From: Eledone cirrhosa
Taxonomy: Eukaryota
DNA: 64,000 nt
Direction of reading: 5' to 3'
Assembly (NCBI GenBank): GCA_964016885.1
Contig: OZ024740.1
Span: forward strand, 291,400,001-291,464,000
Made by a program: the position numbers and the translations under genes. Positions 1 to 64,000 of the stretch are shown here, piece after piece; positions within the stretch are counted from its first letter, which is position 1; the number at the start of each line of letters is the position of its first letter. The notes beneath the pieces were generated by a model that was not told the origin of the DNA, did not search any database, and saw only the letters and a list, made by a program, of their open reading frames with translations.

Positions 1-2
1 CA

Positions 3-374
3 TACATTAACAAGAACAATAAAACGTTGATGAAAGCGATAGAAAATAACCCTTCGGTGGAAACCGAAGGGATCACTTTCACCTACGCAGCGAACAAACC
101 GCACCTAATGATGATTAGGGTCCCAACGGAAACCTATGTAACTTTAAAAAAGAACCATCCAATGCATGTGGGGACCAACTGCACCAAACCACATAACAGG
201 GTCCTATTGAGATGTTTCCCCACCCCCACACCAGACACCCACACCCCACCAAACACCCTAATCCCACCACACACTGATGTCCTCACCCCACCACAAACAA
301 CCACCCCACCAAACAACCCTTCCAACACCCCCATGGAAATTGTGCAGCCTGGTCCCCAGGAGACGAAGAGGTAA
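3..374 (+). CDS. Probable 3' end of Tx1-like ORF1 (Pro/Thr-rich tail)
   Basis: Frame is open from the window start to TAA 372-374, 42 nt upstream of the ORF2 ATG and in the same frame. No diagnostic domain visible. Confidence 0.5.
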   Translation, partial: YINKNNKTLMKAIENNPSVETEGITFTYAANKPHLMMIRVPTETYVTLKKNHPMHVGTNCTKPHNRVLLRCFPTPTPDTHTPPNTLIPPHTDVLTPPQTTTPPNNPSNTPMEIVQPGPQETKR

Positions 375-416
375 GTAATTTCCTTTCCTCTTCCTTTTTA
401 CCTCTTCAGCACCAAC

Positions 417-3400
417 ATGGCCAATATAAGAGTTGGATGTGTGAATGCACGCGGCTTGGGGATGTCCTGGAAACAGGGCAAACTCTTAAATGACCTCAGG
501 TCGCACAGAGTGGATGTAATGGTTATTTGCGAGTCCAGGATCAGCAGCGAGCGCCAACTGGCCCCCATCTTCGACGACTTTGAGATCTACGCATCTCTCT
601 GTCAGCCGAGGGGTGGGGGTTAGGTTGTCGTTCTGCTGCGAAAATACCTGGGTCTTGCCACACAGAAGGTACACCTGGACCCGGAGGGTCGACTGGTGAT
701 TTTAGACGTCGGCAGTGGTGAAGGTGGAGCTTTCAGGATGGTGGCAGCGTATGCCCCATCTGGGACACCGCGACCGGACTTCTTCCGACGCCTGGAGAAT
801 TTCCTGGGAACGTCTCGCTCCTTGCTTTTAGTGGGGGACTGGGATGGTATCCTGGATGCACGTTGGGACTATGTAGGGGCATGTCCCGATAGAGGGGGTG
901 TAACAGCCTCAAACGATTAATCGGCCGATTTGATCTGGCCGATAGATATCGACTGGATTTTTCCGACTGTGCCACGGTGGACGTGGAGTAATCGCAGCGG
1001 AACATCCAGGTCGTACCTAGAGAGGTTCCTAGTTAGAAATAAGGATAGGGACATATTAAGCTGTCCACGAATGTTCATGGTTGACTATTCGGATCACAAG
1101 TTGTTGACTGGAGTGGTCAACCTTGATAGAACTCATAGACAGGGACCCGGTTACTGGAAGCTAAACTTGTCTTTACCGACAAACAAAGCTTACAGTAAGC
1201 GGATTAGCACACTAGTTAAGCAGCGTTTGACGGGGGAAATTGTCAACAACAGGTGGTGGGGCTCTCTCAAGAGAGAAATTAGAATAGAATCGATAGGTTT
1301 TAGTCGGGAATTAGCATCAGATAGGAATAGAACTGAAAGGGAATTAACAAATAGAGTAGAAGAGGCGATTAGGAGTGGCAACGTGGCCGGCGTGCTGGCG
1401 TCAAGAACGGCCCTAGACCAGTTCTTTGATGCGAAGCACGAAGCCTGCGTTGTCAGGAGTAAAATACGTGCTCTGGGTAACGAGGGAGCCAAAGCTGTTA
1501 GCTGGGCCCGAGTGACAGAGGCAAAAAGTGGAAACAAGTCCACGATTCGGTCTTTGAAGGACCAGGATGGACGCGTGATCCTTGAACCTGAGCGGATGAG
1601 CGCGGCCTTTCAACGGCGCTTTGCACGACTGTTCGGGAGGGGCGGCGGGCCGGGTGGGATTTCGGTCCATACCTCGACGGTCTGGCGCGGCTCTCGGAGG
1701 GGGAGGCGAAGTCCTGCGAGAGGCCGATTTCAGCCGCTGAAATAGGGGAAGCGCTGAGCCAATGCGGCAAACGCAAATCTCCGGGTCTCGATGGTCTACC
1801 ATACGAACTTTATGTAGCGATGCCGGGCTTGTTCTCCGGTCTCTTCGAGGCGGTCTACTGCAACTGGCAACAGAACGGGAGAATTCCCAGTTCTGTGACC
1901 AAGGGCGTAGTCACGCTGGTGAGGAAGGACGAGAACAAGGGGGATGACATAGATAACTTCAGGCCCATAACTCTGCTAAACACAGAGTTAAAGATTTTGG
2001 CCAAGGTGTTAGCGAAGAGGTTGGCGCTTGTCGTCGGGAACCTGGTGGGAGAAGCGCAGACATGCGCAATCCCGTCCAGGTCCATACACGACAACCTCCA
2101 CCTCATGCGATACATCGTAGAGAGGGTAGGGAACGAACCCGGCTTTGGTGGGGCCCTGATCAACTTGGATCAATCTAAAGCGTTCGATATGGTTGACCAT
2201 CGGTACCTGGATGCGGTGCTCGCGGCGGCAGGCTTCGGACCCGTTTTCAGGGGCTGGATTGCTGCAATGCACAGCAGCAACACCTGCTCGAGGGTCAAGG
2301 TGAATGACTACCTCTCGGAGCCGTTCCAAATCACGCGATCCATTCGACAGGGATGCCCTCTCTCCTCCCTCCTGTATGTGCTGGCTCTCGAGCCACTACT
2401 GAGGAAGCTGGAACTGTTGCAGGGCATCCCCTTGGAACCGGGATTGCGGAAAGCGGTGTCGGCCTACGCCGATGACGTGACAGTAATGGTGTCGTGCGCC
2501 TCGGAAATCGGGCAGATCAGCACCTTACTGGAGGAATATGAAAGGTTCACAGGAGCCAAGCTGAACCGGGACAAGTCCGTCGGTTTGCAACTCGGGACGT
2601 GGAGGGGCAAAACGATGCCCTCCGACGGCATCGTCGGACGCTGGACGGAGGGACCGGTGAAGCTGCTCGGGGTCTGGTTCGGACCGGACCTCCAGGTGGA
2701 GAAAAACTGGGACGAGGTAACGGGCAAGGTGTTTGCACTCGCCCAGAAGTGGGCCGAGTGCAAACTATCCCTGAAAGGTCGAGCGGAGGTGGCGAACGCT
2801 TATATAGCGTCCGTCATCTACTACCGCTTAACCGTCGTGCCTTGCCCAGAGAAAACACTCGCCAAAATGGAGCGCGCGCTCTTCCGATTTCTTTGGAAGA
2901 AGCAGGCTCCTTTGGTGAGAAGATCCATCTGCTGTCAACACCCTTCGAAAGGAGGGCTGGGTATGCCGTGGCTGACGATGCGTAGACACGCATTAAGGCT
3001 ACGGCACCTCCAGGTATTCCTCACCGGTCAGCCGGTGTGGGCCCTGTTTGTGAGGCGAGCCTTTCCGAGACTCGTCTCACTCACCGAGCTGCAATCCTGG
3101 GTCAAGCAAAGACCGAGAAAAGTGGGCGACTGGCACATTGAATGTGCCCAGGCGCTCACGGCCCTCTGGCAAGCGGATCCGGCAATCAGTGGAGACTCAA
3201 CCTCAACATTCTATAGAGGGTTGGTGCGCAGTAAGTGCGACGACGCTCTCGGAGAGGCTCTGGGCATGGAGGAAGACGAGCTGGCCAGTCTGTTCGGTAG
3301 GACGTTTGGCCCGGGACCGATGGACAACTTCCAAAAGTCCCTGGCTTGGCAATGTTACCGAGGAGCTCTACCCGTTCGGGACAAGCTCTACAGACACGGG

Positions 3401-3847
3401 CGCCCGGGTAGGGACCCCTCGAAGAAGATCTGTCCAAGATGCGTGCGTGACGAGGAAACCGTCGCACACGCATTCGTACACTGCCCGGGCGTTGCTGACC
3501 TGTGGGGCTATGTAGAACGACTACTGTCGCGGGTGGGACCAATCCGGTTGACCACCGAGAACATTGTCACAATCAAACCGCCTCCCCCTTTCAAAAACGA
3601 AGGAGAGGCGGTTTTCCTCTGTGTGATAGCCATGGCGAAAGAAGTTGTATGGTGGACAAGGTTGAAAGGGCTGAGGTCAGACACCTATCTCTCCGGCCAA
3701 CAACTGGTCTTTTTTTTCAAGTACCACTTTAGAAGAAGGATCAGAATGGAGAGAGAGGTGCTCTACCCCAGCAAGTTTTATGAAAGATGGGTGAAAGTAG
3801 CGAGAATGGCCCGAGTGAATGGGCCTTCTCTCTATATCAGCCTGTAG
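417..3847 (+). pseudogene. Tx1-like ORF2 (APE endonuclease - reverse transcriptase - zf-RVT), disrupted
   Basis: Motifs VNARGL, ICES, AYAP, GDW(D), SDHK, GYWKLN, SPGLDGL, NFRPITLLN, LDQSKAFD, RQGCPLS, AYADD (~2462-2476), CPRC...ETVAHAFVHC. Lesions: TAG 621-623, compensating frameshifts near 895 and 960, frameshift near 1655. Confidence 0.93.
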
Positions 3848-5599
3848 GTGAGAGAGGAGAAGAATGAGAAGAGGAAGGAAGCACCCGCTCTTTGTGCTCC
3901 TGAAGAGGAGGGTTGCACATTTTTTCGGGGGTGTGTGCGACCCATGTCAACGCCCCTCCCTATTGAGGACATCGATTGTTAAATTTAATTTGTTATATGT
4001 TTTTTACATGTCTTTTTAAATGTATGTAAACTCCCCCCCTTTGTATTTGTCCCAATCTTTGATGCCCTGGTGGCAAATAAATAGAAATATATATCAATTA
4101 CCACCAAACTCTCCCCTTCTCTGTATCTATATCTATCTCTCCCATCTGTCTCCACATATGTAACTACTCCATTACCATTTTTATCGTCTGTGATCTACAT
4201 AATATGTACATAAATTGTAGTGCATTTACAAATAGATGTGTTTTGGTAGTTTGGGAAGAAAAATATAATTATTGGGGGGTAGTTATACCGCCCCTGTTTT
4301 ATGTGTTCGCCCCCACCCCTAACTTTGGAACCTAGGTATGCCCCCACAAGGTCATAGACGATACATTCTTTGCTCAATCAGGGTTAACTTGGGAACTAAA
4401 CATCAGTTCAGATGAGTTCCGCATCCCCATCACTATTAGAATTGGGTCCAATGTATATGGGATATTGTCAATGTGACAAACCCCTTGATTTCATGAGCCG
4501 TCATGGATTATTGTGTTGATTAAATGCAGGTCAATTCGATCGTTGCACCGAGTTGAACCTAATCATAGAACGGGCCTTAACCAGAGTCAATATCCCCTCG
4601 ATTCTGGAACCAGCTGGGTGATTCATCAATCCTGGATCACCCAGCTGGTTCCAGAATCAAGATGGTCTTACTCTTTACTGATGGTCTTACTCTTTACCCT
4701 TGGGTTAGGGGCTAAAGCTTCATATGAAACGATACTGTCAGTGACTTTTTCTCTTCTTACATCCTTGATACTGTGGTAAAGGTCGGGTCACTGCATTCAT
4801 AGTCGAACGCTGCAACGAACTACTGAAATCCAGTTATTAAACAGTAAATTACATATTTCAGCCTGTCAGTTGAGATATTCAGAAGAGCTGGACCGCTGAC
4901 GGCGAGGTTTTTGTCGTTGCTAGAGGTTCGCTTTATTCAGGTATTAGGTGTTGTTCGTGAGAGTGCTTGGTTATTTAAACGTTTTAGCCTCGCTATCACC
5001 AGCGGTAATGTGAGTGTCTCAAACATTTTAAGAGGCAACACCGGCAGTTCGTATTGTAATGTGTAATTTAGTACGTATGTCTTTTCCAGTTAGTCTTTTA
5101 TCCTTTCTTACTCTTTTTATTTATTTGCTCTTTTTGCAAATAATAAGCCTTATATAATTTAATACACACCATCTCCAATTGATTATGTATTAACAACAAT
5201 TAAATCCTTTTCGGTCAAATGAATCTCAGGGCTGACTTGAGGCTAAACAACTACAAAGAAAAACGTCTGCCATGATAGAAACAATTATTACACCATGGTT
5301 GGGCTGTGGGTTAGCAGAACCATGAGAGCATCCCGTGAGGAAGGAGCCCCTTGAGTAGGGTGGTTGTTGCGGCTGGTATCGATGGCCATTCTCCTTCACC
5401 ATTTTGTCTGCGGGGCACAGCCGAATCACCGCTCAGACTGGAGTATAGAGTCTATCTTTCCCTGTCTCTCGCCCTTTCTTTCATTGCTTAATTCTTTTTT
5501 TACTTTTTCTTTTTTCCCTTTATTTGTTTCATTTAAATATTCTTTAATTGTAAATATTAGGGAATAAAAAAAGCGTTATTAAAAAAAATACTTTACGGT

Positions 5600-5725
5600 A
5601 TTTAGTTACAGCTCTTTACTTTCTGAGTTTAAATCCCGCTGAGGTCAACTTATCTTTCCATTCTCCCAGGGCCAATAATATAAAGTACCAGTCAAGTACT
5701 GGTCGATTTACTGTTAGAAACCGTT
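5600..5725 (+). mobile_element. SINE family A fragment
   Basis: TTCTGAGTTTAAATCCCGCTGAGGTCAACTT...AAAGTACCAGTCAAGTACTGG matches the other family A copies. Confidence 0.6.
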
Positions 5726-5729
5726 ATTT

Positions 5730-6290
5730 CATCGGCGTTTCCTTGAGGTTCGGCCTCTGTATCTGCGAGTCACACAAATGCAGCTATGGATCTACAGTTG
5801 ACTTTTTCGGCCTCCGTCTACTATCATGCCGTTACAGCGCCAGCCGCCTCCCACGTCATGTTGCTTTCAACGAAATTGTAAAGCATGGCTTAGACGCCTC
5901 AGGTTTTCTTTCCCAGCCTGAGTCAGCAGGGCTGAAACGAAATGATGGCAAAAAGGCCAGATTACATAACGAACTTCCCGTTCTGCGTCGGTAAGCCCCT
6001 CACCTGGGATGCTACATGCAATTACACCTTCTCCAGCAGCAACCTGGCGCATTCGGTGACTAACCCAGACTTCACTGCTCGTGAAGCTGTCGAAGTATCG
6101 ATCGCTCTCTGATAGGTTTATGGTCGAACCTGTAGCAATGGAGACTTCCAGCGCTCTTGGTCCCCTGGACCACAGCCGTAGTCACTACTATCGAGGTGGC
6201 ATTGGTCACCTGCAGGAATGAACCTCGTGAATTGGAATAGCTACTCCACGTTCCCTTGCCATCCTCTAAGCAATTCTGCCTGCTGGGACT
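5730..6290 (+). mobile_element. Decayed CRE-type non-LTR element, C-terminal Zn-knuckle/restriction-like endonuclease region
   Basis: LRFGLCIC..HKC.YG..VD..G..LLSC..SA.R..RH..FNEIVK..L..SG....PE..GLKRNDGK; after a frameshift GKPLTWDATC, then VEPVAMETSSALGP. Matches CRE-like RH..N / DGKRPD / WD.TC / P.A.ET motifs. Confidence 0.7.
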
Positions 6291-7097
6291 ACGAGATAGC
6301 CTGCGCATGGGCTCCCACACACCAGAGAAGAACGCATCTCTACACTGTCCGGATCCGCTTCATTCAGTTGAACTGTTGTTGAAAGAGTAACATCTGACCT
6401 CGACAGCAACTTAGTGACCTTATTTAGGCTATTTAGTTGTGTGATAACAATACAGTCGACAAGTCATTATTTTTGTTTCAATATAAATATTATTGTTGTT
6501 ATCAACAGTCACAAAACTATTCACGATATTGTTATCTTTTGCCCTGGTAGCGATTCGTTTGTCCACCCCTTTCGCCTGCCTTTTGATGTATGTGGTCCTT
6601 GATGTGTGTATTACCTGCTTGTGTGTGTGTTTTTTCTCTTTCTTTTTTTCCTTTCCCTTTTCTAACCCCCCCCCCCCCCTTCTATTTATAATATTACGTT
6701 GATTGTTATGCCTTAATAAAATTGAATTGTGTTATGCCTTAATAAAATTGCAATTGTGGCGGGGTTCACCTGGAGTGGGTTGAGCTGGCTCCATCGAAGA
6801 AATTCACAGTGTAGTTCATTTCAATGTAGTTTCTTTGGGCGATTGGTTTCACAAGTGGTGCCCAACTGCAAGTATAAGCACTTTAGGATAGTGCAATCCA
6901 AACATTACATTCGTTATACTGCTGAACTCTCGCTTTCACACCCAACCCAATTTGGTAGAGCCAGTGCTGCGATGGGGACGCATGAGAGGGAGTTTGGAGG
7001 TGATAAACACAACATATTTAAGTCATTTTGTAGACCAGCTGGAGCTCACCCCACTGCCTAGCTCAGGTATACCGAACCTCAGCACCTTTCTTCCATG

Positions 7098-7200
7098 AGT
7101 TATTACATCTAACGATCTTATTACATTTATTAATGTTATTACATCTACCAATGTTATCACATCTGACAATGTTATTACATCTACCAATGTTATTATGTTA
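7098..7200 (+). repeat. 18-bp minisatellite (AATGTTATTACATCTACC), about 5-6 copies, next to a SINE A fragment (7195-7300)
   Basis: Direct tandem copies visible. Confidence 0.75.
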
Positions 7201-7604
7201 ACTTTGCCTTTCATCCTTAAGGGGTCGATAAAATAAAGTACCAGTAATACACTGGGATAATTGCTGGCCTTGTGCCAAAAGTAGAAACAGTTATTACATC
7301 TACCAATTCATGGAATCGTTAGTGTCAAATAAAACATCTAGCAGTATTTGTTCCAGTTATTTACGATCTGTGTTCAAATTCTGTAATGTTCAAGTTTACC
7401 TTCCATGCCCAGCAGGATGGGAGAAGGGGGACAGGATCGATAAAATAAAGTATTAGTCTAGTTGTGGAGTTAATTTGATTGATTTACCCCCCCCCCCCCC
7501 AAATGTCTCGTCCTATGCCTGTACTAGACAGTATTTCGTCTGAACAACGAGTAAAAGAAGGAGTCTCTATAGGGTCGCTTGAATGCTAGAAATACGAATC
7601 ACAT

Positions 7605-7822
7605 TTTTTCACTGCATCCTTTAAAACCTCCATGCTTCCCGAGATTCGCCAACACTACACCTAATGTTCCCCCTCCATACACATACACACATGTATATCA
7701 TGACTCATACACTATTCACTTCCCTGACATTTGTATATTATTCTATGTACTATACATGCACTTTTGACGAGTTATAGTGCACCTGAGCACTTTACACAAT
7801 AATTTCATTATTATTATTATTA
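7605..7822 (+). mobile_element. CR1-like LINE 3' end with (ATT)n tail
   Basis: ACTGCATCCTTTAAAACCTCCATGCTTCCCGAGATTC...GTGCACCTGAGCAC...(ATT)n. Same family on the - strand at 57830-58130. Confidence 0.7.
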
Positions 7823-7932
7823 AATCAAACTTAAAAAGGGAAGGAAACTGAGTAGTGTAATCCTACATATGTATACACAATGGCAAAGGCGTGGCTGAAA
7901 TATTCTTATCCTATGGTTGACCTGAGACCAAA

Positions 7933-8125
7933 TAATTGTTTCTACTTTTGGCACAAGGCCAGCAATTATCTCAGTGTATTACTGGTGCTTTATTTTATCG
8001 ACCCTGTAAGGATGAAAGACAAAGTTAACCTCGGCGGGATTTGAACTCAGACCATAAAGGGCCGTAACTCTTTGCTGTTAAGCATGGCGTCAGACCCTCT
8101 ACTGATACTGCTAATCCACTGCTAA
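7933..8125 (-). mobile_element. tRNA-derived SINE family A, near-complete
   Basis: Reverse strand has an A/B-box-like head (GAGTTCAAATCCCGCCGAGG), body TTCATCC..GGGTCGATAAAATAAAG.ACCAG and tail GTGCCAAAAGTAGAAAC. Related copies near 7310-7535, 14105-14262, 55990-56135, 57510-57820, 59750-59950 and 63690-63872. Confidence 0.8.
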
Positions 8126-8374
8126 ATAATAAAAACACAAACCCAAGAAAACTAGTCAAAAAGGTTCTTAAATTATTATTGTTGGATTCGGAATTCTAGC
8201 ATCTTAGAATACGAAGGATACATAATGAAAATGTCATCTTAGATATCATCTCTAACTAAAAAAAGTAGATGGTTTCGGTTAGAACACCATTGAACATAGG
8301 TCTGCTGGATCAAAGTTGACCTAGTGCAAAATATCACTGAAGCAAAAGCTGGAACAGTATATCGTACCTAGTCA

Positions 8375-8545
8375 CAGACCTGTCAACTCTCCCCGTCTGA
8401 CGGGGAGATCTCTCATGTCTTCTCATATGAAAATGGGTATAGCTTCATTATGTAAAATATGCCCATTTTGCCTCATTTCTCATTCGTTCGGGGACACTTT
8501 TTTCATGGTACTCCCCGTTTGGGTTTTTAGAGGTTGGCAGGTCTG
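8375..8545. mobile_element. 171-bp MITE with ~13-bp TIRs and 6-bp TSD
   Basis: CAGACCTGTCAAC ... GTTGGCAGGTCTG (1 mismatch), flanked by TAGTCA at 8369-8374 and 8546-8551. Internal palindrome TCTCCCCGTC-T-GACGGGGAGA. Confidence 0.8.
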
Positions 8546-9434
8546 TAGTCATTTCAGTGGAACTTCCACAGTTTACCCACATACCATGCCAGCACATAAT
8601 AATGACACTAGCACCCAAATAATTTTTTTTAAAAACCCATAACCGGGCTTTTGCATAAATTACACACACACAAATACACACCCTTAAATAGGGTGCGTTA
8701 TATATACAACATTCACACTACTACATGAATCTTTTCAGTTACACACATACCAACACAACTACCAGACACGTCATTATTGGTGCCTGACTGATCTTGTCAC
8801 TATGTATGACAGAGGAAAGAGGACAAGAGAAAGGTAAAGTGGATTAAGGAGGAGGTTGTGTCAGTCACTGATTAATGTTGAAGGAACGACCTAACCAGTT
8901 TGCCTTTATGTGGTCGCTCGTCTTGCTAGAAACAACAGCTAAATCACCGCCAAATCACGCCCGCTTGTCTTAAAAAAACAACAAAAATATAGGCATTATT
9001 GTAAAATATAGACCAAGGTTAAGAATGCCTAAAATTAAGAGGAGATAGACATGTTTGTAATGGTCTTAAGGAATGACCCATGGTTAATAAACAACAACGT
9101 TGTGTCAACGGAAGTGGCCAGGTTTCGGGGACAGGGCGATAAATAAAAATAAGCAATTTTTTTTTAAAACCGAATATGATTTTTTGAAAAATGGTTAGAA
9201 AAATATTTTTTCTAATTTGATTATGCATCTAGTTATAGTATTTAATTTAATTTTTATTTAACAAAGAAAGATGCAATAATATATATTTTTTGTGTAAAAG
9301 CTTTGGTGAAAATATTGAGCAGATTCCGTTCCCCGGTCGGAGTGTCTACTTCATTTGGACCGCTAATGACATTGGGTTGTTGTTTAGAAAAGATTAGCTC
9401 TAATCAAACTGACCTATGGTGAAAAACCTTCTAG

Positions 9435-9985
9435 TCGTCACCATTCTATGTATATCTACGACCATTGACCATTCTATCTGCATATCTACCACCACACTGA
9501 CCATTCTATCTGTATATTTACGACCATTGACCATTCTATATGTATATCTACGACCACTGACTATTATATCTGTACATCTACCACCTTACTGACCATTCTA
9601 TCTATATATCTATTACCACACTGACCATTTCATCTCTATATATACCACCACACTAACTATTCTATGTATATCTATGACTACTGACCACTCTATCTGTATA
9701 TCTACCATCATACTGACCATTCTATCTATATATCTGACCAATGACCATTCTCTCTGTACATCTACGACTACAGACCATTCTATGTATATATCTACCACCA
9801 CATTGACCCAATGACCAGTGACCATTCTATCTATATATCTGACCACTGACCATTCTATTTGTATATCTACCAACACTGTGATCATTATATATATATACAT
9901 ATACCACTACTGTGACCATTCTATCTATATGCTACGACCACAGTGACCACCCTATCTGTATATGTATGACCACACTGACCATGTA
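9435..9985 (+). repeat. ~32-35 bp minisatellite (TGACCATTCTATCTGTATATCTACCACCACAC) expanded inside an interspersed repeat
   Basis: About 16 degenerate tandem units. The flanks resemble a repeat family also seen near 8890-9100, 56180-56385 and 61195-61390. Confidence 0.8.
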
Positions 9986-10297
9986 TCATTTCCTTATATA
10001 AGACAGCAGTGACTTAATTCAGCAGCTATTTCCACCAAGTCAAGTAGCTATGTAAAGGTTCCCATTGGATAAAGTAGAAATGTTACAAATGAATATTTAT
10101 CACAAAATGTTCACGATAAAAAAATTTTGGGGAGGAACTTTTCATTATATTCTTTTAAATATATGACTAAATTATATTTATGGCATTTTCAATTTTATTA
10201 TATTCATTAATGTTAAATAATTGTGTTAAGAGAAACAATTAATTATAATGGAAGAATTGTCTTTGTTAAATTTATTTCTCCGTTACTTATCCACGTA

Positions 10298-10322
10298 CAC
10301 TTCCGGTTGAGTAATCGGAAGT
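10298..10322. promoter_or_regulatory. Inverted pair of ETS-type sites, candidate promoter
   Basis: CACTTCCGGT (10298-10307) and CGGAAGT (10316-10322) in non-repeat, CpG-retaining DNA, followed by T-rich intron-like + strand sequence. A further ACGGAAGTGG at 9108-9117. Confidence 0.4.
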
Positions 10323-11001
10323 AGTTTTATTTGTCCTGACGCCCACTAGCATTGCATTATGGGGCCTTGCCTTAAACCGGGGGGCAACGATGAATACTTT
10401 AGTAGTTCAGATTGTTTAACTCGGACATTTCAGGAGAGAACCTCATTTGAAACTCTCAACTGGGATAGGCTGCTTTGATTTCCTGCTTATATACACTTAA
10501 TATTGGATCCACAGACATTATTATTAAACTGTAATTCTGACTGTCGTTGTTGAGCGAAAACAGATGTAGCTGAAGAATATCTTGGCATAATTGTTAACAA
10601 CAACAGTTTGTCAATTCACTGACAATGATTTCAAACACTACCAGATTTTGACAATTTATACTTGGAGCTACGTTTATTTAACTACTCATTTACCAGTTTC
10701 TCTTCTCTGTCTTTATTATTATTATTATTTCTACTACTAAGCCTGGTCATTGAATTAACAACAGACTGGTGACAAGTCAGAGACAGTTGACACTAAATAT
10801 TGTTGTGTTAGCAACAACTTGTTTAGTTAGGGTGGACAGGAATCGGGCAAGTACTTACTATTTAAGAAAACTTCATAATTAATTTTAGATTATTAATTTA
10901 AATATAACAATGTCGTCCTTTTAGCTACCTTTTCTATTTTTTTCTATCACCTCTGATTATATATGTATGTATGTATATATATATTATTCACTAATATACA
11001 G

Positions 11002-11032
11002 AGCTCTGTTGAAACTACGGAACAAATGAGCG
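11002..11032 (+). other. Candidate 31-nt 5' exon
   Basis: CTAATATACAG|AGCTCTG...ATGAGCG|GTATGT: branch-like CTAAT, CAG acceptor and GTATGT donor in unique sequence. No protein homology to support it. Confidence 0.3.
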
Positions 11033-13664
11033 GTATGTATATATTCTATATATTGTTGTTTGTTTTATTATCATTTTGAATCACAATATTCATTAACTTT
11101 TTCTAATTTTTAACATTGTGTTGTTGTTTTTTTTAAACAATCACACCATCACCTGTAAATGTTTATTGCACAGTGTTCTTTTAAATTATTTTTGTTACAA
11201 TTTTGCTGTAAAAAACACAAGCTGGTGATTTGTGTTTTAACATTTACCTATAATATATTTTATATATTGCCAATTAGAGGAATCGATTTTTTTCATTCTC
11301 TCTATTTGCTGTGCAACGTCATATAGCAAATATTTTGAACATTTATGAAATGGGTTCGCATTGACGAGATACAGTTTTACAGAAAATCTTTTGCTACGAG
11401 TTATTATATTATATTTTAGTTTTTATATTATTTTTTAACTAATATACTCAACTAATCATATATAGAATTATTATATTATTTATTACGTTTCTTGTAAGAG
11501 TAAGTTGCAGTCATCAATTTTGACATCGTTAGGTAATATACAGGACACGCAGATATGCGTTTGTTGTGTTACTTTTCAACAAAATACCTCTATAAGTGTA
11601 TGAAGAGTCTTCTAATGATTAAAATCAACTTTAAACCTCTGTATAATTCTTTCCAGTTAAAATACTGAATTAGACGTTCAGTTTTCGGGAATATTCTGGT
11701 GAAAGTAGCAAGTTTCACTTTGCTCTAAATCTCTCAAGTAAATGTCTAAACCACGTCTAGACTATCAAAGTATTTTGTTTATTGACATTGCTATTGTTAT
11801 TTATGTTTTTATAGTTCTATTTGATCGATCGCCTCGTTTGATTTATCCTTACTTCACTATTTAAATATTAATATTTCTGCCAAGACAACATTAATCCTTG
11901 TTTTATTTTCAAGAGTTCTCACGTGCAGACACACATACAGTTTTACTTTGCTGACCATCAATGCCTTACAATTGACTTTGTAGAGAGAAGTGACCCAAAT
12001 ATTGATAGCAATGTATTTGGGGGTTTCGTAATTCTTTTCGTTTCTTATTTTTGTACAGATGAATTAAGAATTCTTTTTTCTGTTTCACATTTATCTTAAA
12101 ATATTATTTCTTCTAGGTTTTAATTGAAATGATTTGTTTTGTAACTACTACCACCACTTCCTCCTCTTAATTTGATCTTTGTCTCGTTTCATTTTTATAA
12201 ACCAATGAATTAGTTTTCGTTTCCTCCGAAAGCCTGTTTTCTGTTTGTTATTTAATGACATATCCTTTTCTTCTTTACTTTCAACTCTTTGGTTCATAGT
12301 TAGTGCTGGATCCGAAATCGTACTTGGTAATTAGGATTTTCTGTTGTTGTTGTTTTGTTTTGTTTTGTTTTGTTTGTTTTTGAAAACTGGAAGATTTAAT
12401 AAATATTTAGGTTTCTGAAAGTTTTTCCTTTTCTTTCCCTGTCTCTGTCACCACTTCAAAAAGTGAATCGATTCATTATAGACTTTGTTTGGAGGGTGGA
12501 ATGTAAGCCATCACAGCTGAGGCCATATAAGAGGAGCACCGTCATGTGAAGCTTAAATTTAATTTGCCGTTCCTATATGTCATATTTTTCAGCTAATTTT
12601 TATAGTTTCACCTTTTAAACCATCGATGTATTTTCAAAACACCTATTGTATGTTATATTAGCTACGCATCTGTTGGTTAGAATCCACTTTGTGAACAAAA
12701 CTTACATTTTATAATGATGTTCTTTATTTGTTTACCGTGGACGAAAGAGAAGGCCATTCTATAATTTTTTTTTAGAAAGTTACCATCATTACACTCGCTT
12801 ATTCTCTTCAGTGTGGAATTAAATTTATATTTTTGCAGAGTTTTGTTGCCAAGTTAGTGCGTGTTTTGCCAACAAACATGTCATGGTTAGGGTTACATAG
12901 ATTTTAAATAAATATATATATATATATTACCTTCCAGTGTTCTACCCCTCTCTCTCTCTTATTTATATATATATATAGATATAACTCTATAAAGTTAACT
13001 GTTTCTAATACGTAAACATCTCAATGAAAGGATAAGATATATTGATAAATTATCCACTCACAGAAGTATTAAAATATATTAAACTTAAGCCAAAATCTCT
13101 CTTTTTTTTTGGGGGGGGGGGGATACAAGCCAAATCGTCTAAAAAAAAAAACGCCACTTTTGACTTATACCCTGACTATGGTTTCTGGAACTCAACATAC
13201 AACACCTGTTATTTCAAGACATTGGAATAACCAATATTGGAAGAATTTCAGTTCCTTCATCAGGGGGCGAATTCTTCTTAGGAATAAGGGGACAAGTTAA
13301 ATATATATCATACATACCATTTCGTTGCTAGACCACAGGGTGTTGTATCGCTGAATTACTATATGAATATATTCACCCAAGTGGACAAGTTGAATATATA
13401 TATACATACCATACCATTAGTACACCGCATGGTGAAAGGACGTGTTATATTGTTGTATGAATATTTCCTACTTAATGTATTAGGACAATACGACAGGCTT
13501 ATAAATTAATATTGACTGCTCTATCATTGTTGAGCTGATTTAGATGGTTTGGGTTGCTATTTCTGGCGTAAATATAAAACAAGTACCAGGCTTAAAAAAA
13601 TAATTTTGTACATCTACTTCTTTCCGGTCTGATATTGATGAGATTGATGTAGATATTTAGTTTA

Positions 13665-13775
13665 TATATATGTAGGTCTGGAAGGGGATGTAGCTAGATA
13701 TATGTGGGTCTGGAAAGGGATGTAGCTAGATAGATAGCTTAGATATATGTGGGCCCGGAAGGGGATGTAGCTAGG
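13665..13775 (+). repeat. ~31-bp tandem repeat (ATATATGTGGGTCTGGAAGGGGATGTAGCTAG) x3
   Basis: Direct tandem copies visible. Confidence 0.75.
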
Positions 13776-14304
13776 TAATTCTGAAAAGCAGAGACTATTG
13801 TAGTAGTAGTCGATGATGTTATGAGAAGACACTGTATATCTTTGAGTTAGTGGTTGTAGTATGTTGGTAAATCTTTTCCAATCAATCAGATGGCTTCTTT
13901 TGGAACCAATCTAGGAAGAGTGTATGTGGATGGATGTTCCCGTAACTCCCGAGGGAGTTGTAGGGGCACCATATTGACAAACAGTGTTTTCAGGGTATCT
14001 TTTAAATCTGGCGGAGCCCACCTCCTCTCAAAGTCTGAATACAGCAGATTTCTTCCAGAGAAAGATAGTGAGAGGATGGAAGTGAAAAAGAGATATAGAG
14101 GAAGAATCAATTTCAGTACTTGACTGGTACTTTTTTTTTTATCGACTTTGAATGGATGATAGGCAAAGTTAACCTCGGCGGGATTTGTACTCAGAAAGCT
14201 GGAACGAATACCACAAAGAATTCGATCTAACATTTTAACGACTCTGCCAATTCACCGCCTTAGTGTGTATGTAGTAATAATTATAAGTAAGCACTGTCTC
14301 ATTA

Positions 14305-15720
14305 ACATCATATTATCATCATTTTACGTCCGTTTTTCCATGCTTGCAAAGGTTATTGGAGTTTCTTTCATTACAGTCTCCCTCCACTTGTCATGTTTTA
14401 TCTTTTCTTCTGTCAGGTTCGGTATTTTAAGATCTGCTTTCATCACTCTGCCCTGATCTTCCTCAGCTGTAGCTTATTTTCACTGAGAAATCTGGTATTT
14501 CTTCAACTAGTGATCATCACCCATACTCATCACATGCTTATACCAGTGCAGTCTTCTCTCCTGCACACTATCTTTGAGTCATCTTTACTATCTTTGAGTC
14601 ATCTTTTCCTAGTTTTTCTCTCAGCTTATCCATGATTTACTATCCATGTACATTGATACCACACATCCATCGGAGCATACTTCATTTCTCTCCATCCTCC
14701 TCACACCCTCTGACACTTTACACGCAGGCATCATAGAACTGGCCTTTTATAGTCTTCCAAGGCTAGGAAGAATTTATTTCACTGGAACTCCTACTACTAA
14801 CTATACTTCTGCCTCTTTAACTTATAAAGTCTACCCTTTCTGTTAGTCTGCCTACAATTCCACTACATCTCTTGTGTACCTATGCTTTACATTGTGTATA
14901 TCATATGGATTTCCTACCTATTCTTTTTCTGCACATCAAACAAGGCCACTTCCCTGATGGGATCATAGTCCTGTTTTCTTCTTTAGCTCTTCCACAGATT
15001 CAGCTACAAGAAGCAGATCATAAGCTTTCAGAAGTTCTCATGGACAATCAGTCTTAAACTCCATTATGGTCTGGAGAAATATATTAAACAAACTGTGCTG
15101 AGGACTGAGCCTTGATGAACACCTACCTGTACATTGAATTCCTCACTAAATTCATTATCTACTCTCATTTTCTGACAGCTATCACAAGCCCCTCATTTAC
15201 ACCCAGCTTCTTTAATGACCAGCAGATAACAAATCTTAGAACCCTAACAAAGGCCCCTTCTCCAGATCATCAAATGCTGTGTACAACAGATTACATTTGG
15301 CCAGGGACTTATAGTTGTCACATTAAAAAGCTCCTTCATAGCACAAAGCCAAAAATGCATCTCATTTAACTAGATTCTTTCACTTTCATAACATGTTCAT
15401 CAATTTTATTCCTCTGTAGTTGCTCTTTTTTAGAGCATCACCTTTTGTAACAATTAATGATTATGCTATTCTGTCAGTCATTGGGTATGACATTATCATG
15501 TATTACTTTATTGACTATGCAGGTGACTAGCTCAAATTCTACTTTAGATTATTTCAGTATCTCAGCAACTATTTCTGACACTTCAGCAGTTTTCCATTTT
15601 TCATTTACCTGATAGTTTCTTTTACTCTGTAAATGCCACCTAATAACTGGTCCTAATTCTTCCTTTCATTCTTCACATTCAACCTCTTAGCTATGTAAAA
15701 CAATTTTCAATGTAATTCTT
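14305..15720 (-). mobile_element. Old, heavily decayed RTE LINE (PHD-bearing lineage)
   Basis: Reverse-complemented tail CATCATTTTACGTCCGTTTTTCCATGC. The - strand still reads PSGKWPCLMCRKRIGRKSI near 14900-14960 and HQGSVLS near 15090-15120. Confidence 0.75.
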
Positions 15721-15999
15721 GTAACTGATCAAAGCTGAGGCTGAAGTAGACTAGTCTTTGGGATACTGATTTGGCAATCTGAGAGCTTGAGTTTTCCATG
15801 AGATATCAGCAGGTTGTGAGGTCTCTTGCATTTGTAGTGACTTTGAGGGTTTTGTGTGATTTTTATGACTAAAGGAAGTGTGGTACAAAACTGTTTCCCT
15901 GATATGTAGTGATTGCCTTTGTGCTGTTGAATGAGACTAGGTTGCCATGAAGATGTTTGAAAGAAGTTTTCAAGATCTTTATTCATAAAAGCAATGCAG

Positions 16000-16620
16000 C
16001 TTTAGCATGCGTTTCCTTATGGGTGTCTAGAAGAACCTGTTACAGGTCATCTTGCAAGGAGGTAACTCCATAGGGCTGACAAATCCGGGAAAGAACTGGA
16101 TGTCAGGGATTGTTGGAACTTGGGAAGGGTGGACACAATATGAGTGACAAGGATGAGTGCCTGAGTCAGCATGTGAGCAGCTAGCTCAGAGGAACAGAGA
16201 CCAGTGTAGTAGTGGGAAAGTAGTTGGTGATAGCAAGTAGATAGTTTATGCAAGAGTGTGAGGGGACCAAATTGAGCTTTAGTGCATATATAGAGGATAA
16301 TGTGGCTGAGAGATAGCTTCATCAACACATACCATAATAGTAGAATTTGGAGAAAGTCACCAATCCAAGAGATGAGAAACAGAAATCTATTAGGTGGACA
16401 GTTTTGACAGGAGATTCATATGCCTGATAAAGTTGAAAGTTTTTCTGAGGTTGCAGTCAACAATACTGCTTTCATCAAAGTAACCTAGAAGAGTAGATCT
16501 TCCTTTACAAAAGCTGTACTAGTTGTCATTAAGAAAAGAGAGATTCAAGGTATTGTAGATAGCTGTTGTTAATGACTGTCTCTCCATCACCTTTGAGAAA
16601 TAAATGCAGAAAAACAGCAA
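16000..16620 (-). mobile_element. Decayed CR1/L2-like LINE remnant
   Basis: - strand remnants NLRKTFNFIRHMNLLSKL (compare LDISKAFD..H..LL.KL), HYYTGLCSSELA and SSFPDLSALWSYL (compare SFFPRT..LWN.L). Confidence 0.55.
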
Positions 16621-17329
16621 TTGGCAGGGAGGAGTGCCCTTTTTGCCCTAGTGTATTTCTAAAGGTTGAGTGTTTGGTCATGACAGCCTAGCTTTGAGCT
16701 ACATTGTTAGAGAATAGTGTTGTGTTGATTTCGAGTGATTAGGTTTACTTTCACATTTGATGTGAGTCTGGTGGAGTAGAATGGGATAATTCTGAAGGAG
16801 AGTTTCTTAGTGTGTACAATATGGAGTTATTTGTAAAGCAGGCAGCAATTGTTGGGGCTTTGATGGAGCTATTATACTTGGAAAGTGAAAAAGTTGTTGG
16901 GGACCAAAACGATTAGTTGTAGTTTAGGAGGCAGGAGAGCTTGCAAGCTATATGATGCATCATGGTCATGCAGGGGATGCCATGTTGGATATGAGTAATC
17001 CACTTCGGTCTGTGAGTTGTTGTTGTTGTATGTGAGATATAGAGGTTCATATCTAAGAGGAACATTCCAGTCACCCACTTAACTGTCTTAGATAGGTCAG
17101 GGGTGAGGCAAATGTGCTGCTAGGGATAGTTGGCATAGAAGTGGCTGAGATCTGATCTATAAGCTAACTCAAAGTGCTACATAGTCTGGGATGTGAAAAA
17201 TGATATTATATAGTACATGAATGGAAAAGTGGACATACATACATGTAAACATACATGCATTCAATCTCACAAGCAGTAATCTTTAACTCTTAACATCCTG
17301 TAATTATTTAGCAGAAAATATCCTTTAAA

Positions 17330-18170
17330 TTCAACCTCCTGCCTTTCATCACTCGTGAACACGGCGCCAAGATACTTGAAATTCTCCACCTGCTTCAGTG
17401 GAACTCCACTCATATGTAGTGTACTGAGAAGGCTTCCTTGGGAGGATGAAGGTCTAAATCTTAGCAGCACTGATTTTTATTCCTGCCGTGCAGCACTCGG
17501 CATCAAACCTATCAGGTGCTGACGTCTGCAAATTCCAACCAACTGATCTTACATCTGCCCGCCTTAATACCACTTTCAACCCAGCTGCAAATGTCAATTC
17601 TGTTCATGAAGATTATGAACAGGAGAGGTGATAGTACGCACCCTTAATAGAGTCTGATACCCACATTGAATGGTTTCAAATTAGCAACATTTATCCAAAC
17701 ACAAATACTAGGACATTCATACACAGACATCAGGGCAACAAGAAACTGTCCTTCAATCCTATACCCCTGCAGAACAGGTCACATGCCTTTCCAAGGTCTA
17801 CAAAACAAGCATACACCTCTTGGCAATAGTCCCACGATGAATTCCCACTGTGAATATTTGGTCAGCTGTGCTGCATCCAGGGTGAAAACTGCACTGTTCA
17901 TCAGCTAGCTTGGATTCAAGAATCTTCCTACATCTCTTTGCCAGACACTTAGCATAGATTTTACCTGGGAGGCTTAACAAGGAGATCCCTCTGTAATTGG
18001 AACAATCTCTCTTGTCTCCCTTTTTGGAGATTGGGATTATCACTTCCGATTATCATTGCTTAGGTGCCTTTTCCAGAAATCCTGGTACACACGAGTCAGC
18101 CAGAGAATACGGTCTCTATTTAAAGTTTTTCACATCTTAGGCCGAATTACATCCTCCCCAGATTTTACAG
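17330..18170 (-). mobile_element. Decayed RTE-clade RT fragment (lineage without PHD insert)
   Basis: IIPISKKGDKRDCSNYRGISLLSLPGKIYAK, EQCSFHPGCSTADQIF, LKQVENFKYLG. Confidence 0.85.
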
Positions 18171-19643
18171 ACAAAACCAACTGGCAGAAAGCTCAGAGGT
18201 AGATTCCGAGCAAGATGGTTGGATAACATCCATGAGCTTGGGTGGTTTTTCCTGACAGGATCTGCTGAATGGTATGCTTGTGGATGACTCTTAAGAGGAA
18301 ATAATGTGAACAGCTTTTATTTGATGAATTGTGTTCATCATATAGCTTTGATTTTCTACTTCATCCCTCTAAAATTGACTATCACTTGTTTACTAGAAGT
18401 TGTTCTTCATCCCTAAGCTATTTAGGATGCAATGCCAGAAACAGTAATGTTGATATAACTGTAACACTACTTCTAGTTTCTTATCAATTAGTACGAAACT
18501 TACTGGTATTTCCTGTATGATTCATAAAATCAATATCAATTATGTACTGGAGTACATTTTCATCAACTACACTTCCACCCTTGAAAATTTGTGGTAGTTT
18601 ACTAGTGTTAGAATTCTTAATTCTCAATTAATTTAATCAGTTCTTTTGAATAAGCTCTATATTTAGATTAATGAGGTGAATAGATACCCTGTATGTCATT
18701 GTTTATTTTTATCAATTCTAGAAGGATTAGAGTCAAGTTTTTGCTTTCACTGTTCTGTTCAAAACAAGGATTACAGTTTACTACTTCATAACTTCATTTT
18801 AATGTTCATATATTTACATGGGAGTGTTATAAAGTTAACAGCTTACACTAAAACCTTACTTTCTTAGTAAACTCATTCCAAGAGATATTAAGTGTTAATA
18901 CGGTGTTGTTGTAGAAGAAGGAATAAAACTAAGGAGAAATAGAAATTACAGCTTTAAGTAGGTTCTGTACTGGAATGATCAGTTCAGTTTTTTTTTATTT
19001 CCTTTAAAGGAAACTATAAAAGTGGTAACTCTAAAATTACCTTTGTGCTATATTCTTCATATATATCTTGTCAAACTTTTTTCTGTTAATGACAGTTGTT
19101 GTTCCTGTACATCATGTCAAGCTAGCTTCTGTTAATAACAGTCGTTGTTCCTGTACATCATGTCAAACTATCTTCTGTTAATGACAGTTGTTGTTCCTGT
19201 ACATCATGTCAAGCTAGCTTCTGTTAATAACAGTCGTTGTTCCTGTACATCATGTCAAACTATCTTCTGTTAATAAGTCGTTATTCCTGTACATCATGTC
19301 AAGCTAGCTTCTGTTAATGACAGTAGTTGCTCCTGTACATCATGTCAAATTATCTTCTGTTAATAACAGTCGTTGTTCCTGTACATCATGTCAAACTAGC
19401 TTCTGTTAATGACAGTAGTTGTTCCTGTACATCATGTCAAACTATCTTCTGTTAATAACAGCCATTGTTCCTGTACATCATGTCAAGCTAGCTTCTGTTA
19501 ATGACAGTCGTTATTCCTGTACATCATGTCAAGCTAGCTTCTGTTAATGACAGTAGTTGTTCCTCATATACATCATGTCAAACTTTCTTCTGTTAATGAC
19601 AATAGTTGTTCCTGTACATCATGTCAAACTATCTTCTGTTAAT

Positions 19644-20230
19644 GGGGCTATGTGGAACGACTATTGTCGCGGGTGGGACCAATCCAGTTGACCACCGAGT
19701 CCATTGTCATGATCATACCGCCACCCTCCTTCAAAACGGAAGGAGAGGCGGGTTTTCCTTTGTGTGATAGCAATGGTGAAAGAGGTTATATGGTGGACAA
19801 GGTTGAAAGTGCTGAGGTCAGACACCTTTCTCTCCGGCCAACAACTGATTCTATTTTTCAAATACCACTTTGGAAGAAGAATCAGGATGGAGAGAGAGGT
19901 GCTGTACCCCAGCAAGTTTTATGAAAGGTGGGTGAAAGTTGCGAGAATGGCCCGAGTGAATGGGCCTTCTCTCTATATCAGCCTGTAGGTTGAGGAAAAA
20001 GAGGAGGAGAGGAAAGGGGTACAAACTCTTCGTACTCCTGGAGATGAGGGTTGCAGATTTTTTTTTTTCGGGGGTATGTGTTACCCATATGTAATGTCTC
20101 CCCCTATTGGGGAAAATCGATTATTTTTAAATTGCATTTGTGATAATATTTTAGACATTTTTATTGTATGTAAACTTCCCCCTTTGTATTTGTCCCCTTC
20201 TTTTGTGCCCCTGTGGTTAATAAAGAAACA
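19644..20230 (+). mobile_element. 5'-truncated Tx1-like LINE inserted in the satellite
   Basis: Matches 3504-4088 (…ERWVKVARMARVNGPSLYISL* plus 3' UTR). Flanks TTCTGTTAAT / TTTTGTTAAT fit a TSD. Confidence 0.93.
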
Positions 20231-23200
20231 TTTTGTTAATAACAGTAGTTGTTCCTGTACATAATGTCAAACTATCTTCTGTTAATGACAGTAGTTGTTC
20301 CTGTACATAATGTCAAACTATCTTCTGTTAATGACAGTAGTTCCTGTACATCATGTCAAAATATCTTCTGTTAATGACAATAGTTGTTCCTGTATATCAT
20401 GTCAAACTTTCTTCTGGTAATGACAGTAGTTCCTGTACATCATGTCAAACTATTTTCTGTTAATGACAGTAGTTGTTCCTATACATCATGTCAAACTTTC
20501 TTCTGTTAATGACATTAGTTCTTTCTATACATCGTGTCAAACTATCTTCTGTTAATGACAGTAGTTGTTCCTCATATACGTCATGTCAAACTATCTTCTG
20601 TTAATGACAGTAGTTGTTCCTGTACATGATGTCAAACTATCTTCTGTTAATGACAGTAGTTGTTCCTGTACATCATGTCAACATATCTTGTTAATGACAG
20701 TAATTGTTCCTGTACATCATGTCAAACTATCTTGTTAATGACAGTAGTTGTTCCTCATATACATCATGTCAAAATATCTTCTGTTAATGACATTAGTTGT
20801 TCCTGGAGATTATGTCAAACTATCTGTTAATGATAGTAGTTGTTCCTGTACATCATGTCAATCTTTCTTTTATTAATGACAATAGTTGTTTCTGTACATC
20901 ATGTCAATCTTCCTTTTGTTAATGACAATAGTTGTTCCTGTAAATCATGTCAAACTATTTTCTGTTAATGACATTAGTTGTTCCTGTACATCATGTAAAA
21001 ATATCTTCTGTTAATGACAGTAATTGTTCCTGTACATGATCTCAAAATATCTTCTGTTAATGATAGTAATTGTTCCTGTACGTCATGTCAAACTATCTTC
21101 TGTTAATGACAGTAATTGTTCCTGTACATCATGTCAAAATATCTTCTGTCAATGACAGTAATTGTTCCTGTACATCATGTCAGAATATCTTCTGTTAATG
21201 ACAGTAATTGTTCCTGTACATCATGTCAGAATATCTTCTGTTAAGGACAGTAGTTGTTACTGTTACATCATGTCAAACTATCTTCTGTTAAGGACAGTAG
21301 TTGTTCCTGTACACCATGTCCAACTATCTTCTGTTAATGATAGTAGTTGTTCCTGTACATCATGTCAAAATATCTTGTTAATGACATTAGTTTTCCTGTA
21401 CATCATGTCAAACTATCTTCTGTTAATGACAGTAAATGTTCTTGTACATCATGTCAAACTATCTTGTTAATGACAGTAGTTGTTCCTCATATACATCATG
21501 TCAAAATATCTTCTGTTAATGACATTAGTTGTTCCTGGAGATTATGTCAAACTATCTGTTAATCATAGTAGTTGTTCCTTTACACCATGTCCAACTATCT
21601 TCTGTTAATCATAGTAGTTGTTCCTGTACATCATGTCAAAATATCTTGTTAATGACATTTGTTGTTCCTGTACATCATGTCAAACTATCGTCTGTTAATG
21701 ATAGTAATTGTTCCTGTACATCATGTCAAACTATCTTCTGTTAATGACAGTAGTTGTTCCTGTCCATCATGTCAAAATATCTTGTTAATGACAGTAGTTG
21801 TTCCTGTACATCATGTCAAACTATCTTCTGTTAATGACATTAGTTGTTCCTCATATACATCATGTCAAACTATCTTCTGTTATCAACAGTAGTTCCTGTA
21901 CATCCTGTCAAACTAATTTCTGTTAATGACATTAGTTGTTCCTGTACATCATGTCAATCTTTCTTTTTGTTAATGACAATAGTTGTTCCTGTACATCATG
22001 TCAATCTTCCTTTTGTTAATGACAATAGTTGTTCCTGTACATCATGTCAAAATATCTTCTGTTATTGACAGTAATTGTTCCTGTACATCATGTCAAAATA
22101 TCTTCTGTTATTGACAGTAATTGTTCCTGTACATCATGTCAAAATATTTTCTGTTAATGACATTAGTTGTTCCTGTACATCATGTCAAAATATCTTCTGT
22201 TAATGACAGTAATTGTTCCTCTACATCATGTCAAAATATCTTCTGTTAATGACAGTAGTTGTTCCTGTACATCATGTCAAACTATCTTCTGTTAATGACA
22301 GTAGTTGTTCCTCATATACATCATGTCAAAATATCTTTTGTTAATGACTAGTTGTTCCTCATATGCATCATGTCAAAATATCTTGTTCATGACAGTAGTT
22401 GTTCCTGTACATGTCAAACTATCTTCTGTTAATGACTGTAGTTGTTCCTGTACATCATGTCAAAATATCTTCTGTTAATGACAGTAGTTGTTCCTGTACA
22501 TCATGTCAAACTATCTTCTGTTAATGACAGTAGTTGTTCCTGTACATCATGTCAAACTATCTTCTGTTAATAACAGTAATTGTTCCTGTACGTAATGTCA
22601 AACTATCTTCTGTTAATGACAGTAGTTCCTGTACATCATGTCAAAATATCTTCTGTTAATGACAATAGTTGTTCCTGTATATCATGTCAAAATATCTTCT
22701 GTTAATAGCAGTAGTTGTTCCTGTACATAATGTCAAACTATCTTCTGTTAATGACATTAGTTGTTCCTCATATACACCATGTCAAACTATCTTCTGTTAA
22801 TGACATTAGTTGTTCCTGTACACCATGTCAAACTATCTTCTGTTAATGATAGTAGTTGTTCCTGTACATCATGTCATATCTTGTTAATGACATTTGTTGT
22901 TCCTGTACATCATGTCAAACTATCTTCTGTTAAGACAGTAATTGTTCCTGTACATTATGTCAAACTATCTTCTGTTAACGATGGTAGTTGGTCTTGTGCA
23001 TCATGTCAAAATATTTTCTGTTAATGACATTAGTTGTTCCTGTACATCATGTCAAAATATCTTCTGTTAAGACAGTAATTGTCCCTGTACATTATGTCAA
23101 AATATCTTCTGTTAATGTCATGAGTTGTACCTGTACATCATGTCAAACTATCTTCTGTTAATGACAGTAGTTGCTCCTGTACATCATGTCAAACTATCTT

Positions 23201-23771
23201 CTCTTAATGACAGTAATTGTTCCTCATATACATCATGTCAAAATATCTTCTGTTAATGACAGTAGTTGTTCCTGTACATCATGTCAAACTATCTTCTGTT
23301 AATGACATTAGTTGTTCCTGTACATCATGTCAAACTATCTTCTCTTAATGGCAGTAATTGTTCCTCATATACATCATGTCAAACTATCTTTTGTTAATGA
23401 CAGTAGTTGTTCTTGTACATCATGTCAAACTATCTTCTGTTAATGACATTAGTTGTTCCTGTACATCATGTCAAAATATCTTCTGTTAACGACAGTAGTT
23501 GTTCCTGTACATCATGTCAAACTAACTTCTCTTAATGACAGTAATTGTTCCTCATATACATAATGTCAAAATATCTTTTGTTAATGAATAGTTGTTCCTC
23601 ATATACCTCATGTCAAAATATCTTGTTAATGACTAATTGTTCCTGTACATCATGTCAAAATATCTTCTGTTAACGACAGTAGTTGTTCCTCATATACATC
23701 ATATCAAACTATTTTCTGTTAATGACAGTAGTTGTTCCTGTACATCATGTCAAAATATCTTGTTAATGACA

Positions 23772-23844
23772 GTTTGACATGATGTACAGGAACAATTACT
23801 GTCATTAACAAGATATTTTGACATGATGTACAGGAACAATTACT
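23772..23844 (-). repeat. Inverted satellite segment (~1.5 units)
   Basis: TTTGACATGATGTACAGGAACAATTACTGTCATTAACAAG is the reverse complement of the unit. Confidence 0.95.
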
Positions 23845-25858
23845 ATCTTCTGTTAATGACAATAGTTGTTCCTGTACATCATGTCAAACTATCTTGTTAA
23901 TGACAGTAGTTCCTGTACATCATGTCAAACTAATTTCTGTTAATGACAGTAGTTGTTCCTGTACATCATATCAAACTATCTTTTGTTAATGACAGTAGTT
24001 GTTCCTGTACATCATGTCAATCTTTCTTTTGTTAATGACAATAGTTGTTCCTGTACATCATGTCAATCTTCCTTTTGTTAATGACAATAGTTGTTCCTTT
24101 ACATCATGTCAAACTATCTTCTGTTAATGACAGTACCTGTTCCTGTACATCATGTCAAAATATCTTCTGTTAAAGACATTAGTTGTTCCTGTACATCATG
24201 TCAAACTATCTTCTGTTAAGACAGTAATTGTTCCTGTACATTATGTCAAAATATCTTATGTTAATGACATTAGTTGTTCCTGTACATCATGCCAAAATAT
24301 TTTCTGTTAATGACATTAGTTGTTCCCCATATACATCATGTCAATCTATCTTCTGTTAATGACAGTAGTTGTTCCTGTACATCATGTCAAACTATCTTCT
24401 GTTAATGACATTAGTTGTTCCTCATATACATCATGTCAAAATATCTTCTGTTAATGACAGTAATTGTTCCTGTACATCATGTCAAACTATCTGTTATTGA
24501 CAGTAGTTGTTCCTGTACATTATGTCAAACTATCTTCTGTTAATGACAGTAGTTGTTCCTCATATACATCATGTCAAACTATCTACTGTTAATGACAGTA
24601 GTTGTTCCTGTGCACCATGTCAAATTATCTTCTGTTAATGACAGTCGTTGTTCCTGTACATCATGTCAAAATATCTTCTTTGAATGACAGTAGTTGTTCC
24701 TGTAAATCATGTCAAAATATCTTTTGTTAATGACAGTCGTTGTTCCTGTACATCATGTCAAACTATCTCCTGTGAATAATAGTTGTTCCTGTACATCATG
24801 TCAAACTATCTTTTGTTAATGACAAGGGTTGTTCCTGTACATGACGTCAAAATATCTTCTGTTAATGACAGTAGTTGTTCCTGTACATCATGTCAATCTA
24901 TCTTCTGTTAATGACAGTAGTTGTTCCTGTACATCATGTCAAACTATCTGTTATTGACAGTAGTTGTTCCTGTACATCATGTCAAACTATCTTCTGTTAA
25001 TGACAGTAGTTGTTCCTCATATACATCATGTCAAACTATCTTCTGTTAATGACATTAGTTGTTCCTCATATACATCATGTCAAAATATCTTCTGTTAATG
25101 ACAGTAGTTGTTCCTTTACATCATGTCAAAATATTTTCTGTTAATGACAGTAGTTGTTCCTGTACATTATGTCAAACTATCTTCTGTTAATGACATAAGT
25201 TGTTCCTGTACATCATGTCAAACTACCTTTTGTTAATGACAGTTGTTGTTCCTGTACATCATGTCAAACTACCTTTTGTTAATGACAGTAGTTGTTCCTG
25301 TACCTCATGTCAAACTATCTTCTGTTAATGACAGTAGTTGTTCCTGTACATCATGTCAAACTACCTTTTGTTAATGACAGTAGTTGTTCCTGTACATCAT
25401 GTCAAACTATCTTCTGTTAATGACATTAGTTGTTCCTGTACATCATGTCAAAATATCTTCTGTTAATGACAGTAGTTGTTCCTGTACATCATGTTAAACT
25501 ATCTTCTGTTAATGACGGTAGTTGTTCCTGTACATTATGTCAAAATATCTTCTGTTAATGACAGTAGTTGTTCCTGTACATCATGTCAAACTATCTTCTG
25601 TTAATGACATTAGTTGTTCCTGTACATCATGTCAAAATATCTTCTGTTAATGACAGTAGTTGTTCCTGTACATCATGTGAAACTATCTTCTGTTAATGAC
25701 AGTAGTTGTTCCTGTACGCCATGTCAAACTATCTTCTGTTAATGACAGTAGTTGTTCCTGTACATCATGTCAAACTATCTTCTGTTAATGACAGTAGTTG
25801 TTCCTGTACGCCATGTCAAACTAACTTCTCTTAATGACAGTAATTGTTCCTCATATAC

Positions 25859-28800
25859 CTCCACACTTCTATTTCGTATCCAGTCCAAATAGCCAATCTA
25901 TTGCTAAAACAAATCTGCATTTTTTGTTATCATTAATTGTTAGATACGAGAGTCTTTGTCGTATTGAACAGAACCAATCTTGTATTTTTGTTAATCGCTT
26001 GTTAAATACAAGGACCCCATTCAATCATTACCTTCTAGCTAGCTACCCAACACCCCTCCCTTCCTCCCCCACGCACCACCATTGTTATTACGTGGACCAA
26101 TCATAAGCCAGAGCTCCCACGCATCACCATTATTATTATTACGCGGACCAATCATAAGCCAGAGGCCTATACTATCGCTTGCCTGGTTGCCTTTCGATAT
26201 ATGATGGATGGATGGACTGCGGAATCCTGGAGAGTGGAGGAGAGAGAAAAATCTGGACGCTCAGCGACAATGCCAAAGATAAAGACAAATTCACCTCGTG
26301 GACGAGAATGCGAGCACACCTCATTGTTTCGACCGCGGACGGCTAACATAAACCCCCCCCCCCCCCCCACCGCCCCCAACCCCCAAACGCAATCCAAAAC
26401 TTCAGAGTTGGTACCATAAATGTAGGCACCTTAAAGGTTCGCGCTAACGAGGTTGTAGAAATGCTTGAACGTAAGGAGGTCGATGTTTGTTGTATTCAAG
26501 AGACCAGATGGAGGGGTGGGTCTGCTAGATTCATTGAGGGTAAAAAACGATGTTATAAGCTTTTCTGGGCGGGAAACGACGATGGGCTAGGTGGAGTAGG
26601 AATCATGGTAGCAGAAAAGTGGGCAGATAAGATAATAGACGTAAATAGAGTGAACGACGGAATAATTAAAATAAGACTTGTCCTCAATAGAACGACGGTG
26701 ACAGTAATATCTGCGTACGCACCCCAATCCGGACTGCCTGGCACTATAAAAGACAGATTCTATGAGACACTGATGCTCACTACCTCCCAAATAACCGACA
26801 GTGACTATATAATTATCGCAGGCGACCTAAATGGTCACGTTGGACAACATTGTGACGGCTACGACGAAATCCATGGAGGCTATGGGTTTGGTACTAGAAA
26901 TGAGGAAGGCTCCAGAATCCTGGAATTCTGTGACGCAAATAACCTAACTATCTGTAACACTAACTTCAAAAAACGTGACAATCACCTGATCACCTATAGA
27001 TCCGGGGAACACACAAGCCAGGTAGATTATATCCTTACCAGAAGACGTGACAGAGTGTCTGTTGTAAACACTAAATCCCTCCCCCATGAAGAATGCACCT
27101 CCCAACATAGACTGATAATTAGCGACCTCATAGTCAGGACGAGACGTACTCGACAGCAGAAGAGGACTATCCTCAGGAGAAAAATATGGAAGCTAAAGGA
27201 CCCCACAGCCAGAAATAAATTTCAAAGCATATTACTTGATGCTTTCGACAGTAAGGAAGAGCATTTAGAGTCGGACAATATAGAGGGACAGTGGGAATTT
27301 CTGAAAGCAAACCTCCTGATGGCGACAGACGAAGTCTGTGGCTGGAGCAGGCCTGTAGACAGGAGGAGAGTAACATGGTGGTGGAACAGTAGGGTGGAGG
27401 GGTCAATTAAGGCCAAAAAGCAGGCTTGGAAAGTATGGCGGGATGGGGGAAGTAGAGAAGACTATCAAGTGGCCAGGAGGGAGGCGAGGAGACAAGTGTA
27501 CTTCGCAAGAAGGGAAGCAGAGGAAAGAAAGTTCAAGCATGTTCTACAACGCGAGGACCAAAAACGTGAGGTGTTCAGGATTGCTAGGCAATGTGTCAAG
27601 GAAAACCGTGATATTGTCGGGGAGAAGTGTGTACTTAATGATGACGGCGTACTTGCCATCACCGACGCTGATAAGAAGGTAGCTTGGAAGTGCCACTATG
27701 AAAGGCTACTAAATGAGGAGAATAAATGGGAGAAAGACAGTCTCCCCCACATCGACCCAATAGAGGGACCAGCAGTGTTAGTCGAGGGTAGTATAATAAG
27801 TAAGGCAATCAAGGATATGAAGACGGGTAAGGCGGCTGGGCCTTCGGAAATAGTTGCTGAGATGCTGAAGGCATCTGGCTCGGTGGGACACACCTTGGTC
27901 ACCCGGATAGTTAACCAAGTCATACAGAATGGGGTTGTTCCGAAGGACTGGCAAAGCAGCATCATCGTTAACTGTTATAAGGGTAAAGGAGATGCCCTAG
28001 ATAGGAGTAACTATAGAGGCATTAAACTAATCGACCAGGTGATGAAGGTCACGGAAAAAGTAATAGCGCAACTAATCAGAGAGAGAATTGACCTAGATGA
28101 AATGCAGTTCGGGTTTGTGTCAGGCAAAAGTACCACAGACGCTCTTTTCATTGTACGTTAACTACAGGAGAAGTACCTAGCTAAAGGTAAACTCCTCTAC
28201 TTAGCTTTTGTCGACTTGGAGAAAGCCTTCGTCAGAGTCCCCCGTTCCATTATCTGGTGGGCCCTTAGAAAACTAGGTGTCGACGAATGGCTTGTGAGAG
28301 CTATACAAGCCATGTATAAAGAAACAGTCAGCAAGGTTAGAATTAACGAATATAGTGAAGAGTTTAGAGTAAAAGTTGGCATCCATTAGGGCTCTGTTCT
28401 CAGCCCCCTACTATTTATTATTGCCCTTCAGGCTATAACAGAGGAGTTCAAGACCGGCTGCCCATGGGAACTCCTATACGCAGACGACCTGACACTCATA
28501 GCTGAATCAATGGCCGAGTTAGAGAAGAAATTCCAAACATGGAAGCACGGCCTAGAATCAAAAGGCCTTAAAATTAACCTGGCTAAGACTAAAGTTCTAG
28601 TTTGTAGGAAAGAAAATAAGGCGGCGGTCCCTTCCGGGAAATGGCCATGCTCAGTGTGTAGGAAAGGCGTAGGTAGAAACTCCATTTTATGTCCCAAATG
28701 CAAAGTATGGGTGCATCAAAGATGTAGTGGGATCACAGGTAAGCTAACTAAGAACATAGATTTCACATGTGGCCGGTGCTCTGGTGCAATAAGTAGCAGC

Positions 28801-29822
28801 GAGTGCCCACAAAATACTAACTCTTTCAATTGCGCAGAGGGCTCTATAGAAATAGTGGACAGCTTCCGTTACCTGGGTGACAAAATCAGCAGTGGGGGAG
28901 GGTGCTCCGAAAATACAGTAGCTAGAGTCAGAACTGGATGGAAAAAGTTCAGAGAGCTTATACCACTATTAGCCGTTAAAGGGTTCTCCCTAAAAATGAA
29001 AGGCAGGTTGTATGATGCCTGCATACGAACAGCAATGTTGCATGGCAGTGAGACCTGGGCATTGTGCGCAGAGGATATACGCAGACTAGAGAGGAACGAA
29101 GCTTGCATGCTCCGCTGGATGTGTAATAGTAATATACGTGAACGGCAAAGCATAAACGAACTAAGGAAAAAATTAGAAATAAGAGGGATCAGATGTTGTT
29201 TACTCGAGAGAAGGCTACGTTGGTATGGACACGTGATGCGCATGAAAGTCGATAGCTGTATAACAAAGTGCAGGGCAATAAAGATAGACGGTAGCCACGG
29301 AATAGGCAGACCTAGAAAATCCTGGGACGAGCTGATAAACTCCGACCTCACACACTTATACCTCTCCAAGACAATGTCACTGGACCAAGATCTTTGGCGG
29401 TACTCAGTAATAGAGAAGACCCGCCTTACCTAAATACATAGTAAAACCTACTACAGCCAGTAGGCATCTCTAACAAAATACACCCCCGTCCCACCACCCA
29501 CACCCCCATCCACACCACCCCCTCCTATGTAAAGTTATGTTGGTGCCACAACATCCAGGCCGAAACAAATGAGATCGTGGAGGTGTCACGACAAAAAAAC
29601 ACACAGTCCACGCTGTAATGTGGCCGTGTAGGCAACACGGTAAAAACCTCCCAGTCCCACACTGTAAATGTGGTTCGTGTTAGGAAGGGCATCCAACTGT
29701 AGAAAACCTGCCAGACAGTCCTATGCGAGCAAGACAATCACTCTTGCCTCAAGTGGGAATACCTCCGTCCAAACCCATCCAAGCGTGGAACACGGACGTT
29801 AAACGTTGATGATGATGATGAT
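25859..29822 (+). mobile_element. Near-full-length RTE-clade LINE (~3.96 kb) inserted in the satellite, (GAT)n tail
   Basis: 5' UTR, one long APE-RT frame, and a 3' UTR ending GGACGTTAAACGTT(GAT)n. It splits a unit as TCATATAC|...|ATACATCATG. Confidence 0.96.
26383..29433 (+). pseudogene. RTE ORF: APE endonuclease - RT - PHD finger insert - C-terminal domain; two nonsense codons
   Basis: RVGTINVGTL, CIQETRW, SAYAPQ, GDLNGHVG, VDYIL, SQHR, SNYRGIKL, QFGF, FVDLEKAF, LLYADD (28471-28488), FRYLG, RLRWYGHV. In-frame TAA 28159-28161 and TAG 28387-28389. Probable frameshift in the poly-C near 26353-26370 joining ORF 26201. Confidence 0.93.
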
Positions 29823-30083
29823 ACATCATGTCAAAATATCTTTTGTTAATGACTAGTTGTTCCTCATATACCTCATGTCAAAATATCTTGTTAATGACAG
29901 TAATTGTTCCTGTACATCATGTCAAACTATCTTCTGTTAATGACATTAGTTGTTGCTGTACATCATGTCAAAATATCTTCTGTTAACGACAGTAGTTGTT
30001 CCTCATAAACATCATATCAAACTATTTTCTGTTAATGACAGTAGTTGTTCCTGTACATCATGTCAAAATATCTTGTTAATGAC

Positions 30084-30253
30084 AGTTTGACATGATGTAC
30101 AGGAACAATTACTGTCATTAACAAGATATTTTGACATGATGTACAGGAACAACTACTGTCATTAACAGAAAATAGTTTGATATGATGTATATGAGGAACA
30201 ACTACTGTCGTTAACAGAAGATATTTTGACATGATGTACAGGAACAATTACTA
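30084..30253 (-). repeat. Inverted satellite segment (~3.5 units), fold-back of the preceding units
   Basis: Its reverse complement reproduces the private variants of 29959-30086 (TTAACGAC, CATATCAAACTATTTTCT, ATATCTTGTTAAT). Confidence 0.95.
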
Positions 30254-33200
30254 TCTTCTGTTAATGACAATAGTTGTTCCTGTACATCATGTCAAACTAT
30301 CTTGTTAATAACAGTAGTTCCTGTACATCATGTCAAACTAATTTCTGTTAATGACAGTAGTTGTTCCTGAACATCATGTCAAACTATCTTCTGTTAATGA
30401 CAGTAACTGTTCCTGTACATCATGTCAAACTATCTTCTGTTAATGACAGTAACTGTTCCTGTACATAATGTCAAAATATCTTCTGTTAATAACAGTAATT
30501 GTTCCTGTACATAATGTCAAAATATCTTCTGTTAATAACAGTAGTTGTTCCTGTACATAATGTCAAATTATCTTCTGTTAATGACAATAGTTCCTGTACA
30601 TCATGTCAAACTATCTTCTGTTAATGACAGTAACTGTTCCTGTACATCATGTCAAAATATCTTCTGTTAATAACAGTAGTTGTTCCTGTACATAATGTCA
30701 AACTATCTTCTGTTAATGACATTAGTTGTTCCTGTACATCATCTCAAACTATCTTCTGTTAATAACAGTAATTGTTCCTGTACATCATGTCAAAATATCT
30801 TTTGTTAATGACAGTAAGTGTTCCTGTACATTCTGTTAATGACAGTAATTGTTCCTGTACATCATGTCAAACTATCTTCTGTTAAGACAGTAATTGTTCC
30901 TGTACATTATGTCAAAATATCTTCTGTTAAAGACATTAGTTGTTCCTGTACATCATGTCAAACTATCTTCTGTTAAGACAGTAATTGTTCCTGTACATTA
31001 TGTCAAAATATCTTATGTTAATGACATTAGTTGTTCCTGTACATCATGTCAAAATATTTTCTGTTAATGACATTTGTTGTTCTTCGTATACATCATGTCA
31101 AACTATCTTTTGTTAATGGCAGTAGTTGTTCCTGTACATCATGTCAAACTATCTTCTGTTAATGACAGTAGTTGCTCCTGTACATCATGTCAAATATCTT
31201 GTTAACGACAGTAGGTGTTCCTGTACATCATGTCAAAATATCTTCTGTTAATGACATTAGTTGTTCCTCATATACATCATGTCAAACTATCTTCTGTTAA
31301 TGACAGTAGTTGTTCCTGTACATCATGTCAATCTATCTTCTGTTAATGACAGTAGTCGTTCCTGTACATCATGTTAAACTATCTTCTGTTAATGACATTT
31401 GTTATTCCTGTACACCATGTCAAACTATCTTCTGTTAATGACAGTAGTTGTTCCTGTACATCATGTCAATCTATCTTCTGTTAATGACAGTAGTTGTTCC
31501 TCATATACATCATGTCAAAATATCTTCTGTTAATGACAGTAGTTGTTCCTGTACATCATGTCAAACTATCTGTTATTGACATTAGTTGTTCCTGTACATC
31601 ATGTCAAACTATCTTCTGTTAATGACAGTAGTTGTTCCTCATATACATCATGTCAAAATATTTTCTGTTAATGACAGTAGTTGTTCCTTTACATCATGTC
31701 AAAATATTTTCTGTTAATGACAGTAGTTGTTACTGTATATCATGTCAAACTATCTTCCGTTAATGACAGTAGTTGTTCCTGTACATCATGTCAAAATATC
31801 TTCTGTTAATGACTAGTTGTTCCTCATATACATCATGTCAAACTATCTTCTGTTAATGACAGTAGTTGTTACTGTACATCATGTCAATCTATCTTATGTT
31901 GATGACAGTAGTTGTTCCTGTACATCATGTCAAATTATCTTCTGTTAATGACAGTAGTTGTTCCTGTACATAATGTCAAACTATCTTCTGTTAATGACAG
32001 TAGTTGTTCCTGTACATCATGTCAAAATATCTTCTGTTGATGACAGTAGTTGTTCCTCATATACATCATGTCAAAATATCTTCTGTTAATGACAGTAGTT
32101 GTTCCTCATATACATCATGTCAAACTATCTTCTGTTAATGACAATAGTTGTTACTGTACATCATGTCAATCTATCTTCTGTTGATGACAGTAGTTGTTCC
32201 TGTACATCATGTCAAACTATCTTCTGTTAATGACAGTAGTTGTTCCTGTACATCATGTCAAACTATCTTCTGTTAATGACAGTAGTTGTTCCTGTACATA
32301 ATGTCAAAATAACTTCTGTTAATGACAGTAGTTGTTCCTGTACATCATGTCAAACTATCTTCTGTTAATGACAGTAGTTGTTCCTGTACATAATGTCAAA
32401 CTATCTTCTGTTAATGACAGTAGTTGTTCCTGTACATCATGTCAAACTATCTTCTGTTAATGACAGTAGTTGTTCCTGTACATCATGTCAAACTATCTTC
32501 TGTTAATGACAGTAGTTGTTCCTGTACATAATGTCAAACTATCTTCTGTTAATGACAGTAGTTGTTCCTGTACATCATGTCAAAATATCTTCTGTTAATG
32601 ACAGTAGTTGTTCCTCATATACATCATGTCAAAATATCTTCTGTTAATGACAGTAGTTGTTCCTGTACATCATGTCAAACTATCTGTTAATGACATTAGT
32701 TGTTCCTGTACATCATGTCAAACTATCTTCTGTTATTGACAGTAGTTGTTCCTCATATACATCATGTCAAAATATCTTCTGTTAATGACAGTAGTTGTTC
32801 CTTTACATCATGTCAAAATATTTTCTGTTAATGACATAAGTTGTTCCTGTACAACATGTCAAACTACCTTTTGTTAATGACAGTAGTTGTTCCTGTATAT
32901 CATGTCAAACTATCTTCCGTTAATGACAGTAGTTGTTCCTGTACATCATGTCAAAATATCTTCTGTTAATGACAGTAGTTGTTCCTCATATACATCATGT
33001 CAAACTATCTTCTGTTAATGACAGTAGTTGTTCCTGTACATCATGTCAAAATATCTTCTGTTGATGACAGTAGTTGTTCCTCATATATATCATGTCAAAA
33101 TATCTTCTGTTAATGACAGTAGTTGTTCCTCATATACATCATGTCAAACTATCTTCTGTTAATGACAGTAGTTGTTACTGTACATCATGTCAATATATCT

Positions 33201-36200
33201 TCTGTTGATGACAGTAGTTGTTCCTGTACATCATGTCAAACTATCTTCTGTTAATGACAGTAGTTGTTCCTGTACATCATGTCAAACTATCTTCTGTTAA
33301 TGACAGTAGTTGTTCCTGTACATAATGTCAAACTATCTTCTGTTAATGACAGTAGTTGTTCCTGTACATCATGTCAAACTATCTTCTGTTAATGACAGTA
33401 GTTGTTCCTGTACATAATGTCAAACTATCTTCTGTTAATGACAGTAGTTGTACCTGTACATCATGTCAAAATATCTTCTGTTGATGACAGTAGTTGTTCC
33501 TCATATACATCATGTCAAAATATCTTTTATTAATGACAATAGTTGTTCCTGTACATCATGTCAAACTATCTTCTGTTAATGACAGTAACTGTTCCTGTAC
33601 ATCATGTCAAAATATCTTCTGTTAATAACAGTAGTTGTTCCTGTACATAATGTCAAACTATCTTCTGTTAATGACAGTAGTTGTTCCTGTACATCATCTC
33701 AAACTATCTTCTGTTAATAACAGTAATTGTTCCTGTACATCATGTCAAAATATCTTTTGTTAATGGCAGTAAGTGTTCCTGTACATTCTGTTAATGACAG
33801 TAGTTGTTCCTGTACATCATGTCAAAATATCTTCTGTTAATGACTAGTTGTTCCTCATATACATCATGTCAAACTATCTTCTGTTAATGACAGTAGTTGT
33901 TACTGTACATCATGTCAATCTATCTTATGTTGATGACAGTAGTTGTTCCTGTACATCATGTCAAATTATCTTCTGTTAATGACAGTAGTTGTTCCTGTAC
34001 ATAATGTCAAACTATCTTCTGTTAATGACAGTAGTTGTTCCTGTACATCATGTCAAAATATCTTCTGTTGATGACAGTAGTTGTTCCTCATATACATCAT
34101 GTCAAAATATCTTCTGTTAATGACAGTAGTTGTTCCTCATATACATCATGTCAAACTATCTTCTGTTAATGACAATAGTTGTTACTGTACATCATGTCAA
34201 TCTATCTTCTGTTGATGACAGTAGTTGTTCCTGTACATCATGTCAAACTATCTTCTGTTAATGACAGTAGTTGTTCCTGTACATCATGTCAAACTATCTT
34301 CTGTTAATGACAGTAGTTGTTCCTGTACATAATGTCAAAATAACTTCTGTTAATGACAGTAGTTGTTCCTGTACATCATGTCAAACTATCTTCTGTTAAT
34401 GACAGTAGTTGTTCCTGTACATAATGTCAAACTATCTTCTGTTAATGACAGTAGTTGTTCCTGTACATCATGTCAAACTATCTTCTGTTAATGACAGTAG
34501 TTGTTCCTGTACATCATGTCAAACTATCTTCTGTTAATGACAGTAGTTGTTCCTGTACATAATGTCAAACTATCTTCTGTTAATGACAGTAGTTGTTCCT
34601 GTACATCATGTCAAAATATCTTCTGTTAATGACAGTAGTTGTTCCTCATATACATCATGTCAAAATATCTTCTGTTAATGACAGTAGTTGTTCCTGTACA
34701 TCATGTCAAACTATCTGTTAATGACATTAGTTGTTCCTGTACATCATGTCAAACTATCTTCTGTTATTGACAGTAGTTGTTCCTCATATACATCATGTCA
34801 AAATATCTTCTGTTAATGACAGTAGTTGTTCCTTTACATCATGTCAAAATATTTTCTGTTAATGACATAAGTTGTTCCTGTACAACATGTCAAACTACCT
34901 TTTGTTAATGACAGTAGTTGTTCCTGTATATCATGTCAAACTATCTTCCGTTAATGACAGTAGTTGTTCCTGTACATCATGTCAAAATATCTTCTGTTAA
35001 TGACAGTAGTTGTTCCTCATATACATCATGTCAAACTATCTTCTGTTAATGACAGTAGTTGTTCCTGTACATCATGTCAAAATATCTTCTGTTGATGACA
35101 GTAGTTGTTCCTCATATATATCATGTCAAAATATCTTCTGTTAATGACAGTAGTTGTTCCTCATATACATCATGTCAAACTATCTTCTGTTAATGACAGT
35201 AGTTGTTACTGTACATCATGTCAATATATCTTCTGTTGATGACAGTAGTTGTTCCTGTACATCATGTCAAACTATCTTCTGTTAATGACAGTAGTTGTTC
35301 CTGTACATCATGTCAAACTATCTTCTGTTAATGACAGTAGTTGTTCCTGTACATAATGTCAAACTATCTTCTGTTAATGACAGTAGTTGTTCCTGTACAT
35401 CATGTCAAACTATCTTCTGTTAATGACAGTAGTTGTTCCTGTACATAATGTCAAACTATCTTCTGTTAATGACAGTAGTTGTACCTGTACATCATGTCAA
35501 AATATCTTCTGTTGATGACAGTAGTTGTTCCTCATATACATCATGTCAAAATATCTTTTATTAATGACAATAGTTGTTCCTGTACATCATGTCAAACTAT
35601 CTTCTGTTAATGACAGTAACTGTTCCTGTACATCATGTCAAAATATCTTCTGTTAATAACAGTAGTTGTTCCTGTACATAATGTCAAACTATCTTCTGTT
35701 AATGACAGTAGTTGTTCCTGTACATCATCTCAAACTATCTTCTGTTAATAACAGTAATTGTTCCTGTACATCATGTCAAAATATCTTTTGTTAATGGCAG
35801 TAAGTGTTCCTGTACATTCTGTTAATGACAGTAATTGTTTCTGTACATCATGTCAAACTATCTTCTGTTAATGACAGTAACTGTTCCTGTACATCATGTC
35901 AAAATATCTTCTGTTAATAACAGTAGTTGTTCCTGTACATTATGTCAAAATATCTTCTGTTAAAGACATTAGTTGTTCCTGTACATCATGTCAAACTATC
36001 TTCTGTTAAGACAGTAATTGTTCCTGTACATTATGTCAAAATATCTTATGTTAATGACATTAGTTGTTCCTGTACATCATGTCAAAATATTTTCTGTTAA
36101 TGACATTTGTTGTTCTTCATATACATCATGTCAAACTATCTTCTGTTAATGACTGTAGTTGCTCCTGTACATCATGTCAAATATCTTGTTAACGACAGTA

Positions 36201-39200
36201 GGTGTTCCTGTACATCATGTCAAAATATCTTCTGTTAATGACATTAGTTGTTCCTCATATACATCATGTCAAACTATCTTCTGTTAATGACAGTAGTTGT
36301 TCCTGTACATCATGTCAATCTATCTTCTGTTAATGACAGTAGTTGTTCCTGTACACCATGTCAAACTATCTTCTGTTAATGACAGTAGTCGTTCCTGTAC
36401 ATCATGTTAAACTATCTTCTGTTAATGACATTTGTTGTTCCTGTACACCATGTCAAACTATCTTCTGTTAATGACAGTAGTTGTTCCTCATATATATCAT
36501 GTCAAAATATCTTCTGTTAATGACAGTAGTTGTTCCTCATATACATCATGTCAAACTATCTTCTGTTAATGACATTTGTTGTTCCTGTACACCATGTCAA
36601 ACTATCTTCTGTTAATGACAGTAGTTGTTACTGTACATCATGTCAATCTATCTTCTGTTAATGACAGTAGTTGTTCCTGTACATCATGTCAAACTATCTT
36701 CTGTTAATGACAGTAGTTGTTCCTGTACATAATGTCAAACTATCTTCTGTTAATGACAGTAGTTGTTCCTGTACATCATGTCAAACTATCTTCTGTTAAT
36801 GACAGTAGTTGTTCCTGTACATGTCAAACTATCTTCTGTTAATGACAGTAGTTGTTCCTGTACATCATGTCAAAATATCTTCTGTTGATGACAGTAGTTG
36901 TTCCTCATATACATCATGTCAAAATATCTTTTGTTAATGACAATAGTTGTTCCTGTACATCATGTCAAACTATCTTCTGTTAATGACAGTAACTGTTCCT
37001 GTACATCATGTCAAAATATCTTCTGTTAATAACAGTAGTTGTTCCTGTACATAATGTCAAACTATCTTCTGTTAATGACAGTAGTTGTTCCTGTACATCA
37101 TCTCAAACTATCTTCTGTTAATAACAGTAATTGTTCCTGTACATCATGTCAAAATATCTTTTGTTAATGGCAGTAAGTGTTCCTGTACATTCTGTTAATG
37201 ACAGTAATTGTTCCTGTACATCATGTCAAACTATCTTCTGTTAATGACAGTAACTGTTCCTGTACATCATGTCAAAATATCTTCTGTTAATAACAGTAGT
37301 TGTTCCTGTACATTATGTCAAAATATCTTCTGTTAAAGACATTAGTTGTTCCTGTACATCATGTCAAACTATCTTCTGTTAAGACAGTAATTGTTCCTGT
37401 ACATTATGTCAAAATATCTTATGTTAATGACATTAGTTGTTCCTGTACATCATGTCAAAATATTTTCTGTTAATGACATTTGTTGTTCTTCATATACATC
37501 ATGTCAAACTATCTTTTGTTAATGGCAGTAGTTGTTCCTGTACATCATGTCAAACTATCTTCTGTTAATGACTGTAGTTGCTCCTGTACATCATGTCAAA
37601 TATCTTGTTAACGACAGTAGGTGTTCCTGTACATCATGTCAAAATATCTTCTGTTAATGACATTAGTTGTTCCTCATATACATCATGTCAAACTATCTTC
37701 TGTTAATGACAGTAGTTGTTCCTGTACATCATGTCAATCTATCTTCTGTTAATGACAGTAGTTGTTCCTGTACACCATGTCAAACTATCTTCTGTTAATG
37801 ACAGTAGTCGTTCCTGTACATCATGTTAAACTATCTTCTGTTAATGACATTTGTTGTTCCTGTACACCATGTCAAACTATCTTCTGTTAATGACAGTAGT
37901 TGTTCCTGTACATCATGTCAATCTATCTTCTGTTAATGACAGTAGTTGTTCCTCATATACATCATGTCAAAATATCTTCTGTTAATGACAGTAGTTGTTC
38001 CTGTACATCATGTCAAACTATCTGTTAATGACATTAGTTGTTCCTGTACATCATGTCAAACTATCTTCTGTTAATGACAGTAGTTGTTCCTGTACATAAT
38101 GTCAAACTATCTTCTGTTAATGACAGTAGTTGTTCCTGTACATCATGTCAAACTATCTTCTGTTAATGACAGTAGTTGTTCCTGTACATAATGTCAAACT
38201 ATCTTCTGTTAATGACAGTAGTTGTACCTGTACATCATGTCAAAATATCTTCTGTTGATGACAGTAGTTGTTCCTCATATACATCATGTCAAAATATCTT
38301 TTATTAATGACAATAGTTGTTCCTGTACATCATGTCAAACTATCTTCTGTTAATGACAGTAACTGTTCCTGTACATCATGTCAAAATATCTTCTGTTAAT
38401 AACAGTAGTTGTTCCTGTACATAATGTCAAACTATCTTCTGTTAATGACAGTAGTTGTTCCTGTACATCATCTCAAACTATCTTCTGTTAATAACAGTAA
38501 TTGTTCCTGTACATCATGTCAAAATATCTTTTGTTAATGGCAGTAAGTGTTCCTGTACATTCTGTTAATGACAGTAATTGTTTCTGTACATCATGTCAAA
38601 CTATCTTCTGTTAATGACAGTAACTGTTCCTGTACATCATGTCAAAATATCTTCTGTTAATAACAGTAGTTGTTCCTGTACATTATGTCAAAATATCTTC
38701 TGTTAAAGACATTAGTTGTTCCTGTACATCATGTCAAACTATCTTCTGTTAAGACAGTAATTGTTCCTGTACATTATGTCAAAATATCTTATGTTAATGA
38801 CATTAGTTGTTCCTGTACATCATGTCAAAATATTTTCTGTTAATGACATTTGTTGTTCTTCATATACATCATGTCAAACTATCTTCTGTTAATGACTGTA
38901 GTTGCTCCTGTACATCATGTCAAATATCTTGTTAACGACAGTAGGTGTTCCTGTACATCATGTCAAAATATCTTCTGTTAATGACATTAGTTGTTCCTCA
39001 TATACATCATGTCAAACTATCTTCTGTTAATGACAGTAGTTGTTCCTGTACATCATGTCAATCTATCTTCTGTTAATGACAGTAGTTGTTCCTGTACACC
39101 ATGTCAAACTATCTTCTGTTAATGACAGTAGTCGTTCCTGTACATCATGTTAAACTATCTTCTGTTAATGACATTTGTTGTTCCTGTACACCATGTCAAA

Positions 39201-41444
39201 CTATCTTCTGTTAATGACAGTAGTTGTTCCTGTACATCATGTCAATCTATCTTCTGTTAATGACAGTAGTTGTTCCTTATATACATCATGTCAAAATATC
39301 TTCTGTTAATGACAGTAGTTGTTCCTGTACATCATGTCAAACTATCTGTTAATGACATTAGTTGTTCCTGTACATCATGTCAAACTATCTTCTGTTAATG
39401 ACAGTAGTTGTTCCTTTACATCATGTCAAAATATTTTCTGTTAATCACATAAATTGTTCCTGTACAACATGTCAAACTACCTTTTGTTAATGACAGTAGT
39501 TGTTCCTGTATATCATGTCAAACTATCTTCCGTTAATGACAGTAGTTGTTCCTGTACATCATGTCAAAATATCTTCTGTTAATGACAGTAGTTGTTCCTC
39601 ATATACATCATGTCAAACTATCTTCTGTTAATGACATAAATTGTTCCTGTACAACATGTCAAACTACCTTTTGTTAATGACAGTAGTTGTTCCTGTATAT
39701 CATGTCAAACTATCTTCCGTTAATGACAGTAGTTGTTCCTGTACATCATGTCAAAATATCTTCTGTTAATGACAGTAGTTGTTCCTCATATACATCATGT
39801 CAAACTATCTTCTGTTAATGACAGTAGTTGTTACTGTACATCATGTCAATCTATCTTCTGTTGATGACAGTAGTTGTTCCTGTACATCATGTCAAACTAT
39901 CTTCTGTTAATGACAGTAGTTGTTCCTGTACATCATGTCAAAATATCTTATGTTGATGACAGTAGTTGTTCCTCATATACATCATGTCAAAATATCTTCT
40001 GTTAATGACAGTAGTTGTTCCTCATATACATCATGTCAAACTATCTTCTGTTAATGACAGTAGTTGTTACTGTACATCATGTCAATCTATCTTCTGTTGA
40101 TGACAGTAGTTGTTCCTGTACATCATGTCAAACTATCTTCTGTTAATGACAGTAGTTGTTCCTGTACATCATGTCAAACTATCTTCTGTTAATGACAGTA
40201 GTTGTTCCTGTACATAATGTCAAACTATCTTCTGTTAATGACAGTAGTTGTTCCTGTACATCATGTCAAACTATCTTCTGTTAATGACAGTAGTTGTTCC
40301 TGTACATAATGTCAAACTATCTTCTGTTAATGACAGTAGTTGTTCCTGTACATCATGTCAAACTATCTTCTGTTAATGACAGTAGTTGTTCCTGTACATA
40401 ATGTCAAACTATCTTCTGTTAATGACAGTAGTTGTTCCTGTACATCATGTCAAAATATCTTCTGTTGATGACAGTAGTTGTTCCTCATATACATCATGTC
40501 AAAATATCTTTTGTTAATGACAGTAGTTGTTCCTATACATCATGTCAAACTATCGTCTGTTAATGACATTAGTTGTTCCTGTACATCATGTCAAACTATC
40601 TTCTCTTAATGACAGTAGTTGTTCCTCATATACATCATGTCAAATTATCTTTTGTTAATGACAGTAATTGTTCCTGTACATCATGTCAAAATATCCTCTG
40701 TTGATGACAAGAGTGGTTCCTATACATCATGTCAAACTATCTCCTGTGAATGACAATAGTTGTTCCTGTACATCATGTCAAAATATCCTCTGTTGATGAC
40801 AAGAGTTGTTCCTATACATCATGTCAAAATATTTTCTGTTAATGACAGTAATTGTTCCTGTACATCATCTCAAACTATCTTCTGTTAAGACAGTAATTGT
40901 TCCTGTACATTATGTCAAACTATCTTCTGTTAACGATGGTAGTTGGTCTTGTGCATCATGTCAAACTATCTGTTAATGACATTAGTTGTTCCTGTACATC
41001 ATGTCAAAATATCTTCTGTTAATGACGGTAATTGTTCCTGTACATCATGTCAAACTATCTTCTGTTAATAACATTAGTTGTTCCTGTACACCTTGTCAAA
41101 CTATTTTCTGTTATTAACAGTAGTTGTTCCTGTACATCATGTCAAACTCTCTTCTGTTAATGACAGTAATTGTTCCTGTACATCATGTCAAACTATCTTC
41201 TGTTAATGACAGTAGTTGTTCCTGTACATCATGTCAAAATATCTTCTGTTAATGACAGTTGTTGTTCCTATACATCATGTCAAACTTTCTTATGTTAATG
41301 ACGGTAGTTGTTCCTCATATACATGTCGAAACAATCACTGCAGTTGTGAATGTTTAATATTTGAATTCCACAGTCAATGTTTGTATGTAATTTCTTGTTT
41401 TTTAGACAATGAAAACCACTCTATATATATATATATATATAAGT

Positions 41445-41715
41445 GACTGTAGGTGTCACACAAAAAGTGTGGCCCAGCCCACACTGTAAAGTGGTTACAT
41501 AGATCTGACGACAAAAAGCACCCCCCTCCACTCACACTGTAAACTGGTCGTGTAGGCGCACCTAGTACTCATAATTGAGGTTGGCATTAGGAAGGGCATC
41601 CAGCTGTAGAAACCAAGCTAGAATGAACAAGACATGGTCACCTGACCTAGCATTTCCCTCAACAGGACAACCATGCTAGCGTGGAAAATGGATGTAAGAC
41701 GGAGGTGGTGATGAT
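41445..41715 (+). mobile_element. Non-autonomous retroelement sharing the RTE 3' UTR
   Basis: CCCACACTGTAAAG units, TTAGGAAGGGCATCCAGCTGTAGAAAC and ATGCTAGCGTGGAAAATGGATGTAA...GATGAT, as in 29600-29822. Similar copies at 43570-43800(-), 53250-53476(+), 58260-58400(-), 60370-60700(+), 61440-61620(-). Confidence 0.75.
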
Positions 41716-41814
41716 ATATTTATATACACACAAATATATATATGTGTATGCGTGTATGTTACGTTGGTTCTACAAAACATCCAGCCCACTCTCTAAGTGG
41801 TCATGTAGGTGTCA

Positions 41815-42005
41815 CTATTAAAACTGAAGACTAACATGTAGCATTTCTGTTCCAGGGGTTATATATAAAACTGAAGCCCAACATGTAGTATTTCTGTTCC
41901 AAGAGTTATATATAACACTGAGGCCCAACATGTAGTATTTCTGTTGCAAGAGTTATATCAAACTCCAGACCAACATGTAGCATTTCTGTGGCAAGATTTA
42001 TATAA
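41815..42005 (+). repeat. ~47-bp tandem repeat (AAACTGAAGCCCAACATGTAGTATTTCTGTTCCAAGAGTTATATATA) x4
   Basis: Direct tandem copies visible. Confidence 0.8.
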
Positions 42006-43529
42006 ATCTAATGCATTCCAAGAATTAATCACTATCAAATATTGCAAATTTCACAAACTATAAGCAATATAGAGAAATCAAATTCAGTAACTAAAGAAAA
42101 ATATTGTGAAGGAGTTAATAAACTTTGGTTACTCAACTGACTCATTTAGCACCTTTCTTTTCACTTATGTTCATGGAAATACATACAAATATGAATGTCA
42201 GTGACAACAAAAATAAATTTGAACTGGTTGTAGAGATGAGTTAAAAATTAAGATGTATGCAAAATAAAATACATAAGTAAAATATGAAGATTGTGGCACA
42301 AATGCCAAGAGCTTGAAAATATTTTACCAGAAAGTCATATTGCTGTTGTACAGTGTATTATTTGTGTAGCAATAGCTTTTGAATTTTATAATAATCATAC
42401 TGTTTGAAACAGAAAAAATGAAGTTTCTTGAAAGCACACAGCAATGGGCTCTATATAGTATTAACAAATTTAGGAAGGGCATCCAACCATAGAAAATTTG
42501 CCAGACAAAGGGTCAGGAGGACCTTCCAGTCGTGTCAAGGGCATGGCAACCTCCCTAGTGTTGGTGATTTACATTATAAATGCACACAGTACACACATTT
42601 AAGGGCATCAAACAATAGAAATCTTGCTAAACAGAGAGTTGGGAGGACCCTCAGTTGTGTCAAAGGCATGACAACCTCTTCTGAGCACTCGATAGAACAT
42701 GAGACCGTACACAAGCATACAGGTCCTTGGCTTGCCTGAGAGATCACTGGCTCCGCTTCAGTATGGATTTGGTCTATATGGACCCATCCAACCCTTGTTA
42801 GCAGGGAAAGTGTATGTTATAATGATGATGATATTCTACAAAATAATATATTTACAAAATTATTCTATAAAATATCACTTCAATTTAAAAAAGAAATCAA
42901 AGAAACAACGTTTTTATTGGTCTTTCATTGCTGATACTCTCTGCTGGTCGCAATTCCTGACAGAAAGGAACAACGTGAAATAAGGTGTCTTGTTGAAGAT
43001 GATGTGCCACCTGGTCTAAGAATTGAACTTGTGACCTTATGATTGCGAGTCCAACACCCTAATCACTTGGCCATGTCCCTTCACAAAATGTTGTTCAATG
43101 ATAAGTTAGTAGCTTGAATGAAAGGTAGCTGAAATATCTTCAAATATTATAACAGTACACTTTTCAAAAGAGTATGTCAATATATCTATGCCAGTGTTTT
43201 AGAAGGAATATTTTCTTGTAATGGGAGGTACTGTGAGGTTGATATCTACTACAAGTATTTTGGGAGGAATATTTTCTTGTAATGGAAGGTACTGTGATGG
43301 TTGCAGTTTGTTGCAATAGCAAACTGTTCTCCTAACATTAGTTGGCTGTTCATTCATTGTTTTTGCTTTGTGTAGGTTTTATATCCCACCTTCTTAAAAA
43401 AGAATAACAAGCAACTAGAACCCTCATTACAAATGCTAGATTTTAAAATCAGTGAGTCTCTTATAATGATCACTCACTATGCAAAGGTCATGAAGATTAT
43501 ATATATATGTGTGTGTGTATGTATGTATG

Positions 43530-43560
<31 letters not shown>

Positions 43561-43805
43561 TGAGTGTGTGTGTACATTTAACGTCCACCTTCCACACTAG
43601 CATGGGTTAGTTGTCCCATTTGAGGCAGGTTGGGTCAGGTGACCATATCCTGCTCATACAGAACTAATTTTGGCTAGATTTCTGCAGCTGGATGCCCTTT
43701 GTAATGCCAACCACATTTACAGCATGTGCTCGGTGCTTTTTGCTGTGACTTCTATATGACCACTTTACAGTGTGGACTGGGTGCTTTTTGTCATTAGTGT
43801 ACGCA

Positions 43806-44317
43806 TATAATATAATAAAGGGAGGAGTGCGGGACTGTGTCCTGAATATATTTTTTTATCTCGTTAGTAAAATAAGTTGGATTACTTTGAATAAATAATG
43901 AATGAATATTACATAATTTATGTACTAAATTTCGTATCTGTTGATTAAATATAAATATTTTTATAATGATTGCTTATTTTAAGATTCACTTCTTTTAAAA
44001 TTTTCAAATGTCAATACTTCCAGTTATAACATACACTAAATCATATTTCCGTTGCTAATTTTCTCCTTTTTTTGTTTTTATTACATTTCACCGTAATGCA
44101 GTTTATATATAATATCATCTTTTTTAAATGTATCATGGATTACTTTACTGATTACAGAAGAGAGTGTAACACAGTCTCTCTTCAATTTCTGTGGATATTG
44201 TCAATTATGATTTTATTTGACATATCATATCTACATGCATATATATTTACGTATAATATCAATATGCACACTACACATGCTAGCAGAAAACCACCCGAAG
44301 GGTGGTTTTTCTGCTAG
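43806..44317 (+). mobile_element. Candidate non-autonomous Helitron-like element
   Basis: 3' end has hairpin CCACCC-GAA-GGGTGG 8 nt before CTAG|T (44314-44318). 5' start TATAATATAATAAAGG is uncertain. Confidence 0.45.
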
Positions 44318-47047
44318 TAAAAAGTAATATAGCCATATATAAAAGATCTGGTTTGTGCTTTTAATTCAATGAAGACGCTAATGCTCAACATTAGTGTTTC
44401 AGGATTTTTTTTATTCATCATCAGTGACATTTATTTACTTTGTATTAGTCAAGAAATAGGTGAGGATGGATTAAACAATACTGGAGCACTACTGTCTGGC
44501 TTTCTCACATGGCTACTGAGACAGATATAACATGATCAGAGCTTAAAATACCCATAGCAAGACCTATGTATGTTTATAACACATAAACATATTGTAAAAG
44601 TCTTCATACACACCTCTATTATGAATCGCAATATATTAGTACTACTACTATTATAAAGACTAGTCAGTGAAGTACAGCCTGTGGTGATATGCTGTCCATT
44701 TTATGTACATTTTGGATTTATGTGGGGAAGTTGGGGATCCAGGCAGGACTACAGTGTTCCATGGTGGAGCTAATGTATTGTTACTGGGGTTTTTCTTTCT
44801 CTTGATAAAATGTCAAACTTGTGTTTGCTCTTTGTCATTTTTTCACTATCATTTAGCTTTTTTATTGTCTTCTCTGTTATGAATGTTGTGGGTTTGTTGT
44901 GTGTAACAGCTAGTATTTTTCTTAGTGTGTATGTGTGTAGTATTTTTATATTGTTGACTGATGGTTGTGTTTTATGTTGTTGGTAAGAAGGGAGATAGTG
45001 GATTTGGTAGAATGTTTTAAGGATTTAAACTATATTTGTAGTAGCTTAATGGATTAAACTATATATATGTTGAAGAGCCAAAAAAAATGTAGTGTTTCTT
45101 TGACACAATATTGGAGTGATTGTATTTTGGTGTTGTTGAAGGAGGTTAGGTTTTCATGTTCTTATTAAGATTGTTTTCAAAATTTCTGTTCACAGAAACA
45201 ATACAAGTTTGACATATGTTGTCTAGTTTACATATGGTTGATGCCTGTGTGCAGAACGTTAAGCGGGTAATGTATAGGATTGGTGTTATAAGAGTGGCAG
45301 TGAATCAGTGGTTTATTTACAGAAAAAAAAAAAGTGGAAGATATAAAGTGAACTCTGAAGGACACCAGAGTTGGTAGAATGCCAGATAGAGAACTCTCTA
45401 AGTGAATCATTAGCTTTAGTTGTATATGGACATATCTAGCAGAATAAGGCCATCTGGGAATAACAATGGCCAAGACCTTTGTGGGAACATCAATCAGGTG
45501 TAATGTTACAGTCCACAGCATCACCATCCTGTGGAAGAATTAGATGGGAGGTGAGAGCATAGTATCATCTGTATTGGAGTATCTGACAGCAAGTAGGTCA
45601 TTAATCCTTTCGTTACTGCATTTCTAATGAAATACACTCTATTAGAATTAGTTAATGAAGAATTTGGAGGGGTTTATTAAAATTATGTTGAAAGATTTTA
45701 ATTTAAATAGAAACCTTTAAAATGGGTGCTTTTGTGTCAGAATGAGAGCCAGTTTTGGGCAGGTTGGTATCAAAAGAGAGAATGTGAGGTATCACTTACT
45801 GATCCTTGGGTACACCAAGAATCAGAGTTGATAGAATGAGGGTTGGTGTGTGCTCCATCAGCACACATTTCAATGATCTAATAGGAATCTGCTAAATTCC
45901 AGAAGTGTGTGACTGGTGTAGACTGCACTTCCAGCTATGGTGTAGATTGCACTTCCAGCTAGCAGTCTGCAATAGTCACTGGTGTAGATTGCAATAATCA
46001 TTGGTAAAGGCTTTGATAATCTCAAGTGTAACAACATTGGTTTAGCCAAAATTCTCAAAAGTGAGAGATCATTGAGTGATAATAGGAGAACCAGTCTCCA
46101 GTAGATCTGGCTTGGTGGCAGCCATACTAATAATCAATAAAAAAGAATAGAGATTGAAGGAGATGGTTGTTGACACTGTTGATATTACCTTTGAGGTGTT
46201 GGAAGTACATGCTCTAGGTTGTTACTTGGTCAAGGTTAGAGAGGGTAACTTTGGCTGTGGAGGAACATGCTCTAGGTTGGTACTTGGTCAAGGTTAGAGA
46301 TGGTGGCTTTTTTTTTTTTGTTTTTAGTTGGGTAGATTGAAAAGTTTGGTGGACATAGAAACTAGCTCAGAGATTGATAGAAATGGCGCTATCAGGATCA
46401 GTCACCTTGTGTTCGAGTGGTCTGAATGCATCTTCAAGCTCCGTTTTTCCTTTTTCCTATATAATATGTACTTGATACTAATAATAAGAAATATAACTAA
46501 CTAATACAGTTAATCCTTTAAATATTTGTAAACAATTTCTGACATAATTTAATACTCAACATTTTAGATAGTATGTTTATTGTAAAACTACTAATGACGA
46601 GATAACATTCATAAGAATGTAACTAAAACTTGTTCACTGTTTGTAAAATGGTATTTTATCTCTTAGCATCCTGTTCCACATAAGACCACATTTGCAAAAT
46701 ATTCTTGAAATTACAAAACAACTCTATGACTGCATCATATAAAAAATTAAAGTCTCTACAGCTCTATGCCTGCATCATAAGAAAAATTAAAGTCTTTACT
46801 TAGCTGCAAATTTTCACAACACTGTTCTGTCCATTAGTAAAGATACTATAAACGTTTGAATTAACAAAGCAGTTTTTAAATATTGTTTGTTAAATCATTA
46901 CAGGATGTTGAGTTAAGAAAATTCTTAGTACATTTTATGTGTTCTGAGTGAAATTTTCTTAGTAGATTAATGACAAGAAAAAGAAATGTCTATGAAATTA
47001 ATTTAGTGATATTTGTTTAATTGTATTTTTGTTTTGTTCTATTTCAG

Positions 47048-48216
47048 GATGTAATTGTGATGCATTGCACTATGGGAAAAGATGAGTATGTTAAATCAAA
47101 AGGTGGAATCCTCAAAGCAAGTGCATTAGAACAGACAGACAATCAAGTACCTATTGGAGGTAAAATAGATGTGGCCTGGGACAATTATGGTCCAAACAAT
47201 AGCTTTAAAGAAACTACAAAAAATACTTTTAATAACAGTATAGGGCAAGTATCAAATGAATTTCACAAGAGTAATAGTCAAAGTAAAGAGTTTGCAACTG
47301 GATCTAATCGATGCAAGAAAAGAACTCCTTCCCAAAACTCTATGAAGTCATTATCAGATATATTATTAGAGAATAATGATTGTCACCATAACAAATCAAA
47401 TGGTCCATTGGTTACAGATTCCATTGATGTTAGTCCTCTTGATAACAACTCTGATAATGAAGATTTAGGGCTGACAACACATCGGCCTGATATCAATGCT
47501 AACCAAAATATTAATTTTGTAAATCCGCCATCTAATTTTTCGAATACAATCACCAATCTGTTTAACCAAAGTCATAGCAAAAAGAAAGACAACACAAGTA
47601 AAAATCATGGAGATGAAAGCTGGAGAAATAACAGGAAAATTGTTGGCAAAGGAAAGAATGATAACTTTTACAATCAGTCTCCATCCTCAATAACATCTAA
47701 TAATTACATAATGCATGATCAAGAGAACCTTGGTTACCAGCAACAACAACAGCAACAACAACAACATAACTATGAGCAGTATGTTATCCCCCAAAACTTT
47801 GCCTATACAGCAGATGATATTTACCGAAATGCGCTATCTGTTGGATCCTATCCTAATCTAATGACTCATAAGAAAGTCCCTGAGATGTTTAGTTTTGTGA
47901 ATGCATTGGTGTCGCCACCTTTCTTTGCACGTTCATATCACCCAGAACAGAGGCAGCAATCACATACATCATCCCAGTTTTACTCTGCTATCCAGTCTGA
48001 TAGAAATGGTTGTCTTAAGATACCACAGCAATCTCCCAGACATTGCTATCATTCAAACTCTATTCATCAGACCCATGATTACATGAATTCTTTCTATGTT
48101 GACAATTCTCAACATTTAGACAGCAGACTTCATTGTACAAATGTAGACTACCCTGATCAACATTACCAGTTGCATCAAAATGTTAATGTCTCAACAACTC
48201 GCTCTCTTGAAACTTG
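47048..48216 (+). CDS. F-box/LRR gene exon A (N/S/Q-rich, polyQ at 47738-47764); first in-frame ATG at 47060
   Basis: Acceptor TTTCAG|GAT, donor TG|GTGAGT, long ORF in AT-rich DNA; phase 2 fits the next exon. Confidence 0.8.
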
Positions 48217-48640
48217 GTGAGTTCTTTTCTTTCAAGCAATTATTCTTTGTTTATCTCTACTTTTTACTGTTGCATTTTCTTCATTTTAAGTATGTTTTAT
48301 ATAAATTACTGTTCCCTATACAGTCTTTGATCTTATAACCTTCCTTGAAAACTATGTGACCTTCTAGAAATAGCAGCTAAGTTTCATTCAAACATAATTC
48401 CTACTGACTTAACTCATGACATTCTGTAATGATTTAGCTGAAAATATTTAAAAAATGGCCTTGGTAATTCATGTTTATGGTAACTTTACTAATGGATAGA
48501 TCATTATTGTGAAAATATTCAATAATTAAAGAGTTAAAATTTAAATGGGATTCAGTCATAGTGCTGTTTTCTTCTTTTCAAGACTGTCTTGCTAATGCAG
48601 TTTCATGTGGTACATGATGTTAATAGATAGTTAAGCACAC

Positions 48641-48978
48641 ATGGAGGCACATGGCTTAGTGGTTAGAGCATTGGCCTTGCAATCGAAAGGTTGTGAGTTC
48701 AATTCTCAGATCGGGTGATGTGTTGTTTCCTTGAGCAAGACACTTTATTTCACATTGCTCCAGTTTACTCAGCTGTAGAAATGAGATGATAGGGACTGGG
48801 GTCCATATCATGCCACTGCAAAGAGGTCATGCAGGTGCCACGGCAAAAAAGCACCCAGCACTCACTGTAAATGAGGTTGGTGTTAGGAAGAGCATCCAGC
48901 TGTAGAAATCAAGCCAGAATCAGTTCCCGTCCCACCCTTGCAAGCAGGAAAAAAGCGGACGTAAAATGAAATGAATGA
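48641..48978 (+). mobile_element. tRNA-derived CORE-type SINE (family B) with RTE-derived tail
   Basis: Head TGGCTTAGTGG..GAGTTCAATTC, core CCTTGAGCAAGACACTT, tail CCCGTCCCACCCTTGCAAGCAGG..GCGGACGTAAAATGA, as at the end of the 62791-63639 RTE. Other copies at 54082-54365(+), 42980-43085(-), 58440-58725(-). Confidence 0.8.
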
Positions 48979-49530
48979 ATTGGATAATGGAATTGTATAT
49001 ATACCGAATCTGAAAAAAAATGGTCACAACTGTAATAGCTTTGATCCTAGATCTGCTCAATCAGTGCTGCCCTGGGGCTAAATAAATGCTATTCACCAAG
49101 TTACAAAATGATTTAATGACTAGATGGATCCAGCCCACTCTGTAAAGTGCTAGTGCTGGTGCTACAATAAAGAGCACACAGTTTTCCCTGTATGATGGTA
49201 GTGCTGTGTAAAGTAATAGTGCCAGTGACAATAGAATGTTTCTAGTATATGCTGCAAGATGCAAGATGGTTGGCATTATGAGGCGCATCCAAGCTAAAAA
49301 TGGAGTGTACAAGCAAGACAAAGTCAACTAACCAGTCTAGCCTCAGTATGTGACAGCCCGTCTAACCTAATACAATGGTGATGATGATGGTCAACACACT
49401 AGATCATGAATTCTGTTTCTTTTTAAATTAAGAGAAATTCATACTGGATTATTTTTTAGAAAAAAACTAGCTTCTATTCACCTCATTTTTAGTGTGTATA
49501 TTTATATTTAAAATATTTATATTCAAGTTC

Positions 49531-50505
49531 CATCCATCATCATCATTTTACACCCGCTCTTCTCTGCTTGCAAGGGTGGGACGGGTCTTATTCAGCACAG
49601 CATCTCTCCACTTGTCACGGTCCTTTGTGATCTCCACCATGAGCTTCAGTGATCTGAGGTCTGTTCTCACCACCTCTGCCCATGTTTTTTGGGGTCTACC
49701 TCTACCATGTCTTCCTTCAACTGGCATTTCCTGGCACTTCTTTACCCATCGGTCATCCTCCATGCGCATCACATGTCCATACCACCTCAGTCTCCTCTCC
49801 CGTACACTACATTCTATCCCTCTCAGACACAGTTTCTCTCTCAACACATTCATGCTGGGTTGTTCACGCACATTGACACTGCACATCCAATGGAGCATGC
49901 TTGCCTCATTTCTCTCCAGCCGTCGCATATCCTCTGCAGTTGCTGCCCATGTCTCACTACCATGCAGCATCACGCTCCTCACACAAGCATCATATAACCG
50001 GCCTTTCGTATGCAGGGAGAAACCCTTCTTCATCAGCAGAGGAAGCAGCTCCCTAAACTTCTTCCAACCTGTCCTTATTTTAGATACTATGGCCTCGGAA
50101 CACCCTCCTCCCATGCTAATCTGATCTCCTAGGTACCAGAAGCTATCCACCACTTCTATAGCACCCGCCTGCATTTGAAAAATGTGTTTATCAATGCGAC
50201 TTCTACTGTCTAATTTCCCTGTACATTTACTGCATACATATTTCTCCCTACCTGTTAGTTTGCCTGCTATCCCGCTACATCTCTTGTGTACCCAGGATCT
50301 GCATTGTGTGCATTTTATAGAATTTATGCTAGTTCCTTTTCTGCATATCGAACATGGCCATTTCTCTGACGGAATCAGAGTTTTGTCCTCTTTTCTACTC
50401 ATCAACACTTTTGTCTTAGCTAGGTTCACTCTCAGTCCTCTAGCTTCCAACTGCTGTTTCCATAGCCAGAATTTATTCACTAGCTCCTCTACTGATTCTG
50501 CTATA
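49531..50505 (-). mobile_element. 5'-truncated RTE LINE (PHD-bearing subfamily 2), intronic antisense
   Basis: ORF 49548-50480: GLRVNLAKTKVL, KWPCSICRK..CTQC.SWVHKRC..CSKC, FWYLG, RLRWYGHV; (GAT)n tail. Confidence 0.93.
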
Positions 50506-51146
50506 ATTTTATTCCAGAATGTTTACATTGTCCCAGGCTGGATTTGAACATGTAATCTTTATTTGTAAACAAAGAGCAATAATATTCATATTCATTTACC
50601 CTTTAGTTACCATAATTCTAAAAAAATACACAGCCTATGTGTATCAATTAGTTTTGAAAATTTGGAGAATTTAATGTTTTCATTAGTAAGCTGATGTTTG
50701 AAACATTACTTAATATTTTGAATAAAATTATGATAAGTTTTAATAGAAGTATGAATATTTTAAAATGAGCAGTTATCTGTCATAAAACCAGGGCAGTTTG
50801 AGGTGGATTGGTATCAAAAGGGTTAAGCAACAGTTTTATTGCATCATGATGATGATGAAGAAGTATTAGTGTGTTTGAGTGCTGCAGTGGTTTGGTGCTC
50901 TTTAACCAATAATTAAAATAAGAGTTTCAGTACTGCCAATACAGTTTTATCCTCATCCCTATATTTGATATTTATAGTTTCTAAAGCTGAAACAAGAGAG
51001 AAAATAGTTGGGTAAGGTGGGGGAGGGCATTGTTGAATTTATAAAAAAAAAAAGCAAAATTATTTTTTTAGTTTTCCATTAATTTCCTTTCTGTTAATGA
51101 ATTATCAACTGTTTTTATTGTATTTTATTTTTTGTTATCGTTACAG

Positions 51147-52406
51147 GCGAAACCAAACTGGTGAGGAATTTTGCAATGTAATTGAAAGAAACAAAAGTTG
51201 CTCCAACAGCAAACCAATATTTCGATCACGATCATTATCAGCTGTTGAACAATCTAACCTCTGTCTCGACCGGGGATCTCCTCCACATAAATCAAACTAC
51301 GACGCTGGCAAAGTAGAAAATAACTTGAAAAACTTTCATATTGGTCATGCTCCTTCAGACAGCCGTCACTTTCAGCAGCAGTGTAACCCACAGAGGAATA
51401 CGTTTAATTCTCTTATAACTCCTGAAAATGCAATGATACAACCAGTCATGCATGTTTGTCCTGAGTGCCATTCTGAAAATGCCATGCATGCCCAATATTG
51501 TACTTATTGTGGAGAATGTTTAACTGAAAGAGCTCAACCAGCTGTCTATCCTCAAGACAGTATACATACTAATTTTAGAGATGAAGAATTCTCTTATCCT
51601 TGTGATATTAATAATGATGATAATGTATTTAATGAAACTATTTCACATGCCAGTTCTTTCCCTAATAGCCATTTTCAGTCTTCCTATAACTATAGAACCA
51701 CTAAAGCAACCACTAGAAGGCAGTACCAAATTCAACAAGAGGCAAGCCACTCATTTTCTCCAGGAGAATACCGTGCTTTCCATTGTGGAGCCAACAAACC
51801 TGAATGTTACTCTGATACAGAGATTAGTCTAAAGTCACCATCAACACATAAAATGTTGTCCTCTTGTGACTGGGAAGATTCTTCTCAAGATAATTTAGCA
51901 ACTCCAATTTTTGCAATGGATGAAGAAATGTTGAACCCTGCTGATCAGAATATTTATTCAGTATCACAGTTGAATTTCAATGATTCTGTTCTTGATTGCG
52001 GGAGTTTTTCAGAAACAGACTTAGAGTTAATCGCAGCTCAACAACACCCACTGTCAGAAGAAAACTCTGATAAAACTTCAGGCAAATACATTGGAACAAA
52101 AGGATCAAGGAAAATATGGAAAAAACCCAATGCTCCCAGCAGTGGTAATGAGGGTAATAGTCCTGTGTATCATCGTCACTGGGAAAGATCTAGTTGTGGC
52201 TCTACTTTTTACCTAAAAGAGCCAAATTCTATGTATAACTTAAATTCACAAAAGACTAGAAATAAATCAAGCAATAGTGAGAAGTGTAAAGAAACTGAAA
52301 ACAAACTTCTACCTGGTAGTAATATTTCTAACTTTCCTCGTAAAGAACTGAAAAAGGTTGTACAACAGAATGGGGCTACAAAGAATCGGAAGAAAATTCA
52401 TTCCAA
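51147..52406 (+). CDS. F-box/LRR gene exon B (1260 nt), zinc ribbon CPECHSENAMHAQYCTYCGE at 51457-51516
   Basis: Acceptor TTACAG|G completes TG+G=Trp; donor AA|GTAAAA, phase 2. Confidence 0.85.
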
Positions 52407-52729
52407 GTAAAAAAAAAAATTCTTTTTTAAGTAATTTTTTTTTCATATTGAATAAAAACATTCCTGTATTATAGCATGATGTCTTTATGAAAAAATAATG
52501 TTGGTTATTTTATTATGAAAAAAGACCAGATTATTTTGGCTCTAAAAGACAAAAAATATATAAAGGATAAGTTATTAATTTAATCAACTTTTAATTACTA
52601 TATTATTACTATAAATTGTCTTGATTATAATCCCTTCTAAATATCACTGCACTTGTATAATAGTTTTTCTTCTATCACCTACATAAGTTAATAAATCTAA
52701 ATTTTATTGTAAATATTTTTAACCTACAG

Positions 52730-52902
52730 GAAAGCTACTAGAGTGTTATCTTTAATGAAGAATGGAAACCAAGATGTTACTTTGGAAACTGAGAAATGTC
52801 TGACAGGAGATGGGCCAATTGATGTTCCTTACTCAGAGCAGATATTACAAGAACCTTCAGCAAATGGTCGATTATCTTGTGTGCCAGATTTCACAAAAAC
52901 AG
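52730..52902 (+). CDS. F-box/LRR gene exon C
   Basis: CTACAG|G AAA GCT (AA+G=Lys); donor ACAG|GTAGAC, phase 1. Confidence 0.75.
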
Positions 52903-55491
52903 GTAGACATTTATTAATGTTTTTTACTGATAAAAATAATCTATAGAATATTTGAATATACAAGATTTCTAAACTTTTATAAATTTCTAATTGAGGGGAG
53001 AGATTATTCTAATTATGTTTGTTCTGGTAGTGATGATACAAACATGAAACTTTTCATTGCTAGCCGCCGTGTGTTTCTATTTCTTCTGTCTCTATACAGA
53101 CAGTAATAGGCAAGTAAAGATTTCTAAACTTTTATTTATTTCAATTTACCTCCCCCTCCTACTTTCATACACCTCCCAAGTTACTAACATCCCACCCTTC
53201 ATCTACACCTCCCCAATAGATCTACCTCTCCAATCTTCATGCACTTCCTCCACCGCAGTCCACACTGTAAAGTGGTCATGTAGGTGACACAAAAAAAGCA
53301 CCCAGTCCCCACTGTAAATCTGACATTAGGAAGAGCATGAAGCCATAGAAACCAAGCCAAAATCAGTCCTGTATGAGCTAGACATGGATATCTGACCTGG
53401 CTTGTCTCACAACGGGACAACTCGTCTAACCCATGTTAGCTTGGAAAGATGGACGTTAAATAGTGATGATGATGATCTTCTGATCACAAGTTGATTCTAG
53501 TAGTTATATGAACAAAAACTCTTTTCATTTATAGAAATCATGTGTTCATATTTCTTCTGTTTATACATAGATTAGAAATAATAAAACGAAAACAAAACTG
53601 AAATATGTTTGGAAATGTTTCTCTTGTAAGATGGAGACACCCTCTCAATAACTGGACAAAGAAGAAGAATTTTCACTGTCTTTTGCCAATACAAGAAACA
53701 TTATCTGCAGTCAAATTGCTGTTGCATTTTTTTTTTTATTAAAGCTCATCTTTCCTATATAATTATGTTCCCTTTTTTCTCCATTCTCTGTTCCTCCTCT
53801 ACAGACATATACCAGGAAGTATTATTGCTATTCTTTTAAAATCCTTTATTTACTATCACATTGCCCTAATTCCACTATATTTTAGATGGTGTAAAGAATT
53901 AATATGAAACACTTTCTGATCCATCTTCACTTTAACACTTTCCATACCAGTCATACTTATGGGTCTTAAGAAGCAACAGCACTCCTTTATGTAATTCTAA
54001 TTCTTCCTTGTTTTAGTAAAGTAAAATATATTTTAATAAATATTTGCAAAGATATTTTAAAATTACACCTTCAACTAATAATGGAGGTGCATGGCCTAGA
54101 GGTAAGGGTGTTGGACTTACAATCATAATGTCATAGGTTTGATTCCTGGGCTGGGTTGTGTATTGTGTTCTTGAGCAAAACATTTCATTTCATGTTGCTC
54201 CAGTATATTCAGCTGAAAATGAGTATCAGCAATAACTGGGGGTTTTACCCTGCGAGGGACTGGTGTCATGTCCAGGGGGCAGTCTTATACACTCAGTTGC
54301 TTCACACTATGAAACTGAGATAAGCACTGGCCTAACAAGCCTTAAATAGCTTAAGACAAACCTTTTACTCCTCACAAGCAATTCTATGGCATAAATTCTG
54401 TTCTGTCCACTGCTATAATCACCAATTCTAATCAAACATCAACATTTTACAAATAAAACCATTACTGTACTCTCACTTTACAACAACTTAATATGTACAC
54501 TTTAATTCATAACTACACTTACAACAACCTAATATATCCACTTTGATTTATAACTACACTTACACTAAAAAAACATAACTGCTTTCCCATAAATCACATT
54601 TATAAACTTGTTTTTCCTACTAGAAAAGAGGAAAATGTCAAGTGTTTTAGTTGTTTGACAAAACTATCTGTTAACTAAATTATATGTAGTACAGTGGCTG
54701 AGTATTCCTTAGACACTTATGTTTAAAGTAAACTTTATACAGATTCAGTATGATTGATACATTGTGTCACACTGGCCCATTGAATTACAGGTACTAAAGG
54801 CAATGATGATGATAATGATCTATCTGCTTGATTCCCACACAATATTCATCCAGCCAATTTTACCCACAAGGTTAGGAATGACCTGAGGCTATGATAAAAG
54901 ACACATGCCCAAGGTGCTATGAACTGGGGCTAAATCTAGACCGTCCTGATTACAAAGATATCTTCACAATTTACCTATGCTGATAAGGTGAATGTGCATG
55001 TGTGAACACTTGCACAAAATACTTGTTTCATATTTGTTGATGAACTTTTCTGTAGATGGTTAAGACAAATTTCTTGAAATGTTAACATAAATGAGATCTG
55101 AAAACTTCACACTGTCAGGTGTCTTTGGTGGAAACACATGAAAAAATGTTTACTACTCACACTCAATGAGAGGAAGAGATCTGGTAGCACTTAACTAAAT
55201 CAAGTGGAGAGAGGAAGAGATCTGGCAGCATTCAACAAAGTGAAGTGAAGTGGAGGGGTGGAGCAGTATTCATAAAGGCAAATGGTGATTGAAAAAGGTC
55301 CAGACTTCCACATTTAAGGGTTTATTTAATGTGTTGAAATTGGTACTAAAAGTATCACCTTAGTATGAGGGAAGATATTTTATCATTTTAAGGTTTAAGA
55401 AATATATATTCACTTTTAAATGTTTTCAAAGTAAATTTTGGTTATGTTTTCTACATATTTACCCTTTTAAAAATGTTTCATTAATTTGTAG

Positions 55492-55523
55492 ACTCGGAGA
55501 CTATTGGCTGTTCTGGATCTGAG
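55492..55523 (+). CDS. F-box/LRR gene exon D (32-nt micro-exon, DSETIGCSGSE)
   Basis: TTGTAG|AC...GAG|GTTAGT converts phase 1 to phase 0, as needed to join exons C and E. Confidence 0.7.
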
Positions 55524-57225
55524 GTTAGTTTTTAATAATTATTTTTATAGAAATGTTCATTCTTCATTATTATTTTGGTAGAGTTTGGAAACATAAGTAA
55601 ACAAGATGCAGGCATCCAATAAATCTGAGAAGTCTGTGGCTCTGCTTGAGTACTGACTTGGGCCGTGATAACCTGTCCAACTGTTGCTAGCAGGAAAAAC
55701 AGATGTTAAATGATGGTGATATCTCTAGATGTAAAAAGAAGTACAATAGTGGTCTACTAATGATATAGTCATGAGTCAAGTTATGTTTTGTTCCTGCTCA
55801 AAATAACTCTAATAAACCCAGTTTACAGATGATTGACAGGAGGAAAACATCAAGCTGTAAAGAAAAATACATAGGTCTCAATTATTTTGGGAAAACTGGC
55901 ACGTTGAAGTTGTCTAGACCCATGACCCATGTCAATCCTTACTCAGATAATTGATCAAAAGTATTCCAGTCATGATCATCTCATCTATTGTTTGTTTTTT
56001 TTTTTTTGTTTTTTTTTTTTGAAGCATCGAAATATTCCAACTCTCTGTACTCTGGAGTTCAAAATCTGCCAAAGTCACCTTTGCTTTTTTTTCCTTTCAA
56101 GGTTGATAAAAAAGTGCCAGTCCTGTATTGGAGTCAGTTCTTACTCTATATCTCTTTCATACATCCTCTCTAATACTCTCTCTCCTCTGGAAGAAATCAA
56201 CTGTGTCCAGTCCTGGAGAGGGATAGTCTCTGCCAGGTATAAAATGCCCAAGATATACCATATGTCATTACGGCCACCCCCTAGGACTCATCAAAAGTTA
56301 TGGGGCCATATAGACATGTGATTTAAGGGAAATTTGACAGGTATTTTAAGGTCAAGTGACCATTTAGTGGGTCCATCGTTGGCTCATACATAAAATCTTT
56401 TGGGGATGCCAGGGATTCTTAATGGTCCATTCTAATTTATACAGCTAAATAAAAATCCGATATTTTTATGGTCATTAAAATCATTAAATTTTCACCATAT
56501 TAGTAGTAATAAAAGCATTGTGGGGAGGGGACCTGAAAAAATAATAAGTTTGGGAGGCAATTATTCAAGACCTGAGAGTACCTGTGTGTGTGTGTGTGTA
56601 TATATATAATAACACATTAAAGTTTAAGCAAAGAATCACTGCTTTCAGAGAGGGAGAGAGAGAGATTGTGGTACTGAGACCAGGGAGACCAGTAATCATG
56701 AGTATACAATGCATGGGAGATGCAAAGTGGGGATAAAGATATGTAAAATCTCAATTGTGGCTACACCCTTGAAAAGGCTTGCTGAACACACAAGCTGAAA
56801 ATGGTTGGTACCGCAGTTGGGAATTTACCTCTCTCTTTCTATTATAAATTCCTATTTTACTGTACTTTGGCCATATATATCTCCGTGGCTAAAAGAGTTA
56901 ATGTCAAGAAGGGCATCTGGCTTCAAAACATTGCCTCAAAATGTCCGTCCAACCCATGCTAACATGGAAAAGGTCAACCTAAAAATGGTAATTATCTCAC
57001 ATTCAAGGAAATTATTGATTACTAGATACTAAGTTGTGAAGTTGGTGCAGATAGGTTTCATACTGTTGCATAACTTAGAAATATTCAAGTCTACTTAATT
57101 ACATTGGATTAATGCCATCCTAAACCAATAACAGATGTTATATAATAAAACTGTTAATTATTTTAAAGATGTATTGTCTTCCAACTCTAACATTCTTTTA
57201 TTAATCCTCTATATATATAAAACAG

Positions 57226-57376
57226 AGAATACAATCACGGAGTTCAACCTACCCTTGGCAACATCTACCTGATGAAATTTGGTTGCAAATATTTTCCAAT
57301 CTTAGCAATCATGCCAGATTCCATTGTGCACTGGTATCAAAACGATTTAACCGTATTATTCAAGATGAATCTCTAT
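57226..57376 (+). CDS. F-box/LRR gene exon E: F-box domain (absent from the ORF track)
   Basis: RIQSRSSTYPWQHLPDEIWLQIFSNLSNHARFHCALVSKRFNRIIQDESL(W) fits the F-box consensus LP.EI...IF..L......  ..VS+R+.....D..LW. AACAG| acceptor, T|GTAAGT donor. Confidence 0.93.
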
Positions 57377-57829
57377 GTAAGTAAATGTTTCTTCTTTCCT
57401 TTTTTTTTTCGTTCATGAAATTTAACACTTTTGATTCCAAACCGCCTGAAACTGACTGGCCCTAGTTCTACGATGCAAAACTGTATCGTAGAACAGTTAT
57501 TTGTAATAATAATAATAATAATTGTTTCTACTTTAGACACAAGGCCAGCAATTACACAGTGCATTACTGGTACTTTATCGTAGAACAGTTATTTGTAATA
57601 ATAATAATTGTTTCTACTTTAGGCACAAGGCCAGTAATTTTGGAGGGAAGGGAAAGTCGATTAAATCGACCTCAGTGGATTACTGGTACTTTATTTTATC
57701 GACCCCATAAGGATGAAAGGCAAAGCTAACCTTGGTAGGATTTGAATACAGAACGTAAAAGGCAGTAACTCTATGCTGCAAAACATGCTGTCCAATGCTC
57801 TACTGATACTGCCAAACAACCACTCTCTA

Positions 57830-58130
57830 TAATAATAATAATAATAATGAAAGTTATTGTGTGCAGAGCTCAGGTGCACTATAATTCATCAAAGGTGCAT
57901 GTATAACACATAGAATAATGTACAAATGTCAGGAAAGTGAACAGTATATTAATCATGATATACACAGATACATGCGTATGTGTGTTTGGAGGGGGAATAT
58001 CAGATGTAAGTGTTGCTGAATTTCGGGAAGCATAGAGGTTTTGAATGATGCAGTGTCTCAACAGCTAACAACTGATGCAGGTAGTTTGTTCCATGCTTCA
58101 GCAACTCTGAACAGGAAAAAATGTTTCCAA
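57830..58130 (-). mobile_element. CR1-like LINE 3' end
   Basis: - strand reads KHFFLFRVAEAWNKLPASVVS...ASFK, then a 3' UTR like 7605-7822 and an (ATT)n tail. Confidence 0.8.
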
Positions 58131-58696
58131 CTTGGAAATGATGGAAAGCAAAGTTGGCTTTGGCAGGATTTGAGCTCAGTGAGCCAGAACAAATACCAAG
58201 GCATTTTTAATCTGATACCCTAACTATTCTGCGAATTTGCTGCCTTGAGTGAATATTTCATCATTATCAATTAACGTCTAGTTTTGCACACTTGACTGGT
58301 TGTCATATTATGAGACAAGTCGGGTCGAGTCACCCATGTCTTGTTCATACAGATCTGTGTATTTTGGTTTGGTTTCTACAGCTGGATATCTTTCCTAACG
58401 CTACACTTGCTTTAGTAATTTATGCAAATGTTTATATTTGCATAGCTATCCACCTAAATGAGTATGGAAAGGTTTTATGTATGTGTGTTGATGCAATCAA
58501 TGAAACAACATGCTCATGAAATTACTGTACAAGTGGCTAAGCATTCCTCAAACGCATGCACCTATAAAGTAAATCTGAAGGAGATTCAGCATGACACAGA
58601 TACAAATAATTTTTTCAAGCTAAGTGAAATAGTTTTATTCAAGGACACAATATACGTCCTCTAGAATCAAACTCGTGACCTTATGATTGTGAGTGA

Positions 58697-59128
58697 AACA
58701 CCCTAATCATTAAACCATGCCCCCTCATTGAAAACACCCAATCATTAAACCATGCCCCTCATTGAAAACACCCCAATCATTAAACCATGCCCCCTCATTG
58801 AAAATACCTCAATCATTAAACCATGCCCCCTCATTGAAAACACCCCAACCATTAAACCATGCCCCCTCATTGAAAACACCCCAACCATTAAACCATGCCC
58901 CCCTCATTGAAAACACCCCAACCATTAAACCATGCCCCCTCATTGAAAACACCCCAACTATTAAACCATGCCCCCTCATTGAAAACACCCCAACCATTAA
59001 ACCATGCCCCCTCATTGAAAAAACCCCAACCATTAAACCATGCACCTTCATTGAAAATACCACAACCATTAAACCATGCCCCCTCATTGAAAACACCCCA
59101 ACTATTAAACCATGCACCTTCATTGAAA
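58697..59128 (+). repeat. 36-bp minisatellite (AAAACACCCCAACCATTAAACCATGCCCCCTCATTG), about 12 copies
   Basis: Homogeneous tandem units starting at the 5' end of a - strand family B SINE. Confidence 0.95.
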
Positions 59129-59299
59129 AGGTTTGTAAAGAAATGTTTAATTGAAATAAAGTATCATCTTTTATCTCCTCTCAGTCATTCCCATAGGAAT
59201 TACATTTATAATTCAATATTGTCTCATCTTAGAGTTTTTACCTTATATAATAATTATAGAACAAAAGATTATTTTTATCAGGGTTTAAGATTTTGACAG

Positions 59300-59700
59300 C
59301 AAAGGAAGCAAGTTGATTGTACAAGGTGTACATATATTGAAGACCCTTCAAGACAACAACTTTGATCTGAAGGAAGAGTGATAAAGATCATGGAATAAGT
59401 CCAAATTTGCCAAGCAAGACCTCATCCAAGACCCCACATCCAAACCAGCCAGCTTTGACCTTCCGAGAAAGCAATAGGTGTCCCATCATCTCCATTGATG
59501 TAAAATGAAAGATAGTCCAGCATGTGATTGTGGTGTCTTTGACCAGACAATGCTGCATGTTGTTCCATGTTGCCCCGTTAGACGTTTTACCAGCAGCCTG
59601 AAAGCAATCCATAATACTACAAATGACGCCTTTGTTTGGCTCACCAATCTCGATCTGCCTCCCTAACTATTGTGCATATATCATACAAGAAGAAGAAGAA
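59300..59700 (+). mobile_element. Ingi/Vingi-like (I-group) LINE 3' fragment with (GAA)n tail
   Basis: IQDPTSKPASFDLPRKQ, KMKDSPACDCG..DQTMLHVVPCCP, WLTNLDL, then CATACAAGAAGAAGAAGAA. Confidence 0.65.
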
Positions 59701-59997
59701 GGGTTTGGGATTTTGTGCTAGTTTCATGTTTCTTTTATTTTTAATGTTCAAAGGGGGTGGTTGATTGACAGAATTGGTAGAGCTTCAGATAAAACACTGC
59801 GTTCAAATCTTGCCATGGTTAACCTTACCTTTCATCCTTCCAGGGTCAATAAAATAAAGTATCAGTCATGTACTGGGGTTGATTTAATCAACTCTGCCCT
59901 TCCCTCAAATTTGCTGACCATGTGCCTAAGTTATCAATATTGAAATATGTTAACAGTCTGTCAGTAATTGCAACACTTTACTGTTTTATCTTTTCAG

Positions 59998-60158
59998 GGC
60001 AACATATCACTTTAGAGAAGAAATGTCTGCAAGATGAATGGTTGTTAAGAATATCTCAACTTCATCCTTCTAGATTAGAGTTCATTCAGTGTCATGGTGA
60101 TAAAGTGACTACTGCTGGATTGAATTATCTATTTAAAGAATGTGCTAATTCCCTAATG
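59998..60158 (+). CDS. F-box/LRR gene exon F (first LRR region)
   Basis: TTTCAG|GG completes T+GG=Trp. WQHITLEKK...LEFIQCHGDKVTTAGLNYLFKECANSLM|GTATGT, phase 0. Confidence 0.9.
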
Positions 60159-61614
60159 GTATGTTTATTAAATTATCTATTTAAAGAACATACTGATTCC
60201 CTAATGGTATATTTAGTGATGTCCTTTACCTGAAATATGTGCTAATTACTAAACTTATTGTTATGTATATTGTTATTTATTGTCTTGTATTTTCTGAATA
60301 TTATATTAGGAGGACTCTTCAGCTAACCTCCCTAGTGTTAGTGATCTACACAATAAACACACCCATACACTAGTAAAGTGGTTATTGATAGGAAGGGCAT
60401 CCAGTCATAAAAAAATCTGCCAAAGAAATGGTCAAGAGGTCCCATCAGCTGTGTCAAAGATGACAACCTCTCTAGTGCTGGTATCACAATAAAATGCACG
60501 TGGTCATGTTCAGGATCATATATAATCAAGTTGTCGACTACAGGCCTGCCTGAGCTCTAAGTAGAGCATAGGAACATATATAAGCAAGATGCAGGCACCC
60601 AGCCCACCATAGGATCAGTATCTCTAAGTACCAACCCAGTCTGCAGACGACTTGTCCAACCCTTGCTAACAGAAAAAGCAGACATAATACAATAATGATG
60701 ATATCAGTAAAAAATTATGTCTTTGAATAGGCTATATTTAGTGTTAGACTACTCTTAACATTTAATTCAATGTCTATATCTCTGACTAGACTATATTTAG
60801 TGTTAGACTAGTTTTAACATTTAATGCAATGTCCATTAAAAAGAAAAAATTAAAAATGATTTTGAGTTGAAGAAAATGAAACAGTCAATATTCTAATTAT
60901 AGTTGAGTTTATACTTTGCTGGGGATATCTAATAAAACCAAAGCATGTCTGGACTTGTTTTCCCTTCTTGCCAGAATAATTAAAATATTAATATATTTTC
61001 TTTACTGTATAATTATTTTTAATTAGTATTTCTAATTTTCACTCTTTTAAATATATTAACAATAATTAAGTTAACTAATGGTTTCCTTGTTGATGGCATC
61101 TTTTAATAATTTATTCTCTAAAATACATTTAATTATTAGAGTTTTGAAAATTGATAGTGGCTTTTGCTTTTACTTCTTTCAATGAACTGTTGAGGGAGCC
61201 TTTTCACATTTGCTGAGTTTGCTAGAAATAGCAGTGAAATCTTTCAAATCATACCCTATTGCCTTAAAAATAAAAGGTAACATTTGATAATGTAGTTCTT
61301 GTTACACTGTGCATGAGAAAAAGACTGGATGGTCATGGCTGGAATAACTTTGATGATAGGTCCTCTTCAAGAGTTAGTCTAGAAGAGAAAAAAATACGAT
61401 GTCTTGGTAATTCTAGTTGTTTACTGCGATAGTTTTAGTCACCATCATCACCATCACGTGTATTTTCCATGCTTCCATAAGTTAGGTAAACTTATGTTAT
61501 GAGGCTAGACAAGTTAGGTGACAAATCTTGATCATATCTTCCATTTTTAGCTTGGTTTTCTATGGTTGGATGCCCTTCTTAACACCAACCACTTTACAGC
61601 ATCTACTGGGAGCT

Positions 61615-61875
61615 TTTTTATGACACCAGTGAAACCACCTTACTGGGTGGACTGGGTGTTTTTTGTTGTAGAACCAGTACACCCCTCCCATCTTCTTTAC
61701 AGAGTAGACTGGGTATTTTTTGTTGTGAGGAAAATGTACAACCACCTTACAGGGTAGATTGGGTATTTTTTATTGTGGCACCAGTACAACCACCTTACAG
61801 GGTGGACTGGGTGTTTTTTGTCGTGGAACCAGCACTACCACTACAGTGGTGACTGTATATTATTGTGTCACTAGT
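61615..61875 (-). repeat. ~42-55 bp degenerate tandem repeat of the RTE/SINE 3' UTR unit (CACCCAGTCCACCCTGTAAGGTGG)
   Basis: About 5 copies of CCACCTTACAGGGTGGACTGGGTGTTTTTTG inside a - strand non-autonomous element. Confidence 0.7.
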
Positions 61876-62249
61876 GCTATCTCACTACAACATTTAGATG
61901 ATAACTGACTGAAAAAATGTAGTGTTATATTTTGAATATTTCTTAGGGTTAAGTTAGTTCCATCTAACTAACATATCTTATTAAAACACCTCTCTCCCAG
62001 AACAGTGTCATAGAATACAACTATAGAACAGGCATAGTCAACAGGAAAATACAATAGATAGTTAAGTGAGGAAGTCAAGATGTGTCAGGGTGTGGCAGAG
62101 ATGTGCGTGTGTGTTTGCACCTAACACAGTAGATAGTTAAGTGAGGAAGTCAAGATGTATGTGTGTATGTGCACCTAATCACGAGCATTTTAGAGAGTAA
62201 TAATTATAATGTAACTTTCTTTTACTGTTGTTTTCAATTTAAATTGTAG

Positions 62250-62401
62250 AAGCTGTGTTTTAGCCGCTGTAGTCGAGGTGAATTAACTGGTGATAAAATT
62301 TTGCAGGCATCAACAGTGTGTCATAATTTAACTCATGTTGATGCTAGTTGGTGTTCAGTGACAGATTCTGGATTGTCTGCCATTGCAGATTCCTGTGATA
62401 G
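62250..62401 (+). CDS. F-box/LRR gene exon G (cysteine-containing LRRs)
   Basis: TGTAG|AAG; KLCFSRCSRGELTGDKILQASTVCHNLTHVDASWCSVTDSGLSAIADSCD; AG|GTAAAT, phase 2. Confidence 0.92.
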
Positions 62402-62516
62402 GTAAATATCAATCTTTCTCTCTCTCTTACATTCACTCACTCTCTCATTCACACACACACACACATATCTACCTACCTGCCTACCTTTTAAATATAAAAT
62501 TTATTTATGATTTCAG

Positions 62517-62597
62517 GTTGGAAAGTTTGTGTTTAAATGGTTGTGGGTTGATGTCAGACAATGGGTTGAAAATATTGGTATCAAAACATTGTAAAAG
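62517..62597 (+). CDS. F-box/LRR gene exon H (LRR); gene continues beyond the window
   Basis: TTTCAG|G; RLESLCLNGCGLMSDNGLKILVSKHCK; AG|GTAAGT, phase 2. Confidence 0.92.
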
Positions 62598-62790
62598 GTA
62601 AGTCTCAATTGATTATTTAAGCAGAAAATCATTTTGTTAAAGTAGAATATCATTTTGTTTTCTATAAGTCTTATCATATCTCAGTTAATTTTACTAATGA
62701 TAAAGATTAATCTTTTTGTGTGTGTGTATCTTGTTTTTATTTTTATTAAAATGTGGATTTGTAAATCCAATATAAATCATATACTCATAT

Positions 62791-63639
62791 ACAAAACTCT
62801 GATTCCGTCAGGGAAATGGCCATGTTCGATATGCAGAAAAGGAACTGGCATAAATTCTATAAAATGCACACAATGCAGATCCTGGGTACACAAGAGATGT
62901 AGCGGGATAGCAGGCAAACTAACAGGTAGGGAGAAATATGTGTGCAGTAGATGTACAGGGAAATTAGACAGTAGAAGTCGCATTGATAGACACATTTTTC
63001 AAATGCAGGAGGGCGCTATAGAAGTGGTGGATAGCTTCCGGTACCTAGGAGATCAGATTAGCATGGGAGGAGGGTGTTCCGAGGCCATAGTATCTAGAAT
63101 AAAGACGGGTTGGAAGAAGTTTAAGGAGCTGCTTCTTCTGTTAACGAAGAAGGGTTTCTCCCTGCGTACGAAAGGCCGGTTGTATGATGCCTGTGTGAGG
63201 AGCGCGATGCTGCATGGTAGTGAGACATGGGCAGCAACTGCAGAGGATATGCGACGGCTGGAGAGAAATGAGGCAAGCATGCTCCGTTGGATGTGCGTGA
63301 ACAACCCAGCATAAATGTGTTGAGAGAGAAACTGTGTCTGAGAGGGATAGAATGTAGTGTATGGAAGAGGAGACTGAGGTGGTATGGACATGTGATGCGC
63401 ATGGAGGATGACCGATGGGTGAAGAAGTGCCAGGAAATGCCAGGTGAAGGAAGACGTGGTAGAGGTAGACCACGAAAAACATGAGTGGAGGTGGTGAGAA
63501 CAGATCTCAGATCATTGAAGCTCACGGTGGAGATGATGAAGGACCGTGACAAGTGGAGAGATGCTGTGCTGAATAAGACCCGTCCCACCCTTGCAAGCAG
63601 GGAAAAGCAGATGTAAAATGATGATGATGATGATGATGA
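62791..63639 (+). mobile_element. 5'-truncated RTE LINE (PHD-bearing subfamily 2), intronic sense
   Basis: Nearly identical to the reverse complement of 49531-50385, with a 13-nt deletion near 63295 and a (GAT)n tail. Confidence 0.93.
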
Positions 63640-63689
63640 AGCCAAGAAATATGTGATAAAAAAGTGGATGGTAAAATAGAGATCGACTT

Positions 63690-63872
63690 ATGAATTGGCA
63701 GTATCAGTACAGTGTCAGACACCTTGCTTTGCAGCATAGTTATGGCCCTTTGCATTCTGAGTTTAAATCCCACTGAGGTTAACTTTGCATTTCACCCTTA
63801 TAAGGTTGATAGAATAAAGCACGAGCAATGCACTGGGGGTAATTGCTGGCCGTGTGCCAAAAGTAGAAACAA
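63690..63872 (+). mobile_element. SINE family A copy
   Basis: TGAATTGGCAGTATCAGTA...TTCTGAGTTTAAATCCCACTGAGGTTAAC...GTGCCAAAAGTAGAAAC. Confidence 0.78.
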
Positions 63873-64000
63873 TATTTGAGCTCAATATTTTACCAATTTT
63901 CACCAATTTCAAATTCTAAGGAAATAAGATGCTAAAATATCTGGAGTAGTTATTTTACAGTGAAATACTGTTATTCTTAATTTACTACATTGTCATGAGT

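Follow-up and report, generated by a model that had tools for sequence, protein, structure and literature searches.

A PHD finger between reverse transcriptase motifs 6 and 7 of RTE-type retrotransposons in Eledone cirrhosa

The locus and the elements that carry the finger

The window (the whole stretch of DNA that was analyzed, 64,000 nucleotides of the Eledone cirrhosa genome) harbors a single-ORF APE-RT retrotransposon of 3.97 kb, together with the other elements listed in Table 1. The focal element has no ORF1 and no C-terminal zinc knuckle, and its reverse transcriptase (RT) contains a complete C4-H-C3 finger, which in translation reads WPCSVC-x10-CPKC-x4-H-QR-C-x14-CGRC. In the RT motif that follows the finger, the F, L and G are invariant in the family alignment. 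The focal copy is dead: it has in-frame stops at 28159 and 28387 and a one-codon deletion, and its frame changes on the 5′ side near a poly-C run at ~26340-26385. This copy has broken up an array of a 46-bp satellite, of which more than 60 copies per side lie within the scanned stretch (23000-25851 and 29822-32986), and the target overlap at the split amounts to a few bases only.

Table 1. Coordinates of the retrotransposon features in the window.
Feature	Position	Strand	Evidence
Near full-length RTE, family A, (GAT)n tail	25857..29822	+	97.9% identity, 3973 bp, to copy L031
APE-type endonuclease domain	26413..27120	+	PF03372 and PF14529 above cut-off
RT motif 6 GLKINLAKTKVL, N-terminal anchor of the insert	28564..28599	+	Sequence; aligns to L1 GYKINVQKSQAFL
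PHD finger (C4-H-C3), between RT motifs 6 and 7	28642..28779	+	PF00628 above cut-off; AF2 and Foldseek
RT motif 7 EIVDSFRYLG, C-terminal anchor of the insert	28849..28878	+	Sequence
5′-truncated family B copy, complete finger 50223-50360, antisense in host intron	49535..50506	-	Pfam, sequence matching
5′-truncated family B copy, complete finger 62817-62954	62791..63639	+	Pfam, sequence matching
Old decayed copy of the finger clade, partial finger	14826..15621	-	tblastn and blastn
Old finger-less RTE fragment, distant lineage, outside the finger clade	17330..18170	-	Sequence; tree

According to an earlier note on this DNA, the finger has the spacing of a PHD finger and lies between RT motifs, and its eight ligands are kept in two divergent copies and partly in an old one. 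These claims were borne out. The translated focal finger matches the Pfam model PF00628 at 30.3 bits (cut-off 24), with the whole model covered, and the family B copies retain complete fingers that score 26.8 bits (minus strand) and 28.1 bits (plus strand); all three complete copies of the window exceed the cut-off in the profile comparison with PHD models that the note had proposed. In the old copy, the finger (~14830-14948, minus strand) contains stops, and Cys1, Cys2, Cys4, the His and the next Cys remain. The full finger pattern occurs three times in the window and in none of 50 base-shuffled windows, and 36 of 36 diverse fingers of the clade match PF00628 at E ≤ 0.01. An assembly artefact was considered as a reading of the finger and rejected. 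A C1 (DAG-binding) domain was also rejected: the finger ends in CxxC and does not have the conserved N-terminal His, and the C1 models stay below their cut-offs on the focal copy, with C1_1 spanning only part of the finger. The C1_2 model scored 26.5 against a cut-off of 26 for one isolated 58-aa finger piece.

Two young, high-copy families of this genome, A and B, encode the finger. The best 150 hits of family A are all 96-100% identical and come from 62,499 first-look candidates in a genome of 3.0 Gb, a figure that is not a copy number; the best 150 hits of family B lie at 91-99% identity. Some family A copies have open frames of more than 1000 aa, such as that of the 1076-aa protein P0001. 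A genome search with PF00628 was swamped by RTE fingers (37,938 first-look candidates), and RTE elements make up 15 of the best 30 loci. A dense cluster of equal-scoring 138-nt PHD matches was observed at ~19.3-23.7 Mb of a single chromosome, C25. In such genomes, RTE fingers may inflate PHD family counts.

The window also contains a second LINE at 921-3847 (plus strand), which looks young, has long open frames with RVT_1 and zf-RVT above cut-off, and which from these features we take to be L1/Tx1-like. An unnamed host gene has exons at 47021-48215 and 51146-52400 (plus strand) with only weak zinc-ribbon Pfam matches; the spliced joint of its GT..AG intron (48215-51146) was found in contigs of three of three runs, the RNA status of which is guessed at best. 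Of the four copies that had been proposed to lie in a gene body, only the one at 49.5-50.5 kb was shown to do so, being antisense and intronic.

Distribution among relatives and constraint

When the finger was included in the query, all eight ligands were kept in 120 of the 120 relatives listed (of 157 found), in agreement with the ligand conservation across subfamilies that had been proposed. When the RT core alone was used as the query, a complete finger was present in 116 of the 120 nearest relatives listed (of 1096), and the remaining four are gene calls affected by truncation, frameshift, degeneration or deletion. Clustering at 50% yielded 150 representatives, 122 of them scorable, among which 16 have complete fingers, one has a broken finger, 80 are without it and 25 are unclear. 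The named hosts among the listed relatives are Octopus bimaculoides, which provides the closest named protein (64% identity), Branchiostoma floridae and the catfish Neoarius graeffei. Finger copies also leak into gene models and metagenome bins; in annotations, members of the clade appear as clam-symbiont bacterial MAG proteins (P0256 cluster; probably DNA of the host), a catfish slc22a21 isoform and an amphioxus 'ribonuclease H' (P0034; P0309).

For a tree of the RT core, the finger was removed from the sequences, and of the 70 rows 30 come from proteins that have the finger and 40 from proteins that do not; P0261, a truncated finger copy, and P0452, which aligned poorly, were left out, and the rest were thinned by identity. 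In this tree of unnamed or automatically named proteins, the finger proteins nest among finger-less RTE-type RTs. The tree holds no named RTE reference, and the RTE label is one that we assume from the features of the element and from its RTE-like motifs. Finger presence requires two character changes on the tree, which fits, with weak support, one gain within RTE and one nested loss (P0481); the SH-aLRT values are 80 for the finger clade and 97 for the finger clade plus three finger-less sisters. The spacing between motifs 6 and 7 is ~97-106 aa with the finger versus 35-44 aa in finger-less RTE relatives, and the ~65 extra residues house the PHD finger. The RTE fragment at 17330-18170, which had been offered as an internal control, does lack the finger, but it belongs to a distant old lineage rather than to the sister group: its other genomic copies are 73-79% identical, and its relatives are ~35-41% identical in the RT core.

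In the comparison of families A and B, dS has reached saturation, and pN and pS are therefore reported in place of dN/dS. In the finger, pN is 0.24 and pS is 0.87-0.94, so that the selection comparison across subfamilies suggested by the note gave a pN far below pS. Identity between the two families is 65% in the finger, 62-63% in the endonuclease and 20-30% in the adjoining linker. Across 120 relatives, the finger has a mean column conservation of 0.67, compared with 0.72 in the RT core and 0.35 in the linker. Judged by these sequence comparisons, the finger evolves under purifying selection.

Predicted fold, surface and insertion sites

The model predicted for the full protein has a pLDDT of 87.3 and a pTM of 0.84. 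In this model, the finger buds from a predicted beta-hairpin, with a pLDDT of ~90 over residues 821-860 and of 60-65 in the linker blocks; the finger alone was predicted by AF2 with a pLDDT of 82. A fold comparison had been proposed earlier, and a PHD cross-brace was indeed predicted, with the PHD fingers of Pygopus and TAF3 nearest. The Foldseek matches are the PHD fingers of Pygo2, TAF3, Pygo1, ING4 and BPTF, and every row shown contains a PHD finger; the top rows have TM scores of 0.61-0.68 and probabilities of 0.96-1.0 (one 0.52), with E-values of only 0.02-0.06. The best profile matches are likewise Pygopus PHD fingers. The finger is predicted to form a self-contained cross-brace module, attached by a flexible linker on either side, which would leave the palm undisturbed.

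The predicted full model matches L1 ORF2p and R2 with Z scores of 27-30, and its alignment to L1 stops at residue 1060, that is, at the wrist, which indicates that the modeled protein has no CTD. In L1, the CTD zinc finger melts or unzips target DNA (PMC7617806). The R2Bm loop 6a (residues 672-677), located between motifs 6 and 7, binds the target DNA on the upstream side, and nicking depends on it (PMC10499050). By alignment ranges, residue 670 of R2Bm, the last one matched by the family profile, corresponds to profile position 740, where the insert starts. By this alignment, the finger shares an inter-motif slot with the DNA-binding 6a loop of R2Bm, and we infer from this position that the finger would face target DNA.

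Among 237 distinct fingers, the near-invariant non-ligand residues are W (234), P (233), S/A (233), N (225) and V (217). The K4me2 cage of Pygo consists of W366, Y341, D352, V350 and A356 (PMC2726290), and sequence alignment indicates that four of these five positions are kept in RTE fingers. In P0001 numbering, the equivalents are W836 (W in 234 and Y in 3 of the 237), position 814, at Cys1-2 (Y, W or F in 200), V823 (217) and S827 (S or A in 233). By alignment, then, an aromatic cage with a divider Trp, the mark of H3K4me2/3 readers, is present; the divider Trp has been described as a hallmark of K4me readers (PMC3241642). The acidic anchors for H3 A1, R2 and K4, after Cys3 and at the lip, were not found: no D352 equivalent is present (any D/E in loop 1 in just 17 of 237 fingers), and neither is an equivalent of E360 (D/E after Cys3 in just 9 of 237), the mutation of which reduces Pygo to background binding (PMC2726290). 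Acidic residues are common but not universal among H3K4me readers; RAG2 recognizes K4me3 although it has no acidic R2 pocket (PMC3241642). An H3K4me0-reader type was considered separately and rejected: the cage is present, residues 811-813 are mostly S-G-K, and there is no acidic cluster before Cys1. Position 810, however, is D/E in 69 of 120 relatives.

The net charge of the 237 distinct fingers averages +7.1 (range +1 to +12) and is positive in every one, compared with a mean of -2.3 for host PHD fingers of the same genome (7 complete among 15 non-RTE loci). The charge per residue is 0.155 in the finger, 0.017 in the RT core and 0.123 in the wrist, and K or R occupies the first position after the finger His in 191 and the second in 213 of the 237 fingers. 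The whole protein is also basic (+61), and 38 of 1029 windows of 48 residues exceed the finger in basicity. The PHD finger of BAZ1A binds DNA via lysines and has no cage (PMC5636791), and the cross-brace finger (CRD) of piggyBac binds DNA (PMC5861402). The evidence on the function of the finger is therefore split, since there is precedent both for a DNA binder without a cage (BAZ1A) and for a reader without an acidic pocket (RAG2).

ATATAT or TATATA was found within 16 nt past the tail at 34 of 58 scorable junctions (60 loci). The corresponding figures are 1 of 29 junctions (30 loci) for young CR1 (p = 1.6e-7), a control that separates RTE from CR1 and not finger from no finger, and 1.5-15% for random positions. 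The control family (L116-L145) is CR1-like and very young; its open frame reaches 945 aa and its tail is (ATT)n. It was used in place of a finger-less RTE of matching age, of which none was found: the family in the window is old, and an RTE-2_OV primer gave 0 matches. Bov-B and plant RTEs, which are without the finger, show a TA signature tied to the 3′ microsatellite (PMC13295347, PMC6007223); therefore, the (TA)n preference cannot be credited to the finger. The flanks have a GC content of 0.32-0.35 and a CpG o/e of 0.47-0.58, versus 0.46 for young CR1 and 0.39-0.41 for the background. Family copies fall on chromosomes C1-C4 in 91 of 150 cases, compared with 52 of 102 for CR1 (p = 0.15; score-ranked lists, with chromosome size as a proxy). 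The steering of integration toward gene-rich or CpG-rich, promoter-like DNA that the note had proposed was thus not seen against CR1, there being little sign of it in flanks and chromosome size, which are weak proxies and subject to selection after insertion. At the 3′ junctions of L078, L080, L082, L027 and L036, tail-to-tail pairs of opposite orientation were observed at or close to a shared (TA)n tract, a pattern suggesting that hot spots are used repeatedly.

Possible functions and relation to known systems

The reading that we tentatively favor, at somewhat less than even confidence, is that the finger tethers the protein to target chromatin by gripping DNA next to the nick while target-primed reverse transcription proceeds. 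The endonuclease would first nick an AT-rich site; the finger, extending from the palm, would then reach the duplex or nucleosome on the upstream side and would hold the complex during first-strand synthesis, mainly via its basic residues. Under this proposal, the motif 6-7 loop would, by its position, face the upstream target duplex as 6a does in R2Bm, the basic surface would bind naked or nucleosomal DNA, and the finger would take the place of the zinc-finger modules with which L1 (CTD) and R2 (ZnF/Myb) hold DNA, while the retained Trp cage may contribute a secondary H3K4me contact. The tether draws on the position in the 6a slot, the mean charge of +7.1, the absent CTD, the BAZ1A and piggyBac precedents, the constraint and the predicted fold. 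However, the most conserved non-ligand residues are those of a methyl-lysine cage rather than basic ones, and the PHD finger of BAZ1A is cage-less; moreover, the protein is basic overall, with some windows more basic than the finger, and a TA preference is also seen in RTEs that have no finger. That such finger-less RTEs, which have no CTD either, are able to transpose also counts against the tether.

The earlier note had suggested a built-in chromatin reader, of which the PHD fold and the kept cage residues stand, whereas the finger has no acidic anchors and carries a strongly positive charge. A methylated-H3K4 reader of the Pygopus/TAF3 type, which would dock the protein on marked nucleosomes and bias integration, is compatible with the tether and is its main rival, although we regard it as unlikely. 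Its nearest solved relatives by profile and fold are Pygo1/2, followed by TAF3, BPTF and ING; four of the five Pygo cage positions are kept across the 237 fingers; and the divider Trp is a hallmark of readers that include RAG2, which does without the acidic R2 pocket (PMC3241642). Nevertheless, neither D352 nor E360 has an equivalent, although E360 is essential to Pygo binding (PMC2726290), and the binding face of Pygo is acidic, whereas the RTE finger carries a charge of about +7 and the H3 tail is itself basic. As weak proxies, the AT-rich flanks with a CpG o/e close to that of CR1, the entry of most scored 3′ junctions into (TA)n, the position of the focal copy in a satellite, and a chromosome distribution like that of CR1 with no excess on small chromosomes also argue against it. 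A combination of the two functions, in which the 6a loop of an ancient LINE clade has turned into a bivalent nucleosome reader with the cage for methylated H3K4 and the basic faces for DNA, so that the polymerase would itself select chromatin, appears to us rather unlikely.

Binding of the element's own RNA, either the template or the 3′ UTR, could partly replace the missing ORF1 of this single-ORF element, and the basic finger with its exposed aromatics would suit this role. Also in its favor, PHD fingers are present in ORF1 of CR1/L2 elements, often with Pygo as the top match (PMC4120745). We consider it improbable, however, as the loop faces target DNA in R2Bm (PMC10499050) and finger-less RTE relatives cope with the same motifs at the shorter spacing. 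We also give little credence to a protein-protein module for RT dimerization or host-factor docking, in which the cage would accept a non-histone or RT lysine or arginine. A pocket that is near-invariant while the histone-specific acids are lost agrees with such a module, and conserved surfaces of L1 ORF2p serve PCNA and PABPC1 (PMC7617806), but there is no known partner, and the uniform positive charge would be left unexplained. Finally, sister RTEs without the finger and its loss in the nested P0481 are what would be expected of a functionless passenger tolerated in a surface loop, yet all eight ligands are kept in every listed relative, the finger recurs in nearly all of those listed for the finger-free query, pN is far below pS, and the surface residues are near-invariant too; we regard a passenger as extremely unlikely.

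The finger element resembles the RTE clade (Bov-B and kin) in its single APE-RT ORF of ~1076 aa, its (GAT)n tail, its lack of a knuckle and its AT/TA-rich junctions, and it differs in the extra residues with the PHD finger. Kapitonov and Jurka reportedly described PHD fingers in ORF1 of CR1/L2 elements in 2003. The CR1/L2 fingers, as treated by Metcalfe and Casane (2014; PMC4120745), are likewise LINE-encoded, belong to a Pygopus-like class and have a proposed targeting role; however, they are located in ORF1 or N-terminally in the ORF of elements of the Jockey group, not inside an RTE RT palm. It is possible that a CR1/L2 ORF1 PHD finger was the donor of the RTE finger. The R2Bm 6a loop is also an insertion between motifs 6 and 7, but it is a short basic loop, DGHRKK, called unique to R2 (PMC10499050), whereas here a folded two-zinc domain fills the slot in an APE-type element. 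The finger insert is an independent elaboration of the loop used by R2 for DNA recognition. The PHD fingers of Pygopus and TAF3 are its best profile and fold matches, with most Pygopus cage positions kept, and the RTE finger differs from them in its shorter loops 1 and 2, its missing D352 and E360 equivalents and its opposite net charge. Chromovirus chromodomains and CopiaMBD (PMC6673714) are similarly chromatin-reader domains captured by retrotransposon enzymes, but in LTR elements, whereas the RTE module is embedded in the polymerase fold of a LINE.

RTE-2_OV of Octopus vulgaris (PMC9115989) is an octopus RTE with a zinc finger and a single ORF; in that source, however, the finger is described as C2H2 and the protein as 1109 aa long. 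Its four primers mismatch four family A and B copies at 6-8 of 20 bases. From the description and the primers, RTE-2_OV is probably a different element from families A and B. The main texts of mollusc and octopus repeat surveys (PMC10294476, PMC13282606) make no mention of PHD or zinc, and our literature search, the reach of which ends before Repbase Reports, found no description of a PHD finger inside an RTE RT. We therefore consider this arrangement undescribed in the literature searched; as the earlier note had anticipated, the architecture already exists in databases, where automatic Pfam labels place RVT_1 and PHD on many such proteins.

The finger bears on the questions of how APE-type LINEs that have neither a CTD nor an ORF1 keep hold of their target and of whether the PHD fingers of LINEs have a role in steering integration; Metcalfe and Casane, writing in 2014, were not aware of any functional work on such a finger (PMC4120745). 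The finger can be removed as an insert from a single protein, and finger-less sister elements provide natural controls, which makes for a clean test. The insert suggests that whole domains can be accommodated in the motif 6-7 loop, a property that could be relevant to directing LINE-based gene-insertion tools to new targets. If the bivalent nucleosome reader were true, LINE reverse transcriptases would possess, in the motif 6-7 loop, a swappable targeting socket of natural origin.

Follow-up and report, generated by a model that had tools for sequence, protein, structure and literature searches.

Within the window analysed here, a stretch of 64,000 nucleotides from Eledone cirrhosa, we identified a zinc-ribbon/F-box/LRR gene that is expressed and is conserved in invertebrates, with two inverted copies of a LINE in its introns (Table 1). 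An earlier, sequence-only reading had proposed that this pair promotes back-splicing of exons B to H into a circular RNA. The gene model has 14 exons and gives a 1270-aa protein, in which a domain search agreed with the zinc ribbon, F-box and LRRs previously read from the sequence. All seven of exons B to H have AG/GT ends, and the six coding exons I to N, which carry LRRs, lie beyond the window and outside the proposed circle. A 1210-aa Argonauta protein (GAB1598789.1) matched the model product over its full length with 71% identity, and also agrees with the GT donor of exon H. This full-length match leaves no space for added coding exons between B and H, which the sequence-only reading had named as potentially breaking its frame.

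Table 1. Coordinates of the host gene exons and of the inverted LINE copies, as positions in the window.
Feature	Position	Strand	Remarks
Exon A	47048..48216	+	start codon at 47060; not part of the proposed circle; tblastn against P0001/P0002
LINE copy 1	49531..50506	-	intron A-B; 5'-truncated, ~975 nt, older; paired arm 49535-50386
Exon B	51147..52406	+	1260 nt, phase 2/2; zinc ribbon; acceptor is the proposed back-splice acceptor
Exon C	52730..52902	+	173 nt; tblastn
Exon D	55492..55523	+	32 nt; below tblastn length; agrees with frame and whole-protein alignment
Exon E	57226..57376	+	151 nt; F-box (PF12937, E 2e-13)
Exon F	59998..60158	+	161 nt; tblastn
Exon G	62250..62401	+	152 nt; LRR; tblastn
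Exon H	62517..62597	+	81 nt, phase 2/2; donor is the proposed back-splice donor
LINE copy 2	62791..63638	+	intron H-I; 5'-truncated, ~850 nt, younger; short trinucleotide-repeat tail

A homologue search indicated conservation of the gene in animals ranging from cnidarians to amphioxus, with no close vertebrate orthologue among 57 matches. The uncharacterised FBXL-type invertebrate proteins XP_014769091 (O. bimaculoides) and GAB1598789.1 (Argonauta hians) share with the protein studied here a long, poorly conserved N-terminal part, a zinc ribbon, an F-box and an LRR array. The A-B splice junction is present in contigs from three of four sequencing runs, examined across exons A and B and the intron between them. 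A spliced contig from the species itself (3662 nt, with no letter differing from the locus) passes from A into B and continues for 1922 nt more; exons C to H comprise 750 nt, and the coding part of exons C to N 1396 nt. Its length matches an entire linear mRNA that does not turn back, which is weak evidence, as contigs drop rare forms.

The two LINE copies are reverse-complementary, antisense ahead of exon B and sense past exon H, as the sequence-only reading had held. Their inverted match (49535-50386 against 63629-62791) contains 797 identical positions out of 852 (93.5%), with a single 13-nt gap and 42 substitutions outside it, so that the description of the copies as near-identical with few mismatches was right in substance and slightly generous in wording. 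Copy 1 was said to end approximately 640 nt ahead of the exon B acceptor (51147), which is true of its 5' edge at 50506, but its pairing part already stops at 50386, 760 nt ahead of that acceptor. The start of copy 2, placed at approximately 190 nt past the H donor (62597), was measured at 193 nt. On the pre-mRNA strand, the arms would give a very stable duplex, predicted to contain 797 Watson-Crick pairs, 23 G-U pairs and 19 mismatches (820 paired positions in 839 bp), with 15 A-C mismatches, a longest perfect run of 94 nt and an energy of -1627 kcal/mol. Across 164 kb around the gene, these copies form by far the best inverted pair, and there were no rival copies of more than 75% identity near them.

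We assigned the family to the RTE-like LINEs on its frame layout and tail, in line with the earlier reading of the elements as RTE. A single frame encoding an APE endonuclease and then a reverse transcriptase, without a separate ORF1, is a criterion of the RTE clade. In a full-length relative (L074, an element of 3.25 kb), we identified a 945-aa open frame beginning at base 112, with Exo_endo_phos (33-194) and RVT_1 (563-765) domains, and trinucleotide tails were found on copy 1, copy 2 and relatives. A short 3' end with a microsatellite-like tail is described as an RTE-clade feature, though other clades have such tails (PMC6007223). The nearest solved structure was that of L1 ORF2 (E 8e-28), which by itself shows only that this is a non-LTR element. 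Likened by description, RTE-2_OV (Petrosino et al. 2022, PMC9115989) and the present family each have one long endonuclease and reverse transcriptase frame, a zinc-finger-like insert (which scores as PHD-like here), a microsatellite tail and many young 5'-truncated copies; the full-length element is approximately 3.25 kb here, and RTE-2_OV has a 3327-nt ORF with UTRs of approximately 600 nt.

The family is large, with at least 4657 copies by exact 27-mer matches at the 3' end, and 2638 exact matches to an internal 28-mer. Copies 1 and 2 are 95.0% identical (ungapped), compared with a mean of 98.2% among 16 other copies, seven of them chosen as the best matches to copy 2 and the others taken from blocks and from loci of close pairs. 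A tree of 22 rows places copy 1 outside the clade of copy 2 and these 16 young copies (96/96). As the two are less alike than unlinked copies and are not sisters in the tree, they likely inserted independently, at different times and by chance. Copy 1 departs from the family majority at 37 positions, among them 15 CpG-type changes (a decay of 4.4%), and copy 2 at 20 (2.4%); both values are exceeded by the divergence of exon B in contigs of two relatives, approximately 11% (107/1011 and 110/986). We infer that the insertion of copy 1 preceded that of copy 2, and that neither predates the divergence from the relatives whose contigs were compared. Copy 1 has a degenerate target-site duplication at best and copy 2 shows none, and the joints listed include no empty-site allele at the position of copy 1.

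We investigated how unusual such a pair is in 11 blocks (1.14 Mb) of the same genome, counting sequence pairs in inverted orientation, no more than 15 kb apart, that match over 800 nt or more at 90% identity or higher. Five were identified, two of them from the family of copies 1 and 2, corresponding to about 0.28 expected per 64 kb; their gaps (1.0-5.1 kb) are shorter than the one here, and three come from a single block on C9, leaving 2 pairs in 1.04 Mb without it. Among the first 100 listed copies of the family, an opposite-strand neighbour within 15 kb was found for four with the 27-mer and for two with the 28-mer, which scales genome-wide to roughly 50-190 cases among exact-match copies alone. 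An inverted pair of such quality does not exceed chance. The position of both arms so near splice sites is an uncommon arrangement, which by hand arithmetic might be expected in approximately 2-20 genes per genome for this LINE family, placing the locus among the better circRNA candidates.

The frame of the proposed circle was computed as the sequence-only reading had given it: exons B to H sum to 2010 nt (670 codons) with no stop in frame, and the start of exon B and the end of exon H are both in phase 2. The circle contains 10 in-frame Met codons, and skipping B to H keeps the frame, as that reading also noted, giving a 600-aa product that has neither the zinc ribbon nor the F-box. A stop-free circle follows from matching exon phases, for which the odds in this gene are 36-50%; 28 of its 78 possible circles are stop-free, and six of the 12 that begin at exon B, so that the stop-free frame is no sign of selection. 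The exon phases are older than the insertions, and the stop-free frame is a by-product of these phases.

Among the contig matches listed, which cover exons A and B and come from libraries of unrecorded type, neither a joint nor a loose end occurs at 51147, and these data are compatible with a low-level or non-polyadenylated circle. Base changes over the LINE stretch, on which thousands of contigs from other copies also lie, were alike in X21 (17 A>G, 35 T>C) and X22 (17 and 30). A non-exhaustive literature search on cephalopod circRNAs, back-splicing and F-box proteins found no paper on the gene.

The pair is best read as a neutral, lineage-specific inverted repeat and likely ADAR substrate. 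Independent chance insertion probably placed two truncated copies of this young, abundant LINE in opposite directions in two introns, with their pairing likely edited by ADAR and a circle present in trace amounts at most. The arms would pair, across 12.4 kb of a 28-kb pre-mRNA, only if transcription reached intron H-I before intron A-B was spliced out. ADAR would then edit the duplex, with its 15 A-C mismatches, and weaken it, and in a minority of transcripts the H donor might be joined to the B acceptor, or exons B to H skipped. Any circular RNA would be at most a trace by-product of splicing. The locus remains a reasonable candidate for back-splicing.

A stronger role for the pair, doubtful but the best placed of the alternatives, is that it drives a readily measurable B-H circRNA together with the in-frame skipped mRNA, in a ratio tuned by ADAR and with a non-coding circle diverting linear output. 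The predicted 839-bp duplex, with 820 positions paired, the distances of its arms from the splice sites (760 and 193 nt) and the kept frame on skipping argue for this. Against it, the own-species contig is (weakly) informative in being unbroken at the B acceptor and of full mRNA length, and co-transcriptional splicing competes with a 12.4-kb loop that spans six introns. Reverse-complementary matches are reported to aid back-splicing as well as the skipping of exons in C. elegans (PMC8330042), in agreement with the general premise of the sequence-only reading that inverted intronic repeats favour back-splicing, and coleoid intronic repeats are reported to undergo editing (PMC9068888). The total-RNA survey of O. 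vulgaris points the other way, describing circRNAs as few and at low level, with only 296 high-quality circles, and expecting ADAR to repress them (PMC9699675). The known circRNAs flanked by young TEs, such as those at primate inverted Alu elements (Gruhl et al. 2021, PMC8516420; Cao 2021, PMC8330042), are described with long arms in both introns, as here, and the locus further resembles them in that its arms are near splice sites, young and probably species-specific, and its gene AT-rich and exon-rich. It differs from the inverted Alu cases in that its arms are LINE 3' fragments of approximately 850 nt rather than SINEs, and enclose a seven-exon block of 11.5 kb whose circle is predicted. CircRNAs near young species-specific TEs are described as mostly by-products (PMC8516420). 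The switch for RNA circularisation and editing, created by the TEs, that the earlier reading proposed has no support, given independent insertions, the commonness of pairs of such quality and the phase odds.

Translation of the circle is very improbable. This reading holds that the B-H circle is made and undergoes rolling-circle translation into zinc ribbon/F-box/partial-LRR concatemers acting on SCF complexes, for which the 670 stop-free codons and 10 in-frame Met codons are suggestive. Infinite-ORF circles have been reported in mammals, e.g. circEGFR, and circEGFR, circTau 12-10 and circNFIB, like B-H, are divisible by three in length and without a stop in the parent frame; these are detected RNAs of 249-361 nt with natural or reporter evidence of translation, whereas the circle here, of 2010 nt, and its translation are only predicted (PMC11724312). 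Concatemers would require circle formation, cap-independent initiation and a stable product. The gene's start codon belongs to exon A, which the circle does not include; the circle would break off the LRR array at the end of exon H, leaving out six LRR exons; and the insertions appear lineage-specific in a gene conserved from cnidarians to amphioxus. The stop-free frame, shared with so many other circles of the gene, lends the translated concatemer of the sequence-only reading no support. Equally slim are the prospects of its fullest form, in which the two recent insertions give an ADAR-sensitive duplex, a translated B-H circle and a 600-aa LRR-only mRNA, and thereby an editing-tuned control of an SCF adaptor in one octopod lineage.

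Finally, an origin of the pair by misassembly, by local inverted duplication or by gene conversion, rather than by two insertions, is highly unlikely and largely refuted: seven letters are common to copies 1 and 2 against the family majority, but five of these are ancestral states also present in most older copies, giving no sign of conversion or local duplication, the 5' ends differ, the flanks are unrelated, the match ends at the element edges, and a contig from a second own-species run crosses the tail junction of copy 1 (49291-49583) with 0 differences. We rejected local duplication and gene conversion on these letters, ends and flanks and on the tree position of copy 1.

Read as two chance insertions, the locus is one more candidate for a known mechanism, in which young inverted TE copies favour back-splicing and editing, here in a group of animals whose circRNAs have been surveyed and are scarce. 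An abundant, translated circle, to which nothing found here points, would be a rare natural case of rolling-circle translation in an invertebrate, with a datable origin. The locus has a modest value as a test case, as its arms are long and near splice sites and relatives probably lack them, and a species comparison there would show if the heavy ADAR activity of coleoids suppresses TE-driven circles.

We identified an inverted pair of LINE fragments around exons B to H of a zinc ribbon/F-box/LRR gene, with copy 1 on the minus strand of intron A-B and copy 2 on the plus strand of intron H-I. In a comparison of the window with itself, 797 of 852 columns of the pair were identical, with one 13-nt gap; on the pre-mRNA strand the arms would join by 797 Watson-Crick and 23 G-U pairs, leaving 19 mismatches, 15 of which are A-C; the duplex energy is predicted at -1627 kcal/mol. 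Copy 1 has its edge 640 nt upstream of the exon B acceptor and its pairing arm stops at 760 nt, while copy 2 starts 193 nt downstream of the exon H donor. All seven exons have canonical splice ends, sum to 2010 nt and start and end in phase 2, and their circular frame contains no stop. Self-comparison, exon ends and phases thus agree with the sequence-only reading, which had described this pair and frame accurately. Weaker inverted pairs were also found in the gene, one (163 nt, 78%) flanking exon A, home of the start codon, and others (75-86%, 150-250 nt) flanking other exon groups.

Coordinates of repeats, inverted pairs and splice sites (window positions unless a locus is named)
Feature	Position	Remark
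Inverted pair, copy 1/copy 2	49535-50386 / 62791-63629	
Copy 1 edge	50506	
Exon A acceptor	47048	
Exon B acceptor	51147	
Exon H donor	62597	
LINE protein with PHD-like finger	28390-29433, 49548-50522, 62796-63311	
LINE protein with PHD-like finger	L074:224-3061	full-length relative
Older LINE relative	26347-29433	
46-nt satellite arrays	19065-19644, 20234-25851, 29822-41315	
Inverted satellite patch	~23765-23850	
GC-rich non-LTR element	921-3847	
Weak inverted pair	46758-46917 / 48408-48567	flanks exon A
Weak inverted pair	43576-43783 / 53251-53461	
Weak inverted pair	57670-57815 / 63695-63838	
Weak inverted pair	57596-57847 / 69724-69973	second arm in L009
Minisatellite	58696-59129	intron E-F
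Tail-to-tail LINE pair	G000:C9:20003535-20011702	L069-L070
Tail-to-tail LINE pair	G000:C1:71852579-71861412	L081

Each copy is the 3' part of a non-LTR element. In the full-length relative L074 (3.25 kb), one long frame encodes endonuclease, reverse transcriptase and a PHD-like finger, and the tail consists of trinucleotides; this architecture fits the RTE label proposed earlier, a putative assignment. The tails and target-site duplications of RTE elements are described in PMC6007223, and RTE elements are reported to be active in two species of Octopus (PMC9115989). The cysteine finger is inserted just after the reverse-transcriptase core and is common to the young and one older LINE subfamily. 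We found 4657 exact genome matches to a 3'-end 27-mer and 2638 to an internal 28-mer of the young family, in a genome of 3.0 Gb, and full-length copies on different chromosomes were 99% alike; on this sequence evidence the family is large and young. An older, near-full-length relative in the window, 66-69% identical to young copies, splits the three arrays of a 46-nt satellite (~17 kb), which also contains a short inverted patch. A second, GC-rich non-LTR element encodes RVT_1 and zf-RVT in a 751-aa frame, overlapped by an upstream frame.

Copies 1 and 2 are 95.0% alike, gaps excluded. Their mean identities to 16 other copies, a set that leans to the best matches of copy 2, are 95.0% and 96.9%, and those 16 share 98.2% with one another. 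In a 22-row tree copy 2 forms a clade with the 16 young copies, with copy 1 outside (96/96), and five of the seven letters common to both copies against the majority match most older copies. The lower mutual identity, the tree and these letters therefore point to two independent insertions, copy 1 being the older; identities, tree and shared letters gave no sign of the pair being kept alike. Decay of 4.4% in copy 1 and 2.4% in copy 2 is below the ~11% divergence of exon B in contigs of two related organisms, from which we infer that both insertions postdate those splits.

Such pairs recur in the genome. We screened eleven blocks at round coordinates on nine contigs, 1.14 Mb in total, of which 0.35 Mb is tandem repeat. 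With gaps of up to 15 kb allowed, they contained five inverted pairs that reached 800 nt and 90% identity, and 11 at a looser cut-off (at least 500 nt, 88%). The rate is ~0.28 per 64-kb window (95% interval 1.6-11.7 per 1.14 Mb), with three of the five from a C9 block picked after family matches on that contig were known; excluding it leaves two in 1.04 Mb. Two of the five belong to the same LINE family, and all have gaps shorter than the 12.4 kb between copies 1 and 2. Among the first 100 matches listed per pattern, four (27-mer) and two (28-mer) had opposite-strand neighbours within 15 kb, scaling to ~190 and ~50 genome-wide; a short fragment was one arm in three of the first four. Those four all lay within 4 kb, against no same-strand neighbours within 15 kb, an excess over even spread, in small numbers. 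Some long copies of the family sit tail to tail, separated by only 1.7-3.1 kb and flanked by unrelated sequence, and the partners match at 98-99% over 2.9-3.25 kb; local insertion hotspots are perhaps the cause. With long young copies spaced at one per 160-490 kb, and with ten internal exons per gene and 20,000 genes assumed, we estimated by hand ~2-20 genes with such geometry from this family alone; thus the geometry is uncommon per gene and expected per genome. Having a splice site no more than 0.8 kb from each arm is a less common feature. Stop-free circles number 28 of 78 possible among exons B-M, and 6 of 12 beginning at B, so the open frame tells nothing beyond exon phase. The pair is probably explained by copies of an abundant, young LINE that inserted here by chance.

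With neighbouring DNA included, the gene has 14 coding exons (A-N, six outside the window) encoding 1270 aa. These align end to end with the Argonauta protein (71% identity), so the set of coding exons from B to H is complete; the frame-breaking extra exons that the sequence-only reading had named as evidence against it are absent. Exon B had two protein matches among 1532 candidates, and compares at 80% with Octopus bimaculoides XP_014769091 and at 62% with a 1210-aa Argonauta hians protein, which places the host among the octopods. Pfam places a zinc ribbon in exon B, an F-box in exon E and LRRs downstream. The F-box/LRR part has close relatives, nearly all uncharacterised, in molluscs, echinoderms, a hemichordate, amphioxus and cnidarians (57 matches). 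Exon A carries an acceptor of its own, and contigs from relatives reach 116-186 nt further 5', so an upstream non-coding exon is likely. Two O. bimaculoides database models (P0001, P0003) end directly after the F-box exon without any LRR exon, one appearing to run into an intron; they are probably split annotation. Intron E-F holds a minisatellite (36-nt unit, 12 copies, 93% matches).

Contigs of four runs, from libraries of unrecorded type, were mapped over the stretch from exon A through exon B, which takes in the B acceptor and stops short of the H donor. The A-B splice was present in three of the four runs. An own-species contig (run X21, 3662 nt, no differing letters) covers the end of exon A and all of exon B, then 1922 nt more; a relative's contig extends 1914 nt beyond exon B. 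A circle would offer only 750 nt (C-H) before returning onto B; coding exons C-N supply 1396 nt, which with 526 nt of 3' UTR end at an A-rich stretch. The dominant form is therefore linear: the mRNA shows no break at the B acceptor. Among the rows listed, no joint or loose end fell at that acceptor, a further 326 joints and 2455 loose ends lying outside them. The contigs speak weakly against an abundant circle; they lose rare forms and do not address a rare one. Contigs of other LINE copies overlie the element, masking any editing signal.

We consider neutral insertion of both copies the likeliest reading. The arms would pair only if intron A-B persists until intron H-I is transcribed; the duplex should then suit ADAR well, and its editing would tend to destabilise the pairing. 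A circle joining H to B, or a transcript skipping from A to I, would arise only as a minor by-product, if at all. CircRNAs accompany young, species-specific TEs mostly as splicing by-products (PMC8516420). In octopus, circRNA levels are low, with 296 circles kept, and most editing falls in introns or 3' UTRs (PMC9699675). Less likely is a reading in which a non-coding circle reaches measurable levels, an mRNA skipping B-H keeps the frame but loses the F-box, and ADAR tunes the outcome. In its favour, reverse-complementary matches promote back-splicing and exon skipping (PMC8330042) and repeats are the target of one coleoid editing class (PMC9068888); the linear contigs speak weakly against it. 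Rolling-circle translation of the circle is very improbable; infinite-ORF circles are known in mammals (PMC11724312), and the start codon lies outside B-H. An assembly artefact or local duplication is just as improbable, and duplication was rejected on the tree and shared letters.

The earlier proposal of a TE-created circRNA/editing switch, possibly encoding zinc ribbon-F-box-LRR concatemers, is partly supported: the gene, the RTE-like element and the pairing arms agree with it, and nothing in the analysis pointed to a circle, its editing or its translation. Among the literature matches listed on octopus and cephalopod circRNA, none concerned this gene. The locus would be a new candidate for an already known mechanism.
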